Assembly: GCA_965214705.1 (NCBI GenBank)
Contig: OZ243972.1
Span: 2,112,001 to 2,176,000, forward strand
Length of the DNA: 64,000 nucleotides
Direction of reading: 5' to 3'
DNA from: Alphaproteobacteria bacterium
Lineage (GTDB): Bacteria > Pseudomonadota > Alphaproteobacteria > UBA828
A model generated the notes under the pieces. That model was not told where the DNA came from, made no database searches, and worked only from the letters and a program-made list of their open reading frames with translations. Positions 1 to 64,000 of the stretch are shown here, piece by piece. How positions within the stretch are numbered: the stretch's first letter is position 1; every line of letters starts with the position of its first letter. Both the position numbers and the translations under genes were made by a program.

Positions 1-1087
1 CGGCCCGAGCGCCGTCCACGCTTCCCTCGGGGGCGGCGCAGCCGAGGGCGCCGAGAGCCTGGCGTGCTCTCTCCAGCGTGCTGGCGCGGCAGCCGTTGGC
101 GAGGATGCCGAAGTAGCGAATGCGGTGCATGCCGTCCGGCAGGACGTGCCTCAGGAAGCGGCGGATGAACTCGTCGGCGCTCACGGTGGCGATGCCGTAG
201 CGCGGCTTTCTCTGCCCCGGCGCCTTGGGCTTTCGGTGGCGGAAGGAGACCGTCTCGCCGTCGAAGGAGACGATGCGGCTGTCGGAGATGGCGATCCTGT
301 GCGTGTAGTGCGAGAGGTACCGGAAGACCTGCTCAGGCCCGCGGAAGGGCCGCTTGGCGTAGACCACCCAGTCCCTGGCCCGGGCGGCGGCAAGCGTGGC
401 GTGGAACTCGCCGGGATTGGCGAGGTGGGCGAGGGTGCCGTGGAACTCCAGGTCCCCCCGGCCGTGGGCGCGGGCGAGCTCCTTGAGGAAGAGGCGGCGG
501 AACAGGCTGCCGAGGACCTTGACGGGGGCGAGGAAGGTGGTGCTCCCCGTCTTCCACTCGCCACTGTCTACGTCGAAGCCCGCGTTGGGCACGACCACGT
601 GCAGGTGCGGGTGGAAGCGGAGCTTCTGATCCCAGGTATGGAGGACCGCGGTGCCGCCGATGCGCATGCCGCCGTGGCGGGGATCGGCGGCGATGGTGCG
701 CAGGGTCTCGGCGACGGCCCGGAAGAGGATGTCGAACACCACCCTGCGGTTGCAGAAGGCAATGGCGGCAACCTCCTTGGGCAGGGTGAAGACCACATGG
801 AAGTAGGGCACCGGCAGGATGTCCCCGGCGCGCTCCTCGCTCCAGAGGTTGGCGGCGAGACCCTGGCAGGTGGGGCAGTGGCGGTTGCGGCAGGAGTTGA
901 AGAGCGGATGCTCGCGCCCGCAGCCCTCGCAGGCGTACATGTGGCCGCCGAGCACGGCGGTGCGGCACGCCTCGATGGCGCCCATGACCTTGAGCCGGGC
1001 GGCGTCGATGCGCCCTTTGTGGCGCTCACGGAAAGCGGCGCCGGCGCGGCGGAAGATCTCCGCCACGCCCGCGCGTTCGGCCTCCAC
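1..1087 (-). CDS. IS91-family HUH/Y2 transposase (partial, 3' end outside the window)
   Basis: Same sequence as the 413-aa ORF 3673-4914 apart from isolated SNPs; HPHLH and YLSHY motifs. Confidence 0.9.
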   Translation of the reverse strand, partial: MEAERAGVAEIFRRAGAAFRERHKGRIDAARLKVMGAIEACRTAVLGGHMYACEGCGREHPLFNSCRNRHCPTCQGLAANLWSEERAGDILPVPYFHVVFTLPKEVAAIAFCNRRVVFDILFRAVAETLRTIAADPRHGGMRIGGTAVLHTWDQKLRFHPHLHVVVPNAGFDVDSGEWKTGSTTFLAPVKVLGSLFRRLFLKELARAHGRGDLEFHGTLAHLANPGEFHATLAAARARDWVVYAKRPFRGPEQVFRYLSHYTHRIAISDSRIVSFDGETVSFRHRKPKAPGQRKPRYGIATVSADEFIRRFLRHVLPDGMHRIRYFGILANGCRASTLERARQALGALGCAAPEGSVDGARA

Positions 1088-1093
1088 GCGCCG

Positions 1094-1972
1094 TCAGTTG
1101 CGCAACGCTGCGAAGCCTGAGATCGGGTGGTCGAGGCCCTCGAACATCTTGCCGGTGACGCGGGCGTAGTGACGGGTCGTGTTCGCGCTTCGATGGCCGA
1201 GCATGTCCCGGATCACCTCGATATCGCCGCCGCGCTCGAGGAGATGGGTCGCCGCCGAATGGCGCAGGCAATGGAAGGTGTAGCTGCGGTCGAGCTCGGC
1301 AATGTCGCGCGCCCTCCTGAAGGCGGCCTGCAAGGTCTCCGTTGCGATGGGCCTGTCGAGCGAGACGCCGTAGAAGAGCCAGTTCGTCGGACGCGGCCAG
1401 ATGTTCCTGTAGTAGACGCGCAAGTAGTGGATGACGATGTCCGGCAACGGTGCCATTCTCTCGGTGCCGCCTTTGCCGGAGGGGATGTGCAGCAGCTTCT
1501 TCTCCGACAGGATGTCGCCGACCTTGATGGCCAAGGTCTCGGAGATGCGGAGCCCGCCGCCATAGCCGGTGACAATGGCAGCACGGTGGCGGAGGTCGGG
1601 TGTCGCAAGGATGAGGTGCTCGACCTCCTGCTCCGACATGTAGCGCGGCAGCTTGCCGGGCTTCTTGCGGGAGCGCAGGCCGGCGACATGGTCAGGCCAG
1701 CCGAGTGTGTCGATGTAGAGGAAGTTCAGCGCGGCGAAGGAGACGTTGGTCGTGCCCGGACTGAGCCCCTTGTCGATCCGCCCCAGGTACCACTGGCGCA
1801 CCTGCTCGGCGTCGAGCTCGTCCGGCGAGGCGTCGTAGTACCTGGCCAGGTTCTTGATCTCGCAGATGTAGGCCTTGGACGTGCTCGCGGCCAGATTGGC
1901 GATGCGGAGCTGCTCCTCCATGCGCTGGCGAAGAGGGGTGACGGTGTTCGTGTCGCACGCGGTCCCGGTCAT
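1094..1972 (-). CDS. Tyrosine recombinase/integrase of the element (likely start MTGTACD)
   Basis: Catalytic motifs GLRISE, GKGG, HCLRH, LGH, RHYAR; GGGAG RBS before the ATG. Confidence 0.9.
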   Translation of the reverse strand: MTGTACDTNTVTPLRQRMEEQLRIANLAASTSKAYICEIKNLARYYDASPDELDAEQVRQWYLGRIDKGLSPGTTNVSFAALNFLYIDTLGWPDHVAGLRSRKKPGKLPRYMSEQEVEHLILATPDLRHRAAIVTGYGGGLRISETLAIKVGDILSEKKLLHIPSGKGGTERMAPLPDIVIHYLRVYYRNIWPRPTNWLFYGVSLDRPIATETLQAAFRRARDIAELDRSYTFHCLRHSAATHLLERGGDIEVIRDMLGHRSANTTRHYARVTGKMFEGLDHPISGFAALRN

Positions 1973-2262
1973 TATCGATCTCCCTGGATCGCGACGGCGC
2001 GCCGCCGGACCGATCCGGCGACGGTCCGTCGCAGGGGTCGATGCTAACCACTGGTGATCGGGAGGCTGCTGGGGATCCGCCACCCGACGGGCGGAGCGCC
2101 ACTGACGCAACCGGGAAGCGAACGCACAGAACAAACGGCACCCGCGACGCCTCGGAAATGAATGAACTCTACGCCGCTAACTCCGCGTAGCGGCTTCGTT
2201 CAAGGATAGTTTGAACTCCTCTCTAGCCTTTTCAATAACTTCAGATCCGTAAATTAGGGGGA

Positions 2263-2445
2263 TTATATATCTGACTGAATGACGGGCTGATCCATGATGC
2301 CGGATGGCTCCGCCTCAGCCTCCCCGTCTTCGGCCTGTGGCTCGTGCCGCAACAGCGCGCGGGCCACCATTTCAGGAGTCGCCCCCTCGTAGCGGGGGTT
2401 GAGCGTCTCCAACTCGTGTTTCAGCTTTTCAGCCTTCTCGGTCAT
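2263..2445 (-). CDS. Small hypothetical protein (60 aa), IS1595 passenger
   Basis: ORF ends inside the IR; contains GATPEMVARALLR. Confidence 0.5.
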   Translation of the reverse strand: MTEKAEKLKHELETLNPRYEGATPEMVARALLRHEPQAEDGEAEAEPSGIMDQPVIQSDI

Positions 2446-2861
2446 TGCGTTGCCTTCATTCCCGGTGGCGAGGGGGGGGCGATACTATATTGCATATTAT
2501 CGCCCCCTCTGTCACCATGCCCGCGCTCACATCTGAGAAGCCCGCTTCGTCGGGCTACTCGCTGAATACAACAGCCCTTGTGTGGCTCGGGGTCGCTCCC
2601 CGGACCGGCGAATAGGCGGGACCTTCCAACGCTTCTTGGATGTGAGCAAACGGCCCGGCACCCCGTCGGGCCGCGAGCAGAGGGCAGGCTACGCTATAAG
2701 AGATCGCCCCATCGGCTGGGGACGGGTGGTGCCCCGTCCCCAGCCTACCACGGGGCTTGGTGTTGGCTTCGGAGAGCGCACCAAACCGCACGGCAATGAC
2801 AGTCTATTACCGATCCCAAGCCGTACAAGAGGTGCCTCTCCGACGATTTTAGGAGAGCGCT

Positions 2862-3233
2862 ATGCACACTTGGTATGCCTCTTTGGCGGCAGCGGCCATG
2901 ATGCTCGCCGCTGTCGCCACCACTCACGCGCGGGCAGATATCGTATGCCCAAAGGGCAGCCTGCACGACTTCGTTCCAAACGCGGTCTGGCAACAGTACG
3001 TCGCCAACAGCCGGGACTATATCGCTCGGATGCTCCGAAGGATGGAGGATGTCCGAGACCGCCAGATGGTCATGGAGCGGATGTTCGAGGAGGGCTTCAT
3101 CGCCGCCACGGACATCGTGAACGCTCACTGCGTCTCGCGGCCGATTGGCGAGCCATGGAGCACAGAGATCAAGCAGAAGCGGCGCGAGGCTTGGTGCCGA
3201 GAATGGGGTGATGCCTATTTCTGCAAGAGGTGA
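2862..3233 (+). CDS. Hypothetical secreted protein (123 aa, 4 Cys)
   Basis: AGGAG RBS; Ala-rich signal peptide ending ARA; passenger gene of the IS1595 element. Confidence 0.7.
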   Translation: MHTWYASLAAAAMMLAAVATTHARADIVCPKGSLHDFVPNAVWQQYVANSRDYIARMLRRMEDVRDRQMVMERMFEEGFIAATDIVNAHCVSRPIGEPWSTEIKQKRREAWCREWGDAYFCKR

Positions 3234-3672
3234 TCGCAAGAATCACCGTGCTTCCGATCTACGTCATCAACCTCGACCGCAGGCCGGATCGGCTCGCGGC
3301 AATCGCGGCGGACCTGGACCGGCTCGGCCTACCCTTCGAGCGCATCAAGGCCGTCGACGGCCAAGGTTAAGGGTTGGGCAGGCTCTCTCTCGAGAGCCTG
3401 CCCAACCCTTTTGAACGAAGCCGCGGGCCACGAGAGGCGAAGTTGAGCTATGTGGAAAGTGCGCTGATGTCAGCGTCAGGCGGCATCCACCGGCAGCAGA
3501 GTTGCGCATAAAATCGACGCTCGCGCCGGTCTTTCGGCAGGCATGCGGGCGCACGCTGCGAGGACTGAGCGGGGTGTGAGCCGAGGGCTGTCAGCCCGGC
3601 TCAAGCGGAGACAGGTTCGGTCGTGCGTCGGCGCTTTGGCGCCGTTGCGCGGGGCCGAAGCGAGCGGGCGTC

Positions 3673-4914
3673 TCACGGTTTCCCCCTGTGGGTCGGCGGC
3701 AGCGCCGGCGGGCCGCGCGTCGAGCGGGGCTCATGGCGGCGGCGGATTTCGCGGACGAGGCGCATGACGCCGCCGCAGTGGGGGCAGGCCACGGGCGCGG
3801 TGCCGATCTCGGGCTCTTCGTCGGGCTCGGCCTGAGCGCCGTCCACGCTTCCCTCGGGGGCGGCGCAGCCGAGGGCGCCGAGAGCCTGGCGTGCTCTCTC
3901 CAGCGTGCTGGCGCGGCAGCCGTTGGCGAGGATGCCGAAGTAGCGAATGCGGTGCATGCCGTCCGGCAGGACGTGCCTCAGGAAGCGGCGGATGAACTCG
4001 TCGGCGCTCACGGTGGCGATGCCGTAGCGCGGCTTTCTCTGCCCCGGCGCCTTGGGCTTTCGGTGGCGGAAGGAGACCGTCTCGCCGTCGAAGGAGACGA
4101 TGCGGCTGTCGGAGATGGCGATCCTGTGCGTGTAGTGCGAGAGGTACCGGAAGACCTGCTCAGGCCCGCGGAAGGGCCGCTTGGCGTAGACCACCCAGTC
4201 CCTGGCCCGGGCGGCGGCAAGCGTGGCGTGGAACTCGCCGGGATTGGCGAGGTGGGCGAGGGTGCCGTGGAACTCCAGGTCCCCCCGGCCGTGGGCGCGG
4301 GCGAGCTCCTCGAGGAAGAGGCGGCGGAACAGGCTGCCGAGGACCTTGACGGGGGCGAGGAAGGTGGTGCTCCCCGTCTTCCACTCGCCACTGTCTACGT
4401 CGAAGCCCGCGTTGGGCACGACCACGTGCAGGTGCGGGTGGAAGCGGAGCTTCTGATCCCAGGTATGGAGGACCGCGGTGCCGCCGATGCGCATGCCGCC
4501 GTGGCGGGGATCGGCGGCGATGGTGCGCAGGGTCTCGGCGACGGCCCGGAAGAGGATGTCGAACACCACCCTGCGGTTGCAGAAGGCAATGGCGGCAACC
4601 TCCTTGGGCAGGGTGAAGACCACATGGAAGTAGGGCACCGGCAGGATGTCCCCGGCGCGCTCCTCGCTCCAGAGGTTGGCGGCGAGACCCTGGCAGGTGG
4701 GGCAGTGGCGGTTGCGGCAGGAGTTGAAGAGCGGATGCTCGCGCCCGCAGCCCTCGCAGGCGTACATGTGGCCGCCGAGCACGGCGGTGCGGCACGCCTC
4801 GATGGCGCCCATGACCTTGAGCCGGGCGGCGTCGATGCGCCCTTTGTGGCGCTCACGGAAAGCGGCGCCGGCGCGGCGGAAGATCTCCGCCACGCCCGCG
4901 CGTTCGGCCTCCAC
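3673..4914 (-). CDS. IS91-family HUH/Y2 transposase
   Basis: N-terminal Zn-binding region CEGC...CRNRHCPTC, HUH motif HPHLH, Y2 motif YLSHY, C-terminal CPHC. Confidence 0.93.
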   Translation of the reverse strand: MEAERAGVAEIFRRAGAAFRERHKGRIDAARLKVMGAIEACRTAVLGGHMYACEGCGREHPLFNSCRNRHCPTCQGLAANLWSEERAGDILPVPYFHVVFTLPKEVAAIAFCNRRVVFDILFRAVAETLRTIAADPRHGGMRIGGTAVLHTWDQKLRFHPHLHVVVPNAGFDVDSGEWKTGSTTFLAPVKVLGSLFRRLFLEELARAHGRGDLEFHGTLAHLANPGEFHATLAAARARDWVVYAKRPFRGPEQVFRYLSHYTHRIAISDSRIVSFDGETVSFRHRKPKAPGQRKPRYGIATVSADEFIRRFLRHVLPDGMHRIRYFGILANGCRASTLERARQALGALGCAAPEGSVDGAQAEPDEEPEIGTAPVACPHCGGVMRLVREIRRRHEPRSTRGPPALPPTHRGKP

Positions 4915-4920
4915 GCGCCG

Positions 4921-5799
4921 TCAGTTGCGCAACGCTGCGAAGCCTGAGATCGGGTGGTCGAGGCCCTCGAACATCTTGCCGGTGACGCGGGCGTAGTGAC
5001 GGGTCGTGTTCGCGCTTCGATGGCCGAGCATGTCCCGGATCACCTCGATATCGCCGCCGCGCTCGAGGAGATGGGTCGCCGCCGAATGGCGCAGGCAATG
5101 GAAGGTGTAGCTGCGGTCGAGCTCGGCAATGTCGCGCGCCCTCCTGAAGGCGGCCTGCAAGGTCTCCGTTGCGATGGGCCTGTCGAGCGAGACGCCGTAG
5201 AAGAGCCAGTTCGTCGGACGCGGCCAGATGTTCCTGTAGTAGACGCGCAAGTAGTGGATGACGATGTCCGGCAACGGTGCCATTCTCTCGGTGCCGCCTT
5301 TGCCGGAGGGGATGTGCAGCAGCTTCTTCTCCGACAGGATGTCGCCGACCTTGATGGCCAAGGTCTCGGAGATGCGGAGCCCGCCGCCATAGCCGGTGAC
5401 AATGGCAGCACGGTGGCGGAGGTCGGGTGTCGCAAGGATGAGGTGCTCGACCTCCTGCTCCGACATGTAGCGCGGCAGCTTGCCGGGCTTCTTGCGGGAG
5501 CGCAGGCCGGCGACATGGTCAGGCCAGCCGAGTGTGTCGATGTAGAGGAAGTTCAGCGCGGCGAAGGAGACGTTGGTCGTGCCCGGACTGAGCCCCTTGT
5601 CGATCCGCCCCAGGTACCACTGGCGCACCTGCTCGGCGTCGAGCTCGTCCGGCGAGGCGTCGTAGTACCTGGCCAGGTTCTTGATCTCGCAGATGTAGGC
5701 CTTGGACGTGCTCGCGGCCAGATTGGCGATGCGGAGCTGCTCCTCCATGCGCTGGCGAAGAGGGGTGACGGTGTTCGTGTCGCACGCGGTCCCGGTCAT
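4921..5799 (-). CDS. Tyrosine recombinase/integrase
   Basis: R-K-HxxR-H-Y motifs intact. Confidence 0.92.
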   Translation of the reverse strand: MTGTACDTNTVTPLRQRMEEQLRIANLAASTSKAYICEIKNLARYYDASPDELDAEQVRQWYLGRIDKGLSPGTTNVSFAALNFLYIDTLGWPDHVAGLRSRKKPGKLPRYMSEQEVEHLILATPDLRHRAAIVTGYGGGLRISETLAIKVGDILSEKKLLHIPSGKGGTERMAPLPDIVIHYLRVYYRNIWPRPTNWLFYGVSLDRPIATETLQAAFRRARDIAELDRSYTFHCLRHSAATHLLERGGDIEVIRDMLGHRSANTTRHYARVTGKMFEGLDHPISGFAALRN

Positions 5800-6918
5800 T
5801 ATCGATCTCCCTGGATCGCGACGGCGCGCCGCCGGACCGATCCGGCGACGGTCCGTCGCAGGGGTCGATGCTAACCACTGGTGATCGGGAGGCTGCTGGG
5901 GATCCGCCACCCGACGGGCGGAGCGCCACTGACGCAACCGGGAAGCGAACGCACAGAACAAACGGCACCCGCGACGCCTCGGAAATGAATGAACTCTACG
6001 CCGCTAACTCCGCGTAGCGGCTTCGTTCAAGAGCTACAGGAAGATCTGGGCCCGGAGCCGCTTCTGAACCTGGCTGAGAAAGCGTGCGTGCTGAGCCATG
6101 CGAACGCGCTGCGGCACCTCCTCCATTCAGAACACCCAGCGGCCGTGATCCTCGAGGATGACGCTGAGTTCGGAGAGGGGCTTGCGCAACTCTCCCGCTC
6201 GATCGACTGGTGGCCGGAAGGCACCTTGCTGCTGAAGCTGGACCAACCGTTCCCGAGAAAGCGGCTCGTCGGCCTGCCGTGTGGACGAACGCCGGACGGC
6301 CGCAACCTGAGAGAGAACATCCGGTGGAGCTCAGGGTCGGTGGGCTACATCGCTACTCGCGCCGCTGCCGGCGAGATACTGGTGTCCCTCGAGACAGACA
6401 GCATCATGCCCTTCGACGAACTGATGTTCGACTGCCGCATATCAGACCTAGCGCGCTGGCTCCGTGCAATGCAAGTCCAGCCCGCGCCTGTCCGGCAACG
6501 GGACCGCGGGAGACCGGATGAATTCCCCTCGGATTTGGAGGACAGCCGCCAGACACCGGAGTCATTGAGTTATCGCCACCGCCGTCGACAGCGGCGCCGA
6601 TTTCACCGTCGTCTGTATCTCTGGATGTTGTGGGCAATCGGCAATGCGAAGAGCATGAAGATCACCTACTGCCCGTAATCGCAGATTCAAACTGACCCAC
6701 TACCCGCGATTGACGACTGACCGGGTTTAGGCTATCCGCGGGCTCGTGGCCGTGACGAATCGCGGTGGCCTCGACTGACGAAGCCGGCCCTGGCGGGACC
6801 GGCTTCGGAACTGGGGTCCGGTGTAGACCTACCGAGGCGCACCGAACTGGCTCATCTGAGGTGGAAATCCTAGCGATTCCCGCGAGCCGGTCAAGTGCGC
6901 CCTCAAGAAGAGGGCACA

Positions 6919-7143
6919 ATGCCGAAGAAATATCCGACCGGCTTCGATCTCAGCAAACGCTCATCCCGTTCTCGCAAATCGCGGAAGCCCGACCAACCTT
7001 CGATCAAGTATGGTGATGTTGTCCGGCAGCGCCCGAATGGGCTGCCACTGCAAGTCACCGATGTGGAGGGCGATAAGGTCTACTGCGACGGGTTCATTGA
7101 CCCGTTCGGGGCATCCGGCCTTGAAGTTGTGATCCGCTTCTAG
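6919..7143 (+). CDS. Small protein resembling YodC/DUF2158
   Basis: KYGDVVRQRPNGLPLQVTDVEGDKVYC pattern; plausible RBS. Confidence 0.55.
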   Translation: MPKKYPTGFDLSKRSSRSRKSRKPDQPSIKYGDVVRQRPNGLPLQVTDVEGDKVYCDGFIDPFGASGLEVVIRF

Positions 7144-7560
7144 GACCGCGCGCCTGAGTCCAGTCCGTTGTCGGCGATCAGGTCACGGTAGCACAGGCGC
7201 TTGCCGATCATCCCGGCGACCACCGCGCCCATCTGGTCGATGGTGTCGCTCTCGCGCACGTTGTGGCGGCCCGCGAACTCTTGGACGTACCGTTGCAGGT
7301 GCTTCGCGCTCAGCTTGTGGTAGACGCCCTTGAACGAAGCCGCTACGCGGAGTTAGCGGCGTAGAGTTCATTCATTTCCGAGGCGTCGCGGGTGCCGTTT
7401 GTTCTGTGCGTTCGCTTCCCGGTTGCGTCAGTGGCGCTCCGCCCGTCGGGTGGCGGATCCCCAGCAGCCTCCCGATCACCAGTGGTTAGCATCGACCCCT
7501 GCGACGGACCGTCGCCGGATCGGTCCGGCGGCGCGCCGTCGCGATCCAGGGAGATCGATA

Positions 7561-8439
7561 ATGACCGGGACCGCGTGCGACACGAACACCGTCACCCCTC
7601 TTCGCCAGCGCATGGAGGAGCAGCTCCGCATCGCCAATCTGGCCGCGAGCACGTCCAAGGCCTACATCTGCGAGATCAAGAACCTGGCCAGGTACTACGA
7701 CGCCTCGCCGGACGAGCTCGACGCCGAGCAGGTGCGCCAGTGGTACCTGGGGCGGATCGACAAGGGGCTCAGTCCGGGCACGACCAACGTCTCCTTCGCC
7801 GCGCTGAACTTCCTCTACATCGACACACTCGGCTGGCCTGACCATGTCGCCGGCCTGCGCTCCCGCAAGAAGCCCGGCAAGCTGCCGCGCTACATGTCGG
7901 AGCAGGAGGTCGAGCACCTCATCCTTGCGACACCCGACCTCCGCCACCGTGCTGCCATTGTCACCGGCTATGGCGGCGGGCTCCGCATCTCCGAGACCTT
8001 GGCCATCAAGGTCGGCGACATCCTGTCGGAGAAGAAGCTGCTGCACATCCCCTCCGGCAAAGGCGGCACCGAGAGAATGGCACCGTTGCCGGACATCGTC
8101 ATCCACTACTTGCGCGTCTACTACAGGAACATCTGGCCGCGTCCGACGAACTGGCTCTTCTACGGCGTCTCGCTCGACAGGCCCATCGCAACGGAGACCT
8201 TGCAGGCCGCCTTCAGGAGGGCGCGCGACATTGCCGAGCTCGACCGCAGCTACACCTTCCATTGCCTGCGCCATTCGGCGGCGACCCATCTCCTCGAGCG
8301 CGGCGGCGATATCGAGGTGATCCGGGACATGCTCGGCCATCGAAGCGCGAACACGACCCGTCACTACGCCCGCGTCACCGGCAAGATGTTCGAGGGCCTC
8401 GACCACCCGATCTCAGGCTTCGCAGCGTTGCGCAACTGA
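7561..8439 (+). CDS. Tyrosine recombinase/integrase
   Basis: Same as copies 1 and 2; catalytic residues intact. Confidence 0.92.
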   Translation: MTGTACDTNTVTPLRQRMEEQLRIANLAASTSKAYICEIKNLARYYDASPDELDAEQVRQWYLGRIDKGLSPGTTNVSFAALNFLYIDTLGWPDHVAGLRSRKKPGKLPRYMSEQEVEHLILATPDLRHRAAIVTGYGGGLRISETLAIKVGDILSEKKLLHIPSGKGGTERMAPLPDIVIHYLRVYYRNIWPRPTNWLFYGVSLDRPIATETLQAAFRRARDIAELDRSYTFHCLRHSAATHLLERGGDIEVIRDMLGHRSANTTRHYARVTGKMFEGLDHPISGFAALRN

Positions 8440-8445
8440 CGGCGC

Positions 8446-9687
8446 GTGGAGGCCGAACGCGCGGGCGTGGCGGAGATCTTCCGCCGCGCCGGCGCCGCTT
8501 TCCGTGAGCGCCACAAAGGGCGCATCGACGCCGCCCGGCTCAAGGTCATGGGCGCCATCGAGGCGTGCCGCACCGCCGTGCTCGGCGGCCACATGTACGC
8601 CTGCGAGGGCTGCGGGCGCGAGCATCCGCTCTTCAACTCCTGCCGCAACCGCCACTGCCCCACCTGCCAGGGTCTCGCCGCCAACCTCTGGAGCGAGGAG
8701 CGCGCCGGGGACATCCTGCCGGTGCCCTACTTCCATGTGGTCTTCACCCTGCCCAAGGAGGTTGCCGCCATTGCCTTCTGCAACCGCAGGGTGGTGTTCG
8801 ACATCCTCTTCCGGGCCGTCGCCGAGACCCTGCGCACCATCGCCGCCGATCCCCGCCACGGCGGCATGCGCATCGGCGGCACCGCGGTCCTCCATACCTG
8901 GGATCAGAAGCTCCGCTTCCACCCGCACCTGCACGTGGTCGTGCCCAACGCGGGCTTCGACGTAGACAGTGGCGAGTGGAAGACGGGGAGCACCACCTTC
9001 CTCGCCCCCGTCAAGGTCCTCGGCAGCCTGTTCCGCCGCCTCTTCCTCGAGGAGCTCGCCCGCGCCCACGGCCGGGGGGACCTGGAGTTCCACGGCACCC
9101 TCGCCCACCTCGCCAATCCCGGCGAGTTCCACGCCACGCTTGCCGCCGCCCGGGCCAGGGACTGGGTGGTCTACGCCAAGCGGCCCTTCCGCGGGCCTGA
9201 GCAGGTCTTCCGGTACCTCTCGCACTACACGCACAGGATCGCCATCTCCGACAGCCGCATCGTCTCCTTCGACGGCGAGACGGTCTCCTTCCGCCACCGA
9301 AAGCCCAAGGCGCCGGGGCAGAGAAAGCCGCGCTACGGCATCGCCACCGTGAGCGCCGACGAGTTCATCCGCCGCTTCCTGAGGCACGTCCTGCCGGACG
9401 GCATGCACCGCATTCGCTACTTCGGCATCCTCGCCAACGGCTGCCGCGCCAGCACGCTGGAGAGAGCACGCCAGGCTCTCGGCGCCCTCGGCTGCGCCGC
9501 CCCCGAGGGAAGCGTGGACGGCGCTCAGGCCGAGCCCGACGAAGAGCCCGAGATCGGCACCGCGCCCGTGGCCTGCCCCCACTGCGGCGGCGTCATGCGC
9601 CTCGTCCGCGAAATCCGCCGCCGCCATGAGCCCCGCTCGACGCGCGGCCCGCCGGCGCTGCCGCCGACCCACAGGGGGAAACCGTGA
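8446..9687 (+). CDS. IS91-family HUH/Y2 transposase
   Basis: HPHLH, YLSHY and Zn-binding motifs. Confidence 0.93.
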   Translation: MEAERAGVAEIFRRAGAAFRERHKGRIDAARLKVMGAIEACRTAVLGGHMYACEGCGREHPLFNSCRNRHCPTCQGLAANLWSEERAGDILPVPYFHVVFTLPKEVAAIAFCNRRVVFDILFRAVAETLRTIAADPRHGGMRIGGTAVLHTWDQKLRFHPHLHVVVPNAGFDVDSGEWKTGSTTFLAPVKVLGSLFRRLFLEELARAHGRGDLEFHGTLAHLANPGEFHATLAAARARDWVVYAKRPFRGPEQVFRYLSHYTHRIAISDSRIVSFDGETVSFRHRKPKAPGQRKPRYGIATVSADEFIRRFLRHVLPDGMHRIRYFGILANGCRASTLERARQALGALGCAAPEGSVDGAQAEPDEEPEIGTAPVACPHCGGVMRLVREIRRRHEPRSTRGPPALPPTHRGKP

Positions 9688-9949
9688 GACGCCCGCTCGC
9701 TTCGGCCCCGCGCAACGGCGCCAAAGCGCCGACGCACGACCGAACCTGTCTCCGCTTGAGCCGGGCTGACAGCCCTCGGCTCACACCCCGCTCAGTCCTC
9801 GCAGCGTGCGCCCGCATGCCTGCCGAAAGACCGGCGCGAGCGTCGATTTTATGCGCAACTCTGCTGCCGGTGGATGCCGCCTGACGCTGACATCAGCGCA
9901 CTTTCCACATAGCTCAACTTCGCCTCTCGTGGCCCGCGGCTTCGTTCAA

Positions 9950-9991
9950 AAGGGTTGGGCAGGCTCTCGAGAGAGAGCCTGCCCAACCCTT
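9950..9991. repeat. Perfect 19-bp hairpin at the element 3' (oriIS-like) end
   Basis: AAGGGTTGGGCAGGCTCTC-GAGA-GAGAGCCTGCCCAACCCTT; also present in copies 2 and 4. Confidence 0.95.
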
Positions 9992-10858
9992 AACCTTGTG
10001 CGCCCGCTTGAGCATGGACCAAAACGACTCCATGCCATTGACGTGGGCTTGGTTGCGGACATACTCGCCAGCACTGTGGTTCACGGCCTCGCGGTCGAAC
10101 TCGCCTTCCAGCGGGTTGTAGGCTGCGCTTTCGTCCGTATAGACCTTCGCGCCCGGCTCGGTCTTCTCTGCGACGAAGCCCGCGACATGCGGGGCATCCG
10201 TGTTCTGAATGTGCCGCACCGCGACGCGGTTGGTGGCGCGGTCCTTGGTGCCGACCACGGCCTCTTTGCCGACTGCACCGCGCCCGCTCAGCGTCTTCCG
10301 CTTGGCCTTCGACATGTTCGCGCGCCGCCCACCCACGTATGTCTCATCGGCCTCGACCGGCCCCGAGAATAGCGATTCGCTCTCGGCGGACCAAGCCTCC
10401 CTGATCCGATGCAGCATGAACCAAGCGGTCTTCTGCGTCACCCGCAGGTCGCGATGCAGCTTCATCGACGACACGCCCTTGAGGCTGGTCATCTCCAGGT
10501 AGATGGCGAAAACCCACTTGCGCAGCGGAACCTTGGAGCGCTCCAAGGCCGTGCCGATCCGCACCGAGAAGGCCCGCTTGCAGGCCGGGCAGTAGTAGGG
10601 CAGGCCGGACGTGGCGGACGCTTCCGCAGTCTCGGTGCATCCGCAGCGCGGGCAATGGCGACCATCCGGCCAGACCAGAGACTCGAACCACGTGGCGGCG
10701 GAAGCCTCGTCCGGGAACATCTCGGTCAACTCGATCAGGCTGATTCCCTCGCGGTGCGCTTTGCCCGGTGCCTTCTTCGCCATCGCCCTAACCCCTTGTG
10801 CTAACGTCTTGATCTGAATATAGGGGTTCACGACCGTTCAGTCAAGTATATAATCCCC

Positions 10859-11127
10859 TAAATTAGAGCCATCCGCCCGTATTTCGAGACGTTCTCGATT
10901 GCGTCAGGGCTCTGCGATAATATTGTTGTCAAAGCGGCAACACCTACGAGTATGTTTAGGTAAGTCCCTCCTTCATCTATGTACAGCGTAATATCGAAAC
11001 CCTGACCATAGATGTCAGCAGTGGTCGATTTGAGGCCAATCTCGAACGATTGCCTCCTATCGGCAAACTGAGATTCTTCATATATGTGCCGGGTCGTGTG
11101 GATGTATGTCGCCGCCACCAAGATCAT
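10859..11127 (-). pseudogene. 5' part of an unknown lower-GC gene, interrupted by the IS1595 transposon and again by element copy 1
   Basis: ...KYGRMALI continues across the TSD into 2249-2204 as YGSEVIEKAREEFKLS with no stop. Confidence 0.65.
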
Positions 11128-11368
11128 ACGCCCCTCCTGTGTTCCAGCGAAAACCCAGCTTATTTTGGCGAGGCCTGCGCCCTAGAATTTCCGAATTGCC
11201 AATAAAGGGAACATTCAACCGGCTGCTGCGGGTGCGCTCGCCGAGATGATGAAGGGTGTTGCCGAGAGCTTTCTACGTCACGGCCCAGTCGAGGAGCGTG
11301 CGTTCGTGGGTGGGGTGATCGCAACGCATGCCGTCGTTGGATTTTGGATTGGAGCCGACATATCAATC

Positions 11369-12433
11369 TCAGTTCTCCTGTGCGGATGGATACTCCAAAG
11401 GCTGCGCGTTGCTCCAGCCCCTGTGAGGCGCGCCATTCGAACGCATGTGCAACTTCCCTTTGGGCTGAAACACGCGCCGGCCACGGTGGATCAGGGCCCG
11501 TACCACCGCATTCTTGGGGTGCTCAGGGTCGCTGGTGTTAGCGGACACGATTGCGTCGAATGTCGAAGACGCGAGCCGACCCGGGAGGCGCGGGCCGAGC
11601 CAGGTGTCCAACACTGCAGGGGAGAGGTTCCGCCGAGAACCATGATGAGGAACCTGAAACCAATTGAGTGGTGATGTCACAATCCCCATTTGCGAAGCTG
11701 CCTGATAGGCTTCCGTCAACGACCGCACACCTGCGTCGCCGGTAAGGAGCACCTTCGTTCCGCAAACGTCCGCGAACTGGACCACGCTCGTTTCGTTGTC
11801 CGGCGATGTACCATCCGTGTCACCCTTCAGGTTCTCCTCGCCCCAATCGGCGGGTGAGACGGTCTCCACAATCAAAGCCTGCAACGCATCCAACACCGAG
11901 GCCGTTGCTGGCGTCTTCTCGGACTGCGCGACCAGAGTGAGATAGGTAAGCGGCGAAGGAGAAAGAACGGTGAACGCGCCGATTCTGGCGCCCTGGAAGA
12001 CGTCCATGATCTGGGTCCCTTGGGCGATCGCCAGCCTCTCTAGCGTCGCAACCTTCTCGAAGTCCCTCTTGAGTCGTGCAGTAAGGCGTTCGCGGTCCTG
12101 GTAGCGCTCAAAGAGGCCCATCAAGGCGTCGACATGTCTCCAGGGTCGGTTCATCCACAGGTTCACGACCCTCATATTACGCAGTACAGTTTCGAGCCCC
12201 GAGGCGTGATCGAGGTCGGAATGGGTGAGAACGAGATGGTTAATGTAGTACTGAGGGTGATAGTGCTCCCGGATGTGATCGACGAGCTTCTGCCCGTCGG
12301 CCGCATAACCGCCGTCGACGACGTGAACGTAGTCGATTGCATTGCATCGATGTCGGATCGCTATGGCGTCGCCGCTACTTCGGTCCCCGGCCTCAATGAA
12401 GTCGATTTCGATGAAGTCCGTCACTTCAAGCAC
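11369..12433 (-). CDS. Metallo-beta-lactamase-fold hydrolase (ComEC/Rec2-like)
   Basis: THSDLDH, LLTGDAG and QVPHHGSRRN motifs. Confidence 0.88.
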   Translation of the reverse strand: MLEVTDFIEIDFIEAGDRSSGDAIAIRHRCNAIDYVHVVDGGYAADGQKLVDHIREHYHPQYYINHLVLTHSDLDHASGLETVLRNMRVVNLWMNRPWRHVDALMGLFERYQDRERLTARLKRDFEKVATLERLAIAQGTQIMDVFQGARIGAFTVLSPSPLTYLTLVAQSEKTPATASVLDALQALIVETVSPADWGEENLKGDTDGTSPDNETSVVQFADVCGTKVLLTGDAGVRSLTEAYQAASQMGIVTSPLNWFQVPHHGSRRNLSPAVLDTWLGPRLPGRLASSTFDAIVSANTSDPEHPKNAVVRALIHRGRRVFQPKGKLHMRSNGAPHRGWSNAQPLEYPSAQEN

Positions 12434-13103
12434 TCAAGTTGTGGTTGTCGACCGAGCGCGAAGCCAAGGACGACCCCTTGCAGGACATGACCGTCTTGAC
12501 CAGCTGCTCGCCTTGTACGCGAGCGACCCAGCGGGCGATCGCGCACTGGCACACCAAAACAGCGCCGTACGCGAGGGCACGCCCGGTTTCCGCCGCGAGC
12601 CAGAGAGATAACGGACCTGCGACGACGAGTGTTGCGGTCGAGATGACCATCCAATCACGAGCGAAGAGGTACGGTCCGTACGATGATCGAACCCGTGGAT
12701 CGTTCGAGAACTCGCCGAGCCACCCGCCCCAGAGCGCATTCTGTTCGCCCGGATCGGTCGGGAACGGGGCGAAGTGCGCTTGAAGCGCTTTCCGGTCGAT
12801 CGTCGAATCCTTGTGCATAAAGTGGCTGAAAGCACGAGAACCGGGGCGAAGCGCCGGCCAGAACACCAAGGCTTCTTTGAACCATCTGGGGAACGCCCCA
12901 TTGAAGACGCTGACAACGGTCAGAAGGGAAATGTAAGGCCAATGACCCCAAGGGTCCGTTTCAATCACAGAGAAGAGCGCCGCAATTGACTCAAGATCCC
13001 GGTTAATGAGAACGCCCGACACGACGCCCGAGAAGACCGCGACATTTAGGATCCACACGAGGACCAACTTGGGGTAGTTCCAGGTTTTCAGAGTGACCTT
13101 CAT
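12426..13103 (-). CDS. Hypothetical membrane protein (about 4 TM segments)
   Basis: Two N-terminal and two C-terminal hydrophobic stretches; overlaps the MBL start. Confidence 0.75.
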   Translation of the reverse strand: MKVTLKTWNYPKLVLVWILNVAVFSGVVSGVLINRDLESIAALFSVIETDPWGHWPYISLLTVVSVFNGAFPRWFKEALVFWPALRPGSRAFSHFMHKDSTIDRKALQAHFAPFPTDPGEQNALWGGWLGEFSNDPRVRSSYGPYLFARDWMVISTATLVVAGPLSLWLAAETGRALAYGAVLVCQCAIARWVARVQGEQLVKTVMSCKGSSLASRSVDNHNLSA

Positions 13104-14034
13104 GGGGCTCGTTCACAGTCCGCCGCTACGGCGCGGCGCACCATGCCGAGAGTTCTCTGGAACTTCAAGCAAGGGAAGCGCATCGACTGCCTTGACATCG
13201 CAATCGGTATGGACCGTGCGCATCACGTGAGGCACGACACCCAGATGCGCTTCCGGATCGAGATCCGCGCGGTCGAGTCGCCGTTCGATTATCGGAAGGT
13301 GAATCCCAAGCTCCGCCAGAATCGCTCAAGTGAAAGGGATGGCTGATGACTCAGGGCGCGCACGGCCTTCGCAGTCGTCGAGCCCGGGGAGCCGGTTGCC
13401 ATGGGACATTGCCGTCGGTTCAGGCACTGTTCGACGTGGCGGGCCGCGGCGACGCCCCGCTCCCAAGCCTCCTCACGAACGCGGGATTCCCGGCGACGGA
13501 CGCGACCCTGTAGAGACCGATGCCGGTGTGGTCGCACGCGGGCGAGAGTGGGACGCGGCCGGCGGCTGAATCTCGGGCGGGCGTCGGAGTCGCGCCCCTA
13601 GTGTGGGTTCGGCGACGATGGGCGCACCTGGACCGCCGGCTGCCGCCGCCAACTCCGCGGCAATTTCGTGCTCTACCCCAACCCGGAGTGCTTCAGCGAC
13701 ACGTGTCGTGCGTGTCGCCTGGAGGGGGCGGCGCACGCAGTCGCGCCCCTTCGTACGCCTGGCGTCGAGACGTAGGAAGTCTCCTAACTGTACTTGTAGG
13801 TCGTGGCTGATGTTTCGCTTACGTTCGCCCCATGACAAGCATTGAAGTCCGCGTTCGTGCCCGAGGATCGCGCCCCATTGTCGGTGCCGCGGAGCGAGCG
13901 CAAGACGCCCGCTTCGAAGAGGACTGTTGAGGACTTCGCACCGGGAGGTACCCACCATGGGACACGATGACGCCAGCGCATTCTCGAGACATCGAGGCGA
14001 GAACCTGGACGAGGCCGATGGAGGAAACGGCCGC

Positions 14035-14256
14035 ATGGCCGTCGACAGGCGGGTGCTGCGCATGCCCGCGGTCATGGAACGCACCGGACTTTCCAAAGCG
14101 TCGATCTATCGCCTCATGCGCGCTGATGATTTCCCGGTCGCCATCCGCCTGTGCTCTCGCGCCGTGGGGTGGCGGGCGGAGGACATCGACGAGTGGATCG
14201 CCTCGCGCGAGCGGGTCCGCGGCGACGCCGCAAGTCGCGCTCGTCGACGCGGGTGA
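14035..14256 (+). CDS. alpA: AlpA-family transcriptional regulator / recombination directionality factor
   Basis: VLRMPAVMERTGLSKASIYRLM...FP...AVGWRAEDIDEWI; GGAGG RBS. Confidence 0.9.
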   Translation: MAVDRRVLRMPAVMERTGLSKASIYRLMRADDFPVAIRLCSRAVGWRAEDIDEWIASRERVRGDAASRARRRG

Positions 14257-14506
14257 GGTCGGCAATGGCGAAGGGACGCCTGCGAAGTCCCGGCGTCGAC
14301 GCAGGGTCCGCCCGGGACAGCGTCGCGGTCGTTTGGTCGATGGGAACGTCCCTCCATGAGGTTCGCGAACACGCAGCGCGAGCTGCCACATCGCTGGTGC
14401 GTTTTGCGTCGGGGTCAGGCAACCACGTTTCCGCAGTGTGGCGAGCGATACCCCGACCGGTTCGCCGGGCGGTCATCCAATCTGCCTTGAGGAGCGAATT
14501 CAAGCT

Positions 14507-16135
14507 ATGCCCGAACACAACCTGATTCAAGCCTGCCTCGACGAGTTCGACCACGTCGCGGATGCGGGCGACGACGAGGTTGCAGGGGAGCACTTCCCGG
14601 CACTTCTTGCCACGTCCGACATGGCCTCGGAGCTTGTCGCGGACGTGACCCGCACGGCCGACCCGAACTGGCGCGCTAGGCTTGCCCTGTTCAGGACCCT
14701 GCTCGAGCGCGCGCGTGTCGATGCCGAGGGCCGTTGCCGCCTCGGAGAGAGGTTCCTGCGAGAGGTCTTCGCCGCGCTCGATGCGCTCGGGGCGGGCGGC
14801 GGGCTGGCCGAGGACCCGGGGGTCCGGCTGGCCCACGCGTTCACCCGCGCCGGCATCGAGGTGCCCCAATCGCTGGTGACGGTCCTCGCGCGACGGCTCG
14901 AAGAGCAGGCCATATCGGGCCAGCTTCGAGAGCACATCGACGCCGCCATCGACCGGCTGGAGCGCAATGCGGAGCACAAGGATGGTGTGGTGCACGAGGC
15001 TCTCGACGTACTGCTCAGGGTTCTTCCGCCGGAGTTCGGCTCGATGTGCCTCGACCATGTGTCAATCCGTGACGGCCAACTCTGTGCCCGTCTCATCGTC
15101 TGCTGCCTGTTGCACCCATCGAGAGAAATCCGTCTTCGTGCCGCGTGCGACCTCGAAGACCGTGCACGCTCCGGCCTCCTCAAGCCCGACATGCTGGCGA
15201 CGCTTGCGCTCGTTCGCAGCTGGATTCCGGCGGACAGCGCCCGCGAGATTCTCGACGAGACCCTGCGCACCGCGCTTCGCGAGGAACGGTTCCGGCCGCC
15301 CGAGCCCGAGCCCAGGCGCCTGGTGCAGCTGCAGGTCACATTCCCGACGGGCTCCGGGCAACAAGTGCTCTTCGCGGCGCTGGAGGGCGAGGAAGGCCTG
15401 GCGGTCGCGACGGTCCTGCTCGACGCGAGGCGTGGCATAAGGGGCGCCTTTGTGGTCAAGGACAGCGATGCCGGGAACGGGGAACCGGCGCGCGCGATCG
15501 GGGCGGAGATGTCCGAGGAGCGGAAGGAGGCGTTCGAGCTGATGCTGTGCGTCGCGCTTGCGGATGGGCTTTCTGCGGACGTTTCGCCTCCGGCAGGGCT
15601 GATTGACGTCGCTCTCGCGTGCGGCCTCACGAAGTTGCGCCCGCATCCGATGAGCGCGCGCGCCTGGCTTGCGAGCGTGGATCCCGCCGGGGAGATTGCA
15701 TCTCTCCCCGAACCCGTGCGTGAGCGCCTGGTCGGCCGCAGCGCGCGGTGGCCCGCCGACCATGAGGAACTGGCGACATGGTTCGAGGGCACGAAGGAGT
15801 TCGACGAAGCTGTGAAGAGCACCGGCGGAATACGGGAAGCGGAGGCGGTGTTCTGGGAGCGTCTTGAGGAGCGGCGGGGCGAGTGGGCACTGTTGATGCT
15901 ACGCGCGGCCCTTTTACTCAAGGCATCGCACGACGACGACGAGTGGCGTTCGTTCGCAGCCACGGCATCGGCCGTGCTCGATGGACGCGACCTGCATACG
16001 GTTCCCGTCATGGTCCACATCGTCAACGCGACGATTGAGGCCTGGCAGCGCGAGAACGACGTCCTTCCAGAGCGCGATAGGACCGCGGCGAGGGAATTCC
16101 CGACGCCCGATGCGGCGGCTGCGCGGGCTAGTTGA
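14507..16135 (+). CDS. Hypothetical protein (542 aa)
   Basis: Long ORF with normal composition and a GAGGAG RBS; no motif recognised. Confidence 0.7.
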   Translation: MPEHNLIQACLDEFDHVADAGDDEVAGEHFPALLATSDMASELVADVTRTADPNWRARLALFRTLLERARVDAEGRCRLGERFLREVFAALDALGAGGGLAEDPGVRLAHAFTRAGIEVPQSLVTVLARRLEEQAISGQLREHIDAAIDRLERNAEHKDGVVHEALDVLLRVLPPEFGSMCLDHVSIRDGQLCARLIVCCLLHPSREIRLRAACDLEDRARSGLLKPDMLATLALVRSWIPADSAREILDETLRTALREERFRPPEPEPRRLVQLQVTFPTGSGQQVLFAALEGEEGLAVATVLLDARRGIRGAFVVKDSDAGNGEPARAIGAEMSEERKEAFELMLCVALADGLSADVSPPAGLIDVALACGLTKLRPHPMSARAWLASVDPAGEIASLPEPVRERLVGRSARWPADHEELATWFEGTKEFDEAVKSTGGIREAEAVFWERLEERRGEWALLMLRAALLLKASHDDDEWRSFAATASAVLDGRDLHTVPVMVHIVNATIEAWQRENDVLPERDRTAAREFPTPDAAAARAS

Positions 16136-16375
16136 GACCCAGGTGCCAAGGCTACGCCGGCGGCGCGAGAAGGGAAGCAGCCCGCGGCGGACCCCTCGCC
16201 CGTTCAGCGTCGCCCGGATTCGTGAAGCACGGCCCATGCCAAGGAACTGGAGAGCGGTGGTGGGCGCAGTCGAACCCTACGACGCCCGCCCGTCAGCCGC
16301 CGTCGTCATCGGAGGCAGGCTCGCGGGTGGCCTACGCTTCGGCTTCAGACTCAAGGGCCACGGAGAAGAACAGCG

Positions 16376-16693
16376 ATGAAGCGAACCGCGAAGGATATCC
16401 TGGCTGAAGTGAAAGCGCTGGCTGCCGAGTATCACGAGCTGACCGGGAAGCCCCTTGGCGTGACCGCCGAGATCAGGGAGTTCGAGGCGGCGGAAAAGAT
16501 GGGGCTCGAATTTCGGGCAGCGCGTAGCGCAGGATATGACGCGCTACGAAGTAGGGGGCCGTGGCGGAAACCTGATACTGTCCGTGACAGGGATCGATCC
16601 AGCGACCGAGCCGCGCAGCGGCAGCGGACGACGGGACCGGAAATGGAGAACGGGCGGGCGCCGAAGAATGTCGATCGCGGGCTCGGGTTGTAG
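16376..16693 (+). pseudogene. Probable truncated gene (N-terminus resembles DUF6998-type proteins)
   Basis: YHELTGKPLGVTAEIREFEAA...GYDA followed by low-complexity sequence. Confidence 0.4.
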
Positions 16694-18529
16694 CCGCACC
16701 GATTCAGTGCCAGGTTTGCGCGATCGTTGGAATCAGTCGCTCAGCAGATACTGCGTCACCAATGCTCGAGTTATGGCTTCGCCGCGTCCCGAAAGCCTTC
16801 GAATATCCTCTTCCGACATGGCAGAGAAGTCTGTTGGGTAGCGAATCACTTCGTCTCGATCCACCCAGTTGGCCGGCTTCAATGGCACACGCCGGTCAAT
16901 CTGGCCGAGAGCGGCGTAGACGAAGCGGTCGATGCGTCCGGTTTTCGCGTGGTCGTGGAGGCGCTGCTTGGTGGCGTCCTGGACCTTGCGCATAACCGCA
17001 GAGACGACCTGGGTCATTCGCTTTGGCCAGCTGAGGGGCACCGCCTCGCCAGTGAACTGTCCGGCTCCGGCATCACTCGCGATGATGATGTCGGGGTTGT
17101 AGCTGATCGCGCTGATCCTGGGATCCCGGCCAGGCTCCATCACGCTCACGCCGAGGTTTTCGAAGACACCACCGTCGGTGACGATGACGCGGCGAACATC
17201 GGTTTGCCCGTTTCGCTCGAAAGGCCTGCTCCAGTCAAACGGTGGAAGGAATGGCGGATAGGCAGCCGAGGCGGTCACCGCGTCGGCGACCCGGAGCGCG
17301 TTCGCTGGCGCCCAGCCGTGTCTCCAGGTGCCGAAGCGCTCGTTGCTCATTCGGAACGCGGTGCCCGTTCGCAGCTCGCACGCGTTGAAGACGATCGATT
17401 TTGCTTGGCGCGTCGGCGCATCGCAGTTCTGAGTTCCGAGCGTCTCGGCGATCGCGTCGGCAACGACGTGTGTCCACGAGTAGCGGCGTCGGAGGGGCCA
17501 GGAACTCCACGAGACGGTGTTGCTTGCATTGCGGAGTCCGGGAAAGAGTGCCGCGACCCGATTCGCCATCAGTGTCGTCAGCTCGGCTGCGAACGTCGGC
17601 ACGTTCACCGCGGCAAGGTTCCACAAGAGCCGGGTAGAGCGTGCGGGGTGCATAAGTTTCCTCAGCGCGGGCCTCACCAGACCTCGACGAAGGAACCGGA
17701 CGGTTTTGCAATCGATTTCGGCGAACGGGGCGTCGGTGTAGCCGAGCAACCCGGTCATGACCGATCCGCCGGATACGCCCGAGATGACGTCGATCTCATC
17801 GAGGAGCTGAAGATCTTCGAGGGCGCGCAAAGTGCCGAGATGAAAGGCGACGGCCCTCGATCCGCCGCCCGACAGCGACAGACCGATTTTCTTGGGAAGA
17901 GACGTGACCGGAGGCGGGGCTGTCACGCCGCCGCGCGCCTCTATGGCCATCGCGATTCCGTTTCGATGCGCGGCCAGTTCGTGCTTCTCGAACGCGTAAG
18001 CACCGAGTTGGGGCTCCGGCGCCACGGCATGCCCGACGATGACCATCAGCTGCCTGGCGCCGCTATCGGGTGCACTCGCAAATATGGTGGCGATTCCCCT
18101 GAAGTCCGTGACGCTGGGCTCGGCCGGACTGACCGGATGTGAGTGCCAGGTTCCCACGTAGCGCACGATGCCGTGGGTCCGATCTTCGTAGTCCTGACAA
18201 AGATCTGTCGTGCCGTGCGTTCCGCAGAGAAAGTGTTCTGCTGAGAAACTGCTGTCGCGCGGAGGACCGCTGACGTTCGACACCCATGCGATCCCCAGGG
18301 TCTCGTCGAACTCTCCGAACAGCAACCCGCCGGTTTCTTGTTCCGGGGACCGTTCGCGGGCGCCAGCCCGGATCCAGCCGGTCATGTCGCGCCAGGCATT
18401 GGCCGACATCCGAAAGTCGAGGCCGTCGGCGACCCATCGGATATCCGGCGAAAACCGAAAGGTTAAGGGTTGGGCAGGCTCTCTCTCGAGAGCCTGCCCA
18501 ACCCTTTTGAACGAAGCCGCGGGCCACGA

Positions 18530-20689
18530 CCCAAGTTGGCACTTTTTCCGACCAGCCGAGCCTGTTCGAGCCAGTTTTGCGGCGCTGAACCACTAGATGT
18601 TGGGGTTGGAGGACACCTGAGACCCACATTTGCCATTCGTGGTCCTGGAAGCCAATTGTGGGGCCAGGACTTTGGAGTTGAGTCGATATCCCTCTTGCCA
18701 GATGCCGCGAACGCCGTGTATGCGAAACAGGCATCGCAGAAACGGCGCCGCCATGTACATCAAGGCAACCAGGACACACACCGACAAGGCCGGCCAGCCG
18801 GTCCGAAGCCATCGCCTCGTGCTCGCCCAGCGCGTCGGCGACAAGGTGCGCCACAGGACGCTGCTCAATCTCGGCACCGACTATCCGGTGCCGCGCGAGA
18901 AGTGGAAGGCCGTCACCGAACTCGCCGAGGCGCTGCTTCACGGCAAGCCGCCGCTGTTCGAGGGCGAGGCGGATGTGCGGGCCGCAGCCGAGGACATCGT
19001 CGCCAAGCTCAGGGCCAGGGGGTTCCGCGTCGAGGCGATGCAGGAAGAGGCGCGCAAGCCCGACATCGCCACCGTCGACCTCGATACCCTGGAGCACGAG
19101 AACCCGCGCACGGTCGGCTGCGAGCGCCTGTGCCTCAAGGCCCTCGACGCCCTCGGCTTCGCCGAAATCCTCCACGGCCTCGACATCAAGGGCCGCGACG
19201 GGCGCATCGCCAGCGCGCTGATCGTCGCCAGGATGGTCCATCCCGCCAGCGAGCGTGATACCAGCCGCTGGCTCCGCCACGACAGCGCGGCCGCCGAGCT
19301 CCTGGGCCTGGAGGGCGACCGCAAGGCGCTGCGGCGCAAGACGCTCTACCGCATCGGCGACCTGCTCTGGCGCCACCGCGCCGCCATCCAGCGGGAGCTG
19401 TTCAACCGTGAGCGCGCACTGCTCGACCTGCCCGAGACGATCGCCTTCTACGATCTCACCAACGTCCACTACCACGGCCACACGGGCGGCGAGCTTCCCA
19501 GGTTCGGGCGCTCCAAGCAGAAGCGCGACGACTGTCCCCTCATCACGCTGGCGCTGGCGCTCGACGGCGCGGGCTTCCCGCGCAGTTGCGAGATCCTGCC
19601 GGGCAACGTGAGCGAGCCGGGCACGCTGCACGAGGCGCTGGCGCGGCTCGAGGCGGTGTGCGGCGGCACGGCGCCGAAGCCCACGGTGGTCATGGACGCG
19701 GGCATCGCCACCGAGAAAAACATCGCGTGGCTGGGCGAGCAGGGCTACGACTGGATCGCGGTCAGCCGCGGTGCCAGGCCTGCGCCGCCCGAGGGCGGAC
19801 CCGAGGCCCTGCTGATCACCAGCGCGCGCCACGAGGTGCGGGCCTGGCGGCTTGCCAGCGAGGACGGCGAGGCGCGGCTCTACGTCGTCAGCGAGGGCAA
19901 GAAGAAGGCCGAGAACGCGATCATCGGCCTGAGGCGGAACCGCTTCGAGGCGGCGCTGGAAAGGCTCCACGGCGGCCTCCCGGTCAAGGGCCGCCTCAAG
20001 CGCTACGACAAGGTGCTGGAGAGCATAGGCCGCCTCAAGCAGCGCTTCTCCGCCGTCGCCAGGCACTACGAGATCACGGTCGAGAGGGCGAAAACCGGCC
20101 CCAATGCCACCGCCGTGCGCTTCAAGCGCAGGCCGCGATACGACGAGGCCGATGAGGGCGCCGGTGCCTATGTGCTGCGCACCAGCCACGTCGACTGGGA
20201 CATCGAGACGGTCCTGCGGACGTACTGGCGGATCACGGATATCGAGGCGACATTCCGGAGCCTGAAATCCGAGCTCGGCCTTCGCCCGATCTGGCACCAG
20301 CTCGACCGGCGCATCGCGGCCCACCTGCTGATCGCCGTGCTGGCCTACCACGCCGTGCATCTGATCCGTACCCGGCTGGCCGCGCGCGGCATCCACAAGT
20401 GCTGGGCGTCGATCCGCGAGAGCATGCGGACCTGGGTGCGGATCACCACGCGCCTGCGCCAGACCGACGGCACCTTGATCGTCAACCGCCAGGACACGCG
20501 CCCGGCCGCCGAGGTTGCCGCAATCTCCTCGGCGGCGGGCGTGGACCCCGCCATCCACCGCACGAGGACCCGTCTGATGAGCTGACAGAATCTCACAAAA
20601 TGTGGGGCCATGTTGGAATCGACCGAGAAAAATATCGCGTTGAATCAAACCAATAGGGAACACAGGCAGCGGAAAAGTGCCAACTTGGG
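18530..20689 (+). mobile_element. IS1634-family insertion sequence, copy 1 (2160 bp)
   Basis: IR CCCAAGTTGGCACTTTT; TSD ACGA. Confidence 0.9.
18753..20585 (+). CDS. IS1634-family DDE transposase
   Basis: FYDLTN, FGRSKQKRDD, VVMDAGI, IEATFRSLKSELGLRPIWH. Confidence 0.88.
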   Translation: MYIKATRTHTDKAGQPVRSHRLVLAQRVGDKVRHRTLLNLGTDYPVPREKWKAVTELAEALLHGKPPLFEGEADVRAAAEDIVAKLRARGFRVEAMQEEARKPDIATVDLDTLEHENPRTVGCERLCLKALDALGFAEILHGLDIKGRDGRIASALIVARMVHPASERDTSRWLRHDSAAAELLGLEGDRKALRRKTLYRIGDLLWRHRAAIQRELFNRERALLDLPETIAFYDLTNVHYHGHTGGELPRFGRSKQKRDDCPLITLALALDGAGFPRSCEILPGNVSEPGTLHEALARLEAVCGGTAPKPTVVMDAGIATEKNIAWLGEQGYDWIAVSRGARPAPPEGGPEALLITSARHEVRAWRLASEDGEARLYVVSEGKKKAENAIIGLRRNRFEAALERLHGGLPVKGRLKRYDKVLESIGRLKQRFSAVARHYEITVERAKTGPNATAVRFKRRPRYDEADEGAGAYVLRTSHVDWDIETVLRTYWRITDIEATFRSLKSELGLRPIWHQLDRRIAAHLLIAVLAYHAVHLIRTRLAARGIHKCWASIRESMRTWVRITTRLRQTDGTLIVNRQDTRPAAEVAAISSAAGVDPAIHRTRTRLMS

Positions 20690-20932
20690 ACGAGAGGCGA
20701 AGTTGAGCTATGTGGAAAGTGCGCTGATGTCAGCGTCAGGCGGCATCCACCGGCAGCAGAGTTGCGCATAAAATCGACGCTCGCGCCGGTCTTTCGGCAG
20801 GCATGCGGGCGCACGCTGCGAGGACTGAGCGGGGTGTGAGCCGAGGGCTGTCAGCCCGGCTCAAGCGGAGACAGGTTCGGTCGTGCGTCGGCGCTTTGGC
20901 GCCGTTGCGCGGGGCCGAAGCGAGCGGGCGTC

Positions 20933-22174
20933 TCACGGTTTCCCCCTGTGGGTCGGCGGCAGCGCCGGCGGGCCGCGCGTCGAGCGGGGCTCATGGCGGC
21001 GGCGGATTTCGCGGACGAGGCGCATGACGCCGCCGCAGTGGGGGCAGGCCACGGGCGCGGTGCCGATCTCGGGCTCTTCGTCGGGCTCGGCCTGAGCGCC
21101 GTCCACGCTTCCCTCGGGGGCGGCGCAGCCGAGGGCGCCGAGAGCCTGGCGTGCTCTCTCCAGCGTGCTGGCGCGGCAGCCGTTGGCGAGGATGCCGAAG
21201 TAGCGAATGCGGTGCATGCCGTCCGGCAGGACGTGCCTCAGGAAGCGGCGGATGAACTCGTCGGCGCTCACGGTGGCGATGCCGTAGCGCGGCTTTCTCT
21301 GCCCCGGCGCCTTGGGCTTTCGGTGGCGGAAGGAGACCGTCTCGCCGTCGAAGGAGACGATGCGGCTGTCGGAGATGGCGATCCTGTGCGTGTAGTGCGA
21401 GAGGTACCGGAAGACCTGCTCAGGCCCGCGGAAGGGCCGCTTGGCGTAGACCACCCAGTCCCTGGCCCGGGCGGCGGCAAGCGTGGCGTGGAACTCGCCG
21501 GGATTGGCGAGGTGGGCGAGGGTGCCGTGGAACTCCAGGTCCCCCCGGCCGTGGGCGCGGGCGAGCTCCTCGAGGAAGAGGCGGCGGAACAGGCTGCCGA
21601 GGACCTTGACGGGGGCGAGGAAGGTGGTGCTCCCCGTCTTCCACTCGCCACTGTCTACGTCGAAGCCCGCGTTGGGCACGACCACGTGCAGGTGCGGGTG
21701 GAAGCGGAGCTTCTGATCCCAGGTATGGAGGACCGCGGTGCCGCCGATGCGCATGCCGCCGTGGCGGGGATCGGCGGCGATGGTGCGCAGGGTCTCGGCG
21801 ACGGCCCGGAAGAGGATGTCGAACACCACCCTGCGGTTGCAGAAGGCAATGGCGGCAACCTCCTTGGGCAGGGTGAAGACCACATGGAAGTAGGGCACCG
21901 GCAGGATGTCCCCGGCGCGCTCCTCGCTCCAGAGGTTGGCGGCGAGACCCTGGCAGGTGGGGCAGTGGCGGTTGCGGCAGGAGTTGAAGAGCGGATGCTC
22001 GCGCCCGCAGCCCTCGCAGGCGTACATGTGGCCGCCGAGCACGGCGGTGCGGCACGCCTCGATGGCGCCCATGACCTTGAGCCGGGCGGCGTCGATGCGC
22101 CCTTTGTGGCGCTCACGGAAAGCGGCGCCGGCGCGGCGGAAGATCTCCGCCACGCCCGCGCGTTCGGCCTCCAC
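20933..22174 (-). CDS. IS91-family HUH/Y2 transposase
   Basis: Identical protein to copy 2. Confidence 0.93.
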   Translation of the reverse strand: MEAERAGVAEIFRRAGAAFRERHKGRIDAARLKVMGAIEACRTAVLGGHMYACEGCGREHPLFNSCRNRHCPTCQGLAANLWSEERAGDILPVPYFHVVFTLPKEVAAIAFCNRRVVFDILFRAVAETLRTIAADPRHGGMRIGGTAVLHTWDQKLRFHPHLHVVVPNAGFDVDSGEWKTGSTTFLAPVKVLGSLFRRLFLEELARAHGRGDLEFHGTLAHLANPGEFHATLAAARARDWVVYAKRPFRGPEQVFRYLSHYTHRIAISDSRIVSFDGETVSFRHRKPKAPGQRKPRYGIATVSADEFIRRFLRHVLPDGMHRIRYFGILANGCRASTLERARQALGALGCAAPEGSVDGAQAEPDEEPEIGTAPVACPHCGGVMRLVREIRRRHEPRSTRGPPALPPTHRGKP

Positions 22175-22180
22175 GCGCCG

Positions 22181-23059
22181 TCAGTTGCGCAACGCTGCGA
22201 AGCCTGAGATCGGGTGGTCGAGGCCCTCGAACATCTTGCCGGTGACGCGGGCGTAGTGACGGGTCGTGTTCGCGCTTCGATGGCCGAGCATGTCCCGGAT
22301 CACCTCGATATCGCCGCCGCGCTCGAGGAGATGGGTCGCCGCCGAATGGCGCAGGCAATGGAAGGTGTAGCTGCGGTCGAGCTCGGCAATGTCGCGCGCC
22401 CTCCTGAAGGCGGCCTGCAAGGTCTCCGTTGCGATGGGCCTGTCGAGCGAGACGCCGTAGAAGAGCCAGCTCGTCGGACGCGGCCAGATGTTCCTGTAGT
22501 AGACGCGCAAGTAGTGGATGACGATGTCCGGCAACGGTGCCATTCTCTCGGTGCCGCCTTTGCCGGAGGGGATGTGCAGCAGCTTCTTCTCCGACAGGAT
22601 GTCGCCGACCTTGATGGCCAAGGTCTCGGAGATGCGGAGCCCGCCGCCATAGCCGGTGACAATGGCAGCACGGTGGCGGAGGTCGGGTGTCGCAAGGATG
22701 AGGTGCTCGACCTCCTGCTCCGACATGTAGCGCGGCAGCTTGCCGGGCTTCTTGCGGGAGCGCAGGCCGGCGACATGGTCAGGCCAGCCGAGTGTGTCGA
22801 TGTAGAGGAAGTTCAGCGCGGCGAAGGAGACGTTGGTCGTGCCCGGACTGAGCCCCTTGTCGATCCGCCCCAGGTACCACTGGCGCACCTGCTCGGCGTC
22901 GAGCTCGTCCGGCGAGGCGTCGTAGTACCTGGCCAGGTTCTTGATCTCGCAGATGTAGGCCTTGGACGTGCTCGCGGCCAGATTGGCGATGCGGAGCTGC
23001 TCCTCCATGCGCTGGCGAAGAGGGGTGACGGTGTTCGTGTCGCACGCGGTCCCGGTCAT
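22181..23059 (-). CDS. Tyrosine recombinase/integrase (N>S variant)
   Basis: Same as the other copies except PTSW versus PTNW. Confidence 0.92.
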   Translation of the reverse strand: MTGTACDTNTVTPLRQRMEEQLRIANLAASTSKAYICEIKNLARYYDASPDELDAEQVRQWYLGRIDKGLSPGTTNVSFAALNFLYIDTLGWPDHVAGLRSRKKPGKLPRYMSEQEVEHLILATPDLRHRAAIVTGYGGGLRISETLAIKVGDILSEKKLLHIPSGKGGTERMAPLPDIVIHYLRVYYRNIWPRPTSWLFYGVSLDRPIATETLQAAFRRARDIAELDRSYTFHCLRHSAATHLLERGGDIEVIRDMLGHRSANTTRHYARVTGKMFEGLDHPISGFAALRN

Positions 23060-25521
23060 TATCGATCTCCCTGGATCGCGACGGCGCGCCGCCGGACCGA
23101 TCCGGCGACGGTCCGTCGCAGGGGTCGATGCTAACCACTGGTGATCGGGAGGCTGCTGGGGATCCGCCACCCGACGGGCGGAGCGCCACTGACGCAACCG
23201 GGAAGCGAACGCACAGAACAAACGGCACCCGCGACGCCTCGGAAATGAATGAACTCTACGCCGCTAACTCCGCGTAGCGGCTTCGTTCAAATGATGCTGG
23301 GGGTGATCAGATGACTGGGTAATGAGAAAACCGATGGCGGCGTCATCCGGCTCGGCGAGCCGCTCGGCCACTGCGTTGAGTGCCCGGGCGGACAGTGCGG
23401 CCGTGTCGGCATGAGATGCGACGAAGGTCGGATCGGAGCAACCGGGCTCGGGCTGGCGGAGGTCTTCAACGGCGTCCGATGTCCAGAAAGCCCTGGCCCA
23501 CTCGTCCAGCCAGTCTCGGGTCACTGCGGTCACTCCGAGACGCCGATGGACGTCAAGAGGCCCAGCCTGGTATCTAGGAGGCGCGATGACTGCAACGGCG
23601 TGTTGCGCAGTGGCGCTCATCATCACCGAGGCGACCGGAACGCGACGCTGGTGGTCCTTGAGTACAGCCTCGAGCTTGCTCTTGACCCTCAGGGACGCGG
23701 TCGCGTCGATGACTACGTCGACATCGCTATCCCAGTCGGATCCGGCCAGCGTCCGACTGATGATGTTCTCCCACTTAGTCTCTACTGCAACCTTGGGGGC
23801 GATCGATTGCACCCTCCGCGCGAGTGCGGCGACCTTCGTCTCGTTGGTGTCTGTTGCCGAAAAGTTTTGTCGCACGAGCACGCCCGGGGTGACACGGGCC
23901 CAGTCGTAGAGCGCGAGATGGGCGACCCCGGCTCGTGCGAGATGCTCCGCGATGAGCCCGCCGATCGCTCCACAGCCCCAGAGCGCGACCCGCTTGCCTC
24001 GAAACCAGTCCATCGGCGTACCCTCGTCTCGGCGAGTGACGATTTCGGGCCGGTTCTCGATCGCGCGGCACCACCGCACGCGGGCATCGCGACGCCATTG
24101 AAAGAGGATTTCCCATATGGAGTCGATCACCTCCTGAATGGCCGCCGGGGTATCTTGGTCCTTGTAGCGGTTGCTGAATTGGCAGGCGATGGAGGCCGCG
24201 CGCAGTTTGGCGACGTCGGCCGTTTCGATTTCCCAGAAGGTTAGGTGCTGGCGTCGTTGTTCAACATCGCCGGCGATGCCGCGCGAGGGAGCGCCTATTC
24301 CGACATACATGGGCGAGTCGGCCGGGACACGCTCGGAGGCAAGCATCAGGTGCGCGAGCAGGCGATAGCCGAGATTGCCGCGGCTCTCGAGATAATGGAG
24401 GAAGTAATCGACGGTTCGGGGATATTCGAACGGAAGCTCGAAGTCGAGTAGCGCCGCGGGCGCAACGAGCAGGTCGTTCGGGATCTCGTGGATGGGCAGC
24501 CAAGCGTTGACCTGGAGTAGGTCGAGCTTGGACTGCGAGAGTACGGCAGCGCCGAACCATGGCCAAGTATCACGGCCTGGCGTATCGGCATTCACGCAGA
24601 TCGCGGTGGAGGCAACCGTATAGGCGACGGGCGGATGCAGTGGTCCTTCGGGGTCGTCGAGCTCGTTGCGGGCGCCGCGTCGAAACCACTCGTCGAGTTG
24701 GGCCAGGAATCCGAACATGCCCTGCGAAGGAATCCACTGCGTCTCGGTGGACAGGTACACGCACAGACGATGTCCCCACTGAACGTGGCCAAAGCCGTGA
24801 AATCGGGTATGGGCGGTATCGACGGCTGGCGGCGTGAAGGGGAAATCCGCCGGGACCGACAGCGTTACGCTCTCACGATCGTGCAGAGGAAGGCCACCCT
24901 CGACGCGCTCGTAACGAGTGCAATCGAGGGTGATATCGATGTTCAGGGAAGCGCCGGGGGCCGTTTCTTCGTCGATACCGACAATCCGGACGGGAGAACG
25001 GTCGGTTTCGGCGATCCGTTGGAGCTGTGCGAGCGCAATCAGTTGTCCTTCACTGACGGCCACGACCGAATCCGACTGCGACGGCGGGGGCGGCGGCGGC
25101 CGCGCCGGCCCCTTTCAGCGCGTCGCTCATGGGCTTGCTCGCTTCGCTCTCGCCGATATGCGCGAAGCCGTTTTGGCCGACCTCGAAGATGATCGGCTCG
25201 GGATTGTCCTCGTCCGGATGCTCGTGTGTGCACAGGAACGCGTTGGGGACGATGCGCTCGTACTGTCTCTTCGCCTTGGCGTGGGGCGGGTTGTCGCCAG
25301 GATCGTTTCGCGCCGGGACCGGGTCCGAGCTCGAGACAACGTAGCCGGGGTCGAGGGCAGCATTGCCGATGTCGCGGACCATGTCGGACTTCAGGGTCTC
25401 GTCGTCCTGGTCCTGGTCCTTCCAGTACATGGCCGACTTGGAGCAATGATGGGGTGCAAGCAGGGCATTCCAGGCCAGCGTTGCGTCCTCGCTGCGGTCG
25501 AAGATGCGGCGAATAACGGGA

Positions 25522-25688
25522 AAGGCTTATCCCTCTGGCTCCGGTTCCCCAACATGTTGTACCGGCCACCTCGGCGGCGGTATCCGACACGGTCGCAGTT
25601 CCTTCCGTGTCTCAATGGGTTGCCCGTAAAGTGCCCAGCGATCCGGCACCCCACATATGGAGAAGCCGGATGTAAGGGGATAAGCCTT
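25522..25688. mobile_element. 167-bp MITE with IS1595-type ends
   Basis: Bounded by AAGGCTTATCCC and GGGGATAAGCCTT; no ORF. Confidence 0.8.
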
Positions 25689-25689
25689 T

Positions 25690-27188
25690 GAGCCTCTTGC
25701 AAAATAGCTGAGTCGAGTTGCTCTTCTGCCTGAGTGAAGGCCTTTGCGGTGGGACCGGCCCACCCTCGTGAGTATCATGTGCTGCGCTAGCGCAAAACAC
25801 CGCATGATGACCACGGAGGAGTGGAGCCGTGTCCCTGCGCGAGATGCTATCGGATTACTGGTACGCCTTTCAACAAGAGTTATTCCCGAGGCTCGAGAGC
25901 GAGCTTGGCCCGATGGGCGAGCGCTACGAGCTGTTCGTCGCGGTTCTGGAACTGGTGCGGGTCGAGGCTCTTCTGCCCTACTTCCGCGGCCAGGTAGGGC
26001 GGCCGGAGGAGGACCGCGCGGCGCTGGCGCGCGCCTTCATCGCCAAGGCCGTGTTCGACGTTCCGACGACGCGCGGCCTGATCGAGCGTCTTGAGGTTGA
26101 CGGCAGGCTATGCCGGCTGTGCGGCTGGAGCGGTGCCGGCCGGCTTCCGAGCGAGGCGACGTTTTCGCGGGCCTTTTCCGAGTTTGCCGAGAGCCGTCTT
26201 GCGAACCGTCTGCATGAGACGTTGATTGCGCGGACGATGGATGGCCATCTTGTCGAGCACATCTCGCGGGATGCGACGGCGATCGAGGCGCGGGAGAAGC
26301 CGAAGCCGAAGGCAGCGAAGCCGAAGCGGCGCAAGCGGGGGCGGCCACGCAAGGGAGAGGCGCGGGCGAAGGAGCCGAGCCGGCTGGAACGGCAACTGAC
26401 GATGAGCCTTCCGCAGATGCTGGCAGACCTGCCGAGGGCCTGCGATGTCGGCAGCAAGCGCAACGCCAAGGGCCATACCACCTCCTGGATCGGGTACAAG
26501 CTGCACGTCGATACCGCCGATGGCGGGATCCCCATCAGCTGCATCATGACGTCTGCGTCGACGCATGACTCCCAGGTGGCGATTCCGTTGGGAACCCTGA
26601 CGGCCGGGCGGGTCGAGAACCTCTACGACCTTATGGACGCGGCCTATGATTCCATCGAGATCTGGGCGCACAGCATCTTGCTGGGCCACAAGCCGATCAT
26701 CGACGTGAACCCCCGCCGCTCGGTCGAAATGCAAGAGGCGTTGAAGCAGGAGAAGAAGGCGCGGCGCACGCTCGGCCTCGTCTTTCCCGAGGAGCGTCGT
26801 TACGTCGTGCGCTCGGGGTCCGAGCGGATCAATGGGCGGCTCAAGGATGAGTTCGGCGGCCGCCATGTCCGCGTGCGCGGGTACGACAAGGTTCTCGCCC
26901 ACCTCATGTTCGGCATGACCGTGCTGACGGCCAGCCAGCTGATGCGCCTTATCGTTCCGCCGATCTAGTCCGGCTCCTCTCCTTCGCCATCACCGCAGCC
27001 GCACTTCCTGAGAGGCGGAGCGGCCAAACGCGCCTGGAGTTCGGCGAAAATACCGAATCGGAGGCAGCGCCAACGCTGATCCGACCATGGTCGCGATCAA
27101 AATCGCGCCAATTGCCGTGCGCCGACGTCGCTGCTAGCTTGGGTGTTCTTGCGCCGCTCCGAGTCGATCAGAGTTTTGCAAGCGGCTC
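25690..27188 (+). mobile_element. Insertion sequence, IS5/IS1182-like DDE (family uncertain)
   Basis: IR GAGCCTCTTGCAAAA / TTTTGCAAGCGGCTC; TSD CTTT. Confidence 0.85.
25829..26968 (+). CDS. DDE transposase
   Basis: SRDATAI, GYKLHV, LMDAAYD, ERINGRLK motifs. Confidence 0.88.
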   Translation: MSLREMLSDYWYAFQQELFPRLESELGPMGERYELFVAVLELVRVEALLPYFRGQVGRPEEDRAALARAFIAKAVFDVPTTRGLIERLEVDGRLCRLCGWSGAGRLPSEATFSRAFSEFAESRLANRLHETLIARTMDGHLVEHISRDATAIEAREKPKPKAAKPKRRKRGRPRKGEARAKEPSRLERQLTMSLPQMLADLPRACDVGSKRNAKGHTTSWIGYKLHVDTADGGIPISCIMTSASTHDSQVAIPLGTLTAGRVENLYDLMDAAYDSIEIWAHSILLGHKPIIDVNPRRSVEMQEALKQEKKARRTLGLVFPEERRYVVRSGSERINGRLKDEFGGRHVRVRGYDKVLAHLMFGMTVLTASQLMRLIVPPI

Positions 27189-27476
27189 CTTTGGGAGAAA
27201 TATCAGAAAAATGGTGATGTGAACTACACCGGAAAATTGGACGAATTCTTGAAAGATCATTCAACAGATTTCGTCGAATTGAGGTAAAGGCTTCTCCCCT
27301 TGGTTCCGGTGACGCAAGATGTTGATCGTCGCCGGCATCGGCGCGCGTCGCACGCGTGATATCTTGGACTGGCGAGAGCGCTGCCCGGCCCCGTCACGCG
27401 GTGCCGGAGTTCGGTATAATGACTCCGAGACAGCCGGAATGGCTGGCTGCGGCACGGTGTTGACCGGCCGGTGGGA

Positions 27477-28415
27477 TCAGGCGCGTTGTTCGACGAAGTC
27501 GCGGTAGCTGGAGGGTTGAAGGCCGGCGCCGATGCCGAGCAGGGTGTCGAAGGCGGCGTCGGTGTGGCGGCGTCGGTTCCTACGGAAGACGAACTCGTCG
27601 AGGTAACGGCGCAAATGGGCGCGGCGCAGGCCGTGAAAGGTGCCGAGCGCCCAGCGTTTCAGGTTCGAGAAGACGCGATGGGTCCACTTCAGCACGAGAT
27701 GGGCGGGCGTGTCGCCGACGATCCTGGCCTCATGGTCGTGCCCGGACAGGCCGGGATAGCCGCTCCAACCGTCGGTGATCACCAGCGCGCCCGGCGCCGA
27801 GGTGGCGGCAACGAAGGCGTGCAGGCTGAGCGCGGAGTAATCCACGATCGGCGCGAGGCGGATGCGGCGCGGCTCACCCTCGGGAGACAGCTCGACCGCT
27901 CCGGCGATGAGCATCTTGCCTTGCGCGCTGCGGCCTTGCCCGCCGGTGGGCGGGTCTTGCGCGGTGCGCTGCGGCAACGAGGCTTCGTCGATCTCAACCA
28001 GATCCTCAAGCAGGCTGCGGTCGGGATCGACCATGGCGCGACGCAGCTTGTGCAGCAGCAGCCACGCACTCTTGTAGCTGCCGAGCCCGAGCTGGGCCTG
28101 GAGTTGCAGGGCGGAGATGCCGTTCGAATGGCTGGTCACCATATGGATGGCGGTGAACCAGGTCTTCAGCGGCAGGTGGCTGCGATGCATGATCGTGCCC
28201 GCGGTCACCGACGTCTCCTTGCCGCAGCCCGCACATTCCCAACTCGCCCTGCGACGCTTCAACTCCCAACCCTTGTCATGGCCGCAAGCGGGGCAAACGA
28301 AGCCGTCGGGCCAACGCTTTGCCGCGAGGTGTCTGGCGCAGGCCTCTTCATCGGGGAAGCGCGCCTCGAAGGCAGCGCGGGACATCGGGCGGTCGTGCTT
28401 CCAGCGGCTCGGCAT
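27477..28415 (-). CDS. IS1595-family (ISXO2-like) transposase
   Basis: CPAC...CAGC zinc ribbon, VEIDE, TDGW, YLDEFVFR; element spans 27287-28497. Confidence 0.9.
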   Translation of the reverse strand: MPSRWKHDRPMSRAAFEARFPDEEACARHLAAKRWPDGFVCPACGHDKGWELKRRRASWECAGCGKETSVTAGTIMHRSHLPLKTWFTAIHMVTSHSNGISALQLQAQLGLGSYKSAWLLLHKLRRAMVDPDRSLLEDLVEIDEASLPQRTAQDPPTGGQGRSAQGKMLIAGAVELSPEGEPRRIRLAPIVDYSALSLHAFVAATSAPGALVITDGWSGYPGLSGHDHEARIVGDTPAHLVLKWTHRVFSNLKRWALGTFHGLRRAHLRRYLDEFVFRRNRRRHTDAAFDTLLGIGAGLQPSSYRDFVEQRA

Positions 28416-29588
28416 GGCGAGAACATTACACGAACAACTCGTCCCTGCCAACCCAAACACAAGATGTCGTCAAACCGGGGTCAAGGGGATAAGCCTTTAA
28501 CGGGATAGCTGAGGTCGCCCATGAGCAGCGCCCGGCCGGTAGTCGCGCCGTTGTACAGGGAGATCTGGAACGCCAGACTGCAGTCGTTGCGGTCGCCGAA
28601 GCTGTCGTCTTTGAACGGGGCATGTACGAACGCCTCGAATGCATGGGAGACGTCCTCACCATCGAGGGTCGTGATGACCTGGCCCGGTACGGTCAGCAGC
28701 TCTTCCGGAAAGCCGTGGAATTCGGGTTCCTGCAATAATTCGTCGTAACCGATGATGCGAATGCGATCCCCTCGCCCTGGGTCGCCGCGTGCATCGATGG
28801 CGGCTTGGACACGGCGCATCGCCTCGTCGTGAAAGGCTTGCGCGTCGTCGCAGAGGTCGTCGTTCTCGCGGTATTCCCGGAACGTGCGTGGGGACATCCA
28901 GAGCTCGGAGATGATCACGCGCCCGTTCAGTTCCTCGAATCCCTGGCAATGATCGAGGTCTGGGTGAGTGAGCGCGAATACCGACAGGTAGGGCCGGTCG
29001 CCAAGTGTCGGCAAGATGTCGATGAGTTCGTCGATCACCGGCCAGGCCGGGTCATCGCCGTCCTCGGATTTAGCCATGTGGCGCAGGTCGACCTGAAGGT
29101 AGACGGTATCGGCCACCCGGACGGTGGTGCTGTCGCCAGTGCCGACCGGCCAGAAGATGAAGCCTTGGTCAGGGGGTTGGATGGCCATGTGTGGCAGTCC
29201 TTTGGTTTGTTGTCGAACGAGCCCATGTTGGGGCTGAAGATTCTCCAAAACCCTACATGTTGGGTTTTCCTAGCGGATTTCAAGTGTGACGTTGAAGAGG
29301 CGGGACGGGACCCGGGGCAGTGCTCGAACCATGTCGGCAGGGCGCCGACATCGCAAGGGCGCGGAAGGATATCGGGGCTGGAAACGGAGGAGATACGGGG
29401 GTCGAGGAGGCTGGATCGAGTCCTCGGGCTTGCACAGAAGCGGTTCGCGATGGCAGGCGGGCCGTCTTCGGAGGTGGCGCTAAGCTGTGGGAAGTGTGGC
29501 GAAGACGCTGTTGGAGATGGCCGTGCAGCCGTTGCGACCGCGAACTTTGCCGATTCGGGCACTCGGGCCCAAGCTTCGGATCGCTAGA

Positions 29589-30041
29589 CTACGGATGCGC
29601 CCGATAGCCGGCGGACCCGTCGTCGCCTCCGCGGGTCTCCGGCTCGTCCCCGGCATAGGCATCCAACTCGATCACGTTGCGGTCGGGATCACGGATGAAG
29701 ACTGCGCGCAGATCCTTGAACGGGAACTGGCCGCTCGACGGGATGTCGCGCTCGGCGAGGAAACGCGTGGCGGCGTCGATAGAGGCGACCTTGAACGAGA
29801 CGTGGGTGATTCCGGGGTGCTTTTCGTCCACATCCATGAGAATGTTCCCGTCGTTCGGCGTGTCGGCCGGCCCGAGCAGGTTGAGAACAACACCGCAGGG
29901 ATGCCGCATGATGATTGGATGACGCTTGTCGAATCCCGTGTCGGAGAGCGTCCGGAAGCCCAGCCGTTCGTGGAAGGCGATGGAAACGGACCTGTCGCTG
30001 ACCCGGATGCCGATGTGGTCGACCTTCTCGATCTCAAGCAT
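29589..30041 (-). CDS. VOC/glyoxalase-family protein
   Basis: DHIGIRV, HVSFKV, FIRDPDRNVIEL. Confidence 0.9.
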   Translation of the reverse strand: MLEIEKVDHIGIRVSDRSVSIAFHERLGFRTLSDTGFDKRHPIIMRHPCGVVLNLLGPADTPNDGNILMDVDEKHPGITHVSFKVASIDAATRFLAERDIPSSGQFPFKDLRAVFIRDPDRNVIELDAYAGDEPETRGGDDGSAGYRAHP

Positions 30042-30378
30042 TTCGTGGGCGCCCTTGCCTGGCGGGTGGCACTACGCGAAGGGTAGGTGCGCCGGCAGGT
30101 GGCGGAGGGACGCTGCCAGGTCTCGGCCGGCGCGTGCTTTCGGCCTAGTGGCGCTCGTTCAACTCCCGTCTCACTTCATCGGTGTCCACGACGCTTCGCA
30201 GGCCCTTGTCACACGGATCTTGTAGCACGTTCGCGCACCCAGCCATGGGAGGTCGAGCCGAGGGGTGGGAGGCTGTTCTGGTTGACGCCGCAGCGTCCGC
30301 GGTCCGATCAAAGCGCGCCGTGCATGTGCCGGGCGCGGGGCGCGATATTCGACCCAAGACCGTCACCCACCGCAAACC

Positions 30379-31536
30379 TCATGGACAGAGGTACACCGCC
30401 CATTGCTCCATCAGCGCGCGGCGCCGCTCGAACAGGTCCGACCGCGCATAGGCCGCTTCGGTCTTGTTGCGCACCACATGCGCAAGGGCGGCCTCGATCA
30501 CCGCGTGCGGGGCGTCGGACTGCTCGCCGCACCAATCGCGAAACGCCGAGCGCATCCCGTGCGGCGTCGCCTTCGCCTCGCCCAGCCTGCGCATGGTGCG
30601 CAGCAGCGCCATCTGACTCAACTCCGCGCCGCCGGTGCCCGGAAACACCCATTGGGAGCCGTGGCGGGGAAGCCCGCGCACTTCGTCGATAATCGCCACC
30701 GCGCGCTCCGCGAGCGGCACCCGATGCTCCCGCACCATCTTCATCCGAGCCGCGGGCACCGTCCATGTCCGGGTGTCCATGTCCACCTCGTCCCAGGTCA
30801 TCAGCCGCACCTCGCTCGTGCGCGCCGCGGTCAGAGTGAGAAACTCCAGCGCGAGCCGTCGCGGCAGCGGAACCGCCGCTTCTTGCAGGCATACGAGAAA
30901 CGCGCCGACCTGCGCGTACGGCATCGCCTCATGATGTTTCTCTTCCCCCTTGTATCTGGGCAGAACGCTCGTCACGTTCGCCGTCGGGTCGTCCGAGCGA
31001 TGCCCCTCGGCGATTGCCCATTGGAATACCGAGCTCATGCGTTGCAGCACCCGCTTGGCGGTGGGCGGCTTCTCGTTCCACAGCGGCGTGAGCACCAGGA
31101 GCATTTCGCTGGTGGTGAGGGTGTCGACACCTCGGCTTCCGATGTGCGGGAAGACGTAGAGACGCATCGTCTGGCGCCACGAAATCTGCGAAGTCGGGCT
31201 CTTCCATGCCGGAGCCTTCACGGCGAGGACGGCCTCGAACGCCTCCGCGAAGGTTGGCGCGGCCGCGGCGGGCCGGGCGCGCGGGTCGCCGCCGGAACGG
31301 GCGATGCGACGGTTGTCCAGAGCGCGCTCGCGCGCATCGGCTAGCCCTACGAGTGGATAGGCCCCGAGACCGAGGTCGCGGCGCCGGCCGTGGATGACGA
31401 GGCGTTGGACCCAGGATTTCGAGACCCATCGCTTGCGCTCGGAGCGGACGACACGCAGGATCAGTCCATGTTCGTCGTGGTACTTGCCTGGAGCGTTGAC
31501 GGTGCGCACGAAGGCGGCGGTGAGCTGTTTGGCCAA
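30379..31536 (-). CDS. P4-type tyrosine integrase with arm-binding N-terminal domain
   Basis: PGKYHDEHGL...LGLGAYP...LADAR; TAARTSE, HGMRS, LAH, AAYARS. Confidence 0.92.
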   Translation of the reverse strand: MAKQLTAAFVRTVNAPGKYHDEHGLILRVVRSERKRWVSKSWVQRLVIHGRRRDLGLGAYPLVGLADARERALDNRRIARSGGDPRARPAAAAPTFAEAFEAVLAVKAPAWKSPTSQISWRQTMRLYVFPHIGSRGVDTLTTSEMLLVLTPLWNEKPPTAKRVLQRMSSVFQWAIAEGHRSDDPTANVTSVLPRYKGEEKHHEAMPYAQVGAFLVCLQEAAVPLPRRLALEFLTLTAARTSEVRLMTWDEVDMDTRTWTVPAARMKMVREHRVPLAERAVAIIDEVRGLPRHGSQWVFPGTGGAELSQMALLRTMRRLGEAKATPHGMRSAFRDWCGEQSDAPHAVIEAALAHVVRNKTEAAYARSDLFERRRALMEQWAVYLCP

Positions 31537-32284
31537 GAGTCTGTCCCTGTTTCTGTCCCACTCAAGAGATGAGACTAGCGGAGCATTTGGGTAACTGCAA
31601 GAACCGCGTTTGGAGATATCCTACTGATAACGTTATATATTATCTGACGCGGGACACGACATGAAACGCCACAGATTCGCGTGATGTGCGCTAGCCCGGA
31701 TTTCTCACGAGTATGGTGTGCATCGGGGCTCTGCACGTGCGAAAGCTCTTCTGCAACAAAGACTTCACCGGCTGCAGAGGAGTTCCCCGATGCCCGCAGA
31801 GTGTAGTCCTCCCGCGATGCAGTTTGCACGCCTGAACGGGCGTGATGTGGTGGCCGACTTCGGCGGCGGGGTGATGACCTCGGACGCGGGCGCCCTGCTG
31901 CTAGGCGCCACGGACCGGGCGATCGGACTGGTGGATTGCTTCGCCGCCTGCTTCTCGGACGGGCGCGCGGCCTCTCGTGTGGTGCACGACGTTGCCACCC
32001 TGGTGGGCCAGCGGGTGTTCGGGATCGCGCTGGGCTACGAGGACTTGATCGACCACGACGCGCTGCGCCACGACCCCGTGCTGGGGGTGGTGCTGGGGCG
32101 TCTGGAGGCCGGGCGTGCGGGCTGTGCGCCGCTTGCCGGCAAGTCGACGCTGAACCGGCTGGAGCACGCGCCTTCGGGCGCCCATCGCTATCGCCGGATC
32201 GGTCATGAGCCTGAGGCGATCGAGAGGGGTTTAGTCCCGAAAGTAACCGTTGTCCCGCATTCGACCCGGTCGACTAAGTAGGAT

Positions 32285-32524
32285 TCATGACGAAACCGAC
32301 TCAAGCTGCCGAACCTTGTCCCGCATCCAGTTCAGAAACAGGGAACGACTCACCCAATAGTGGCGAGACTCCTCATTCGGGTTCTGGATCTCTAGAAGTA
32401 ATGTATTTGGGGGAAATTCCGGCAGAAGAAGGTCTATCTTCTGTGGAGTTGTTGTATAAGCACTATGGGATTCGAGCCAAGATTTTGTAACAGGCTCGAT
32501 TTTATTTTCCGGTTCGATGGCCAT
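32285..32524 (-). CDS. Hypothetical protein (79 aa), passenger
   Basis: GAGGAG RBS; lower GC than the flanks. Confidence 0.6.
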   Translation of the reverse strand: MAIEPENKIEPVTKSWLESHSAYTTTPQKIDLLLPEFPPNTLLLEIQNPNEESRHYWVSRSLFLNWMRDKVRQLESVSS

Positions 32525-32545
32525 TACAGTCTCCTCACAAGTCGG

Positions 32546-32656
32546 TCACCCCGAGGCTACCACGACGACGGCTCCGGCCAGCAGCATCGCGGCTAGGATC
32601 CCCACCACGGGGTAGACGACCCAGTGCCACCAACGGGAGCGGGGCAGGAGGTTCAT
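32546..32656 (-). CDS. Small membrane peptide (36 aa), passenger
   Basis: MNLLPRSRWWHWVVYPVVGILAAMLLAGAVVVVASG; ATGA overlap with the upstream ORF and a GGAGG RBS. Confidence 0.5.
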   Translation of the reverse strand: MNLLPRSRWWHWVVYPVVGILAAMLLAGAVVVVASG

Positions 32657-32985
32657 ATGCCCTCCTCGTGCTCCCGGGCCAACTCCCGGTACCGATCCGA
32701 CAGCCCCCGGTACCGGGCGGAGAGGTCGGTGTAGGGCTGCGCCGTCCGGGCCACGGGCACCCGCTCCCCGTCGGAGAACTCGGTGTCCTCGACCCCGTCC
32801 AACGAATCGATCAACAGGCACATCGCCCGCGCGATCCAGACGTGCGCCGCCTGCCACGGGGGCAGCGCGTCCCCGCCATCATCCCCGTTACCGGCCGCCC
32901 GCGTGACCTCGTCCAACGTGCGGTCCGCCCGCGCCAAGTCGTGCAACGCCGCCTCGATCCCCAACCGCATCCTCTCGTCGCTCAT
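32653..32985 (-). CDS. Hypothetical protein (110 aa), passenger
   Basis: GGAGG RBS before MSDERMRLG. Confidence 0.6.
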   Translation of the reverse strand: MSDERMRLGIEAALHDLARADRTLDEVTRAAGNGDDGGDALPPWQAAHVWIARAMCLLIDSLDGVEDTEFSDGERVPVARTAQPYTDLSARYRGLSDRYRELAREHEEGI

Positions 32986-33186
32986 CCCGCGTCCTCCCCC
33001 GTGGTCCCGGCGCTGGTGCCGGGCCGTTGAAGACAACGCACACGGGTGTGGCTGACCCCGCCTATTCACCGGGTGGTGGGAGCTACCCTCCACCGGGTCT
33101 CAGGCTTATTCAGCGGGCGACCCGGCAGAGCGGGTGCCCGTGTGGTTGTCTTCAGGGACGGAGGCTAGATAGGGGAGGATGAGGCG

Positions 33187-34164
33187 TCAAGCCGCGTCGT
33201 CGGGACGGACGAGGTCCTCCCACCGCAGCCGCTTGCCTGCCATGTTGGCGGCCAGGTCCCCCATCATGGCCAGGGTGTCGGCCTCGCGCCCGTTGTGGCG
33301 CTGGGCGAACTCGGTCACGTACCGGTCGCAGTGCTTCTCGCTGAAGTGGTGGAAGGTGCCTTGGTAGCCGCGCTTGAGGATCGCCCAGAACGACTCGATG
33401 CCGTTGGTGTGGGCCATGTGCCGCACGTACTCGCCGGCGGAGTGGTTGACCGCCTCGTGGTCCTCCCGGAGCCCTCGGTACGCGCGCCACTCGTCCGTGT
33501 ACAGGGTCGCGTCCGGGGTGGCCACGTCGTCGACGAAGCCCCTCAGCGTCAGGCGAGTGGCGTCGGGGATGGTGCGGGCGCGCACCTTACCGGTCTCCCG
33601 GTCCCTGGCGCCCACGACGGTCGTCATGGCCTCGGACCCGCCACCCCCGAACCGTTCCCGCATCTCCCGCCGCTTGGCCGCGTGCATGTTCTTGCGCTTG
33701 CCGCCTATGTGGGTCTCGTCCACCTCGAGGGTGCCGAACGCTTGAGTCTCACGCTCGCCCCATGCCTTCCGGATTCGATGGCACATGTGCCACGCGTGCC
33801 GTTGGGTGATGCCCAGGTCCCGATGGACCTTCATCGAGGCTATCCCCTTGAGACTCGTGGTGAAAAGGTAGATCGCAATTGCCCATTTCTGGTATCCGAG
33901 CTTGCTCGAGTGCATCACGGTCCCGGTCCTCAGCGAGAAGAGAGGGCGACCGGGACAGTCCCGACACCGGTGCGTCTGATTCCGATGCCCCGCCACCTCG
34001 GTGACGTTGAACGAGCCGCATCGAGGGCAGTACGGTCCGTCCGGCCAAAGCCGAGACTTGAACCACCGTTGTGCCGCCTCATCGTCCGGGAACATCGCGA
34101 TGATCTGTACGAGGGTGATGCCCTCGCGGTAGCCCCTACCGGGACCCTTCCGCTGTTTCGACAT
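33187..34164 (-). CDS. IS1595-family transposase
   Basis: CPRC...CRDC, EVDETH, YTDEW, NGIESFW. Confidence 0.92.
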   Translation of the reverse strand: MSKQRKGPGRGYREGITLVQIIAMFPDDEAAQRWFKSRLWPDGPYCPRCGSFNVTEVAGHRNQTHRCRDCPGRPLFSLRTGTVMHSSKLGYQKWAIAIYLFTTSLKGIASMKVHRDLGITQRHAWHMCHRIRKAWGERETQAFGTLEVDETHIGGKRKNMHAAKRREMRERFGGGGSEAMTTVVGARDRETGKVRARTIPDATRLTLRGFVDDVATPDATLYTDEWRAYRGLREDHEAVNHSAGEYVRHMAHTNGIESFWAILKRGYQGTFHHFSEKHCDRYVTEFAQRHNGREADTLAMMGDLAANMAGKRLRWEDLVRPDDAA

Positions 34165-35830
34165 GGTGCCAGATCCCCATCTGCATCATACGAAGATACT
34201 ACTACAAAAAGTGTTCCGAGTCAACTCCTTAGTCGATTCCGGGTTGACTCGGACTCGTGGGGATGCATGATGGGGGTAACGGTGGTGCTCGAATCCAAAC
34301 GGATCCGAAGAGCGGGCGGACGAAGCGTCTCGACATGGGCGCATGATCCCCATCATGGTCCGGCCGTGCCGTGCTTAGGACACGGCACCACCGTCCAGCC
34401 CCGCGTTATGCGGCGGGCAGGATTCCAATGACGAGGATCGAGAACTGGAAACGCGGCCGGTCGGCCGCGCCCAACGTCGATTGCGGCGGAGTCTCTCACG
34501 CCGAGTCGTCAGCGTCAACACTTTTCGGGGATCGGCGTCCGGGCCGCCAGATATGGTGGTCGACCGGGATGGAAACGCTAAATGCGGATCGCGCCTCGAT
34601 GATTGCGGTTACTTACGGGACTAAACCCCGATCGAGACGCTCTTCGTCGATCTCTTCCTCGACGCCCACGGGGAGGCCCCTGAGCGGTTGATCCTCGACC
34701 TCGACGCCACCGACGACCCGCTGCACGGCCATCAGGAAGGCCGCTTCTTCCACGGCTACTACGACTGCTACTGCTACCTGCCGCTCTACGTCTTCTGCGG
34801 CGATCACCTGCTGGCCGCCAAGCTGAGGCGGGCCGACATCGACGCCAGCGCCGGCGCGGCCGAAGAGGTGGCGCGCATCGTCGCGCGCATCCGCGCCCGC
34901 TGGCCGGCAGTGGAGATCGTGCTGCGCGCAGACTCTGGCTTCGCCCGCGAGGGACTGATGGCCTGGTGCGAGGCGAACGGGGTGGACTATGTCTTCGGGC
35001 TCGCCCGGAACCCGCGGCTCACGGACCGCCTGCAACCGGCCCTGGACCTGGCCGAAGCCCGCTCGCGGGAGAGCGGCCAGCCGGCGCGGCTGTTCACCGA
35101 GTTCCGCTACCGCACGTGCAAGACTTGGTCGCGCCCGCGCCGTGTCGTCGGCAAGGCGGAGTGGATGCCGGGCCGCGCCAACCCCCGCTTCGTCGTCACC
35201 TCGCTGAGCGCGGCCGCCATCGACCGGCGGGAACTCTACGAGACCCTCTACTGCGCCCGCGGCGACATGGAGAACCGCATCAAGGAGTGCCAACTCGACC
35301 TCTTCTCAGACCGCACCTCGGCACAGACCATGCGCGCCAACCAGCTCCGCCTCTGGTTCGCCGCCATGGCCTACGTGCTGCTCGCAGCGCTCAGGCGCAT
35401 CGCGCTCGCCGGAACTCGCCTTGCCCGCGCTACCTGCGGCTCGATCCGCCTCAAGCTGCTGAAGATCGGCGCCCAGGTCCGCCTGAGTACCCGCCGCATC
35501 CGCATCGCCATGGCCTCAGGCGCACCCCACGCGCCCGAGTTCGCACGCGCTCACGCCCGATTATGCACCTGAGCCGAGCCTCAGGCCCGCTGCCACCCTC
35601 CCGCCAACAACCAAAAACCCGCTCCAGCCTCAACCGCGCCCCCGGCGCCACCGCCACTCCTGCGTCATTACCCGGACCACACCGCAAGGCTACCAACCAA
35701 ACCCACGACAAACGCCAAACAACCCAACAATGGACGCTCGTGAGAAATCCGGGCTAGCGGTCTGCCCCTCAACCCCTGCGGCTACGTTCGACTCGAACAG
35801 CCCGGCGTCAAGCGAATCCGATCCTCTCAT

Positions 35831-37990
35831 CCCAAGTTGGCACTTTTTCCGACCAGCCGAGCCTGTTCGAGCCAGTTTTGCGGCGCTGAACCACTAGATG
35901 TTGGGGTTGGAGGACACCTGAGACCCACATTTGCCATTCGTGGTCCTGGAAGCCAATTGTGGGGCCAGGACTTTGGAGTTGAGTCGATATCCCTCTTGCC
36001 AGATGCCGCGAACGCCGTGTATGCGAAACAGGCATCGCAGAAACGGCGCCGCCATGTACATCAAGGCAACCAGGACACACACCGACAAGGCCGGCCAGCC
36101 GGTCCGAAGCCATCGCCTCGTGCTCGCCCAGCGCGTCGGCGACAAGGTGCGCCACAGGACGCTGCTCAATCTCGGCACCGACTATCCGGTGCCGCGCGAG
36201 AAGTGGAAGGCCGTCACCGAACTCGCCGAGGCGCTGCTTCACGGCAAGCCGCCGCTGTTCGAGGGCGAGGCGGATGTGCGGGCCGCAGCCGAGGACATCG
36301 TCGCCAAGCTCAGGGCCAGGGGGTTCCGCGTCGAGGCGATGCAGGAAGAGGCGCGCAAGCCCGACATCGCCACCGTCGACCTCGATACCCTGGAGCACGA
36401 GAACCCGCGCACGGTCGGCTGCGAGCGCCTGTGCCTCAAGGCCCTCGACGCCCTCGGCTTCGCCGAAATCCTCCACGGCCTCGACATCAAGGGCCGCGAC
36501 GGGCGCATCGCCAGCGCGCTGATCGTCGCCAGGATGGTCCATCCCGCCAGCGAGCGTGATACCAGCCGCTGGCTCCGCCACGACAGCGCGGCCGCCGAGC
36601 TCCTGGGCCTGGAGGGCGACCGCAAGGCGCTGCGGCGCAAGACGCTCTACCGCATCGGCGACCTGCTCTGGCGCCACCGCGCCGCCATCCAGCGGGAGCT
36701 GTTCAACCGTGAGCGCGCACTGCTCGACCTGCCCGAGACGATCGCCTTCTACGATCTCACCAACGTCCACTACCACGGCCACACGGGCGGCGAGCTTCCC
36801 AGGTTCGGGCGCTCCAAGCAGAAGCGCGACGACTGTCCCCTCATCACGCTGGCGCTGGCGCTCGACGGCGCGGGCTTCCCGCGCAGTTGCGAGATCCTGC
36901 CGGGCAACGTGAGCGAGCCGGGCACGCTGCACGAGGCGCTGGCGCGGCTCGAGGCGGTGTGCGGCGGCACGGCGCCGAAGCCCACGGTGGTCATGGACGC
37001 GGGCATCGCCACCGAGAAAAACATCGCGTGGCTGGGCGAGCAGGGCTACGACTGGATCGCGGTCAGCCGCGGTGCCAGGCCTGCGCCGCCCGAGGGCGGA
37101 CCCGAGGCCCTGCTGATCACCAGCGCGCGCCACGAGGTGCGGGCCTGGCGGCTTGCCAGCGAGGACGGCGAGGCGCGGCTCTACGTCGTCAGCGAGGGCA
37201 AGAAGAAGGCCGAGAACGCGATCATCGGCCTGAGGCGGAACCGCTTCGAGGCGGCGCTGGAAAGGCTCCACGGCGGCCTTGCGGTCAAGGGCCGCCTCAA
37301 GCGCTACGACAAGGTGCTGGAGAGCATAGGCCGCCTCAAGCAGCGCTTCTCCGCCGTCGCCAGGCACTACGAGATCACGGTCGAGAGGGCGAAAACCGGC
37401 CCCAATGCCACCGCCGTGCGCTTCAAGCGCAGGCCGCGATACGACGAGGCCGATGAGGGCGCCGGTGCCTATGTGCTGCGCACCAGCCACGTCGACTGGG
37501 ACATCGAGACGGTCCTGCGGACGTACTGGCGGATCACGGATATCGAGGCGACATTCCGGAGCCTGAAATCCGAGCTCGGCCTTCGCCCGATCTGGCACCA
37601 GCTCGACCGGCGCATCGCGGCCCACCTGCTGATCGCCGTGCTGGCCTACCACGCCGTGCATCTGATCCGTACCCGGCTGGCCGCGCGCGGCATCCACAAG
37701 TGCTGGGCGTCGATCCGCGAGAGCATGCGGACCTGGGTGCGGATCACCACGCGCCTGCGCCAGACCGACGGCACCTTGATCGTCAACCGCCAGGACACGC
37801 GCCCGGCCGCCGAGGTTGCCGCAATCTCCTCGGCGGCGGGCGTGGACCCCGCCATCCACCGCACGAGGACCCGTCTGATGAGCTGACAGAATCTCACAAA
37901 ATGTGGGGCCATGTTGGAATCGACCGAGAAAAATATCGCGTTGAATCAAACCAATAGGGAACACAGGCAGCGGAAAAGTGCCAACTTGGG
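35831..37990 (+). mobile_element. IS1634-family insertion sequence, copy 2
   Basis: Same IRs and length as copy 1; TSD TCAT. Confidence 0.9.
36054..37886 (+). CDS. IS1634-family transposase
   Basis: Identical to copy 1 except P>A. Confidence 0.88.
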   Translation: MYIKATRTHTDKAGQPVRSHRLVLAQRVGDKVRHRTLLNLGTDYPVPREKWKAVTELAEALLHGKPPLFEGEADVRAAAEDIVAKLRARGFRVEAMQEEARKPDIATVDLDTLEHENPRTVGCERLCLKALDALGFAEILHGLDIKGRDGRIASALIVARMVHPASERDTSRWLRHDSAAAELLGLEGDRKALRRKTLYRIGDLLWRHRAAIQRELFNRERALLDLPETIAFYDLTNVHYHGHTGGELPRFGRSKQKRDDCPLITLALALDGAGFPRSCEILPGNVSEPGTLHEALARLEAVCGGTAPKPTVVMDAGIATEKNIAWLGEQGYDWIAVSRGARPAPPEGGPEALLITSARHEVRAWRLASEDGEARLYVVSEGKKKAENAIIGLRRNRFEAALERLHGGLAVKGRLKRYDKVLESIGRLKQRFSAVARHYEITVERAKTGPNATAVRFKRRPRYDEADEGAGAYVLRTSHVDWDIETVLRTYWRITDIEATFRSLKSELGLRPIWHQLDRRIAAHLLIAVLAYHAVHLIRTRLAARGIHKCWASIRESMRTWVRITTRLRQTDGTLIVNRQDTRPAAEVAAISSAAGVDPAIHRTRTRLMS

Positions 37991-38315
37991 TCATGATCGT
38001 CAGATTGCCATGCGATACGCCGATCACGCCAGTGCCCATCTGCGCGACGTGACGCCGAGCGAATGCCGTGCGGCATTCGATCGGCCACAGGCTCCTGTGC
38101 CAACCGCCATTTCCGGCAGGCCCAGCCCGACTTACTCCCTCCAGGTCGTCGTCCGGCCATTGGGAGACTCAAGTCTCCGTCGCCGTCCCTAGGACGCTGA
38201 GTTCGGGAACCAGAGCAAAGAGCCAGCAAGGGACAATTCAGTCGTTGCGCGGGGAACTCGGTCGGCCGCGAACAGACTTGGAAGCCACCACCACTGCGGC
38301 GCAGCGGCTCAGTCG

Positions 38316-40012
38316 CTGAAGTAACTGGGGGTAGAGTCTTCGACTGGGGTTGAGTCTTCGACGGTTGAAGCGTGAAGTGGTAGCGGGTAGGGCAGACGAG
38401 GCCGTCCCTTCAGTGGCGTGCGAGGGCACCCGTTTGGAAGCTTGGCCCGAACCGTGATCGGCTTCTGTCACTGATGGCGCGGGTTCGCCCGTGACCTCGT
38501 TCAAGAGATTGAGACTTCGCCGCGGTTCCTCCCCACCCGCAACGTCAACGGAGTTTGGGAGGGCTCTCGATGGCGCGCAAGCGGAGAAGGAGGCAGCGCC
38601 TCAAGGTAGTGCACCCGAATTGCGCCGGGATCGACATCGGCAAGGACCGGCACTTCGTGGCGGTGGATCCGGAGCGAGCCGAGGAACCGGTGAGGGAGTT
38701 CGGCGCGTTCACGCGCGACCTGGATGCGATGGCCGAGTGGCTGAAGTCGTGCGGTGTGACGAAGGTGGCGATGGAGTCGACCTCGGTCTACTGGATCCCG
38801 GTTTACGAGGTCCTGGATCGAGCCGGCTTCGAGGTGATGCTTGTGCCGCCCCGGATGACGAAGCAGATCGGCGGGCGCAAGAGCGATGTGCTGGACTGCC
38901 AGTGGATCTGGCAGCTGATGTCCTACGGCCTTCTGCGCGGCGCCTTCCGGCCGGGCGACGCGATCTGCCCGTTGCGCTCCTTCATGCGCCAGGCGAAGCA
39001 GTTGATCGAGGACCGCTCTCGCTGCGTGCTGCATATGCAGAAGGCGCTGACCCAGATGAACGTGCGTCTGGACTCGGTGATCAGCGATATCATGGGGAAG
39101 ACGGGTGAGCGCATCCTGCGGGCGATCATCGCCGGCGAGCGCGACCCCGGGCGGCTGGCGTCGCTTCGCGACAGGCGGATCAAGGCCAGCGCCGACACGA
39201 TTGCCGCGAGCCTGGAGGGCACTTGGCGCGAGGAGCACCTGTTCGCGCTTGAGCAGGCGATGCAGCGCTACGACTTTCTGGAGCAGCAGATCGCGGACTG
39301 CGAGGCGCGGATCATGGCGGAGGTTGAGCACCTGACCCCGCCGGACGATCCGACGGATGAGGGTACGCCCGAGGACACTCCCAGTGTCGGATCATCGGGC
39401 ACGGCGTCGAACGAGACCCCAAGCAGCAGCGGCAGGGCGCTCCGCGGGCAGGATAAGGCCATGGCTATGGCGCTGCATAAGATGATGGGGGTCGATCTCA
39501 CCGCAATCCCCACCGTCGGCGTCAACACTGCCCTGGTGATCGCCGCCGAGATCGGTCCTGACTTCTCCGCCTTTCCCTCCGCACAGCACTTCAGTTCCTG
39601 GCTGGGGCTGGCGCCTGGGACCAGGATCAGCGGCGGCAAACCGTTGCCGGGCCGGGGGCCCAAGGTGGTCAACCGCGTTGGCCAGGCACTGCGCATGGCG
39701 GCCATGACCGCTCGCACCAGCCAAACCTTCATCGGCGCCAAGCACCGCAGCCGCCTCGCCCGGATGGACACCAGCGTAGCCGTTGTCGCCACCGCCCGAG
39801 AACTCGCCTGCCTGATCTACCTGATGGTGACCCGCGGCCAGCAATATGCCGAGAAGGGGATGGAGGTCTACGAGAGCCGACGCCTGGACCGAAAGTTCTC
39901 TTCGCTCCGTCGACAGGCCAAGAAGCTCGGCTTCCAACTGGTCGAGATCGACGACGACAACAAAAACACAAATGCCTCTATGTCAACGGCTTAGAGAGAA
40001 GTTACTCAAGAG
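38316..40012 (+). mobile_element. IS110-family element (ends approximate)
   Basis: Imperfect inverted motifs CTGAAGTAACT and AGTTACTCAAG flank the recombinase gene; about 250-bp non-coding leader. Confidence 0.65.
38570..39994 (+). CDS. IS110-family DEDD recombinase
   Basis: AGIDIGK, AMESTSVYW, RKSDVLD, SWLGLAPGTRISGG. Confidence 0.92.
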   Translation: MARKRRRRQRLKVVHPNCAGIDIGKDRHFVAVDPERAEEPVREFGAFTRDLDAMAEWLKSCGVTKVAMESTSVYWIPVYEVLDRAGFEVMLVPPRMTKQIGGRKSDVLDCQWIWQLMSYGLLRGAFRPGDAICPLRSFMRQAKQLIEDRSRCVLHMQKALTQMNVRLDSVISDIMGKTGERILRAIIAGERDPGRLASLRDRRIKASADTIAASLEGTWREEHLFALEQAMQRYDFLEQQIADCEARIMAEVEHLTPPDDPTDEGTPEDTPSVGSSGTASNETPSSSGRALRGQDKAMAMALHKMMGVDLTAIPTVGVNTALVIAAEIGPDFSAFPSAQHFSSWLGLAPGTRISGGKPLPGRGPKVVNRVGQALRMAAMTARTSQTFIGAKHRSRLARMDTSVAVVATARELACLIYLMVTRGQQYAEKGMEVYESRRLDRKFSSLRRQAKKLGFQLVEIDDDNKNTNASMSTA

Positions 40013-40320
40013 GGGCGGAGAACCGCGCCTCGCCGTTGCTTGCAGCAGCCAAGATGCCGCCGTGAAGCGCTGGCGGCTTATCGACAACTTCACGGCTTGT
40101 TGGAACGCTTACCACCCCGTGCGCGGCACGAGCGAATCCTCACAGCGGTTGAAACGACGAGAGTACGTTTCACATCGAATTGAAGTGGTGCCTATTTGGT
40201 ATCTGGAGACTGAGACCGAAGCCGCATGAGGAAAGAAGCTGATCCATAATGTGCTGCCAAATAACAATTATTTCAATCGTACTACAGTGCTTGGAACGGT
40301 GATACGCTTTGCGCCGGTAA

Positions 40321-41145
40321 CCATGGTGCGGTGCACGGGGCGGGCGGGGGGAGGCAGGCTGCGGGGATGCAGTGCACAGACCATCACCTTGTCGAAACAT
40401 CCGGGCTGGCACCGCCCCGGAGGCGCGGCTAATGGCCGGTCGTTCCTCCATCGAGCGCTTGCCGCGGCCGATTCAGGCGCTGGTGCACGAGGCGATCGCC
40501 GAGGGCGCCACCATCGACGAGATCGTCCGGCTCATCCGCGCGCACGGCGGCACCTGCTCGCGTTCGGCCGTCGTCCGCTTCGCCAAGAGGGTGCGCGAGA
40601 GGCTGCGGCGCTGGAGCGAGGACAAGGGGCTCACCGATTTCTGGCTCAAGTCGCAAGGCGAGCGGCCCGAGGGCGGAACCGGGCGGCTCGCGCTCGAGAC
40701 GCTCCGGTCTCTCGCCCTGCGCGCTGCCATCGCCCTCGACCGCGAAGAGGAACCGCCAACCGCCGACCAGATTGCCCCGCTCGCGCTCGTCATGCACCGC
40801 ATCGAAGGCGCCGGCAAGAGCGATGCGGCGCGCGAGAGCGCCGTTGCTCGCATGGACGGCGGGCGAAACAAGACGCCGAAGGGCGGCGGCGGGCTGTCGC
40901 CCGAGGCCGTCGCCATCATCCGCGCCGAGGTCGAGGGCGACTGGCGCGAATGGACCCCGGAGACACACGACGAAGGCGCGCACCGGCTCGATATCGACAG
41001 CCATCCGATGCGCCGCTCCGGTCCGTCATGAGCCACCTTGGGCCGCTTGCCTGGACCACCTTGGGCCACCTTGGGCCGCTTTGGGCCGGAATGGGCCGGA
41101 ATAGGCCGCCTTAAAACACTCTTCCGAAATTTGCCGGGATTCTTC
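40321..41145 (+). repeat. DUF3486-containing dispersed repeat, full copy
   Basis: Aligns with 54968-55418. Confidence 0.85.
40432..41031 (+). CDS. Phage Mu gp27 / DUF3486-like protein
   Basis: MAGRSSIERLP...TIDEI...SRSAVVRF pattern. Confidence 0.7.
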   Translation: MAGRSSIERLPRPIQALVHEAIAEGATIDEIVRLIRAHGGTCSRSAVVRFAKRVRERLRRWSEDKGLTDFWLKSQGERPEGGTGRLALETLRSLALRAAIALDREEEPPTADQIAPLALVMHRIEGAGKSDAARESAVARMDGGRNKTPKGGGGLSPEAVAIIRAEVEGDWREWTPETHDEGAHRLDIDSHPMRRSGPS

Positions 41146-41260
41146 ACCTGTCTCGGGTGGGCGGCTGGAGACGGACTCGGCCATCGACTAGCATCCGGGC
41201 CGGGCCGGGCGGCGAGTGTCGGCCTGGGCGGAGCGATGACGAGCAGGCGAGGAGACCGGC

Positions 41261-42037
41261 ATGGGCCGTTCGAAGATACTGTTGGCGGGCGAATCGTGGG
41301 TTACGGCCGCAACGCACATCAAGGGCTTCGATCAGTTCCCCACGGTCACCTTCCATCGCGGCGCCGACGCGCTGGCCGAGGCGCTGGCGGACAGCGATTT
41401 CGCGCTCACCTACATGCCGGCCCACGAAGCGCAGACGCACTTTCCGTCGACCCTCGCCGGGCTTTGGGAATACGACGCCGTCATTCTCAGCGACATCGGC
41501 GCCAACACCCTGCTCCTGCATCCCGATACGTGGATCGAGAGCAAGCCCACGCCGAACCGGCTCAAGCTCATCCGCGACTACGTGGGCGAAGGCCGTGGCC
41601 TGATGATGGTCGGCGGCTATTACAGCTTCCAGGGCATCAATGCCGGCGCCCGCTACCGGGGAACGCCGGTCGAGGAGGTGCTGCCCGTGACGATCCTGCC
41701 CTGGGACGATCGCGTCGAAGTGCCGGAAGGGTTCCGAGCGGAGGTCAAGGGGCCTGCCGCTCATCCTATCCTCGCGGGCCTCGGCACCGAGTGGCCGATA
41801 CTGCTGGGCTACAACGAGGTCGCGCTGAAGGAGAAGGCGGAGCTTCTGCTGAAGGTCCCGGACGACGCGGGCGGGCATCCCCTGCTGGCGACGGGCGCCT
41901 ACGGCAAGGGCCGCGCCATCACCTGGACCTCGGACATCGGCCCGCACTGGTGCCCGCCCGGCTTCGTCTCGTGGGAGGGCTACGGCCGCCTGTGGCAGCA
42001 GTGCCTCGCGTGGCTGACGCAGGCCTCGGATCGCTGA
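41261..42037 (+). CDS. Glutamine amidotransferase-like cytoplasmic protein (DUF1355 type)
   Basis: LAGESW, KGFDQF, SDIGANT, MVGGYYSFQG, SDIGPHW. Confidence 0.85.
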   Translation: MGRSKILLAGESWVTAATHIKGFDQFPTVTFHRGADALAEALADSDFALTYMPAHEAQTHFPSTLAGLWEYDAVILSDIGANTLLLHPDTWIESKPTPNRLKLIRDYVGEGRGLMMVGGYYSFQGINAGARYRGTPVEEVLPVTILPWDDRVEVPEGFRAEVKGPAAHPILAGLGTEWPILLGYNEVALKEKAELLLKVPDDAGGHPLLATGAYGKGRAITWTSDIGPHWCPPGFVSWEGYGRLWQQCLAWLTQASDR

Positions 42038-42097
42038 TCGCGCGCGCCGGCCTCCAGTCGGTATCCCAGGCTGCTGCGCGGGTGCGGCCTCCGGCCC

Positions 42098-42921
<824 letters not shown>

Positions 42922-42925
<4 letters not shown>

Positions 42926-43824
42926 TGCGCTGCACCCATGCGGATCGTGCCTCGATGAGTCGGTCCGCCGCCGCCGGGCACGCGCAGACGCCAGAGCTGG
43001 CCATTGGAGTTGGGCTCCTCGGTCACGACCAGGGCCCCGGCGTCGGTCACCCACATGGTCTCGCCGTCGAAGACGCAGTTCGTGGGCGCGCCGCCACAGG
43101 CAATGAACCCGTCGACCGTGCCGTCGGGATTCAGCACGTGCATACCGCCGGCGGAGAGGTCGGTCACGTAGAGCCGGCCGTCGGCACCGACGGTCATGCC
43201 GTCCAGGATGGAGTTGTCACCGGGCATTCGGCCCAAGTCTTCGATGGTGCCGTCGGGCCGCAGGCGGCCGACGTGGCCGGTGTAGGATTCGTCCCACACG
43301 ATGGAGCCGTCGGCCTCGACGGCGACGCCGTTGGGGAAGACGGGTTCGGGAAAGTCGACGAGGAGGCTGGTGCTGCCGTCCGGCGCGATGGCGAAGATGT
43401 AGCTCGGGTTCGGATCGTCCGGGTTGTAGGTGCCGGGATCGGTGAAGATCAACCGCCCGTCCGCGTGGAAGACCAGATCGTTGGGGCCGTTCAACGCAAT
43501 GCCCCCGATCTCCGTGACCAGGGTCTCGGCCGCGCCGCCCTCGTGCACGCGCTGGATGGAGGGCGTGGTCATCTCCGCCGACCGCCACGGGCCCACGGTG
43601 CCGCCGTTCTGGCAGACGTAGAGCGCGCCGTCGCCGCCGAGCACGCAGGCGTTGGGCGCGCCCGCGGTGTAAGCGAAGCGGCGCATCTCGCCGCCCGCGT
43701 CGACCACCGTGAGCTGGCTCCGGTAGCTCTCGACGAAGACGACGCTGCCGTCGGCCCTCACGGTGGGGCCCTCGGGCCAGCCGAGGCCGGAGGCCACGAG
43801 TACGGGTGCTTCTCCACTGTTCAT
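42922..43824 (-). CDS. SMP-30/gluconolactonase/LRE-family protein
   Basis: GLGWPEGP, PNDL, FPNG, DGM, PTNC. Confidence 0.9.
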
Positions 43825-44654
43825 TTTACGGCTCCTGCGGTCAGTCCGCGCACGATATAGCGCTGCACGAAGAGCGAGAAGATCAGGATGGGCACCACTG
43901 TCACCACGCCCACCGCTGCGGCGATGTTCCAGTCGATGGGCCGTTGCGCGCTGACCAGCGTGGCAGCGCCGAGCGCGATGGTCTGGAATTCCCGCGAATC
44001 GATGACGTAGAGCGCGACCAGAAACTCGTTCCAGATGAAGATCGCGCCGAACAGCGACGCTGTCACCAGTCCGGGCCGCACCATGGGCAACATCACGCGC
44101 CACAACACCTCGAAGCGGGTGCAGCCGTCCATGATCGCGGCGTCGTCGATCTCCTGCGGGATCTCGTCGAAGAACCCGATCATGATCCAGACCACCAGCG
44201 GCAGAGAGAACGCGATGTAGGGCAGGATCAGCCCCAAGTAGCTGTCGTGCGTGCCCACCCACTGCATCATCAGGAAGAGCGGGATCGCGATGGCGACCGG
44301 CGGCATGAAGCGCATGCTCAGGATCGTGAAGGCGAGGTTCTCGTTGCCGCGAAAACGGAAGCGCGAGAAGGCGTAGGCCGCAGGCGTCGCGATCACGAGC
44401 ACCAGCACCGTGGTGGCGCCCACCACGATGATCGAGTTGACGGTGAACTCCAGCATGCCCTGGCTGAACAGAACTTCGTTGTAGTTCTTCGTGATCCGGG
44501 CCCACTTGAAATCGAGGGTCGGCGGCACCTGCGCCAGAATCTCGATGCGCTTCTTGGTGGAGAGAACCCCGAGATAGACGATGGGCGCGATGCCGGCGAG
44601 CCCGAGCATGATCAGCACGAGATAGGCGAACGCCCTGCCGATCTTCCGCTTCAT
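43821..44654 (-). CDS. Carbohydrate ABC transporter permease
   Basis: EIDDAAIMDG loop, WNEF, hydrophobic segments. Confidence 0.92.
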   Translation of the reverse strand: MKRKIGRAFAYLVLIMLGLAGIAPIVYLGVLSTKKRIEILAQVPPTLDFKWARITKNYNEVLFSQGMLEFTVNSIIVVGATTVLVLVIATPAAYAFSRFRFRGNENLAFTILSMRFMPPVAIAIPLFLMMQWVGTHDSYLGLILPYIAFSLPLVVWIMIGFFDEIPQEIDDAAIMDGCTRFEVLWRVMLPMVRPGLVTASLFGAIFIWNEFLVALYVIDSREFQTIALGAATLVSAQRPIDWNIAAAVGVVTVVPILIFSLFVQRYIVRGLTAGAVK

Positions 44655-45568
44655 TTCGCGTACCCCGGCCGTATCTGGACGAAGCGGAGCAGCACGATCG
44701 TGCCGACCGCGAGAATCAGCAGCATCATGTACGAAGCCGCGGCGGCATAGCCGTAGTTCTGCCACTGGAAGCCGTTCTGGAACGAGAAGAAGCTGAGCGT
44801 CGTCGTGCTCCTTGCCGGCCCGCCGTAGCTCAACCCGAAGATGAGGTCGAAGGAGCGGAACGAATCGACCGCACGGAAGACCGCGGCGAAGATAATCGCG
44901 GGCATCAGGACCGGCAGGGTGACGAAGCGGAAGGTGGCGAGCGGCTTCGCGCCGTCGACGATGGCGGCCTCGAACACCTCCTGCGGCAGCGCCTGCAGGC
45001 GGGCATAGACGATGATGAAGACGAACGGCGTCCACTGCCACGACTCGACGAGGATGAGCGTTGGCATCGCCATTTCGATCGAGCCGAACCAGTTCGGCGG
45101 CTCTAGGCCGACCGCCTCGATGCACCAGTTGACGAGCCCCCAGTCAGGGTTGAGCAGGGCCCGCCACATCACGCCGACGACGATGGGCGTGATCAGCATG
45201 GGCAGCACGAGGATGCCGCGCACGAGCCACGCGCCCCTGAGCTGCAGATTGAAGAACATCGCGAGCGCGACCCCGAGCACGACCTGAATTGCCAGCGAGG
45301 CGCTCACCATGACCGCGCTGTTCTTGGTCGCGTTCCAGAAGTGCGGGTCGCGCAGCAGGTCGCCGTAGTTCCTGAGACCGACCCAGTCTCCGGTGCCTGC
45401 TGCCGCGGTCAGGTCCGTGAACGAAAGCCGCAGGCTGTAGAAGAGCGGAAAGATCGCAAACGCCGCAAGATAAAGCAGGGTCGGCGCGAGGAGCAGCCAT
45501 ACGACTGTCCCCGGCCGATCCAGCTTCCCCAGCTTGGTGCCGAGCCGTTCGCGACTGGCGGGGGTCAT
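44651..45568 (-). CDS. Carbohydrate ABC transporter permease
   Basis: WQWTPF and EAAIVDGA. Confidence 0.92.
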   Translation of the reverse strand: MTPASRERLGTKLGKLDRPGTVVWLLLAPTLLYLAAFAIFPLFYSLRLSFTDLTAAAGTGDWVGLRNYGDLLRDPHFWNATKNSAVMVSASLAIQVVLGVALAMFFNLQLRGAWLVRGILVLPMLITPIVVGVMWRALLNPDWGLVNWCIEAVGLEPPNWFGSIEMAMPTLILVESWQWTPFVFIIVYARLQALPQEVFEAAIVDGAKPLATFRFVTLPVLMPAIIFAAVFRAVDSFRSFDLIFGLSYGGPARSTTTLSFFSFQNGFQWQNYGYAAAASYMMLLILAVGTIVLLRFVQIRPGYAK

Positions 45569-45608
45569 CCCGCGATCGGGTTACTCGTCTTGTCGGGCCC
45601 TCTTCTGC

Positions 45609-47048
45609 CTAAGCGAGGTGACCCGCCTTGCGCAGAACGTCCTCCCACTGGGCCTGCACGTTGTCGCACGCGGTCTTCGCGTCCTGCGCGCCGATGAGCG
45701 CCGCGTTGAACTCGACGTTCATCATGGCGTTCATCTGGAAGAACTCCGGGATGCGCGAGGTCGGGATGGTCACCGCGTTCTCGATGGCAGACAGCGCGTG
45801 CTCCAGATAGGGGAACCTCTTGAGCAGCTCCGGATCCTTGAAGGCCGAGGTGCGGTTGGCGTCGATGTTGTAGGCCTCGATCGAGTAGCGGTTGATCCGC
45901 TTGTTGGTGACCCAGGTCAGCGCCCGCCAGGCTGCGCCCCTCTTGGCGGGATCGATATTCGCAGGAATGCCAACTCCCCAGCCGCCCTGGATTGCACTCG
46001 GCATATGCCCCGGCCCCGCCGGCACGGGCGCGGTCCCCGTGACATCAGCGACCAGCGAGTTCTCCTCGTTGAGCACCGGCCCGGCGATGGTCGACCAGAA
46101 GATCATCTGCGCGATCCTGCCGGTGGAGAATCCGTCCACGTTCTCGGCGAAGCCGTATTGCGTGACGTTCTTCGGCGCGTAGGGCAGGTAGTCGATAAGC
46201 ATCTGCAACGCGTTGATGCCCTCGGCCGAGTTGATCTGCGGCGTGAAGTTCTTCTCGTTGGGGTCGCCGCTCATCAGGCTGCCCCCGGTGGTGATGAAGC
46301 GCGTGTACCAGTCCACCGTGGCCAGCGAGAAATCGTTGGCGCCGATAAAGCTGCATCCGGCCACGTCGTCGCTGTGCAACGCCTGGGCGGCCGCCATGAA
46401 CTCGTCCCAGGTGCTCGCCGGCTGCAGGCCGGCCTCCTCGAACAGGTCCTTGCGGTAGAAGTAGATGACCGAGCCGGAATGGAGGCCCGGAACGCCGTAG
46501 ACGTCCGTGCCCTTGCCGACCGTCCCCGTCGCCATGTCGTAGTATCCGACATTTCTCATGGCAGCCGGAATGAAGTCGTCGAAGTCCCAATCGGGCGGCG
46601 TCTCCGCCGGGTCGTCGATGAACTCGTTGAGCTGCATGAAGTAGCCGCCGCCGACCTGTTGCGTGGTCAGGAATCCCAGGTACTCGATCAGCTCGAACGA
46701 CGACTGCTCGGCCTTGAGGTTTTGCAGCGTCTTCTCGATCAACGGGCCGAGGGCCGGCGCCGAGACCACCAGGTCGATTCCGGTTTCCGCCTTCATCTCG
46801 GGCAGCAGATCGTCGAGCGCCCGGTGATCGTTCTCGTCGCCGGTCATGAGGATGTTGATCTCGGTCCCGGCGTATTTCATCGGGTCGTAGTCGGCGGCGA
46901 ACGCTTTCCGAGCGCCCACCAGGCCGGGAAGCGCTGCGGCAGTGACGCCGGCGGCACCCGCGCCCTTGATGACTTGACGACGATTCACCCCGCCGGGGGT
47001 GCCCTTGCCCGGCTCGGCCTCGCGACCGGACTCGTTCTTACGGCCCAT
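45609..47048 (-). CDS. Sugar ABC transporter substrate-binding protein (Tat signal)
   Basis: NRRQVIK twin-arginine motif, YRKDLF, GGWG. Confidence 0.9.
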   Translation of the reverse strand: MGRKNESGREAEPGKGTPGGVNRRQVIKGAGAAGVTAAALPGLVGARKAFAADYDPMKYAGTEINILMTGDENDHRALDDLLPEMKAETGIDLVVSAPALGPLIEKTLQNLKAEQSSFELIEYLGFLTTQQVGGGYFMQLNEFIDDPAETPPDWDFDDFIPAAMRNVGYYDMATGTVGKGTDVYGVPGLHSGSVIYFYRKDLFEEAGLQPASTWDEFMAAAQALHSDDVAGCSFIGANDFSLATVDWYTRFITTGGSLMSGDPNEKNFTPQINSAEGINALQMLIDYLPYAPKNVTQYGFAENVDGFSTGRIAQMIFWSTIAGPVLNEENSLVADVTGTAPVPAGPGHMPSAIQGGWGVGIPANIDPAKRGAAWRALTWVTNKRINRYSIEAYNIDANRTSAFKDPELLKRFPYLEHALSAIENAVTIPTSRIPEFFQMNAMMNVEFNAALIGAQDAKTACDNVQAQWEDVLRKAGHLA

Positions 47049-47166
47049 TGTGTCTCCTCCCTGTTCTGACTCCCGGCGCTTATGCGCCAGTCGCGGACAA
47101 AACTATCACCGAAGTCATAGGGGGGGCCAGCAGCCTGCCGGGCAGGGGGCCCGGCGATGGGGCGGA

Positions 47167-47967
47167 TTACGCGGTCATGTAGCCGTCGTCGCACATGATG
47201 GTGTGGCCGGTCACCAGCTCCGACGCATCGCTCGCGAGGAAGATCGCCGCCCCGATCAACTCGCGCGGCAGGCCGACCCGCGGCCGGATCATGCGCGCCT
47301 TGATGAAGTCGGCGGTGAACGAGGTCGTCTGGGCGGCCTTGCGGGTCATCGGGGATTCCATCAGCGTCGGGCCGATCCCGTTGACCCGGACGCCGCGCTC
47401 GCGCCACTCCAGCGCCATCACCTTGGTCACCTGGGCGACCCCGCCCTTGGACGCGAGATAGGCGCTCGACAACGGATAGGCGATGAAGGAGCCGATCGAC
47501 GCCATGTTGATGATGCTGCCCTTTCCCTGATCGAGCATGACGTTGCCGAACGCCTGGCAGCAGAGATACGTGCCCTTCAGGTTCAGCTCGATGATGTAGT
47601 CGAAGCGCTCCTCGGGGAACTCCTCGGCCGGGCTGCGGTGGGCGCCGCCCGCGCTGTTGACGAGGATGTCGACGCGGCCGTGCTCGCGCCGCACCGCGTC
47701 CGCCACTTCGAAGCACTGGCTGCGCTTGGTGACATCGAGGGTGACCGTCGCAGCAGTCCCACCTTGCTCGTCGATGGTCGCCTTGGTCTCGGCCGCGCCG
47801 TCTTCATTGATGTCGGCGACGACGACCGTGACGCCGCATTGTGCGTAGCCGATGGCGATGGCCCGACCGAGACCGCTGCCGCCGCCCGTGATCACGGCCA
47901 CCCGGCCGGTGAGGTCGAAAATGTCGCGCGCGTAGCCGAGCGGAACACTGGTCTCGTCCGAGGACAT
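47167..47967 (-). CDS. SDR oxidoreductase (gluconate/2-deoxygluconate dehydrogenase-like)
   Basis: TGGGSGLG and YLASK. Confidence 0.9.
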   Translation of the reverse strand: MSSDETSVPLGYARDIFDLTGRVAVITGGGSGLGRAIAIGYAQCGVTVVVADINEDGAAETKATIDEQGGTAATVTLDVTKRSQCFEVADAVRREHGRVDILVNSAGGAHRSPAEEFPEERFDYIIELNLKGTYLCCQAFGNVMLDQGKGSIINMASIGSFIAYPLSSAYLASKGGVAQVTKVMALEWRERGVRVNGIGPTLMESPMTRKAAQTTSFTADFIKARMIRPRVGLPRELIGAAIFLASDASELVTGHTIMCDDGYMTA

Positions 47968-48148
47968 CGGCACCTCCGGAGTGCGTGAAGAGTGGCGCGA
48001 CCGGGCCGCATCCCGCCGGAATCTTCCGTCGCCGGACGGTACCCATCGCGCCCGAAAGCCTGTATCAAACTGTGGATTGGCGACGGTAGTGGGGCGCACT
48101 GATGCGGTCAATGCGCCGGGGCGTGTCGACGCTGGGCGGGGAGTCCCG

Positions 48149-49363
48149 ATGGGCGCGATCGGGCTGAGCGGGATCAGGAAGGTCTTTCCGGACGGCACGG
48201 TGGCCGTCAACGACGTGGACCTCGAAATCGACGACGGCGAGTTCGTCGTGTTCGTCGGGCCTTCGGGGTGCGGCAAGACCACTCTGCTGCGGCTGATCTC
48301 CGGGCTTGAGACCATGACCGCCGGCGAGATTCGCTTCGACGGCCAGGTCATCAACGACGTTTCGCCGCGCGAGCGCAACATGGCCATGGTCTTTCAGAAC
48401 TACGCCCTCTACCCGCACATGACCGTGCGCCAGAACATCGCCTTTGCGCTCCGCGTGCGGAAGTTCCGCCAGGCCGAGATCGCCGAACGGGTGAACGAGG
48501 CGGCGCGGATTCTCGATCTCGACCAGCTTCTCGACCGCAAGCCGAAGCAGCTCTCCGGCGGCCAGCGGCAGAGGGTGGCCATGGGGCGGGCGATCGTGCG
48601 CCATCCGGGTGCGTTCCTGCTCGACGAGCCGCTCTCCAATCTGGACGCCAAACTGCGGGTGCAGTTGCGCACCGAGCTGCGGCGCCTCCACGAACGCCTC
48701 GGCGTGACCACGATCCATGTCACCCACGACCAGGTGGAGGCGATGACCCTGGGCGACCGCGTCGCCATATTCTCGGAAGGCTCGCTCCAGCAGTACGACA
48801 CTCCACAGGCGCTCTATCGCCAACCGGCCAACATCTTCGTGGCCGGCTTCATCGGCAGCCCGGCGATGAACTTCGTCGAAGCCGTGCTCACCGGGAGCGG
48901 TGCGGAGGTTGCGGCGTCGATAGGCGGCACCGAAATCACGCTCGGACCCCTGTCGCTCAGCGACGGAGCCGGCCCCGGCGATCGCGTGCTCTTAGGCGTT
49001 CGACCCGAGCACTTGGGATGGCGGCGTAGCGAGAATGGCGCGTCGGGCGTCCTGCAGGCCCGCGTCGAACTGGTCGAACACATCGAGCCCGAGGCCCACG
49101 TTTCCGCATCCCTGGTGGACCCGGCCGTCGTCGTCCGCACCGCCGACGAATTCGTCGGTGATAGCCATGAGGACACGACTGCACTGGCGCACGAGGATGC
49201 CCGTTTCCTCACGCTGCGGGTCTCTGCGGATGAGGTACCCGAACGCGGCGAGGTCATCGACCTGATCATGGACGGCGATCGCATCCGCCTGTTCGACCTT
49301 GCGAACGGCAACCGCCTTGGCCACAAGCACGAGCCACGGGGTCCGCAACGAGGACAGACCTGA
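48149..49363 (+). CDS. Sugar ABC transporter ATP-binding protein (MalK-like)
   Basis: GPSGCGKT, LSGGQRQ, LLDEP. Confidence 0.95.
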   Translation: MGAIGLSGIRKVFPDGTVAVNDVDLEIDDGEFVVFVGPSGCGKTTLLRLISGLETMTAGEIRFDGQVINDVSPRERNMAMVFQNYALYPHMTVRQNIAFALRVRKFRQAEIAERVNEAARILDLDQLLDRKPKQLSGGQRQRVAMGRAIVRHPGAFLLDEPLSNLDAKLRVQLRTELRRLHERLGVTTIHVTHDQVEAMTLGDRVAIFSEGSLQQYDTPQALYRQPANIFVAGFIGSPAMNFVEAVLTGSGAEVAASIGGTEITLGPLSLSDGAGPGDRVLLGVRPEHLGWRRSENGASGVLQARVELVEHIEPEAHVSASLVDPAVVVRTADEFVGDSHEDTTALAHEDARFLTLRVSADEVPERGEVIDLIMDGDRIRLFDLANGNRLGHKHEPRGPQRGQT

Positions 49364-49466
49364 TCGGCCAGGAGCGCCTGTCTCCGGATCAAAGAGGGTA
49401 CGGACCTCGGGATCGTAAACGCCGCGCTCGCGCTCGCCGACCGCGCCGGCTGTTGAGAAATGCGGT

Positions 49467-51491
49467 CTAAAGACGCACGTCGTGCAGCGGCCGGCTCCAG
49501 TTGGGGGCGCGCTGCGCGACACGGACAACGTCCTCTTCCAGCATCAGACCGTCGGCGACCAGACGTTCCGCTGTCTCGACGATCGCGGCGACATAGCCCT
49601 CGGCATCGCCGTAGCGCTGCTCGACGGAGGACCTCGGGTCGCCCGTGGCGGCACGGACCGACTCCGTCTCGGGCAAGGGGATCGTGCTGCCGGTGAACTC
49701 GTGCATGGCGCCTTCGCCCTGGCCCCTCTTCCGCAGGTTCCAGCCGGTGTAGGTCGCGAGCGGTGCTTCGACCATCGGCACCCGGACCCCGGCAATGTCG
49801 TTGCCGTCCGCATCGACCGCCGGCACCAGCACGGTGTAGCCCTCGGGATCGACGACGTCGGGCGGCAGCGTGCTCTGAATGCCGTCCGCCGCCGCCGGCC
49901 CGAAGTCGAGGAGCGGCAGCGCGCTGGGCCCGCGCGGCGTCGCGATCCCTGGGATGGCGGGGAACTGCGCGCGCCATACGTCCATGCCGACGAGGCTGCC
50001 GTCGGCGCGCCTGGGGATGCAGCTTGCCGGCGGTTTGTCACCGTCGCTCGCCCACCGGTCCATCGCGTCGAGCAGCGCGCGGAACAGCATCGAGGTCTGG
50101 ACCACGTTGCTCAGGTTCTGGCACACGCCACGCACCGGTGCGCCCTGGTTGGGATCGGCCACGTGCGGCGCGCTCGACCAGAAGTAGACCCGCACGTTGC
50201 CGGGCTGCTCCAGGTCATTGCCCTCGGTGTCGGTATGCACGAGCGAGCCGCGCCGCTGCCAGTATTCCGTCGCGGTCTGGGTATGGAAGATCAGCGGGTC
50301 GGTCTCGGGCCGCTTGCAGATCGCGTCCGACCTGCCGGTCAAGTGATCCGTGCACGCCGCATAGGAGAACGGGAAGCTGTCGGCGGCGTTGTCGTGGTCC
50401 TCGTACTGCTGCCCCGCCGGCACGACGACGTTGGCGAAGCGGTGGTTCATCCACATGCGCCCGCAGCCTGCGACGTGCGCCAGCACGCCGTCGAACACCT
50501 TGCGCCCTGCCGCATCGGCGTTGAAGCCGCGATAGATCGCATCGCGGATGCAGCGCCCGGTCTGGGAGCGGCCGAAGGCGTAGGCCTTCTCCATCGGCCC
50601 GGCGCCCGCCACGGGGTTGGCGCGCCCTTCGCTGTCTCCCGCCTCGTACTTCAGGAAGCTCGCCAGGTCGCGCACCGCCACGTGTCCGAGGCCCAGCACC
50701 AACGGATCGCGGCCTTCGTACACCAGCTCGTAGATCCAGCCGGGCTCGAAGCCATCCGGTAGATAGATGTGGGTGTCGGACTCGACGATGGCGTGCTCGG
50801 CGCCCTGGAAATCGAGGCCCACACCGGTTTCGACGCGCGCGAACTGCCAGGCCTCCGGCGCGATCTCGACGCGCGCGTCATCGGGATAGCGGCGGCGCGT
50901 CAGCCGTGCCTTTGCAGGATCGCGCGAGACTGTCGGGTGGCTGCGGGTGGAGACCCAGCCGCTCAGCGGCAGCGTGGTCTGGCCCTCCTGCGCGACGATG
51001 AACTCGGTCCGCACCGGGCCGGTGAGCGGCGCGTCGCCGTCGGTCGCGACGGGCAGGGTCAGGATCATGCGGCCGTCGCCGGGCAGCAGGTCGCCCTGCC
51101 AGGCGCCCCAGACCACCGTGTAGCCGCGGCGGAACAGATAGCCGTTGCCGGCGTGCTCCAGCGTCGTCGGATCGTTGCAGGCCGGTGCGTCGCAAAAATA
51201 CTGCACGGCCCGCTTGTTGCCGCGGTTGCCGTAATCGAAGAAGAGCCGTCTGTTGCCGCGGGCCGGATCGGCCGGTTTCAGAATGCACAGATCGGCGGCG
51301 AACTCGACCAGGCCATCGCGATTGCGGGGGGCCTTGTTCAGATCGACGATCCCTGCCTGCGCCGGCGCATCGGGATCGACGGCGAACCGCGCCCGCCCGA
51401 TCAGCCGCTCGTAGGCGCCGGCATCGCCGAATTCGTGGCCGCCGGCAAAGGCCCGGCGTTCGTGGATGTCGATCGCGATCGTGTTGCTCAA
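49467..51491 (-). CDS. Alpha/beta hydrolase domain-containing protein
   Basis: FGRSQTGR nucleophile-elbow-like motif, NRGNK, EYWQR. Confidence 0.8.
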   Translation of the reverse strand: MSNTIAIDIHERRAFAGGHEFGDAGAYERLIGRARFAVDPDAPAQAGIVDLNKAPRNRDGLVEFAADLCILKPADPARGNRRLFFDYGNRGNKRAVQYFCDAPACNDPTTLEHAGNGYLFRRGYTVVWGAWQGDLLPGDGRMILTLPVATDGDAPLTGPVRTEFIVAQEGQTTLPLSGWVSTRSHPTVSRDPAKARLTRRRYPDDARVEIAPEAWQFARVETGVGLDFQGAEHAIVESDTHIYLPDGFEPGWIYELVYEGRDPLVLGLGHVAVRDLASFLKYEAGDSEGRANPVAGAGPMEKAYAFGRSQTGRCIRDAIYRGFNADAAGRKVFDGVLAHVAGCGRMWMNHRFANVVVPAGQQYEDHDNAADSFPFSYAACTDHLTGRSDAICKRPETDPLIFHTQTATEYWQRRGSLVHTDTEGNDLEQPGNVRVYFWSSAPHVADPNQGAPVRGVCQNLSNVVQTSMLFRALLDAMDRWASDGDKPPASCIPRRADGSLVGMDVWRAQFPAIPGIATPRGPSALPLLDFGPAAADGIQSTLPPDVVDPEGYTVLVPAVDADGNDIAGVRVPMVEAPLATYTGWNLRKRGQGEGAMHEFTGSTIPLPETESVRAATGDPRSSVEQRYGDAEGYVAAIVETAERLVADGLMLEEDVVRVAQRAPNWSRPLHDVRL

Positions 51492-51516
51492 TCCATGCTC
51501 CCGTCCGCAGGTGCTC

Positions 51517-52377
51517 CTATGCGGCACCGATACGCTCGGCGATGGCCACGATCCGGTGCATCTCGCGCAGCACCGGCTTCTCGATCAGCTTGCCGTCGAT
51601 CACCACCAGCCCGGTATCGGCCGCCTCGAACTCCGCGATGATGCGCCGCGCGCGGGTGATCCGGTCGGGCGACGGCGTGAACACCTCGTTGAGCGCCGGA
51701 ATCTGCTTGGGGTGCACCGCGCCCTTGCCGCAGAAGCCCAGATCCCGCGCCTGGATCGCGGCACGCGTCATGCCGTCCGGATCCTCGAGATCGAGGTAGG
51801 GCACGTCAATCACGTCGAGCCCCGCGCTGGCGGCGGCGTGGACCACGCGCGAGCGGGCATAGAGCAGCGGCTCCCACGCGTTCTGGCAGCGCAGCTCGGC
51901 GGCCATGTCGACGCCGCCGAAGAACATCGCGTCGATGCGCGGGCTGCAGTGAGCGATGTCGTGGGCCGCCTCCAACCCGGCGTTGGTCTCGACGATGACG
52001 TGCAGGCGGGTGTCGTGGCCGCGCTCGGTCAGCAGGTCGTCGAGCAGCACCACCTCGTCCGGCGTGCGCACCTTGGGCATCATCAGCGCGGGCGGCGGCG
52101 TGTCGCTGGCCAGGACAGCCTGCACGTCTGCGATGCCGAAGCCTTCGCGCAGCGAGTTGATGCGGACGATCCGCTCCACCCCGTCATCGGCCTGCGGGCC
52201 CTCGAAGAGCTCGATCGCGTTGGCACGCGCGGCCGCCTTGTCCTTGGGCGCGATCCCGTCCTCAAGCTCGACGCAGACCATATCCGCGCCGCTCGCGAGG
52301 GCTTTGGGGAACATCTCGGGCCGCAGGCCCGGCACGAAGATGAACGAGCGGCGGGGGCGAATGCGCGGTCCGGGCAT
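51517..52377 (-). CDS. CitE/HpcH-HpaI aldolase / CoA-ester lyase
   Basis: RRSFIFVPG, ELEDG, GKGAVHPKQI. Confidence 0.9.
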   Translation of the reverse strand: MPGPRIRPRRSFIFVPGLRPEMFPKALASGADMVCVELEDGIAPKDKAAARANAIELFEGPQADDGVERIVRINSLREGFGIADVQAVLASDTPPPALMMPKVRTPDEVVLLDDLLTERGHDTRLHVIVETNAGLEAAHDIAHCSPRIDAMFFGGVDMAAELRCQNAWEPLLYARSRVVHAAASAGLDVIDVPYLDLEDPDGMTRAAIQARDLGFCGKGAVHPKQIPALNEVFTPSPDRITRARRIIAEFEAADTGLVVIDGKLIEKPVLREMHRIVAIAERIGAA

Positions 52378-52459
52378 GAGGAGGCCTTTGCTGTGGTGCG
52401 GTCCGGCGGAGCTTTGCCCTGCCCGGACCGGGTTGTCTACGGTGCCGGCGGCCGCCTCG

Positions 52460-53074
52460 TCACAAGGCGAGCCACTTCTCCCGCGCGGGCCATGCGTCCA
52501 CCATGGCGCGAAGCGCCGGGTCCAGGTCAGGCTTGGTTTCGGCTTCCCGCGCGAGCTCGCCCGGCTCGGCGTTGAACGCCAGGTAGGAAAGATCGGTCAT
52601 CCGCATGGGGTAGAGGATGCCGTCCAGGTGATCGCACTCGTGCTGCAGGATCATCGCGTGCCAGTCCTCGACGATTCGACGTTGGCTCTCACCCTCCAGC
52701 GTCTGGTAGACGATCTCGACCCGCTTGTGACGCGGCACTTTGCCGTGGAGGCCCGGCAGCGAGAGGCAGCGCTCCCAGATCAGGCCTACCTCGTCGCCGA
52801 GCGGCGTGATGACGGGGTTGACCATCACCGTCCACGGCAGGGGCTCGAGCGCGACACCCGGCGGAATGCGCTCGGCCAGGATGCGGTAAACCACCACACG
52901 CCGGCTGTCGTAGACCTGGGGCGCCGCAATTCCGGCGCCGCCGATCCACTCCAGCGTGTCGCGCATGTCCGTCGCGAGACGGGCGATGTCAGGATCCGTC
53001 GGGTCTTCGACCGGGGCGGCCTTCTTGCGCAGAACGGGGTGCCCCATCTTTGCGATCTGACGAACGGCCATCAT
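52460..53074 (-). CDS. def: Peptide deformylase
   Basis: GAGIAAPQV, ERCLS, QHECDHLDG. Confidence 0.9.
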   Translation of the reverse strand: MMAVRQIAKMGHPVLRKKAAPVEDPTDPDIARLATDMRDTLEWIGGAGIAAPQVYDSRRVVVYRILAERIPPGVALEPLPWTVMVNPVITPLGDEVGLIWERCLSLPGLHGKVPRHKRVEIVYQTLEGESQRRIVEDWHAMILQHECDHLDGILYPMRMTDLSYLAFNAEPGELAREAETKPDLDPALRAMVDAWPAREKWLAL

Positions 53075-53588
53075 TCACCTCTCCGGTTTTCCATCGGTCC
53101 ATGATCGGCTTCACGTCAGCGGCTGTCACGTTTCGGATTCCGCGACATCCGCCGCCGCGGCGAGGCCGCTGGCCATCTGTAGGCGGCGGACTCAAGGGTC
53201 CGACATGGGCGCGTAGAAGCTCCCGCCGGCGCCTTCGACGCGAACGGTCCGAAGCGCCCGTTCGCGCAGAACCGCGGGGCGGGCGACCACGCGGTCTACG
53301 ATTTGGGGGCGCCCGAGCGCTCGGTCTTCATCCAGAGCACGGGGCGATCCGGCAACCCGCGCTCGTCCTACTATGAGGACTACGCCGAGCACCGGCGCGA
53401 CGGGGAGTACCTGCCCATGCTCACCGACCGGACGCGGCTGGAGGACGACGCCCTGGGGACGCTGGTGCTGCAGCTGCGGTGAGGGGGTAGGGTCGCGCGA
53501 AACATGTCTCGAACCGCTTGGTCATGCATGCGGTTGAGGAGTAGTATGCACGACACTTGGCTGCGGCCACCAGAGAACAGGAAGTCAA

Positions 53589-53813
53589 ATGCCGCGTAAG
53601 GGCCAGCACGTTGTTCCGCGAGACGGAAAATGGGCGGTGCGCAAGACCGGCGCAAATCGCGTGACGCGTAGTTTCGAGACTCAACGCGAGGCGATCGAGG
53701 CCGCACGGGATATCGCTCGAAATCAGAGAACGGAATTGTACATTCACGGTCGGGATGGTCGGATTCGTGAGCGGGATTCCTATGGGAAAGATCCATTTCC
53801 TCCCAAGGGGTAA
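53589..53813 (+). CDS. DUF2188-family protein
   Basis: HVVP..GKWAV...TQREAI..AR...IHGRDGRIRERDSYG.DPFPPKG. Confidence 0.85.
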   Translation: MPRKGQHVVPRDGKWAVRKTGANRVTRSFETQREAIEAARDIARNQRTELYIHGRDGRIRERDSYGKDPFPPKG

Positions 53814-53821
53814 CCACGGAT

Positions 53822-54454
53822 TTGGTCGATCCAAACTTCGACAAGAATGTCTTTGTTAACTGCCCTTTTGACAGAGAGTACAAGCATATCCTTCAGGCTA
53901 TCCTGTTTTGTCTCGTTCGATGTGGATTGAGGCCGCGTATTGCAAGCGAACGTAGCGACGCTGGTGAGTCGCGGATTGAGAAGATTCTTGAGCTGATTGA
54001 ATCATCGCGCTACTCGATACACGACCTTAGCAGGTGTCAGGCGCGCGAAGCGGGAGAGCACTACCGGCTCAATATGCCCCTTGAGCTTGGGATGGACTTC
54101 GCATGCCGGCACTACGGCGGACCGCCGTTCTCGAGCAAAAAGATACTGATCCTCGAGGAAGAGCCCTACCGCTATCAGGCAGCAATTTCGGATCTGGCAG
54201 GCAGCGATATTGAGGCACATGGTGGCGATTATCAGACCGCCGTTAGAAAGGTAAGGAACTGGCTCGCAGGGCTCAACGGTTGTCGGCCCGTCGGAGCTGC
54301 CCGAATTTTGGCAGAATATGAAGATTTCCAGGAGTGGTATTTCGAGCGGCAGCTCGATGCCGGTTTTTCTGAGGACGACATTCAGGATTATTCCACCCCG
54401 GAATTGCTCTCCGCGATGGTTCAATGGGTTGGCGAAGGTAGTCCTAGGACATGA
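53822..54454 (+). CDS. Hypothetical protein, possible TIR-like / nucleoside deoxyribosyltransferase-like fold
   Basis: VFVNCPFD...SIHDLS...NMPLELG pattern. Confidence 0.65.
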   Translation: MVDPNFDKNVFVNCPFDREYKHILQAILFCLVRCGLRPRIASERSDAGESRIEKILELIESSRYSIHDLSRCQAREAGEHYRLNMPLELGMDFACRHYGGPPFSSKKILILEEEPYRYQAAISDLAGSDIEAHGGDYQTAVRKVRNWLAGLNGCRPVGAARILAEYEDFQEWYFERQLDAGFSEDDIQDYSTPELLSAMVQWVGEGSPRT

Positions 54455-54967
54455 GCGGGGTTGCTCGGTAGCGAGAAGGGACTGTCAAACAGTAATCCTA
54501 ACAAGCGCTGTTAGACCGTTGTTTTGGGAAGTAGTAGCGAGGTTGTAGCCGCACTTTCAGGGCCCACGTCCAAGCTGTCCAGATCACCTCGTCCCATGGA
54601 CGGTACAGGGCGAAGGCAACACACTCTGATACCGCTGGCCGTCAATATCTGCGCTCCTCCTGGATCGTCGCCAACGAGTGGTCCTATGGTGCCCACTTGA
54701 CGTGACGGCGGCTCTCGATGATGTGGGCGGCGACCTCCTGAGCGCGTTCGCTGTCGTGGGGTGTGGGGACGAGACCTGCGACGGGCTTTCCGTGGCGCGT
54801 GGTGGTCAGACTCTCGCCGCGCGCGGCGCAGTCACGCCATCCGGGCCAGAAGGCCCGGTAGGGGGAAAGGGGACGCGGGCGACTTCAAAATCCGCGCGCG
54901 GGACTCTTCGTGCTCGCTCGCCTCCTAATTACCGCGCTCAGGACCCATCGGGCGCGAGCGACCCGCA

Positions 54968-55418
54968 CCATGGTGCGGTGCACGGGGCGGGCGGGTCGGG
55001 GCAGGCTGCGCGGATGCATCGCGCAGACCATCACCCGGTCGACAAATCCGCGCTCGCGCTCGTCATGCACCGCATCGAAGGCGCCGGCAAGAGCGGTGCG
55101 GAGCGCGAGCGCGTCGCCGCCCGCATGGATGCCGGGCGAAACAAGACGCCAGAGGGCGGCGGAGGGTTGCCGCCCGAGGACGTCGCCATCATCCGCGCCG
55201 AGGTCGAGGGCGACTGGCACGGCTGGACCCCGGAGACACACGACGAAGGCGCGCACCGGCTCGATATCGACAGCCATCCGATGCGCCGCTCCGGTCCGCC
55301 ATGAGCCACCTTGGGCCGCTTGCCTGGACCACCTTGGGCCACCTTGGGCCGCTTTGGGTCGGAGTGGGCCGGAATAGGCCGCCTTAAAATACTCTTCCGA
55401 AATTTACCGGGATTCTTC
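54968..55418 (+). repeat. Internally deleted second copy of the DUF3486 repeat
   Basis: Matches 40321-40403 and about 40778-41145; 5' coding part missing. Confidence 0.85.
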
Positions 55419-55445
55419 CGTCCAGGCGTTCGGACACGCTCCGGC

Positions 55446-55685
55446 TCACACGTACCCGTGGTCCGTGAACCATCGCGCGGACCGTTCCAGCGCTCCGGCG
55501 GCGGAACTTTGGGGGAGCCCCAGCTCCGAGATCGCCTTCGTGCAATCAACCGCCATCCTGTGCCGTGCGAGCCGCGCACCCTCCAGCGGCAAGTACGGCT
55601 GCCGGCGCAGGATCACGCCCTCCAGCAGTGCCCGCACGAGGTTGCCGCCCACGAAACCTGTCGCGCCGGTCACCAAAGCCCTCAT
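55446..55685 (-). pseudogene. Internally deleted NAD-dependent epimerase/dehydratase (HpnA-like)
   Basis: MRALVTGATGFVG joined directly to a C-terminal KA..ELG...WF..HGY segment; only 79 aa. Confidence 0.7.
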
Positions 55686-55688
55686 CGG

Positions 55689-56126
55689 TCAGGCGCGGCG
55701 GAGCGCGACGACGGGAATCTGGCGGTGGGTGCTGGCGCGGTAAGTGGCGAAGCGTGGATTCGCCGCAACCACCTTGTCGTACAGCGCGGTGCGTTCCTGT
55801 CCCTGGGCGACGTGGGCCCCGGCGGCGAAGCGTTCGCCACTGGTCTCGACGGAAACGTTAGGGTCGGCGGCGATGTTCAAGTACCACGCCGGATGACGGT
55901 CCCGGCCGTAGTTCGAAGCGACGACGATGAGGTCGTCGGACTCTTCGAATCGGAAGTACAGCAAGGGCGACGAGCGTGGCTCACCGCTCTTGCGTCCCTT
56001 GGTGACGAGAATGAGGACTCCCGTGCCTTCCAGGCGGCCCAGGACGCGGCCGCCCGAGAGGCGGAACAGGAACCGGTGCACCGGAACGAAGAGCCACGCG
56101 ATGAGGAGGCGTTTCCAGGTCGGCAT
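55689..56126 (-). CDS. Deazaflavin (F420)-dependent nitroreductase-family protein
   Basis: TKGRKSG.PR, VASNYG...HPAWYLN, YRASTHRQIPVV. Confidence 0.9.
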   Translation of the reverse strand: MPTWKRLLIAWLFVPVHRFLFRLSGGRVLGRLEGTGVLILVTKGRKSGEPRSSPLLYFRFEESDDLIVVASNYGRDRHPAWYLNIAADPNVSVETSGERFAAGAHVAQGQERTALYDKVVAANPRFATYRASTHRQIPVVALRRA

Positions 56127-56175
56127 TGCCGGCTCCTTCGAGCTGGGTCATGCGAGCCGCAGGCTGAGGCGCGCC

Positions 56176-57072
56176 TTAGTACTGCGGTGTGCGGTTCCAG
56201 GGCTCGGGCGCGACGGGGCCGGGGTCGGTCACGAGGAAGGGCGTGACCTGGCTGCGTGCGGGCTCGGGCCAGCCATCGGGGCGAAGCGTGCGGCCGGGGG
56301 CGGCGTCCGTGTCGATCTCCTCGCGCCGGTAGAGCCTCCAGATGCGGGCCCTGAGCGAGGCCGGCAGCGCCTCGTAGTCCGGGTGCCACCAGAGCGTGAT
56401 GTTGGTGCGCTCGCGGCCCGAGCGGTTGGGGTGGGCGCCGTGGATCAGCCGCGCGTCGACCACGACGACATCGCCCGCCGTCACCGGCACGTCGACCTCG
56501 TCCGGGTGCGGGGCGAAGGCGGCGTTCTCGGGGTTCTGCACCTCGGCCAGCGTCGGGTCGTGGGCGTCGACCAGGTCGTGCAGCGGATGCGGCCTTCGAT
56601 GGGAGCCGGGGATCAGACGCAGGCAGCCGTTCTCCCGCGTCGTGTCAGTCATGTAGAGGAAGAGTGCCAACTGGGCGATGCGCTCCTCCCGCGAGATCGG
56701 ATGCTGCCAGCCCCACCAGTCCTGATGCCAGAAGAGCGCGGGCCCGCCCGCAGGCTTGCTGATGACGTAGCCGGAGGAGAAGCGCGTGCCAGGCAAGCCG
56801 AGGCGCTCGAACATCTCCTGAAAGCCGGGGTGCGCGATGAGCGATGCGAAGGCGGGGTGGTCCGCGACCGGGACGAGGCTCCCCTGGGAGCGCCACTGTG
56901 CGCGGTGATCGGCGCCGACGGTGCCGAGCGCGGACTCCGCCGCCGCCTTGGTCACCCGTAGCGCAGCCGGGTCCAGCACGCCCGGCACGTGACAGAAGCC
57001 GTCGGCCTCAAGCCCGCGCCGCGCCGCCGCGCCATCCCACGCGGCCGGGCGCGGGCGGGCGGTGTCGTTCAC
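56176..57072 (-). CDS. Phytanoyl-CoA dioxygenase-family protein
   Basis: WHQD, ENGCL..IPGSH, HG..PNRS..R. Confidence 0.88.
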   Translation of the reverse strand: MNDTARPRPAAWDGAAARRGLEADGFCHVPGVLDPAALRVTKAAAESALGTVGADHRAQWRSQGSLVPVADHPAFASLIAHPGFQEMFERLGLPGTRFSSGYVISKPAGGPALFWHQDWWGWQHPISREERIAQLALFLYMTDTTRENGCLRLIPGSHRRPHPLHDLVDAHDPTLAEVQNPENAAFAPHPDEVDVPVTAGDVVVVDARLIHGAHPNRSGRERTNITLWWHPDYEALPASLRARIWRLYRREEIDTDAAPGRTLRPDGWPEPARSQVTPFLVTDPGPVAPEPWNRTPQY

Positions 57073-57073
57073 G

Positions 57074-58246
57074 CTATCGGCCAGCCGCAAGCTCGCGCTC
57101 GACCAGCGTCGCCCAGTAGCTCGCGCCGATGGGCAGGATCTCGTCGTTGAAGTCGTAGCCGGGGTTGTGGAGGAAGCAGCCGCCGGGGCCGAGCCCGTTG
57201 CCGATCCAGATGTAGCTGCCGGGCCGGGCATGGAGCATGTACGCGAAGTCCTCGGAGCCCATGCAGGGGGCGAGGTCGCGGTGCACCCGCTCCGCGCCGA
57301 CCACGGCCTGGGCCGCCGCTTCGGCCCGCGCGGTCTCGTCCGCCGTGTTGACCGTGGCGGGAAAGCGGCCTTCCACGTTCACCGTGGCGCGGGTGCCGAG
57401 CGCCGCGGCCGTGCCCTCCGCAATGCGCTGGATGTTGGCGGCGATCAGGTCCCGCACCTCGGGCTTGAAGGTGCGGACGGTGCCGGCGAGCTCGACCGCC
57501 TGCGGGATGACGTTGAAGGCGTCGCCGCCGTGGATCATGGTCACGCTGACGACGCCCGCCTCCAGCGGGTCCACGTTGCGGGCCACGATGGACTGCAGGC
57601 CGGTGACGATCTGCGCTGCCGCCACCACGGCATCGTGGCCGAGGTGGGGCATGGCGCCGTGGGCGCCGGTGCCCTCCACCGTGATGGTGAACTCGTCGCA
57701 GGCCGCCATCATCGGCCCGGTGCGGACGGCGATCTCGCCCGGCGGCAGGCCCGGCCAGTTGTGCATGCCGTAGACGGCGGTGGCCGGGAAGCGCTCGAAC
57801 AGCCCGTCCTTCACCATCGCCTCGCCGCCGCCGAGCCCTTCCTCGGCAGGCTGGAACACGAAGTAGACCGTGCCGGCGAAGTTGCGGGTTTCGGCGAGGT
57901 AGCGCGCCGCGCCCAGCAGCATGGTCGTGTGCCCGTCATGGCCGCAGGCGTGCATGGCGCCGTCGTTGACCGACCGATGGGCGACGTCGTTCCCCTCCAG
58001 GATGGGGAGCGCGTCCATGTCGGCGCGGAGCGCGATGGCGCCGTCGCCCGGCGCGCCTTCGAGGATGCCGACCACGCCGGTTTTCGCGAGCCCCCGGTGC
58101 ACCTGGATGCCGAAGGATTCGAGCTTCTCGGCCACGACGGCGGCGGTGCGCTCCTCCTGGAAACCCAGTTCAGGGTGGGCGTGGATGTCGCGCCGCCACG
58201 CGGTCATGTCGTCGTGGATCGCGGCGATGCGGTTGATGACAGGCAT
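57074..58246 (-). CDS. M20 amidohydrolase (hippurate hydrolase-like)
   Basis: HPELGF, RADMDALP, HACGHDGH, QPAEE, SEDF. Confidence 0.93.
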   Translation of the reverse strand: MPVINRIAAIHDDMTAWRRDIHAHPELGFQEERTAAVVAEKLESFGIQVHRGLAKTGVVGILEGAPGDGAIALRADMDALPILEGNDVAHRSVNDGAMHACGHDGHTTMLLGAARYLAETRNFAGTVYFVFQPAEEGLGGGEAMVKDGLFERFPATAVYGMHNWPGLPPGEIAVRTGPMMAACDEFTITVEGTGAHGAMPHLGHDAVVAAAQIVTGLQSIVARNVDPLEAGVVSVTMIHGGDAFNVIPQAVELAGTVRTFKPEVRDLIAANIQRIAEGTAAALGTRATVNVEGRFPATVNTADETARAEAAAQAVVGAERVHRDLAPCMGSEDFAYMLHARPGSYIWIGNGLGPGGCFLHNPGYDFNDEILPIGASYWATLVERELAAGR

Positions 58247-58351
58247 GGCGGCTGGCTCCCCGTTTCGGATGGTCAGGCTCGGAACGGAAGGCGGCCCGCC
58301 GGCACGCGCCGACGAGCCGCCCGACCGTGCTCCGGCAGCAGTCTGCGGCCG

Positions 58352-59731
58352 CTATTCGGCGGCCTCGGCCGGGACCGGGCGGTTCATGCCGATCTCGGCG
58401 ATCCGCTCCTGGGTGTAGACCTGGTGCCACATCTCGTAGGAGAACTCGGAGCGGAGGCGCTGGGCCTTCGGGTTGATGGCGAGGTTCACGGTCTCGCCGC
58501 CGAGGACGATCTCGCGGATGCGGCTCCGGTCCTGCAGCTGGGTGACGTCGGCCAGCGGGTCGCCGTCGAAGACCAGGATGTCGGCGAGCCGGCCCTGCTC
58601 CAGCGCGCCCACCTGGCCTTCCTCCCGCACGAAGGTGCCGTTGTTGACCGTGGCGCAGCGGAGCGCGTCTGCCGGCGAGATGCCGAGGTAGGTCACCATG
58701 TGCTCCAGCTCGCGGGCATGCCACTCGCCGTAGGGCGTCACCGCGAAGCCGGAATCGGTGCCGGAGAGGAAGGTGACGCCCGCATCCCTGGCCTTCACCA
58801 GCGAGCGCTGGGCGGCCTCGATCTCGCGCTTGTGCGCATCCGGGAAGCCCGGATAGCAGCCGTCCCCCGGCCGGGTGAAGTCGATGTCGTTTACCACGAG
58901 GCTGAAGGTCGGGCAGATCATGCAGTCGTTCTCGACGACCGCCTCCAGGCCCTCGTCGTCCATCCAGGCGGCGTGGAGGATCACGTCGACGCCGGCGCGG
59001 GCGGAATAGAGCACGGCCTCGGCGCCGCGTGCGTGCACCACCACTTTCTTGCCGAGCCGGTGGGCCTCCGCGACCATCGCCGTGGTCTCTTCCTGGTTGT
59101 AGCCGGCCACGAGGACGCTGGTCATGGGGTTCATCGAATCGCCGTCCATGGCGATCTTGATGAAGTCCACGCCGTCCTTGGCCATGGTACGGATTTCCGC
59201 GATCCCCTCGGCGGCGTCGCGGGCGAGCACGCCGATAGAGGTCTCGGGCACGCCGATCCAGGTCGGGTACCAGTCGGAGAGCCCCTGGCGGTTGGTGATC
59301 TGGCGCCCGGAGCAGGTGATGCGGGGGCCCGTAAAGAGGCCCGCGTCGATGGCGTCGCGGATGGAGGGCGTCACCCGGCCGCTGGTGGTGGGGTCGGCCA
59401 TCGAGGTGAAGCCGGCGGCGAGCACCCGCTGGGCCGCCTCCAGCCCACGCAGCGCGCGGAACTCGACCGGCGCGTAGAGGTCGATGTCCTCTTCGGTCTT
59501 GGCGTTGCCGTAGGAGAGGTGGACGTGGACGTCGATCAGCCCCGGCAGCACGAAGTGGCCAGAGTGGTCCACCACCTCGTCTTCCGGTGCCACCACGGGC
59601 GCGCCTTCGCTCGGCCCGACATAGGCGATGCGCTCGCCCTCGATCACCACAGTCTGGTCGCGCTCGGCGCCGTCGCCGAGGCCGGTGAACAGCTGTCCGC
59701 ATCGAATGTGTCTACGCATCGCTCGCTCCAT
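58352..59731 (-). CDS. Metal-dependent amidohydrolase
   Basis: PGLIDVHVH, GVDFIK, GTDSG, ADIL. Confidence 0.9.
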   Translation of the reverse strand: MERAMRRHIRCGQLFTGLGDGAERDQTVVIEGERIAYVGPSEGAPVVAPEDEVVDHSGHFVLPGLIDVHVHLSYGNAKTEEDIDLYAPVEFRALRGLEAAQRVLAAGFTSMADPTTSGRVTPSIRDAIDAGLFTGPRITCSGRQITNRQGLSDWYPTWIGVPETSIGVLARDAAEGIAEIRTMAKDGVDFIKIAMDGDSMNPMTSVLVAGYNQEETTAMVAEAHRLGKKVVVHARGAEAVLYSARAGVDVILHAAWMDDEGLEAVVENDCMICPTFSLVVNDIDFTRPGDGCYPGFPDAHKREIEAAQRSLVKARDAGVTFLSGTDSGFAVTPYGEWHARELEHMVTYLGISPADALRCATVNNGTFVREEGQVGALEQGRLADILVFDGDPLADVTQLQDRSRIREIVLGGETVNLAINPKAQRLRSEFSYEMWHQVYTQERIAEIGMNRPVPAEAAE

Positions 59732-59758
59732 CGTCTTACCGGCGCGTGTCGTTCAGCC

Positions 59759-60571
59759 TCAGCCGAACAGCATCTGCGCCGCGGCCAGCAGTTTATCAGG
59801 ATGTTCCAGAGCCGGCGAATGACCGCACTCCGCGATCACGAAGGTGTCCGCCTTGTGGAGGTGGCGGGCGAGCACCCGCGTGTTCTCCTCGCAGGGGAAG
59901 GGCCGGTCGTCGCGGCCGTGGAGCATCATCACCCGGCAGGAGAGCGCGGAGAGCCGATCGGGCGGCAGCACCGCCTCGTCGATGTAGCGCTGCTTGTCGC
60001 CCGCAAACATGCTGCGGAAGTAGGGGCCGTATTCGCCGTCGTGGAGGATCGCCATGCGGGCGTCGAGGAAGGTGTCGGTGATGACCGAGGGGTCGTGGAC
60101 CAGGATCTCCGCCGCCTCGCGCAGCTCCTCGCGGGTCTCGGGGAAGCGCCAGCAGATCTCGGTCTCGCGGTTGGCGAGCGCGGGCGCGCCCATGGCGCCG
60201 GTGGTCATCACCTTGGTGACGCGCGGATTGTCCATGGCGAGCCCGAGCGCGAGACTGCCGGAGAGCGAATGGCCGATCACGCCGGCCTCGCCTGCGGGGA
60301 GCAGGTCAAGCACCGCCTGGGCCTGGCGCCGCCAGAGCGGCAGGTCGAAATAGGGCTCCTCGGCCTTGCGGCCGGAGGCGCCGAAGCCGATCAGGTCGGT
60401 GGCGACGATGCGGTAGCGCGCCGCCAGCGGCCCCAGCACCAGGCGCCAATTACCGATGGTGCCGGCGCCGGGGCCGGAGCCGTGCAGCATCAGGATGGGG
60501 AAGCCCTCGCCCCCTTCCCAGAGATGGACCCGGTGCCCTTCGACGGTGATGTCGCGCTCGGCCAGTGCCAT
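59759..60571 (-). CDS. Alpha/beta-fold hydrolase (meta-cleavage hydrolase-like)
   Basis: HGSGPG, GHSLSG, HGRDD, CGH. Confidence 0.9.
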   Translation of the reverse strand: MALAERDITVEGHRVHLWEGGEGFPILMLHGSGPGAGTIGNWRLVLGPLAARYRIVATDLIGFGASGRKAEEPYFDLPLWRRQAQAVLDLLPAGEAGVIGHSLSGSLALGLAMDNPRVTKVMTTGAMGAPALANRETEICWRFPETREELREAAEILVHDPSVITDTFLDARMAILHDGEYGPYFRSMFAGDKQRYIDEAVLPPDRLSALSCRVMMLHGRDDRPFPCEENTRVLARHLHKADTFVIAECGHSPALEHPDKLLAAAQMLFG

Positions 60572-60613
60572 GTCGTCTCCTCAGTGCTGCGTGGGGGGCT
60601 CGCCGCGCGCGGG

Positions 60614-63043
60614 CTAGGCGCGCAGCCGCTCGTTGGAAGGGTCCACCGGCGAGTTGGGCACGATCCGCGCCGGGCGCCGTTCCCCCAGGATCTCGACCGC
60701 GAGTCGGCGGCCGCGCACCGCGTGATCGCGAGCGACGTAGCCGAGGGCAAGGCTCAGGCCAACCGTGTGGCCGTAAGCGCCGGAGGTGGCGCGGCCGATC
60801 ATGGTCTCCCCGTCGTAGATCGGCTCGTTGCCCCAGGGGTCGGCGTCGTCGGCCTCGATCTCAAGGGTCACGAAGTCCTGCGGCACGCCCGCCTCGCGCT
60901 GGGCCACAAGCGCGTCGCGGCCTGTGAAGTCGCCCTTGCCGAGGGCGATGAAGCGGTCCAGGCCGGCCTCGAAGGCGGAATACTCGATGGTCAGGTCCTG
61001 CCCCCACATGCGGTAGGATTTTTCGATCCTGAGCGAATCCATCGCCCGCATCCCGCACATGCCGAGGCCGTGCGGCTCGCCCGCCTCCACCAGCACGTCG
61101 AAGATGCGGTTCTGGTACTCGATCGGGTGGTGCAGCTCCCAGCCGAGCTCGCCTACGAAGTTGACCCGCATCGCGGTCGCTGGCGCGAGACCGATGGAGA
61201 TGGGCTGCGACGTGAGCCAGGGGAAGGCCTGGTTGGAGAGGTCGGCGTCGGTCACGGCTTGCAGGATGTCGCGCGAGCGCGGGCCCGCCAGCACGAGCAC
61301 GCCGTGGGCGGTGGTGATGTTCTCGATGCTCACGCCCTCGCCCGCCACGTGGCGCAGCAGGAAATCGTGGTCGTAGCGCTCGGCGGCGCCCGAGCTCACC
61401 AGGTAGAACGACTCAGCCCCCTCGCGCATCACCGTGAACTCGGAGCGCACGCCGCCGGTCACGGTGAGCGCATGGGCGAGCTTGAGGCGGCCCTTCGCCT
61501 GGGGCAGCCGGTTGGCGAGCACGCCGTCCAGCGCGGCTTCCGCCCCCGGCCCCGACACCCTGAACTTGGAGAAGCTGGTGATGTCGATCAGGCCCGCGCG
61601 CTCGCGCACCGCGCGGCACTCCGCGCCCACGGGCCCGAAATAGTTGGTGCGGCGGAAGCTCCAGTCGTCTTCGGCCTCCACACCCTCCGGCGCGAACCAG
61701 TTGGGCCGCTCCCAGCCGTAGCGCTGGCCCCAGACGGCGCCGTGCGCCGCGAGCCGCTCGTGACACGGACTGGTCTTGGCGGGGCGCGCCGCGGGTCGCT
61801 CCTCGTCCGGGTAGTGGATGATGAAGACGTGGGCGTAGGCCTCCTCGTTCTTGGCCCTGGTGTAGTGCTTGTTGGCGTAGGCGCCGAAGCGGCGGGGGTC
61901 GACCGCCAGCATGTCGATGGAGGGCTCGCCGTCCGCGATCCAGCCCGCGAGCTGCCAGCCGGCGCCGCCTGCGGCGGTGATGCCGAAGCTGAAGCCCTCC
62001 GCCAGCCAGAAGTTCGGCAGGCCGTAGGCCGGGCCGATGAGGGGGTTGCCGTCGGGCGTGTAGGGAATGGGGCCGTTGACGCAGTCCTTGATCCCGGCGC
62101 GGCCGAACATCGGCACCCGGTTGATCGCGGCCTCGATGTGGGGCTCTAGGCGGTCCACGTCCGGCGGCAGCAGCTCCTGCCCGAAGCCCTCGGGCACGCC
62201 GTCCACCGCCCAGGCCGGCGCGTCCTTCTCATAAGGGCCGAGGATGAGGCCCTGGCGTTCCTCCCGCATGTAGTAGGAGGCATCGCTCTCCCGCAGCACC
62301 GGCATCTCGGGGAGGTCCTGCGCCTTGCGCTCTTCCAGCTCCGGGATGGTGTCGGTCACGATGTACTGGTGCTCGACCGGGATCGTCGGCAGATCGAGGC
62401 CCACCATGGCGCCCACCTGCCGGGCCCAGGAGCCGGTGGCGGTCACCACCGTCTCGCAGGTGATATCGCCGCGCGTGGTCTTCACCAGCCACTCGCCGGC
62501 GCGGGTGCGCTCGATCCCCGTGACCTCGGTGTTACGGTTGATCTCCGCGCCCCGGTCGCGCGCGCCCTTGGCCAACGCTTGGGTCACGTCCACCGGCGCG
62601 ACATGGCCGTCGTGGGGGTGGAACAGCGCGCCTACCAGGCCTTCCAGGTTGCAGAGTGGCCAGAGGTCACCGATCTCGCTCGGGCCGATCAGCTCGAACG
62701 GGACGCCGATGGTGTTCGCGGTGCCGCAGTAGTTGCGGTACTCGTCCATCCGCTCATGGTTGGTGGCGAGCCTCAAGTTGCCGGTGCGATGGAAGCTCAC
62801 CGCCTGGCCGGTCTCCTCCTCAAGCTGCTGGTAGAGGTCGATCGAGTACTTGTGGAGCTGGCCGACGCTGTAGCTCATGTTGAAGAGCGGCAGCAGGCCG
62901 GCGGCGTGCCAAGTGGAGCCTGCGGTGAGCTCGGTCTTTTCGACCAGCACCACGTCGGACCAGCCGAGCTTCGCCAGATGGTAGAGCACGCTGCAGCCGA
63001 CGATGCCGCCGCCGATCACCACCACCCGCGCCTGATCCCTCAT
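60614..63043 (-). CDS. GcvT-family FAD-dependent oxidoreductase (dimethylglycine/sarcosine dehydrogenase-like)
   Basis: IGGGIVG, GSTWHAAG, TPDG, GWERPNWF, GELGWE. Confidence 0.92.
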   Translation of the reverse strand: MRDQARVVVIGGGIVGCSVLYHLAKLGWSDVVLVEKTELTAGSTWHAAGLLPLFNMSYSVGQLHKYSIDLYQQLEEETGQAVSFHRTGNLRLATNHERMDEYRNYCGTANTIGVPFELIGPSEIGDLWPLCNLEGLVGALFHPHDGHVAPVDVTQALAKGARDRGAEINRNTEVTGIERTRAGEWLVKTTRGDITCETVVTATGSWARQVGAMVGLDLPTIPVEHQYIVTDTIPELEERKAQDLPEMPVLRESDASYYMREERQGLILGPYEKDAPAWAVDGVPEGFGQELLPPDVDRLEPHIEAAINRVPMFGRAGIKDCVNGPIPYTPDGNPLIGPAYGLPNFWLAEGFSFGITAAGGAGWQLAGWIADGEPSIDMLAVDPRRFGAYANKHYTRAKNEEAYAHVFIIHYPDEERPAARPAKTSPCHERLAAHGAVWGQRYGWERPNWFAPEGVEAEDDWSFRRTNYFGPVGAECRAVRERAGLIDITSFSKFRVSGPGAEAALDGVLANRLPQAKGRLKLAHALTVTGGVRSEFTVMREGAESFYLVSSGAAERYDHDFLLRHVAGEGVSIENITTAHGVLVLAGPRSRDILQAVTDADLSNQAFPWLTSQPISIGLAPATAMRVNFVGELGWELHHPIEYQNRIFDVLVEAGEPHGLGMCGMRAMDSLRIEKSYRMWGQDLTIEYSAFEAGLDRFIALGKGDFTGRDALVAQREAGVPQDFVTLEIEADDADPWGNEPIYDGETMIGRATSGAYGHTVGLSLALGYVARDHAVRGRRLAVEILGERRPARIVPNSPVDPSNERLRA

Positions 63044-63219
63044 GGTCCGGCCCCTCTTCGCGCCGTATGCCCGCCTCTTGGGCGCGCGAACCCTATCATG
63101 CAGATGCGGCTTTCGGCAGGGCGGCGTGCAAAGGCAACTCGCTGCGCCTATCCTTCGGCCCCCAGCGATGGCTGGGTGTTGCGGCGCCCGTGCCCGCGAC
63201 CGGAACGGAGAGACGCGCC

Positions 63220-63741
63220 ATGGCGATGACATCGGACAGCGGGCGGGGGATGACCGTCGAGGAGCGCGACGCGTTCCTGACCTCGGGCGCCATCTTCGCG
63301 AAGATCGCCACCACGATGGCCGACGGCTGGCCGGTGGTGAGCCCGGTCTGGTTCGACTGGCTGGCGCAGGACAACGCATTCCTCGTGATCAGCAAGACGC
63401 GCACCAGCATGGTGCAGAACCTGCACCGCGACCCGCGCTGCGGTCTTCTGGTCGACAATCCCGGCCTGCCCTACATGCGCGTAAGCGTGCTCGGCGAGGC
63501 GGAGTTCCTGTCGGAGGAGTTCGACTGGATCACGCCGGCCCGCAAGATGGCAGAGCGATATCTCGGCGCGCCGGGCGTGGCCTATGCGGAGACGACGTTC
63601 GGATTCCCCAGAGAGCCCTTTCTTGTCCACGTGCGAAAGATGACCACCTGGAACGGCGGCGGCTTCGACCGCACCTTCTTCAGGCCCACCACCTGGCATG
63701 ACGTGTCCGAACCGGGTTCGCCAAGGAGTTCTCAGACATGA
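63220..63741 (+). CDS. Pyridoxamine 5'-phosphate oxidase-family (PPOX/F420-type) protein
   Basis: ATT..DG.P...PVWF and NL.RDPR. Confidence 0.82.
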   Translation: MAMTSDSGRGMTVEERDAFLTSGAIFAKIATTMADGWPVVSPVWFDWLAQDNAFLVISKTRTSMVQNLHRDPRCGLLVDNPGLPYMRVSVLGEAEFLSEEFDWITPARKMAERYLGAPGVAYAETTFGFPREPFLVHVRKMTTWNGGGFDRTFFRPTTWHDVSEPGSPRSSQT

Positions 63742-64000
63742 CCGGCATGAACGATCGCGATTTCGTCGGCTATGGCCGCGAGCGCCCGCGCCCACCCTGG
63801 AGTGACCGGAGCCCCCTCGCGCTGAGCCTCGTCCTCAACTACGAGGAGGGTGCGGAACGGTCGATCCAGAACGGCGATGCCACCTCCGAGAGCTACATCC
63901 ACGAAATTTGCGGCATCGAGGCGCGCGAGGGCCGGCGGGACCACAACACCGAGAGCCTGTATGACTACGGCGCGCGTGCCGGTGTCTGGCGCATCTTGCG
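63738..64000 (+). CDS. PuuE-like allantoinase / polysaccharide deacetylase (partial)
   Basis: Own translation: MTGMNDRDFVGYG...VLNYEEGAE...ESLYDYGARAGVWRIL. Confidence 0.85.
   Translation, partial: MTGMNDRDFVGYGRERPRPPWSDRSPLALSLVLNYEEGAERSIQNGDATSESYIHEICGIEAREGRRDHNTESLYDYGARAGVWRIL

Follow-up and report, generated by a model that had tools for sequence, protein, structure and literature searches.

IS91-type elements that fail to find their termination end carry neighbouring genes along, and a recombinase-bearing form of these elements is listed in IS catalogues. For IS91 itself, single- and double-stranded circles with juxtaposed ori and ter have been described, with the bottom-strand single-stranded circle reported as the sole inserting form (PMC13181058). 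According to the same paper, TnpA alone suffices for excision and insertion of canonical IS91, no target duplication arises, the target motif beside oriIS resembles the ter cut site, and the family is known for subterminal palindromes at ori (PMC13181058). A review describes IS91 as being without inverted repeats (PMC5714925). For IS91, target mimicry is already known, as are circle joints and the palindromes at ori and ter.

Single-strand transposition by an HUH enzyme is also the mode of IS200/IS605 elements (IS608), whose subterminal hairpins have cut sites a few nucleotides from the hairpin foot and whose target equals the left-end cut motif. Tyrosine recombinases use folded single-stranded substrates, too: the folded attP of phage CTX and integron attC are both of this kind, and cassettes insert 5' of TT.

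As judged from its sequence, the segment from 7330 to 9995 of the window—the whole 64,000-nt stretch of DNA analysed here—is a 2666-bp rolling-circle insertion sequence of the IS91 family with an upstream tyrosine recombinase, and positions 9936-9995 are its predicted oriIS (right) end. It shares with IS91, IS801 and IS1294 a Y2 HUH transposase that carries a zinc domain at its N-terminus, an accessory gene immediately 5' of tnpA, the absence of target duplication, an ori-side target motif resembling the ter cut site, and a subterminal ori palindrome accompanied by a small ter palindrome; the ori-ter circle joint is the canonical intermediate of these elements (PMC13181058). Unlike in the canonical family, the upstream gene is not a small ORF but encodes a 346-aa tyrosine recombinase with intact catalytic residues, and there are terminal inverted repeats of 14-19 nt, of which the right one (IRR) abuts the ori hairpin. 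Its end sequences, too, bear no relation to the canonical ones: neither the ter motif GGCAGCC..GGCTGC nor the ori motif TTCCTAT is present.

For comparison, we fetched three recombinase-less copies from plasmids: one of IS91 (orf121 plus tnpA) and two that we take to be IS1294-like and IS801 (they are not annotated so). An accessory ORF precedes tnpA in all three, namely orf121 in the IS91 copy and ORFs of 90-93 aa in the others, and all three share GGCAGCC..GGCTGC at ter and TTCCTAT at ori. None has an inter-end repeat longer than 9 nt, nor one adjoining the ends. Pairing of the ends therefore cannot be a general need of the IS91-family transposase; as far as a small comparison with three recombinase-less elements can show, terminal repeats accompany the recombinase-bearing branch. 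That branch is large and little studied: in a sample of 30 IS91-family loci from 21 of 301 phylum genomes, 28 carry a match to the recombinase gene (int) upstream of tnpA. Our literature search found no paper that treats the ends of recombinase-bearing elements, repeats pairing across the joint, or the role of the recombinase.

The element, its copies and its ends

The element encodes two proteins, and the window holds three further copies of it:

7399..8439, plus strand: tyrosine recombinase gene (346 aa, Xer/IntI-like; Pfam PF00589, Phage_integrase, 115 bits; PF13495, SAM_4, 46 bits)
8446..9687, plus strand: IS91-family Y2 HUH transposase gene, tnpA (413 aa; Pfam PF04986 and PF14319)
3365..6030, minus strand: second complete copy, in inverted orientation
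1..2203, minus strand: third copy, cut off by the window start
18461..23290, minus strand: fourth copy, 4830 bp, split by an IS1634-family insertion sequence (NF033559, 257 bits)

The transposase belongs to the IS91 group, scoring 382.8 bits against the NCBIfam IS91 model NF033538 (cut-off 125), 184.4 bits against Y2_Tnp and 104 bits against Zn_Tnp_IS91; no IS200-type (Y1 HUH) family was among its Pfam and NCBIfam matches. Its residues H159, H161, Y257 and Y261 are invariant in a 70-sequence alignment and, on our reading, probably represent the HUH motif and the two catalytic tyrosines.

The recombinase falls below every NCBIfam cut-off, including those of XerC (133.9 bits versus 335.15), XerD (117.4 versus 329.6) and the integron integrase model TIGR02249 (129.2 versus 265). 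The archaeal XerC-like protein 4a8e (211.7 bits) and IntI4 (208 bits) are about equally close to it, and a profile alignment with IntI4 (2a3v) left IntI4 residues ~186-217 and 228-237 (~32 and 10 residues) without a counterpart. Given that the IntI-specific insertion is missing, the protein is not an integron integrase. Residues R196, K221, H288, R291, H314 and Y323 are nonetheless invariant across 70 sequences, which predicts that the enzyme is active and that its DNA site lies within the element.

The 7.9-Mb genome harbours ~90 copies, of which ~50 are intact at 2666 bp and almost identical; an exact search with 20- and 24-mers returned 96 left and 86 right ends, and all copies masked together sum to 262,598 bases. 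A first count had suggested an orientation bias relative to local GC skew (29 versus 9), which was produced by the element's own base composition. With the copies masked, no bias was seen at any window size or threshold (e.g., 43 versus 36), in a genome whose skew is weak and scrambled and gives the test low power. The idea that copies A and C of the window are mutually inverted was likewise dropped, as an uninterrupted IS1595-type copy elsewhere shows copy C to be a simple insertion. In Rfam, the sole match was a sub-threshold riboswitch within tnpA.

The two ends are organized as follows (all on the plus strand):

7330..7343, plus strand: IRL, the left terminal 14 nt (terIS side), TTGAACGAAGCCGC, exact complement of IRR; placed by empty-site comparison
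7339..7364, plus strand: subterminal dyads GCCGCTA/TAGCGGC and CTACGC/GCGTAG, overlapping the inner IRL; counterpart of the IS91 terIS palindrome
9903..9912, plus strand: motif TTCCACATAG (CCCCATAG in most relatives), conserved at ~25-45 nt upstream of IRR; from the right-end alignment
9936..9949, plus strand: IRR, the 14-nt repeat GCGGCTTCGTTCAA, directly abutting the 5' foot of the ori hairpin
9950..9991, plus strand: oriIS hairpin with a perfect 19-bp stem and loop GAGA; arms AAGGGTTGGGCAGGCTCTC (9950-9968) and GAGAGCCTGCCCAACCCTT (9973-9991), 100% complementary
9992..9995, plus strand: tail AACC, the last 4 nt of the element and the bulge in the folded joint; from empty sites
9996..10002, plus strand: flank TTGTGCG, derived from the target and partly mimicking the left end TTGAACG; from the logo of right flanks

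As in IS91, subterminal palindromes thus occur at both oriIS (the 19-bp hairpin, 4 nt from the right terminus) and terIS (the small dyads). The 14-mer repeat occurs seven times exactly in the window, each time at the end of an element copy. Allowing up to two mismatches gave nine matches as opposed to 0.60 expected, a number reached in 0 of 100 shuffles.

The preliminary description of this locus had proposed that joining the two ends brings together the hairpin, AACC and the left end, with the inverted repeats extending the stem to 33 bp. This was borne out: the computed join (window slices, DNA parameters), whose expected sequence in a circle is ...CCCTTAACC|TTGAACG... without GGTT, folds into 14 + 19 bp with a 4-nt bulge at -42.9 kcal/mol for the top and -42.5 kcal/mol for the bottom strand. 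Shuffling the joint 300 times yielded -10.1 ± 2.3 kcal/mol (minimum -16.5), and the ori hairpin by itself accounts for -25.2 kcal/mol.

Across the genome, 90 of 94 left ends begin with TTGAACG and the remaining four differ solely at bases 1-2, a uniformity expected for transfer of one defined strand. Variation at right ends includes a loop flipped to TCTC (6 of 90 ordinary right ends) and an IRR variant with two uncompensated mismatches, present in 7 of 92 right ends at seven different sites.

Insertion sites and natural joints

Comparison with empty sites, i.e., repeated sequences elsewhere in the genome, revealed a filled site to equal the empty site plus exactly TTGAAC...AACC, with no target duplication; two exceptions carried one or two extra T at the right. 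The element ends assigned previously agree with these boundaries. Insertion takes place preferentially 5' of TTGnnCG, which resembles the element's own left end TTGAACG: among 79 unique right flanks, T prevails at +1 (64) and +2 (74), G at +3 (41), C at +6 (55) and G at +7 (46). The absence of duplication and a target motif beside oriIS that resembles the ter cut site constitute the IS91 pattern. Positions +4 and +5 of the target diverge from the left end, which lends no support to a simple guide-target duplex. On the left side, base -1 is C in 45, T in 27, A in 18 and G in 5 of 95 unique flanks, and an A-rich patch spans -9 to -7. As the right flank usually begins with TT(G), the cut may sit up to 2 nt further right with the joint sequence unchanged.

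The pattern of target conservation, at +1 to +3 and +6 to +7, had led us to consider a double-strand exchange by the recombinase across a 7-bp overlap, TTGnnCG. We rejected it because the mixed overlaps it predicts were not seen: left-end positions 4-5 vary in 0 of 94 cases, and only 2 of the 79 unique right flanks read TTGAACG.

The folded structure had been thought to exist solely in a circle or tandem. While the full fold does need the two ends side by side, TTGnnCG follows every integrated right end, and a weak, short version of the fold therefore exists there without a circle. As to the joints themselves, the genome contains one head-to-tail tandem (G000:C2:643960-649295) with a right-end/left-end joint. 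It reads IRR-GGTT-arm-TCTC-arm-AACC-IRL, a perfect 37-bp palindrome that departs from the predicted joint by four extra bases, GGTT, opposite AACC and by the flipped loop. The two units of the tandem differ at three interior positions, so it does not show a circle; insertion beside the left end of a resident copy, which makes a perfect target, is a more likely origin than a dimeric circle. The GGTT fill-in and loop flip may be real or may be a polishing artefact at the palindrome. Fill-in to a perfect palindrome is the expected product of templated correction of a near-palindrome and, if real, would record that the DNA had folded in the cell. Contigs from four of the six sequencing runs that cover at least half of the stretch break at the element ends, and none of those listed bridges the tandem joint, so that they weigh neither for nor against the tandem or the GGTT. 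The four bases "left out" at 1453 in these run contigs derive from ordinary right ends.

Joints of relatives were more numerous. The exact joint of the window element had no match in metagenome contigs, and a search pattern built for the whole family, with 6-16 nt between hairpin foot and repeat core, matched 28 of them, comprising 21 joints, six coincidences and one ordinary right end read backwards. Nearly all of these joints have a 4-nt tail plus 5 nt ahead of the core. Two further joints came from related genomes: in one (L130), CAAC separates the right end of one element from the left end of a second; in the other (L085), a 2984-nt contig, AAAA links the right end to the left end. Short tails of ~4 nt recur in relatives and natural joints (TCAC, CAAC, AAAC, AAGA, GCAC). 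Several contigs of relatives are, moreover, of unit length and cyclic. Two have both ends identical over 123 nt (L181, L191), and in the latter the recombinase match is continuous across the contig-end join; three others are near unit length, with repeated or extra sequence where the ends meet (L184, L196, L198). Such contigs represent either circles or tandem arrays. Thus, of the excised circle or tandem dimer put forward in the preliminary description, the joints are found—in the tandem, two related genomes and 21 metagenome contigs—but the tandem more probably reflects adjacent insertion.

IRR paired with IRL in the folds of all 14 joints that are complete on their contig, and RNAalifold on natural joints returned 31 pairs at -43.56 kcal/mol with compensatory change in four of them. 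The extrahelical position of AACC at the junction, by comparison, holds for this element and its close kin but is not universal, for the minimum-energy fold pairs bases at the joint itself in 7 of the 14 related joints.

Conservation of the end layout in relatives

Besides the 30 phylum loci described above, a first set of eighty related loci was taken from contigs with one genome per species; of 114 loci, 76 had adjacent int and tnpA and enough flanking sequence. By tblastn, an int match was present in 82 of 85 relatives of the first set, non-adjacent in at least one (L088). In 45 of the 76 loci, the 12 nt located 5' of the downstream hairpin (gap of 0-3 nt) are complementary at 10 or more of 12 positions to a site in the region 5' of int, as compared to 11 of 76 when each locus was paired with the upstream region of another, randomly chosen one; on visual inspection, five of the 45 appear spurious. 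The layout—IRL at the terminus, IRR abutting the ori hairpin, a short tail—accordingly recurs in ~40 relatives, whose transposases are 27-82% identical. IRL begins at the terminus wherever termini could be fixed, be it by comparing copies that sit in different flanks (L141, L162, L169), through a target made up of tandem repeats (L061) or by means of heterologous joints.

Covariation of the repeat pair in homologues, named beforehand as a check on the proposed structure, is evident. The outer 6 nt of the repeat match their own IRL at a mean of 4.84 of 6 positions (five or more in 35 of 45 loci) and the IRLs of other loci at 2.61 of 6 (five or more in 164 of 1753 comparisons), a descriptive contrast as kin are not independent. 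The outer 4-10 nt vary freely yet match their own partner. The inner core, ACGAAnCCGC, is conserved in sequence and not merely in pairing, which points to recognition by a protein. Local pairing at the left end covaries as well, with CCCGC..GCGGG replaced by ATCGC/GCGAT, GCTGC/GCAGC or ACCGC/GCGGT in relatives. The repeat-pairing counts were made per locus, because RNAalifold on 36 right ends returned no structure, the arms being out of register. Overall, this layout with its covarying outer repeat bases is conserved across a large recombinase-bearing branch of the IS91 family.

The hairpins themselves diverge. Stem sequences are unrelated between subgroups and loops range from 3 to 45 nt, arguing for a folded hairpin over a duplex dyad site. 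Since IRR stays within 0-3 nt of the hairpin foot while loop length is free, its distance from the terminus is constant solely in the folded form. Among 38 non-redundant loci, transition-type mismatches within the repeats are more often G.T on the bottom strand (26 versus 12); the excess is only weakly suggestive, but agrees with the bottom-strand intermediate known for IS91.

Candidate roles of the paired ends and of the recombinase

On the reading we prefer, and hold with moderate confidence, the two ends pair with each other in single-stranded DNA and so offer the HUH transposase its site for termination and junction formation. The enzyme would nick the bottom strand at ...CAA|GGTT and stay linked to the 5' end, while replication would peel off the nicked strand. 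Once single-stranded, the left end would pair with the repeat next to the hairpin and thereby bring the termination cut site beside the linked 5' end, where cleavage and rejoining would close a single-stranded circle. The circle joint would then take the form of the long bulged hairpin, and this folded site would be reopened for insertion at targets mimicking the left end, the pairing acting as a DNA guide in the recognition of both ter and junction. IS608 offers a working analogy in its HUH chemistry, subterminal hairpins, cuts near the hairpin foot and target mimicry of the left end; it differs in its Y1-type transposase of an unrelated fold family and in using 4-nt guides within one end instead of a 14-19-nt pairing that joins two ends.

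The constant geometry of IRR favours such folding. A strict need for pairing is opposed by the mismatched IRR found at seven sites, by the conserved core sequence and by the fact that canonical elements work without repeats. The model is further weakened in that repeat covariation would also be expected of a protein binding both ends as duplex DNA, and by the seven related joints with paired bases at the joint. Covarying end pairing stacked on the ori hairpin in any case defines a concrete substrate of ~100 nt, and, if it guides termination, would explain precise excision in the recombinase-bearing branch. On this reading the recombinase would have a separate job, most likely the resolution of tandems or cointegrates, or help with termination.

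An alternative that we deem unlikely, albeit worth weighing, is that the folded single-stranded joint is the site of the element's own Xer-like recombinase, such that circle formation falls to the HUH transposase, and one-strand exchange by the recombinase serves either to integrate the circle or to resolve multimers. The repeats would exist for the recombinase step of this two-enzyme single-strand pathway, itself a doubtful proposition, in which the hairpin would be used in the manner of attC or CTX attP. The near-constant presence of int next to tnpA (28 of 30 phylum loci, with matches in 82 of 85 relatives) agrees with this proposal, as does the need of an enzyme with invariant catalytic residues for a DNA site. 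So does the distribution of the repeats, found in ~40 recombinase-bearing loci and in none of the three recombinase-less elements. The joint moreover has an attC-like succession of helix, small bulge, second helix and free-length loop, and insertion occurs 5' of TT with the element starting TT, as for cassettes. A comparison with attC had been drawn previously and is reasonable for a folded strand with two helices, small extrahelical parts, kept stems and loops of 3-45 nt, in an element that encodes an Xer/IntI-like recombinase. It is a likeness of general shape: the joint lies mid-stem and not at the stem base, there are numerous degenerate targets, and the site belongs to an insertion sequence as opposed to a cassette array. 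The recombinase also lacks the two IntI4 stretches and is not an integron integrase. The target itself also tells against a recombinase-driven insertion, as ~79 different sites share ~5 specified bases, fitting an HUH nuclease better than a tyrosine recombinase that needs arms, and the flanks bear no heteroduplex signature, as the invariant left-end positions 4-5 and the two TTGAACG flanks attest. Canonical IS91, finally, is reported to insert with TnpA alone under the same kind of target rule (PMC13181058). Were the recombinase to read the folded joint, it would join the tyrosine recombinases that act on folded single-stranded DNA as a new example.

It is similarly improbable, in our estimate, that a single protein, be it the recombinase or the transposase, binds both repeats as ordinary duplex DNA, with pairing across the joint a by-product and the hairpin simply the ori palindrome. 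Conservation of the inner core across elements with transposases 27-82% identical is what such a protein site would produce, covariation between both ends is also typical of classical transposon terminal repeats, and the seven copies with a mismatched IRR, each at a different site, are compatible with it. The geometry is harder to accommodate: IRL sits at the very terminus and IRR at least 46 nt inside, at a distance that depends on the hairpin and is made constant only by folding, with IRR within 0-3 nt of the hairpin foot in the loci found. The excess of bottom-strand G.T over A.C mismatches argues, weakly, in the same direction.

That the hairpin is a mere transcription terminator or a chance palindrome without a role in mobility is scarcely credible: it does lie downstream of tnpA, and the bottom strand continues with TTTTG, but it is separated from the stop codon by ~260 nt, relatives have no T run after the hairpin, subterminal ori palindromes are described for the IS91 family (PMC13181058), and it stands 4 nt from the terminus in all copies and likewise in relatives with unrelated stems.

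Expansion of the element within the genome

The 2,666-bp IS91-family element has undergone massive expansion within genome G000, where the window corresponds to C1:2112001-2176000. Across the assembly, 96 left ends and 86 right ends were counted; masked element copies occupy 262,598 bases, about 3.3% of the 7.92 Mb genome. Longer forms of 4,316 bp (nine sites), 7,076 bp (three sites) and 4,830 bp (two sites) are each found at different sites, so that insertion-bearing copies seem to have kept moving or to have been duplicated.

Insertion sites and neighbouring elements

Inspecting the left flanks of all copies (n = 95; for example, window 7318-7329) revealed an A-rich patch at positions -9 to -7 (A = 30, 48 and 44), for which none of the tests made accounts, and avoidance of G at position -1 (5 of 95). 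Nine copies, including those at C2:689572 and C3:1553281, share the right flank CGAACTTCC(G/A)(T/G)T, which differs from the usual TTG. Judging by this common flank, they are inserted at one fixed point of another repeated sequence.

Within the window, the copy at 7330-9995 interrupts an IS1595-family element in its transposase gene (regions 9996-10864 and 7200-7329), the empty site being represented by an uninterrupted IS1595-family copy elsewhere in G000. The window copy at 18461-23290 itself carries an insertion.

9914-10831, minus strand: IS1595-family transposase ORF
10837-10864: 28-nt repeat of the IS1595-family element, with its partner at 2252-2279, beside the window copy at 1-2203
18521-20930: insertion encoding a 651-aa IS1634-family transposase (NF033559, 257 bits)

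Right-end variants and the tandem joint

Genome-wide, the 4-nt hairpin loop is flipped (TCTC for GAGA) in 6 of 90 ordinary right ends, and 7 of 92 right ends carry an IRR variant whose two mismatches are uncompensated. In a minus-strand copy on C3 (left end at 2475853), a 12-nt right-end remnant (CAACCCTTAACC) recurs 4 nt past the complete right end. About 25-45 nt upstream of IRR lies a motif conserved across the branch, which may represent a protein-binding site.

9903-9912 (window): motif TTCCACATAG, with the counterpart CCCCATAG in most relatives
C2:646566-646643 (L007:1439-1516): sole tandem joint in the genome, a perfect 37-bp palindrome

At this joint, the AACC bulge is faced by GGTT, and the hairpin loop reads TCTC, not GAGA. 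Either a near-palindrome underwent templated correction here, or the palindrome is an artefact of assembly or polishing.

A second IS91-family element

G000 harbors a second IS91-family element, whose transposase is 40% identical to that of the first.

C1:1594958-1596055 and C2:576628-577725: second element (loci L163, L170)
C3:531367-532464: second element (locus L142)

This element has its own recombinase (no recombinase match within 1.5 kb upstream of tnpA in the L142 copy) and the same end layout, comprising the repeat TTGAACTGAGCCGCG, a 13-bp hairpin and the tail CAAT.

Follow-up and report, generated by a model that had tools for sequence, protein, structure and literature searches.

Organisation of the locus and its insertion elements

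The window, i.e. the whole stretch of 64,000 nucleotides analysed here, carries on its minus strand the remains of two genes, one for an MBL protein and one for a fusion of E2, E1, JAB and patatin modules, both split by insertion sequences (IS). With the inserts set aside, the MBL gene (29188-28499 joined to 25520-25053) is followed on the same strand by the E2-E1-JAB-patatin gene (25063-23288 joined to 18460-16733). The MBL gene is interrupted by a composite insert of 2,978 bp (25521..28498) flanked by the direct repeat CCCGTT and recognised from inverted repeats, an end motif and Pfam transposase domains; 40-nt inverted repeats occupy 25521-25560 and 28459-28498, there are internal ends as well, and the end motif occurs four times against 0.03 occurrences expected. 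Its components are a MITE-like element of 169 bp (25521-25689), an IS5-type element with its transposase on the plus strand (25829-26968) and an IS1595-type element (27285-28499) with its transposase on the minus strand (27477-28460), both transposases being identified by Pfam. A second insert, of 4,827 bp (18461..23287), lies between the E1 and JAB parts of the fused gene, where homology to the intact fused protein breaks off at 23288 and picks up at 18460, both at residue 592; Pfam places within it a tyrosine recombinase (22181-23221), an IS91-type Y2 transposase (20933-22174) and an IS1634-like DDE transposase on the plus strand (18630-20585). Since both genes are interrupted and the whole 7.9-Mb assembly holds no intact second copy of either, maturation and conjugation of the MBL are impossible in this host genome. 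The locus is a pseudogene remnant within an IS-saturated island, and a tRNA scan of the 64-kb window, as a pointer to an attachment site, found no tRNA.

The E2-E1-JAB-patatin gene

The window's E2-E1 ORF (23264-25063, minus strand) and its JAB-patatin ORF (16733-18409) together make up a single gene broken at residue 592. The former ORF matched Prok-E2_A (2.3e-20) and ThiF (1.8e-18) in Pfam and the E1-E2 model of PADLOC (1.1e-80). The E2-E1 part proper (residues 1-592; 23288..25063, minus strand) was delimited by these matches together with invariant alignment columns, an AF2 model and a fold match to Cap2, and features E2 Cys101, GCGAIG 363-368, RQN 398-400, D453 and the putative crossover-loop Cys542; C101 and C542 are both invariant in the alignment of E2-E1 homologues. 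The JAB-patatin part (16733..18460, minus strand), recognised by Prok-JAB (5e-9), Patatin (4.6e-18) and the PADLOC JAB model (6e-20), preserves the catalytic motifs of both modules, namely E25, HSHP 89-92 and S99..D102 in JAB, and GGGSR 181, GVSGG 211 and DGG 412 in patatin.

Fold searches were run with an AF2 model of the 599-aa E2-E1 part. The top PDB match was Cap2 (7to3_A, 1.7e-21) over all three domains, and Cap2 was likewise the top PDB match by sequence (1.9e-6). The E1 domain resembles that of Cap2 bound to the CD-NTase C-terminus with TM 0.80-0.83, its fold matches also including ThiF, MoeB and MccB structures. As reported for C548 in the Cap2 crossover loop, C542 falls in a loop, modelled here with low confidence.

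The MBL protein

The ORF with the tail covers no more than residues 227-384, the C-terminal part of a 384-aa MBL protein. Counted from its first ATG it has 126 aa; homology spans 158 aa (25526-25053), where tblastn with the homologue P0001 placed residues 227-384 at 95% identity. This C-terminal fragment (25050..25520, minus strand, residues ~229-384) includes the APHHCS and CTHEH motifs, and the N-terminal fragment (28499..29188, minus strand, residues 1-230), 96% identical to P0001 in tblastn, contributes HPDLDH 75-80, VHAPF 188 and GD 224-225. A Pfam search with both pieces matched no family. The AF2 model of P0001 (pLDDT 89.3) is an alpha-beta/beta-alpha sandwich with ComEC nearest, and all its best PDB matches are MBL-fold proteins; on the model, the protein is probably a ComEC-like hydrolase, nuclease or phosphodiesterase. 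Among PADLOC models, PDC-M48B aligned with P0001 weakly and partially (5e-6, ~45 residues). The earlier note had proposed that the MBL itself is a ubiquitin-like modifier conjugated to a target. The second half of that proposal, conjugation through a glycine, agrees with the conservation and predicted disorder of the tail and with its linkage to E1/E2, as described below, and the first half is rejected, the model showing an MBL fold and no beta-grasp.

Conservation of the MBL C-terminal tail

The minus-strand MBL piece of the window closes with ...AAAAAPAVAVGFG-RGRQ and a stop codon at 25052-25050, and the reverse complement of 25050-25130 translates into G-A-A-A-A-A-P-A-V-A-V-G-F-G-R-G-R-Q-stop. 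GFG is encoded by 25073-25065 and the RGRQ extension by 25064-25053, followed by the TGA stop (25052-25050); the GTG start of E2-E1 (25063-25061) falls within the R-G codons that follow GFG, and the two genes overlap by 14 nt. The codons thus bear out what the earlier note had described, an Ala-rich tail ending in GFG plus four residues whose stop overlaps the E2-E1 start. The flexibility it attributed to the tail (residues ~353-384; 25053..25148, minus strand) is matched by predicted disorder, residues 353-384 having pLDDT <50 in the model of the 96% identical P0001; the family median of tail length is 31 aa. Since the overlapping GTG start limits what the leading R-G of the extension can be, conservation of this 'RG' is uninformative on a protease site.

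An alignment of homologue C-termini for (F/Y)G followed by a variable extension, the check proposed with the note, gave the expected picture. GFG plus 3-4 residues forms the C-terminus in 112 of 114 full-length close homologues, where an Ala/Gly/Ser-rich linker of ~30 residues finishes in (V/I)GFG plus 3-4 residues. Among 75 full-length distant representatives, 67 have [FYHW][GA] no more than 10 residues from the end, and in 34 of the 75 the pair is exactly terminal; in 2,568 internal control windows the same dipeptide was found in 10.4%, and in terminal position in 1.4%. The remaining 8 of the 75 comprise some ending in RLG, RAG or YSA and others that are apparently truncated or frameshifted. 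Across the MBL family, 0-8 variable residues extend past the aromatic-Gly. At each locus inspected, the gene after the MBL is a Cap2-like E2-E1(-JAB). Further loci from a phylum sample gave the same result, 10 out of 10 having the Gly at the very end or followed by 1-6 residues; in all of them an E2 and/or ThiF ORF starts -59 to +3 nt from the MBL stop. G380 is conserved at >=90% in a 102-sequence alignment, and in 15 sequences the GFG codons show synonymous change at third positions with the residues fixed. In locus L012 the MBL terminates in ...EFG with neither extension nor overlap, the next ORF beginning 28 nt downstream.

The window holds another defence MBL (11369-12433), which matches PADLOC PDC-M48B at 1.8e-112 and belongs to a family not linked to E1/E2; none of its 117 homologues has the aromatic-Gly end, the C-terminus of this family being acidic. 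The ORFs around this second MBL (12426-16149) had no match in a Pfam search. The family-wide counts make a chance origin of the GFG tail very unlikely, and what is found at the MBL C-terminus, a predictedly disordered tail with a conserved Gly/Ala tied to E1/E2 linkage, is the combination that characterises Cap2 substrates.

Identity and genomic context of the cassette

Of 14 related loci, 11 show the order MBL, E2-E1, JAB-patatin; contig ends or a fragmentary state account for the remaining three. Iyer, Burroughs and Aravind (Iyer 2006) list an operon type of MBL with E2-E1-JAB in row 6a of their Table 1, and van den Berg et al. 2024 is cited as having named 6A-MBL and reported it to be anti-phage in Pseudomonas aeruginosa. 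MBL homologues lie upstream of an E2-E1-JAB gene of 742-790 aa on E. coli pSE11-2, on Rhizobium pRLa11 and in 7 of 8 genome loci. The cassette belongs to the 6A-MBL anti-phage system, as a variant with fused patatin, inactivated here by IS. The flanks of intact loci showed no conserved additional gene and no CD-NTase, and neither the cassette ORFs nor the scanned flanks had a match to a nucleotidyltransferase family. Identity with Type II CBASS was considered and rejected, there being no CD-NTase and the gene in substrate position having an MBL fold.

In the intact relatives (10 loci) the downstream gene is a single frame of 1,162-1,166 aa with Prok-E2_A, ThiF, Prok-JAB and Patatin in Pfam, the patatin portion after JAB making up ~420 aa of this ~1,166-aa four-module protein. 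Database matches to the fused form number at least 244, and among the best 120 of them, 114 have all four Pfam families and six shorter ones are without the E2 match only. In locus L033 a third gene encodes patatin on its own, 41% identical to the fused patatin domain (E 1e-87), which we count in favour of patatin as a genuine component. Fused patatin was found in none of the 8 longer canonical 6A-MBL loci; since canonical systems lack patatin, it would be dispensable for the core mechanism.

The idea of conjugation is itself not new: the system has been named, and a 2024 preprint already states that MBL pathways conjugate their enzyme via the fused E2-E1. As regards the MBL tail, its processing and the patatin fusion, the papers covered by our literature searches contain general statements only. 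In this named system the family-wide aromatic-Gly end, whether bare or with a short extension, makes both MBL conjugation and JAB maturation cheaply testable.

A proposed model for MBL maturation and conjugation

Our preferred reading, which we consider probable as a whole, is that the locus is an IS-inactivated patatin-fused 6A-MBL whose intact form would trim the MBL with JAB and conjugate it through its glycine by means of E2-E1. In intact relatives the system consists of two overlapping genes, one for the 384-aa MBL hydrolase and one for a protein of ~1,166 aa combining Cap2-like E2, Cap2-like E1, JAB and patatin phospholipase. The most likely course, drawn from the parallel with Type II CBASS, would have the JAB domain cleave off the residues after Gly380 and the E1 domain adenylate the freed Gly carboxylate. 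The MBL may then be carried as a thioester from the crossover-loop Cys542 to E2 Cys101 and from there to an amine on the target, a ligation that JAB could also reverse. In phage infection, the role of conjugation would be to prime or localise both effector activities, that of the MBL hydrolase and that of the patatin lipase. Within this scheme, conjugation through the tail glycine is well supported by comparative sequence data. Trimming by JAB is a reasonable supposition, because half of the family needs it and the other half does not, and BilA, reported to be pre-processed by BilC, offers a precedent.

Three other accounts of the conserved tail can be weighed against conjugation. The one that fares best, unlikely as we consider it, regards the tail as a protease site alone, JAB cleavage activating an MBL pro-enzyme as in HamM with no conjugation at all. 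The MBL is indeed ComEC-like and a protease domain is always present, and ComEC-like defence MBLs have been described as pro-nucleases activated by proteolysis, there with trypsin-like proteases (PMC12799240). However, the exact Gly terminus of 34 of the 75 distant representatives leaves nothing to cleave, the segments cleaved in HamM are, according to the same source, insertions over the active site rather than the C-terminus, and the MBL family that is paired with proteases has a different, acidic C-terminus. Such an account would also leave the invariant E1/E2 cysteines and the adenylation motifs without a role.

We give even less credit to the possibility that E1 chemically modifies the MBL C-terminus without ligating it to a target, either by thiocarboxylation as in ThiS/MoaD or by MccB-like adenylation and rearrangement. 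ThiF, MoeB and MccB do figure among the E1-domain fold matches, and a C-terminal Gly is a hallmark of sulfur carriers (Iyer 2006), but Cap2 comes out first over all three domains, the E2 with its invariant Cys among them, the argument made in Iyer 2006 for JAB-associated E1s is for thioester rather than sulfur transfer, and sulfur-metabolism genes are absent from the flanks of the cassette. Finally, that the tail end is conserved as a nucleotide by-product of the gene overlap, i.e. of the E2-E1 start and ribosome-binding signals, is hardly credible. In its favour stands the 14-nt stop/start overlap of the close family, with its GTG within the two codons after GFG. Against it, third positions change freely in the codons for G, F and G with the residues fixed, the motif remains terminal in L012, whose next ORF begins 28 nt downstream, and at junctions ranging from -59 to +3 nt, and distant members keep the residue pair despite unrelated DNA.

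As acceptor, the fused patatin suggested in the earlier note, or another target, would be conceivable. Given an aromatic-Gly end with a removable extension and an E2-E1 resembling Atg7/Atg3, it is tempting to think of a ligation in the style of Atg8 lipidation, in which the MBL would be attached via Gly380 to a membrane aminophospholipid instead of a protein and patatin, fused or adjacent, would act on the same membrane; to this we assign only a slim chance, about equal to that of chemical modification. A lipid target has been raised as a possibility for cGAS (Jenson 2023). If the lipidation reading is true, LC3 lipidation would have its bacterial counterpart in the 6A systems.

Comparison with known systems

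Compared with canonical 6A-MBL, the cassette shares the specialised MBL gene directly upstream of, and overlapping, a gene with E2, E1 and JAB in that order, as well as mobile and defence settings, and its MBL is homologous to those of canonical two-gene operons, e.g. that of E. coli pSE11-2. It differs in the patatin fused after JAB (~1,166 aa, against 742-790 aa for the canonical second gene). A three-gene form with separate patatin is also known from L033, and the copy in the window is IS-broken.

With Type II CBASS, which comprises a CD-NTase, Cap2, Cap3 and often the patatin CapV, the cassette has in common the JAB peptidase, a Cap2-like E2-E1 whose cysteines occupy corresponding positions, and a substrate enzyme with a disordered Gly/Ala-ended tail that is conserved in step with the occurrence of E1/E2. 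As reported in Jenson 2023, the C-terminal Gly/Ala of cGAS is conserved only in company with Cap2 and Cap3, the latter of which cleaves a linear fusion after the C-terminal Gly; the pattern of the MBL tail matches this signature, by which cGAS was identified as a Cap2 substrate. Both can also include a patatin lipase, the killing module in CBASS and, presumably, an effector in the 6A cassette; the patatin-bearing forms thereby point to a likely second effector and tie the architecture to that of CBASS operons with CapV. In contrast to CBASS, the cassette contains neither a CD-NTase nor a cyclic-nucleotide sensor domain, an MBL-fold hydrolase occupies the substrate position, and JAB and patatin are fused onto E2-E1. 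Many MBL tails, moreover, continue for a few residues beyond the Gly, which usually follows an aromatic residue or His, whereas the penultimate residue is variable in the cGAS proteins described.

The proteins of the Atg8 family have an aromatic-Gly end with a short extension that is removed by a protease. The Atg8/LC3-Atg4-Atg7-Atg3 pathway resembles the cassette further in that Cap2-type enzymes are likened to Atg7 and Atg3/Atg10 in the Ledvina preprint, which places 6a E1s among the closest bacterial relatives of Atg7, and in a substrate with a single C-terminal Gly (Jenson 2023). However, a flexibly tailed enzyme of 384 aa takes the place of a beta-grasp Ubl as the putative substrate of the cassette, the cassette's protease is a JAB metalloprotease instead of a cysteine protease, and a lipid target is, for the cassette, conjectural.

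Finally, HamM, PDC-M48B and the MBLs associated with LmuA and DRT are, like the MBL studied here, defence-linked and ComEC-like, and are encoded just upstream of a multidomain gene that bears a protease. The 6A MBL is distinguished from HamM and PDC-M48B by its partner, which is E2-E1-JAB rather than a trypsin-like protease, and by its C-terminus, theirs being acidic with the aromatic-Gly in 0/117, and it matches their PADLOC models only weakly and partially.

An interrupted 6A-MBL operon

All relevant genes of the 6A-MBL cassette, an anti-phage system of an MBL gene and an E2-E1-JAB gene that is here patatin-fused, lie on the minus strand, where the reverse complement of 25130-25050 reads ...GAAAAAPAVAVGFGRGRQ-stop. 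Translation places the GFG codons at 25073-25065, the RGRQ extension at 25064-25053 and the TGA stop at 25052-25050, and the 599-aa E2-E1 ORF (23264-25063; Pfam Prok-E2_A 2.3e-20 and ThiF 1.8e-18; end-to-end match to the PADLOC E1-E2 model, 1.1e-80) starts at a GTG (25063-25061) within the R-G codons after GFG, the frames overlapping by 14 nt. Since ORF coordinates, overlap and domain matches agree, the earlier note was correct in describing an MBL that ends in GFG plus four residues and whose stop overlaps the E2-E1 start.

Counted from its first ATG, the ORF with the tail encodes no more than 126 aa, and the HPDLDH motif resides in an upstream 255-aa ORF (28481-29248). As query, the latter retrieved 1,634 proteins of typically 384 aa, the nearest (96% identity) being P0001, an intact 384-aa homologue whose residues 1-230 map to 29188-28499 and residues 227-384 to 25526-25053. 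Between these pieces lies a 2,978-bp insert (25521-28498) with 40-nt imperfect inverted repeats as ends and a flanking CCCGTT duplication, within which are a MITE-like element of 169 bp and one element each of the IS5 and IS1595 types. The gene downstream of the MBL is a single frame of 1,162-1,166 aa in 10 related loci; it maps here to 25063-23288 and then, from the same residue (592), to 18460-16736, a 4,827-bp insert in between carrying a tyrosine recombinase, an IS91-type and an IS1634-like transposase (Pfam). The distal piece (16733-18460, minus strand; Prok-JAB 5e-9, Patatin 4.6e-18) keeps its JAB and patatin catalytic motifs intact. Both genes are interrupted but have lost no sequence, which makes the system a pseudogene of recent origin; no second MBL copy was found across the 7.9-Mb assembly, and the 6A-MBL copy of this genome is dead.

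Positions 1-38000 of the window are saturated with mobile elements: a 346-aa tyrosine recombinase is present four times (1094-2134, 4921-5961, 7399-8439, 22181-23221) and a 413-aa IS91-type Y2 transposase three times (3673-4914, 8446-9687, 20933-22174), beside two 651-aa IS1634-like (18630-20585, 35931-37886) and three IS1595-type transposases (9914-10831, 27477-28460, 33187-34164), as well as IS4-like and IS110 transposases. A P4-type integrase (30379-31536, minus strand; Arm-DNA-bind_3, Phage_int_M, Phage_integrase) encoded upstream of the MBL, at a distance of ~1.2 kb from its gene, suggests an island boundary; ARAGORN detected no tRNA gene in the whole window. A second defence-type MBL, unrelated to that of 6A-MBL (11369-12433, minus strand; PADLOC PDC-M48B 1.8e-112), is encoded ~4 kb beyond the cassette and also matches the LmuA-, DRT- and Avs1a-associated MBL models, the protease-paired pro-nuclease family. 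For this MBL we found no protease partner, the overlapping upstream 225-aa ORF (12426-13103, minus strand) and the ORFs up to 16149 having no Pfam or PADLOC match; the IS1595 transposase directly downstream (9914-10831) may have removed this partner. Three related loci likewise show a further Lactamase_B-type ORF less than ~1 kb downstream of the cassette (L036 3602-4666, L037 4200-5180, L001 12007-12873), a pairing that may be a true association or a coincidence of defence islands.

In a Longimicrobiales MAG (locus L011, 7001-9770) a DDE transposase on the opposite strand (7657-9255) splits the MBL gene too, a second, independent IS inactivation of a 6A-type MBL; the separate ThiF (4197-5216) and JAB (5173-6117) genes directly upstream are perhaps another ubiquitin-like system. 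The E2-E1 homology of a Solemya gill symbiont scaffold (locus L010, 8142-9918) is divided into 8142-8630 and 8647-9918, the ORF from the start having only 164 aa, which is suggestive of a frameshift or stop codon there.

Patatin fusion and spread of the cassette

The four-module fusion is matched by 244 database proteins; among the best 120 of these, 114 show all four Pfam families and the six shorter ones lack the E2 match only. The cassette is 75-96% identical at the protein level (loci L001-L009 versus the window) among MAGs labelled Acidobacteriota (Vicinamibacterales, Terriglobia), Alpha- and Gammaproteobacteria and Gemmatimonadota, with unrelated flanks (DISARM-like helicase/methylase and PIN-FitA in L001, ParA/RepA and transposases in L006); such identity across differing phylum labels speaks for horizontal transfer in recent times. 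The eight longer loci of our phylum sample (described below) have a second gene of 743-790 aa in seven cases and 495 aa in one, a fused patatin being found in none of the eight, and the patatin fusion is a sub-type of 6A-MBL. Locus L033 (G233:C1:1371000-1379000) has a three-gene form in which a separate 399-aa patatin gene (3338-4537, minus strand), 41% identical (E 1e-87) to the window patatin domain, overlaps the end of the E2-E1-JAB gene (4497-6803, minus strand). That this pair occurs both fused and as separate genes argues for patatin as a working part of the patatin-bearing sub-type, most simply as a membrane-attacking effector like CapV, the patatin of Type II CBASS; the earlier guess that the fused patatin is the target of MBL conjugation is unsupported. 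As the L033 cassette is followed by a gene for a type IV secretion coupling protein (980-3004), it is probably on a conjugative element.

Conservation of the MBL C-terminus

Following the check put forward in the earlier note, homologue C-termini were aligned for an (F/Y)G followed by a variable extension, and this pattern was recovered. The best 120 close homologues include 114 full-length proteins (at least 378 aa), of which 112 keep GFG, with four residues after it in 107 and three in five; the remaining two have divergent C-termini, frameshifted in appearance. A P0001 search (E up to 1e-3) gave 627 distant representatives, and 67 of the 75 full-length proteins (340-460 aa) among the best 150 carry [F/Y/H/W][G/A] within the last 10 residues (YG 26, HG 18, FG 15, FA 3, YA 3, WG 2). 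This dipeptide is the exact C-terminus in 34/75, the others extending 1-8 residues more; when 2,568 internal segments of 10 residues from these proteins were scored, it was contained in 10.4% and terminal in 1.4%. Ten loci drawn from the 13 positives among 401 genomes of the window's phylum end in PHG, GFG-R, PHG, THG-LR, GYG-D, KHG-DDD, AHG-CRNKDS, GHG, RAG and RAG, and in all ten the start of a Prok-E2_A and/or ThiF ORF lies between -59 and +3 nt relative to the stop codon of the MBL. Plasmid-borne MBLs end in RAG-VSNQ (E. coli pSE11-2) and GFG-AE (Rhizobium pRLa11).

Discussion

Operon type 6a was described by Iyer, Burroughs and Aravind (2006), whose type 6b is today's Type II CBASS; a review gives the name 6A-MBL and anti-phage activity in P. 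aeruginosa on the authority of van den Berg 2024, and a 2025 preprint counts 6A-MBL among 'known jumbo phage defense systems'. According to a 2024 preprint, MBL pathways use the fused E2-E1 to conjugate their enzyme. MBL conjugation, the core idea of the earlier note, is thus not new but already assumed in print for a named system, whereas its reading of the tail is largely sound on comparison, given the family-wide aromatic-Gly end and its absence from the control described below. Literature searches on the tail, whose coverage extended neither to van den Berg 2024 nor to the published version of Ledvina 2023, retrieved no demonstration of MBL conjugation and no tail description. Three modest points are new: the aromatic-Gly rule that runs through the family, with an extension in some members and a negative control behind it; the occurrence of patatin both as a fused module and as a separate gene; and the decay of the window copy through IS insertion.

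We propose that JAB would remove the residues past the Gly in members carrying them, and that the E1 domain would adenylate this Gly, the MBL being handed on as a thioester from Cys542 to Cys101 and ligated to a target amine, with possible reversal by JAB. The AF2 model of P0001 (102-sequence alignment; pLDDT 89.3, pTM 0.88) is confident except for residues 353-384 (pLDDT below 50), and the tail after the last strand is Ala/Gly/Ser-rich, with a median of 31 residues across the alignment. Its globular part adopts an MBL fold with the HxDxDH metal motif (H75, D77, D79, H80) and near-invariant H252, H253 and C254; the ComEC nuclease domain is nearest both in structure (9ic4, E 9.6e-11, TM 0.73 on target) and in profile comparison (4.6e-13), and pneumococcal phosphorylcholine esterase comes next.

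Activation of the MBL by a protease only, as for HamM, is improbable; our negative control was precisely a protease-paired defence MBL, the second one of the window, and none of its 117 full-length homologues has an aromatic-Gly/Ala C-terminus, the dipeptide occurring among the last 10 residues in a single one and D, E or N being final in most. Precedents for conjugation come from Jenson 2023, where the C-terminal Gly/Ala of cGAS is conserved only where Cap2 (the E2-E1 enzyme) and Cap3 (the JAB peptidase) are present, is needed for thioester formation and conjugation, and marks the point directly after which Cap3 cuts a linear fusion, and from the Cap2 structure of the Ledvina preprint, whose E1 site holds the disordered C-terminus of cGAS as an AMP adduct; BilC pre-processes its Ubl. 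A chemical modification of the MBL C-terminus that ends in no ligation is less probable still than activation by a protease. In the close family the 'RG' after GFG is read from the codons in which the following gene has its GTG start, and it therefore carries no independent weight, but that the whole tail conservation is a DNA-level artefact of this overlap is very hard to believe, because third positions of the GFG codons vary (15 sequences) and the MBL of locus L012 ends in ...EFG with neither extension nor overlap; it is thus the protein, not the DNA, that is conserved.

Conjugation of the MBL through its terminal Gly would also fit the enzyme: the E2-E1 model (pLDDT 81.5) has Cap2 as top fold match (7to3_A, 1.7e-21 over 659 columns), its E1 domain superposes on Cap2 bound to the CD-NTase C-terminus with TM 0.80-0.83, and the invariant Cys101 and Cys542, the latter in a low-confidence loop (residues 530-547), occupy the positions of C109 and crossover-loop C548 of Cap2. 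An aromatic-Gly end followed by residues that can be removed is reminiscent of the Atg8 family, and Atg8-style lipidation of the MBL, the boldest reading, is distinctly unlikely. The Ledvina preprint likens Cap2-type enzymes to Atg7 and Atg3/Atg10 and places 6a E1s among the nearest bacterial kin of Atg7.
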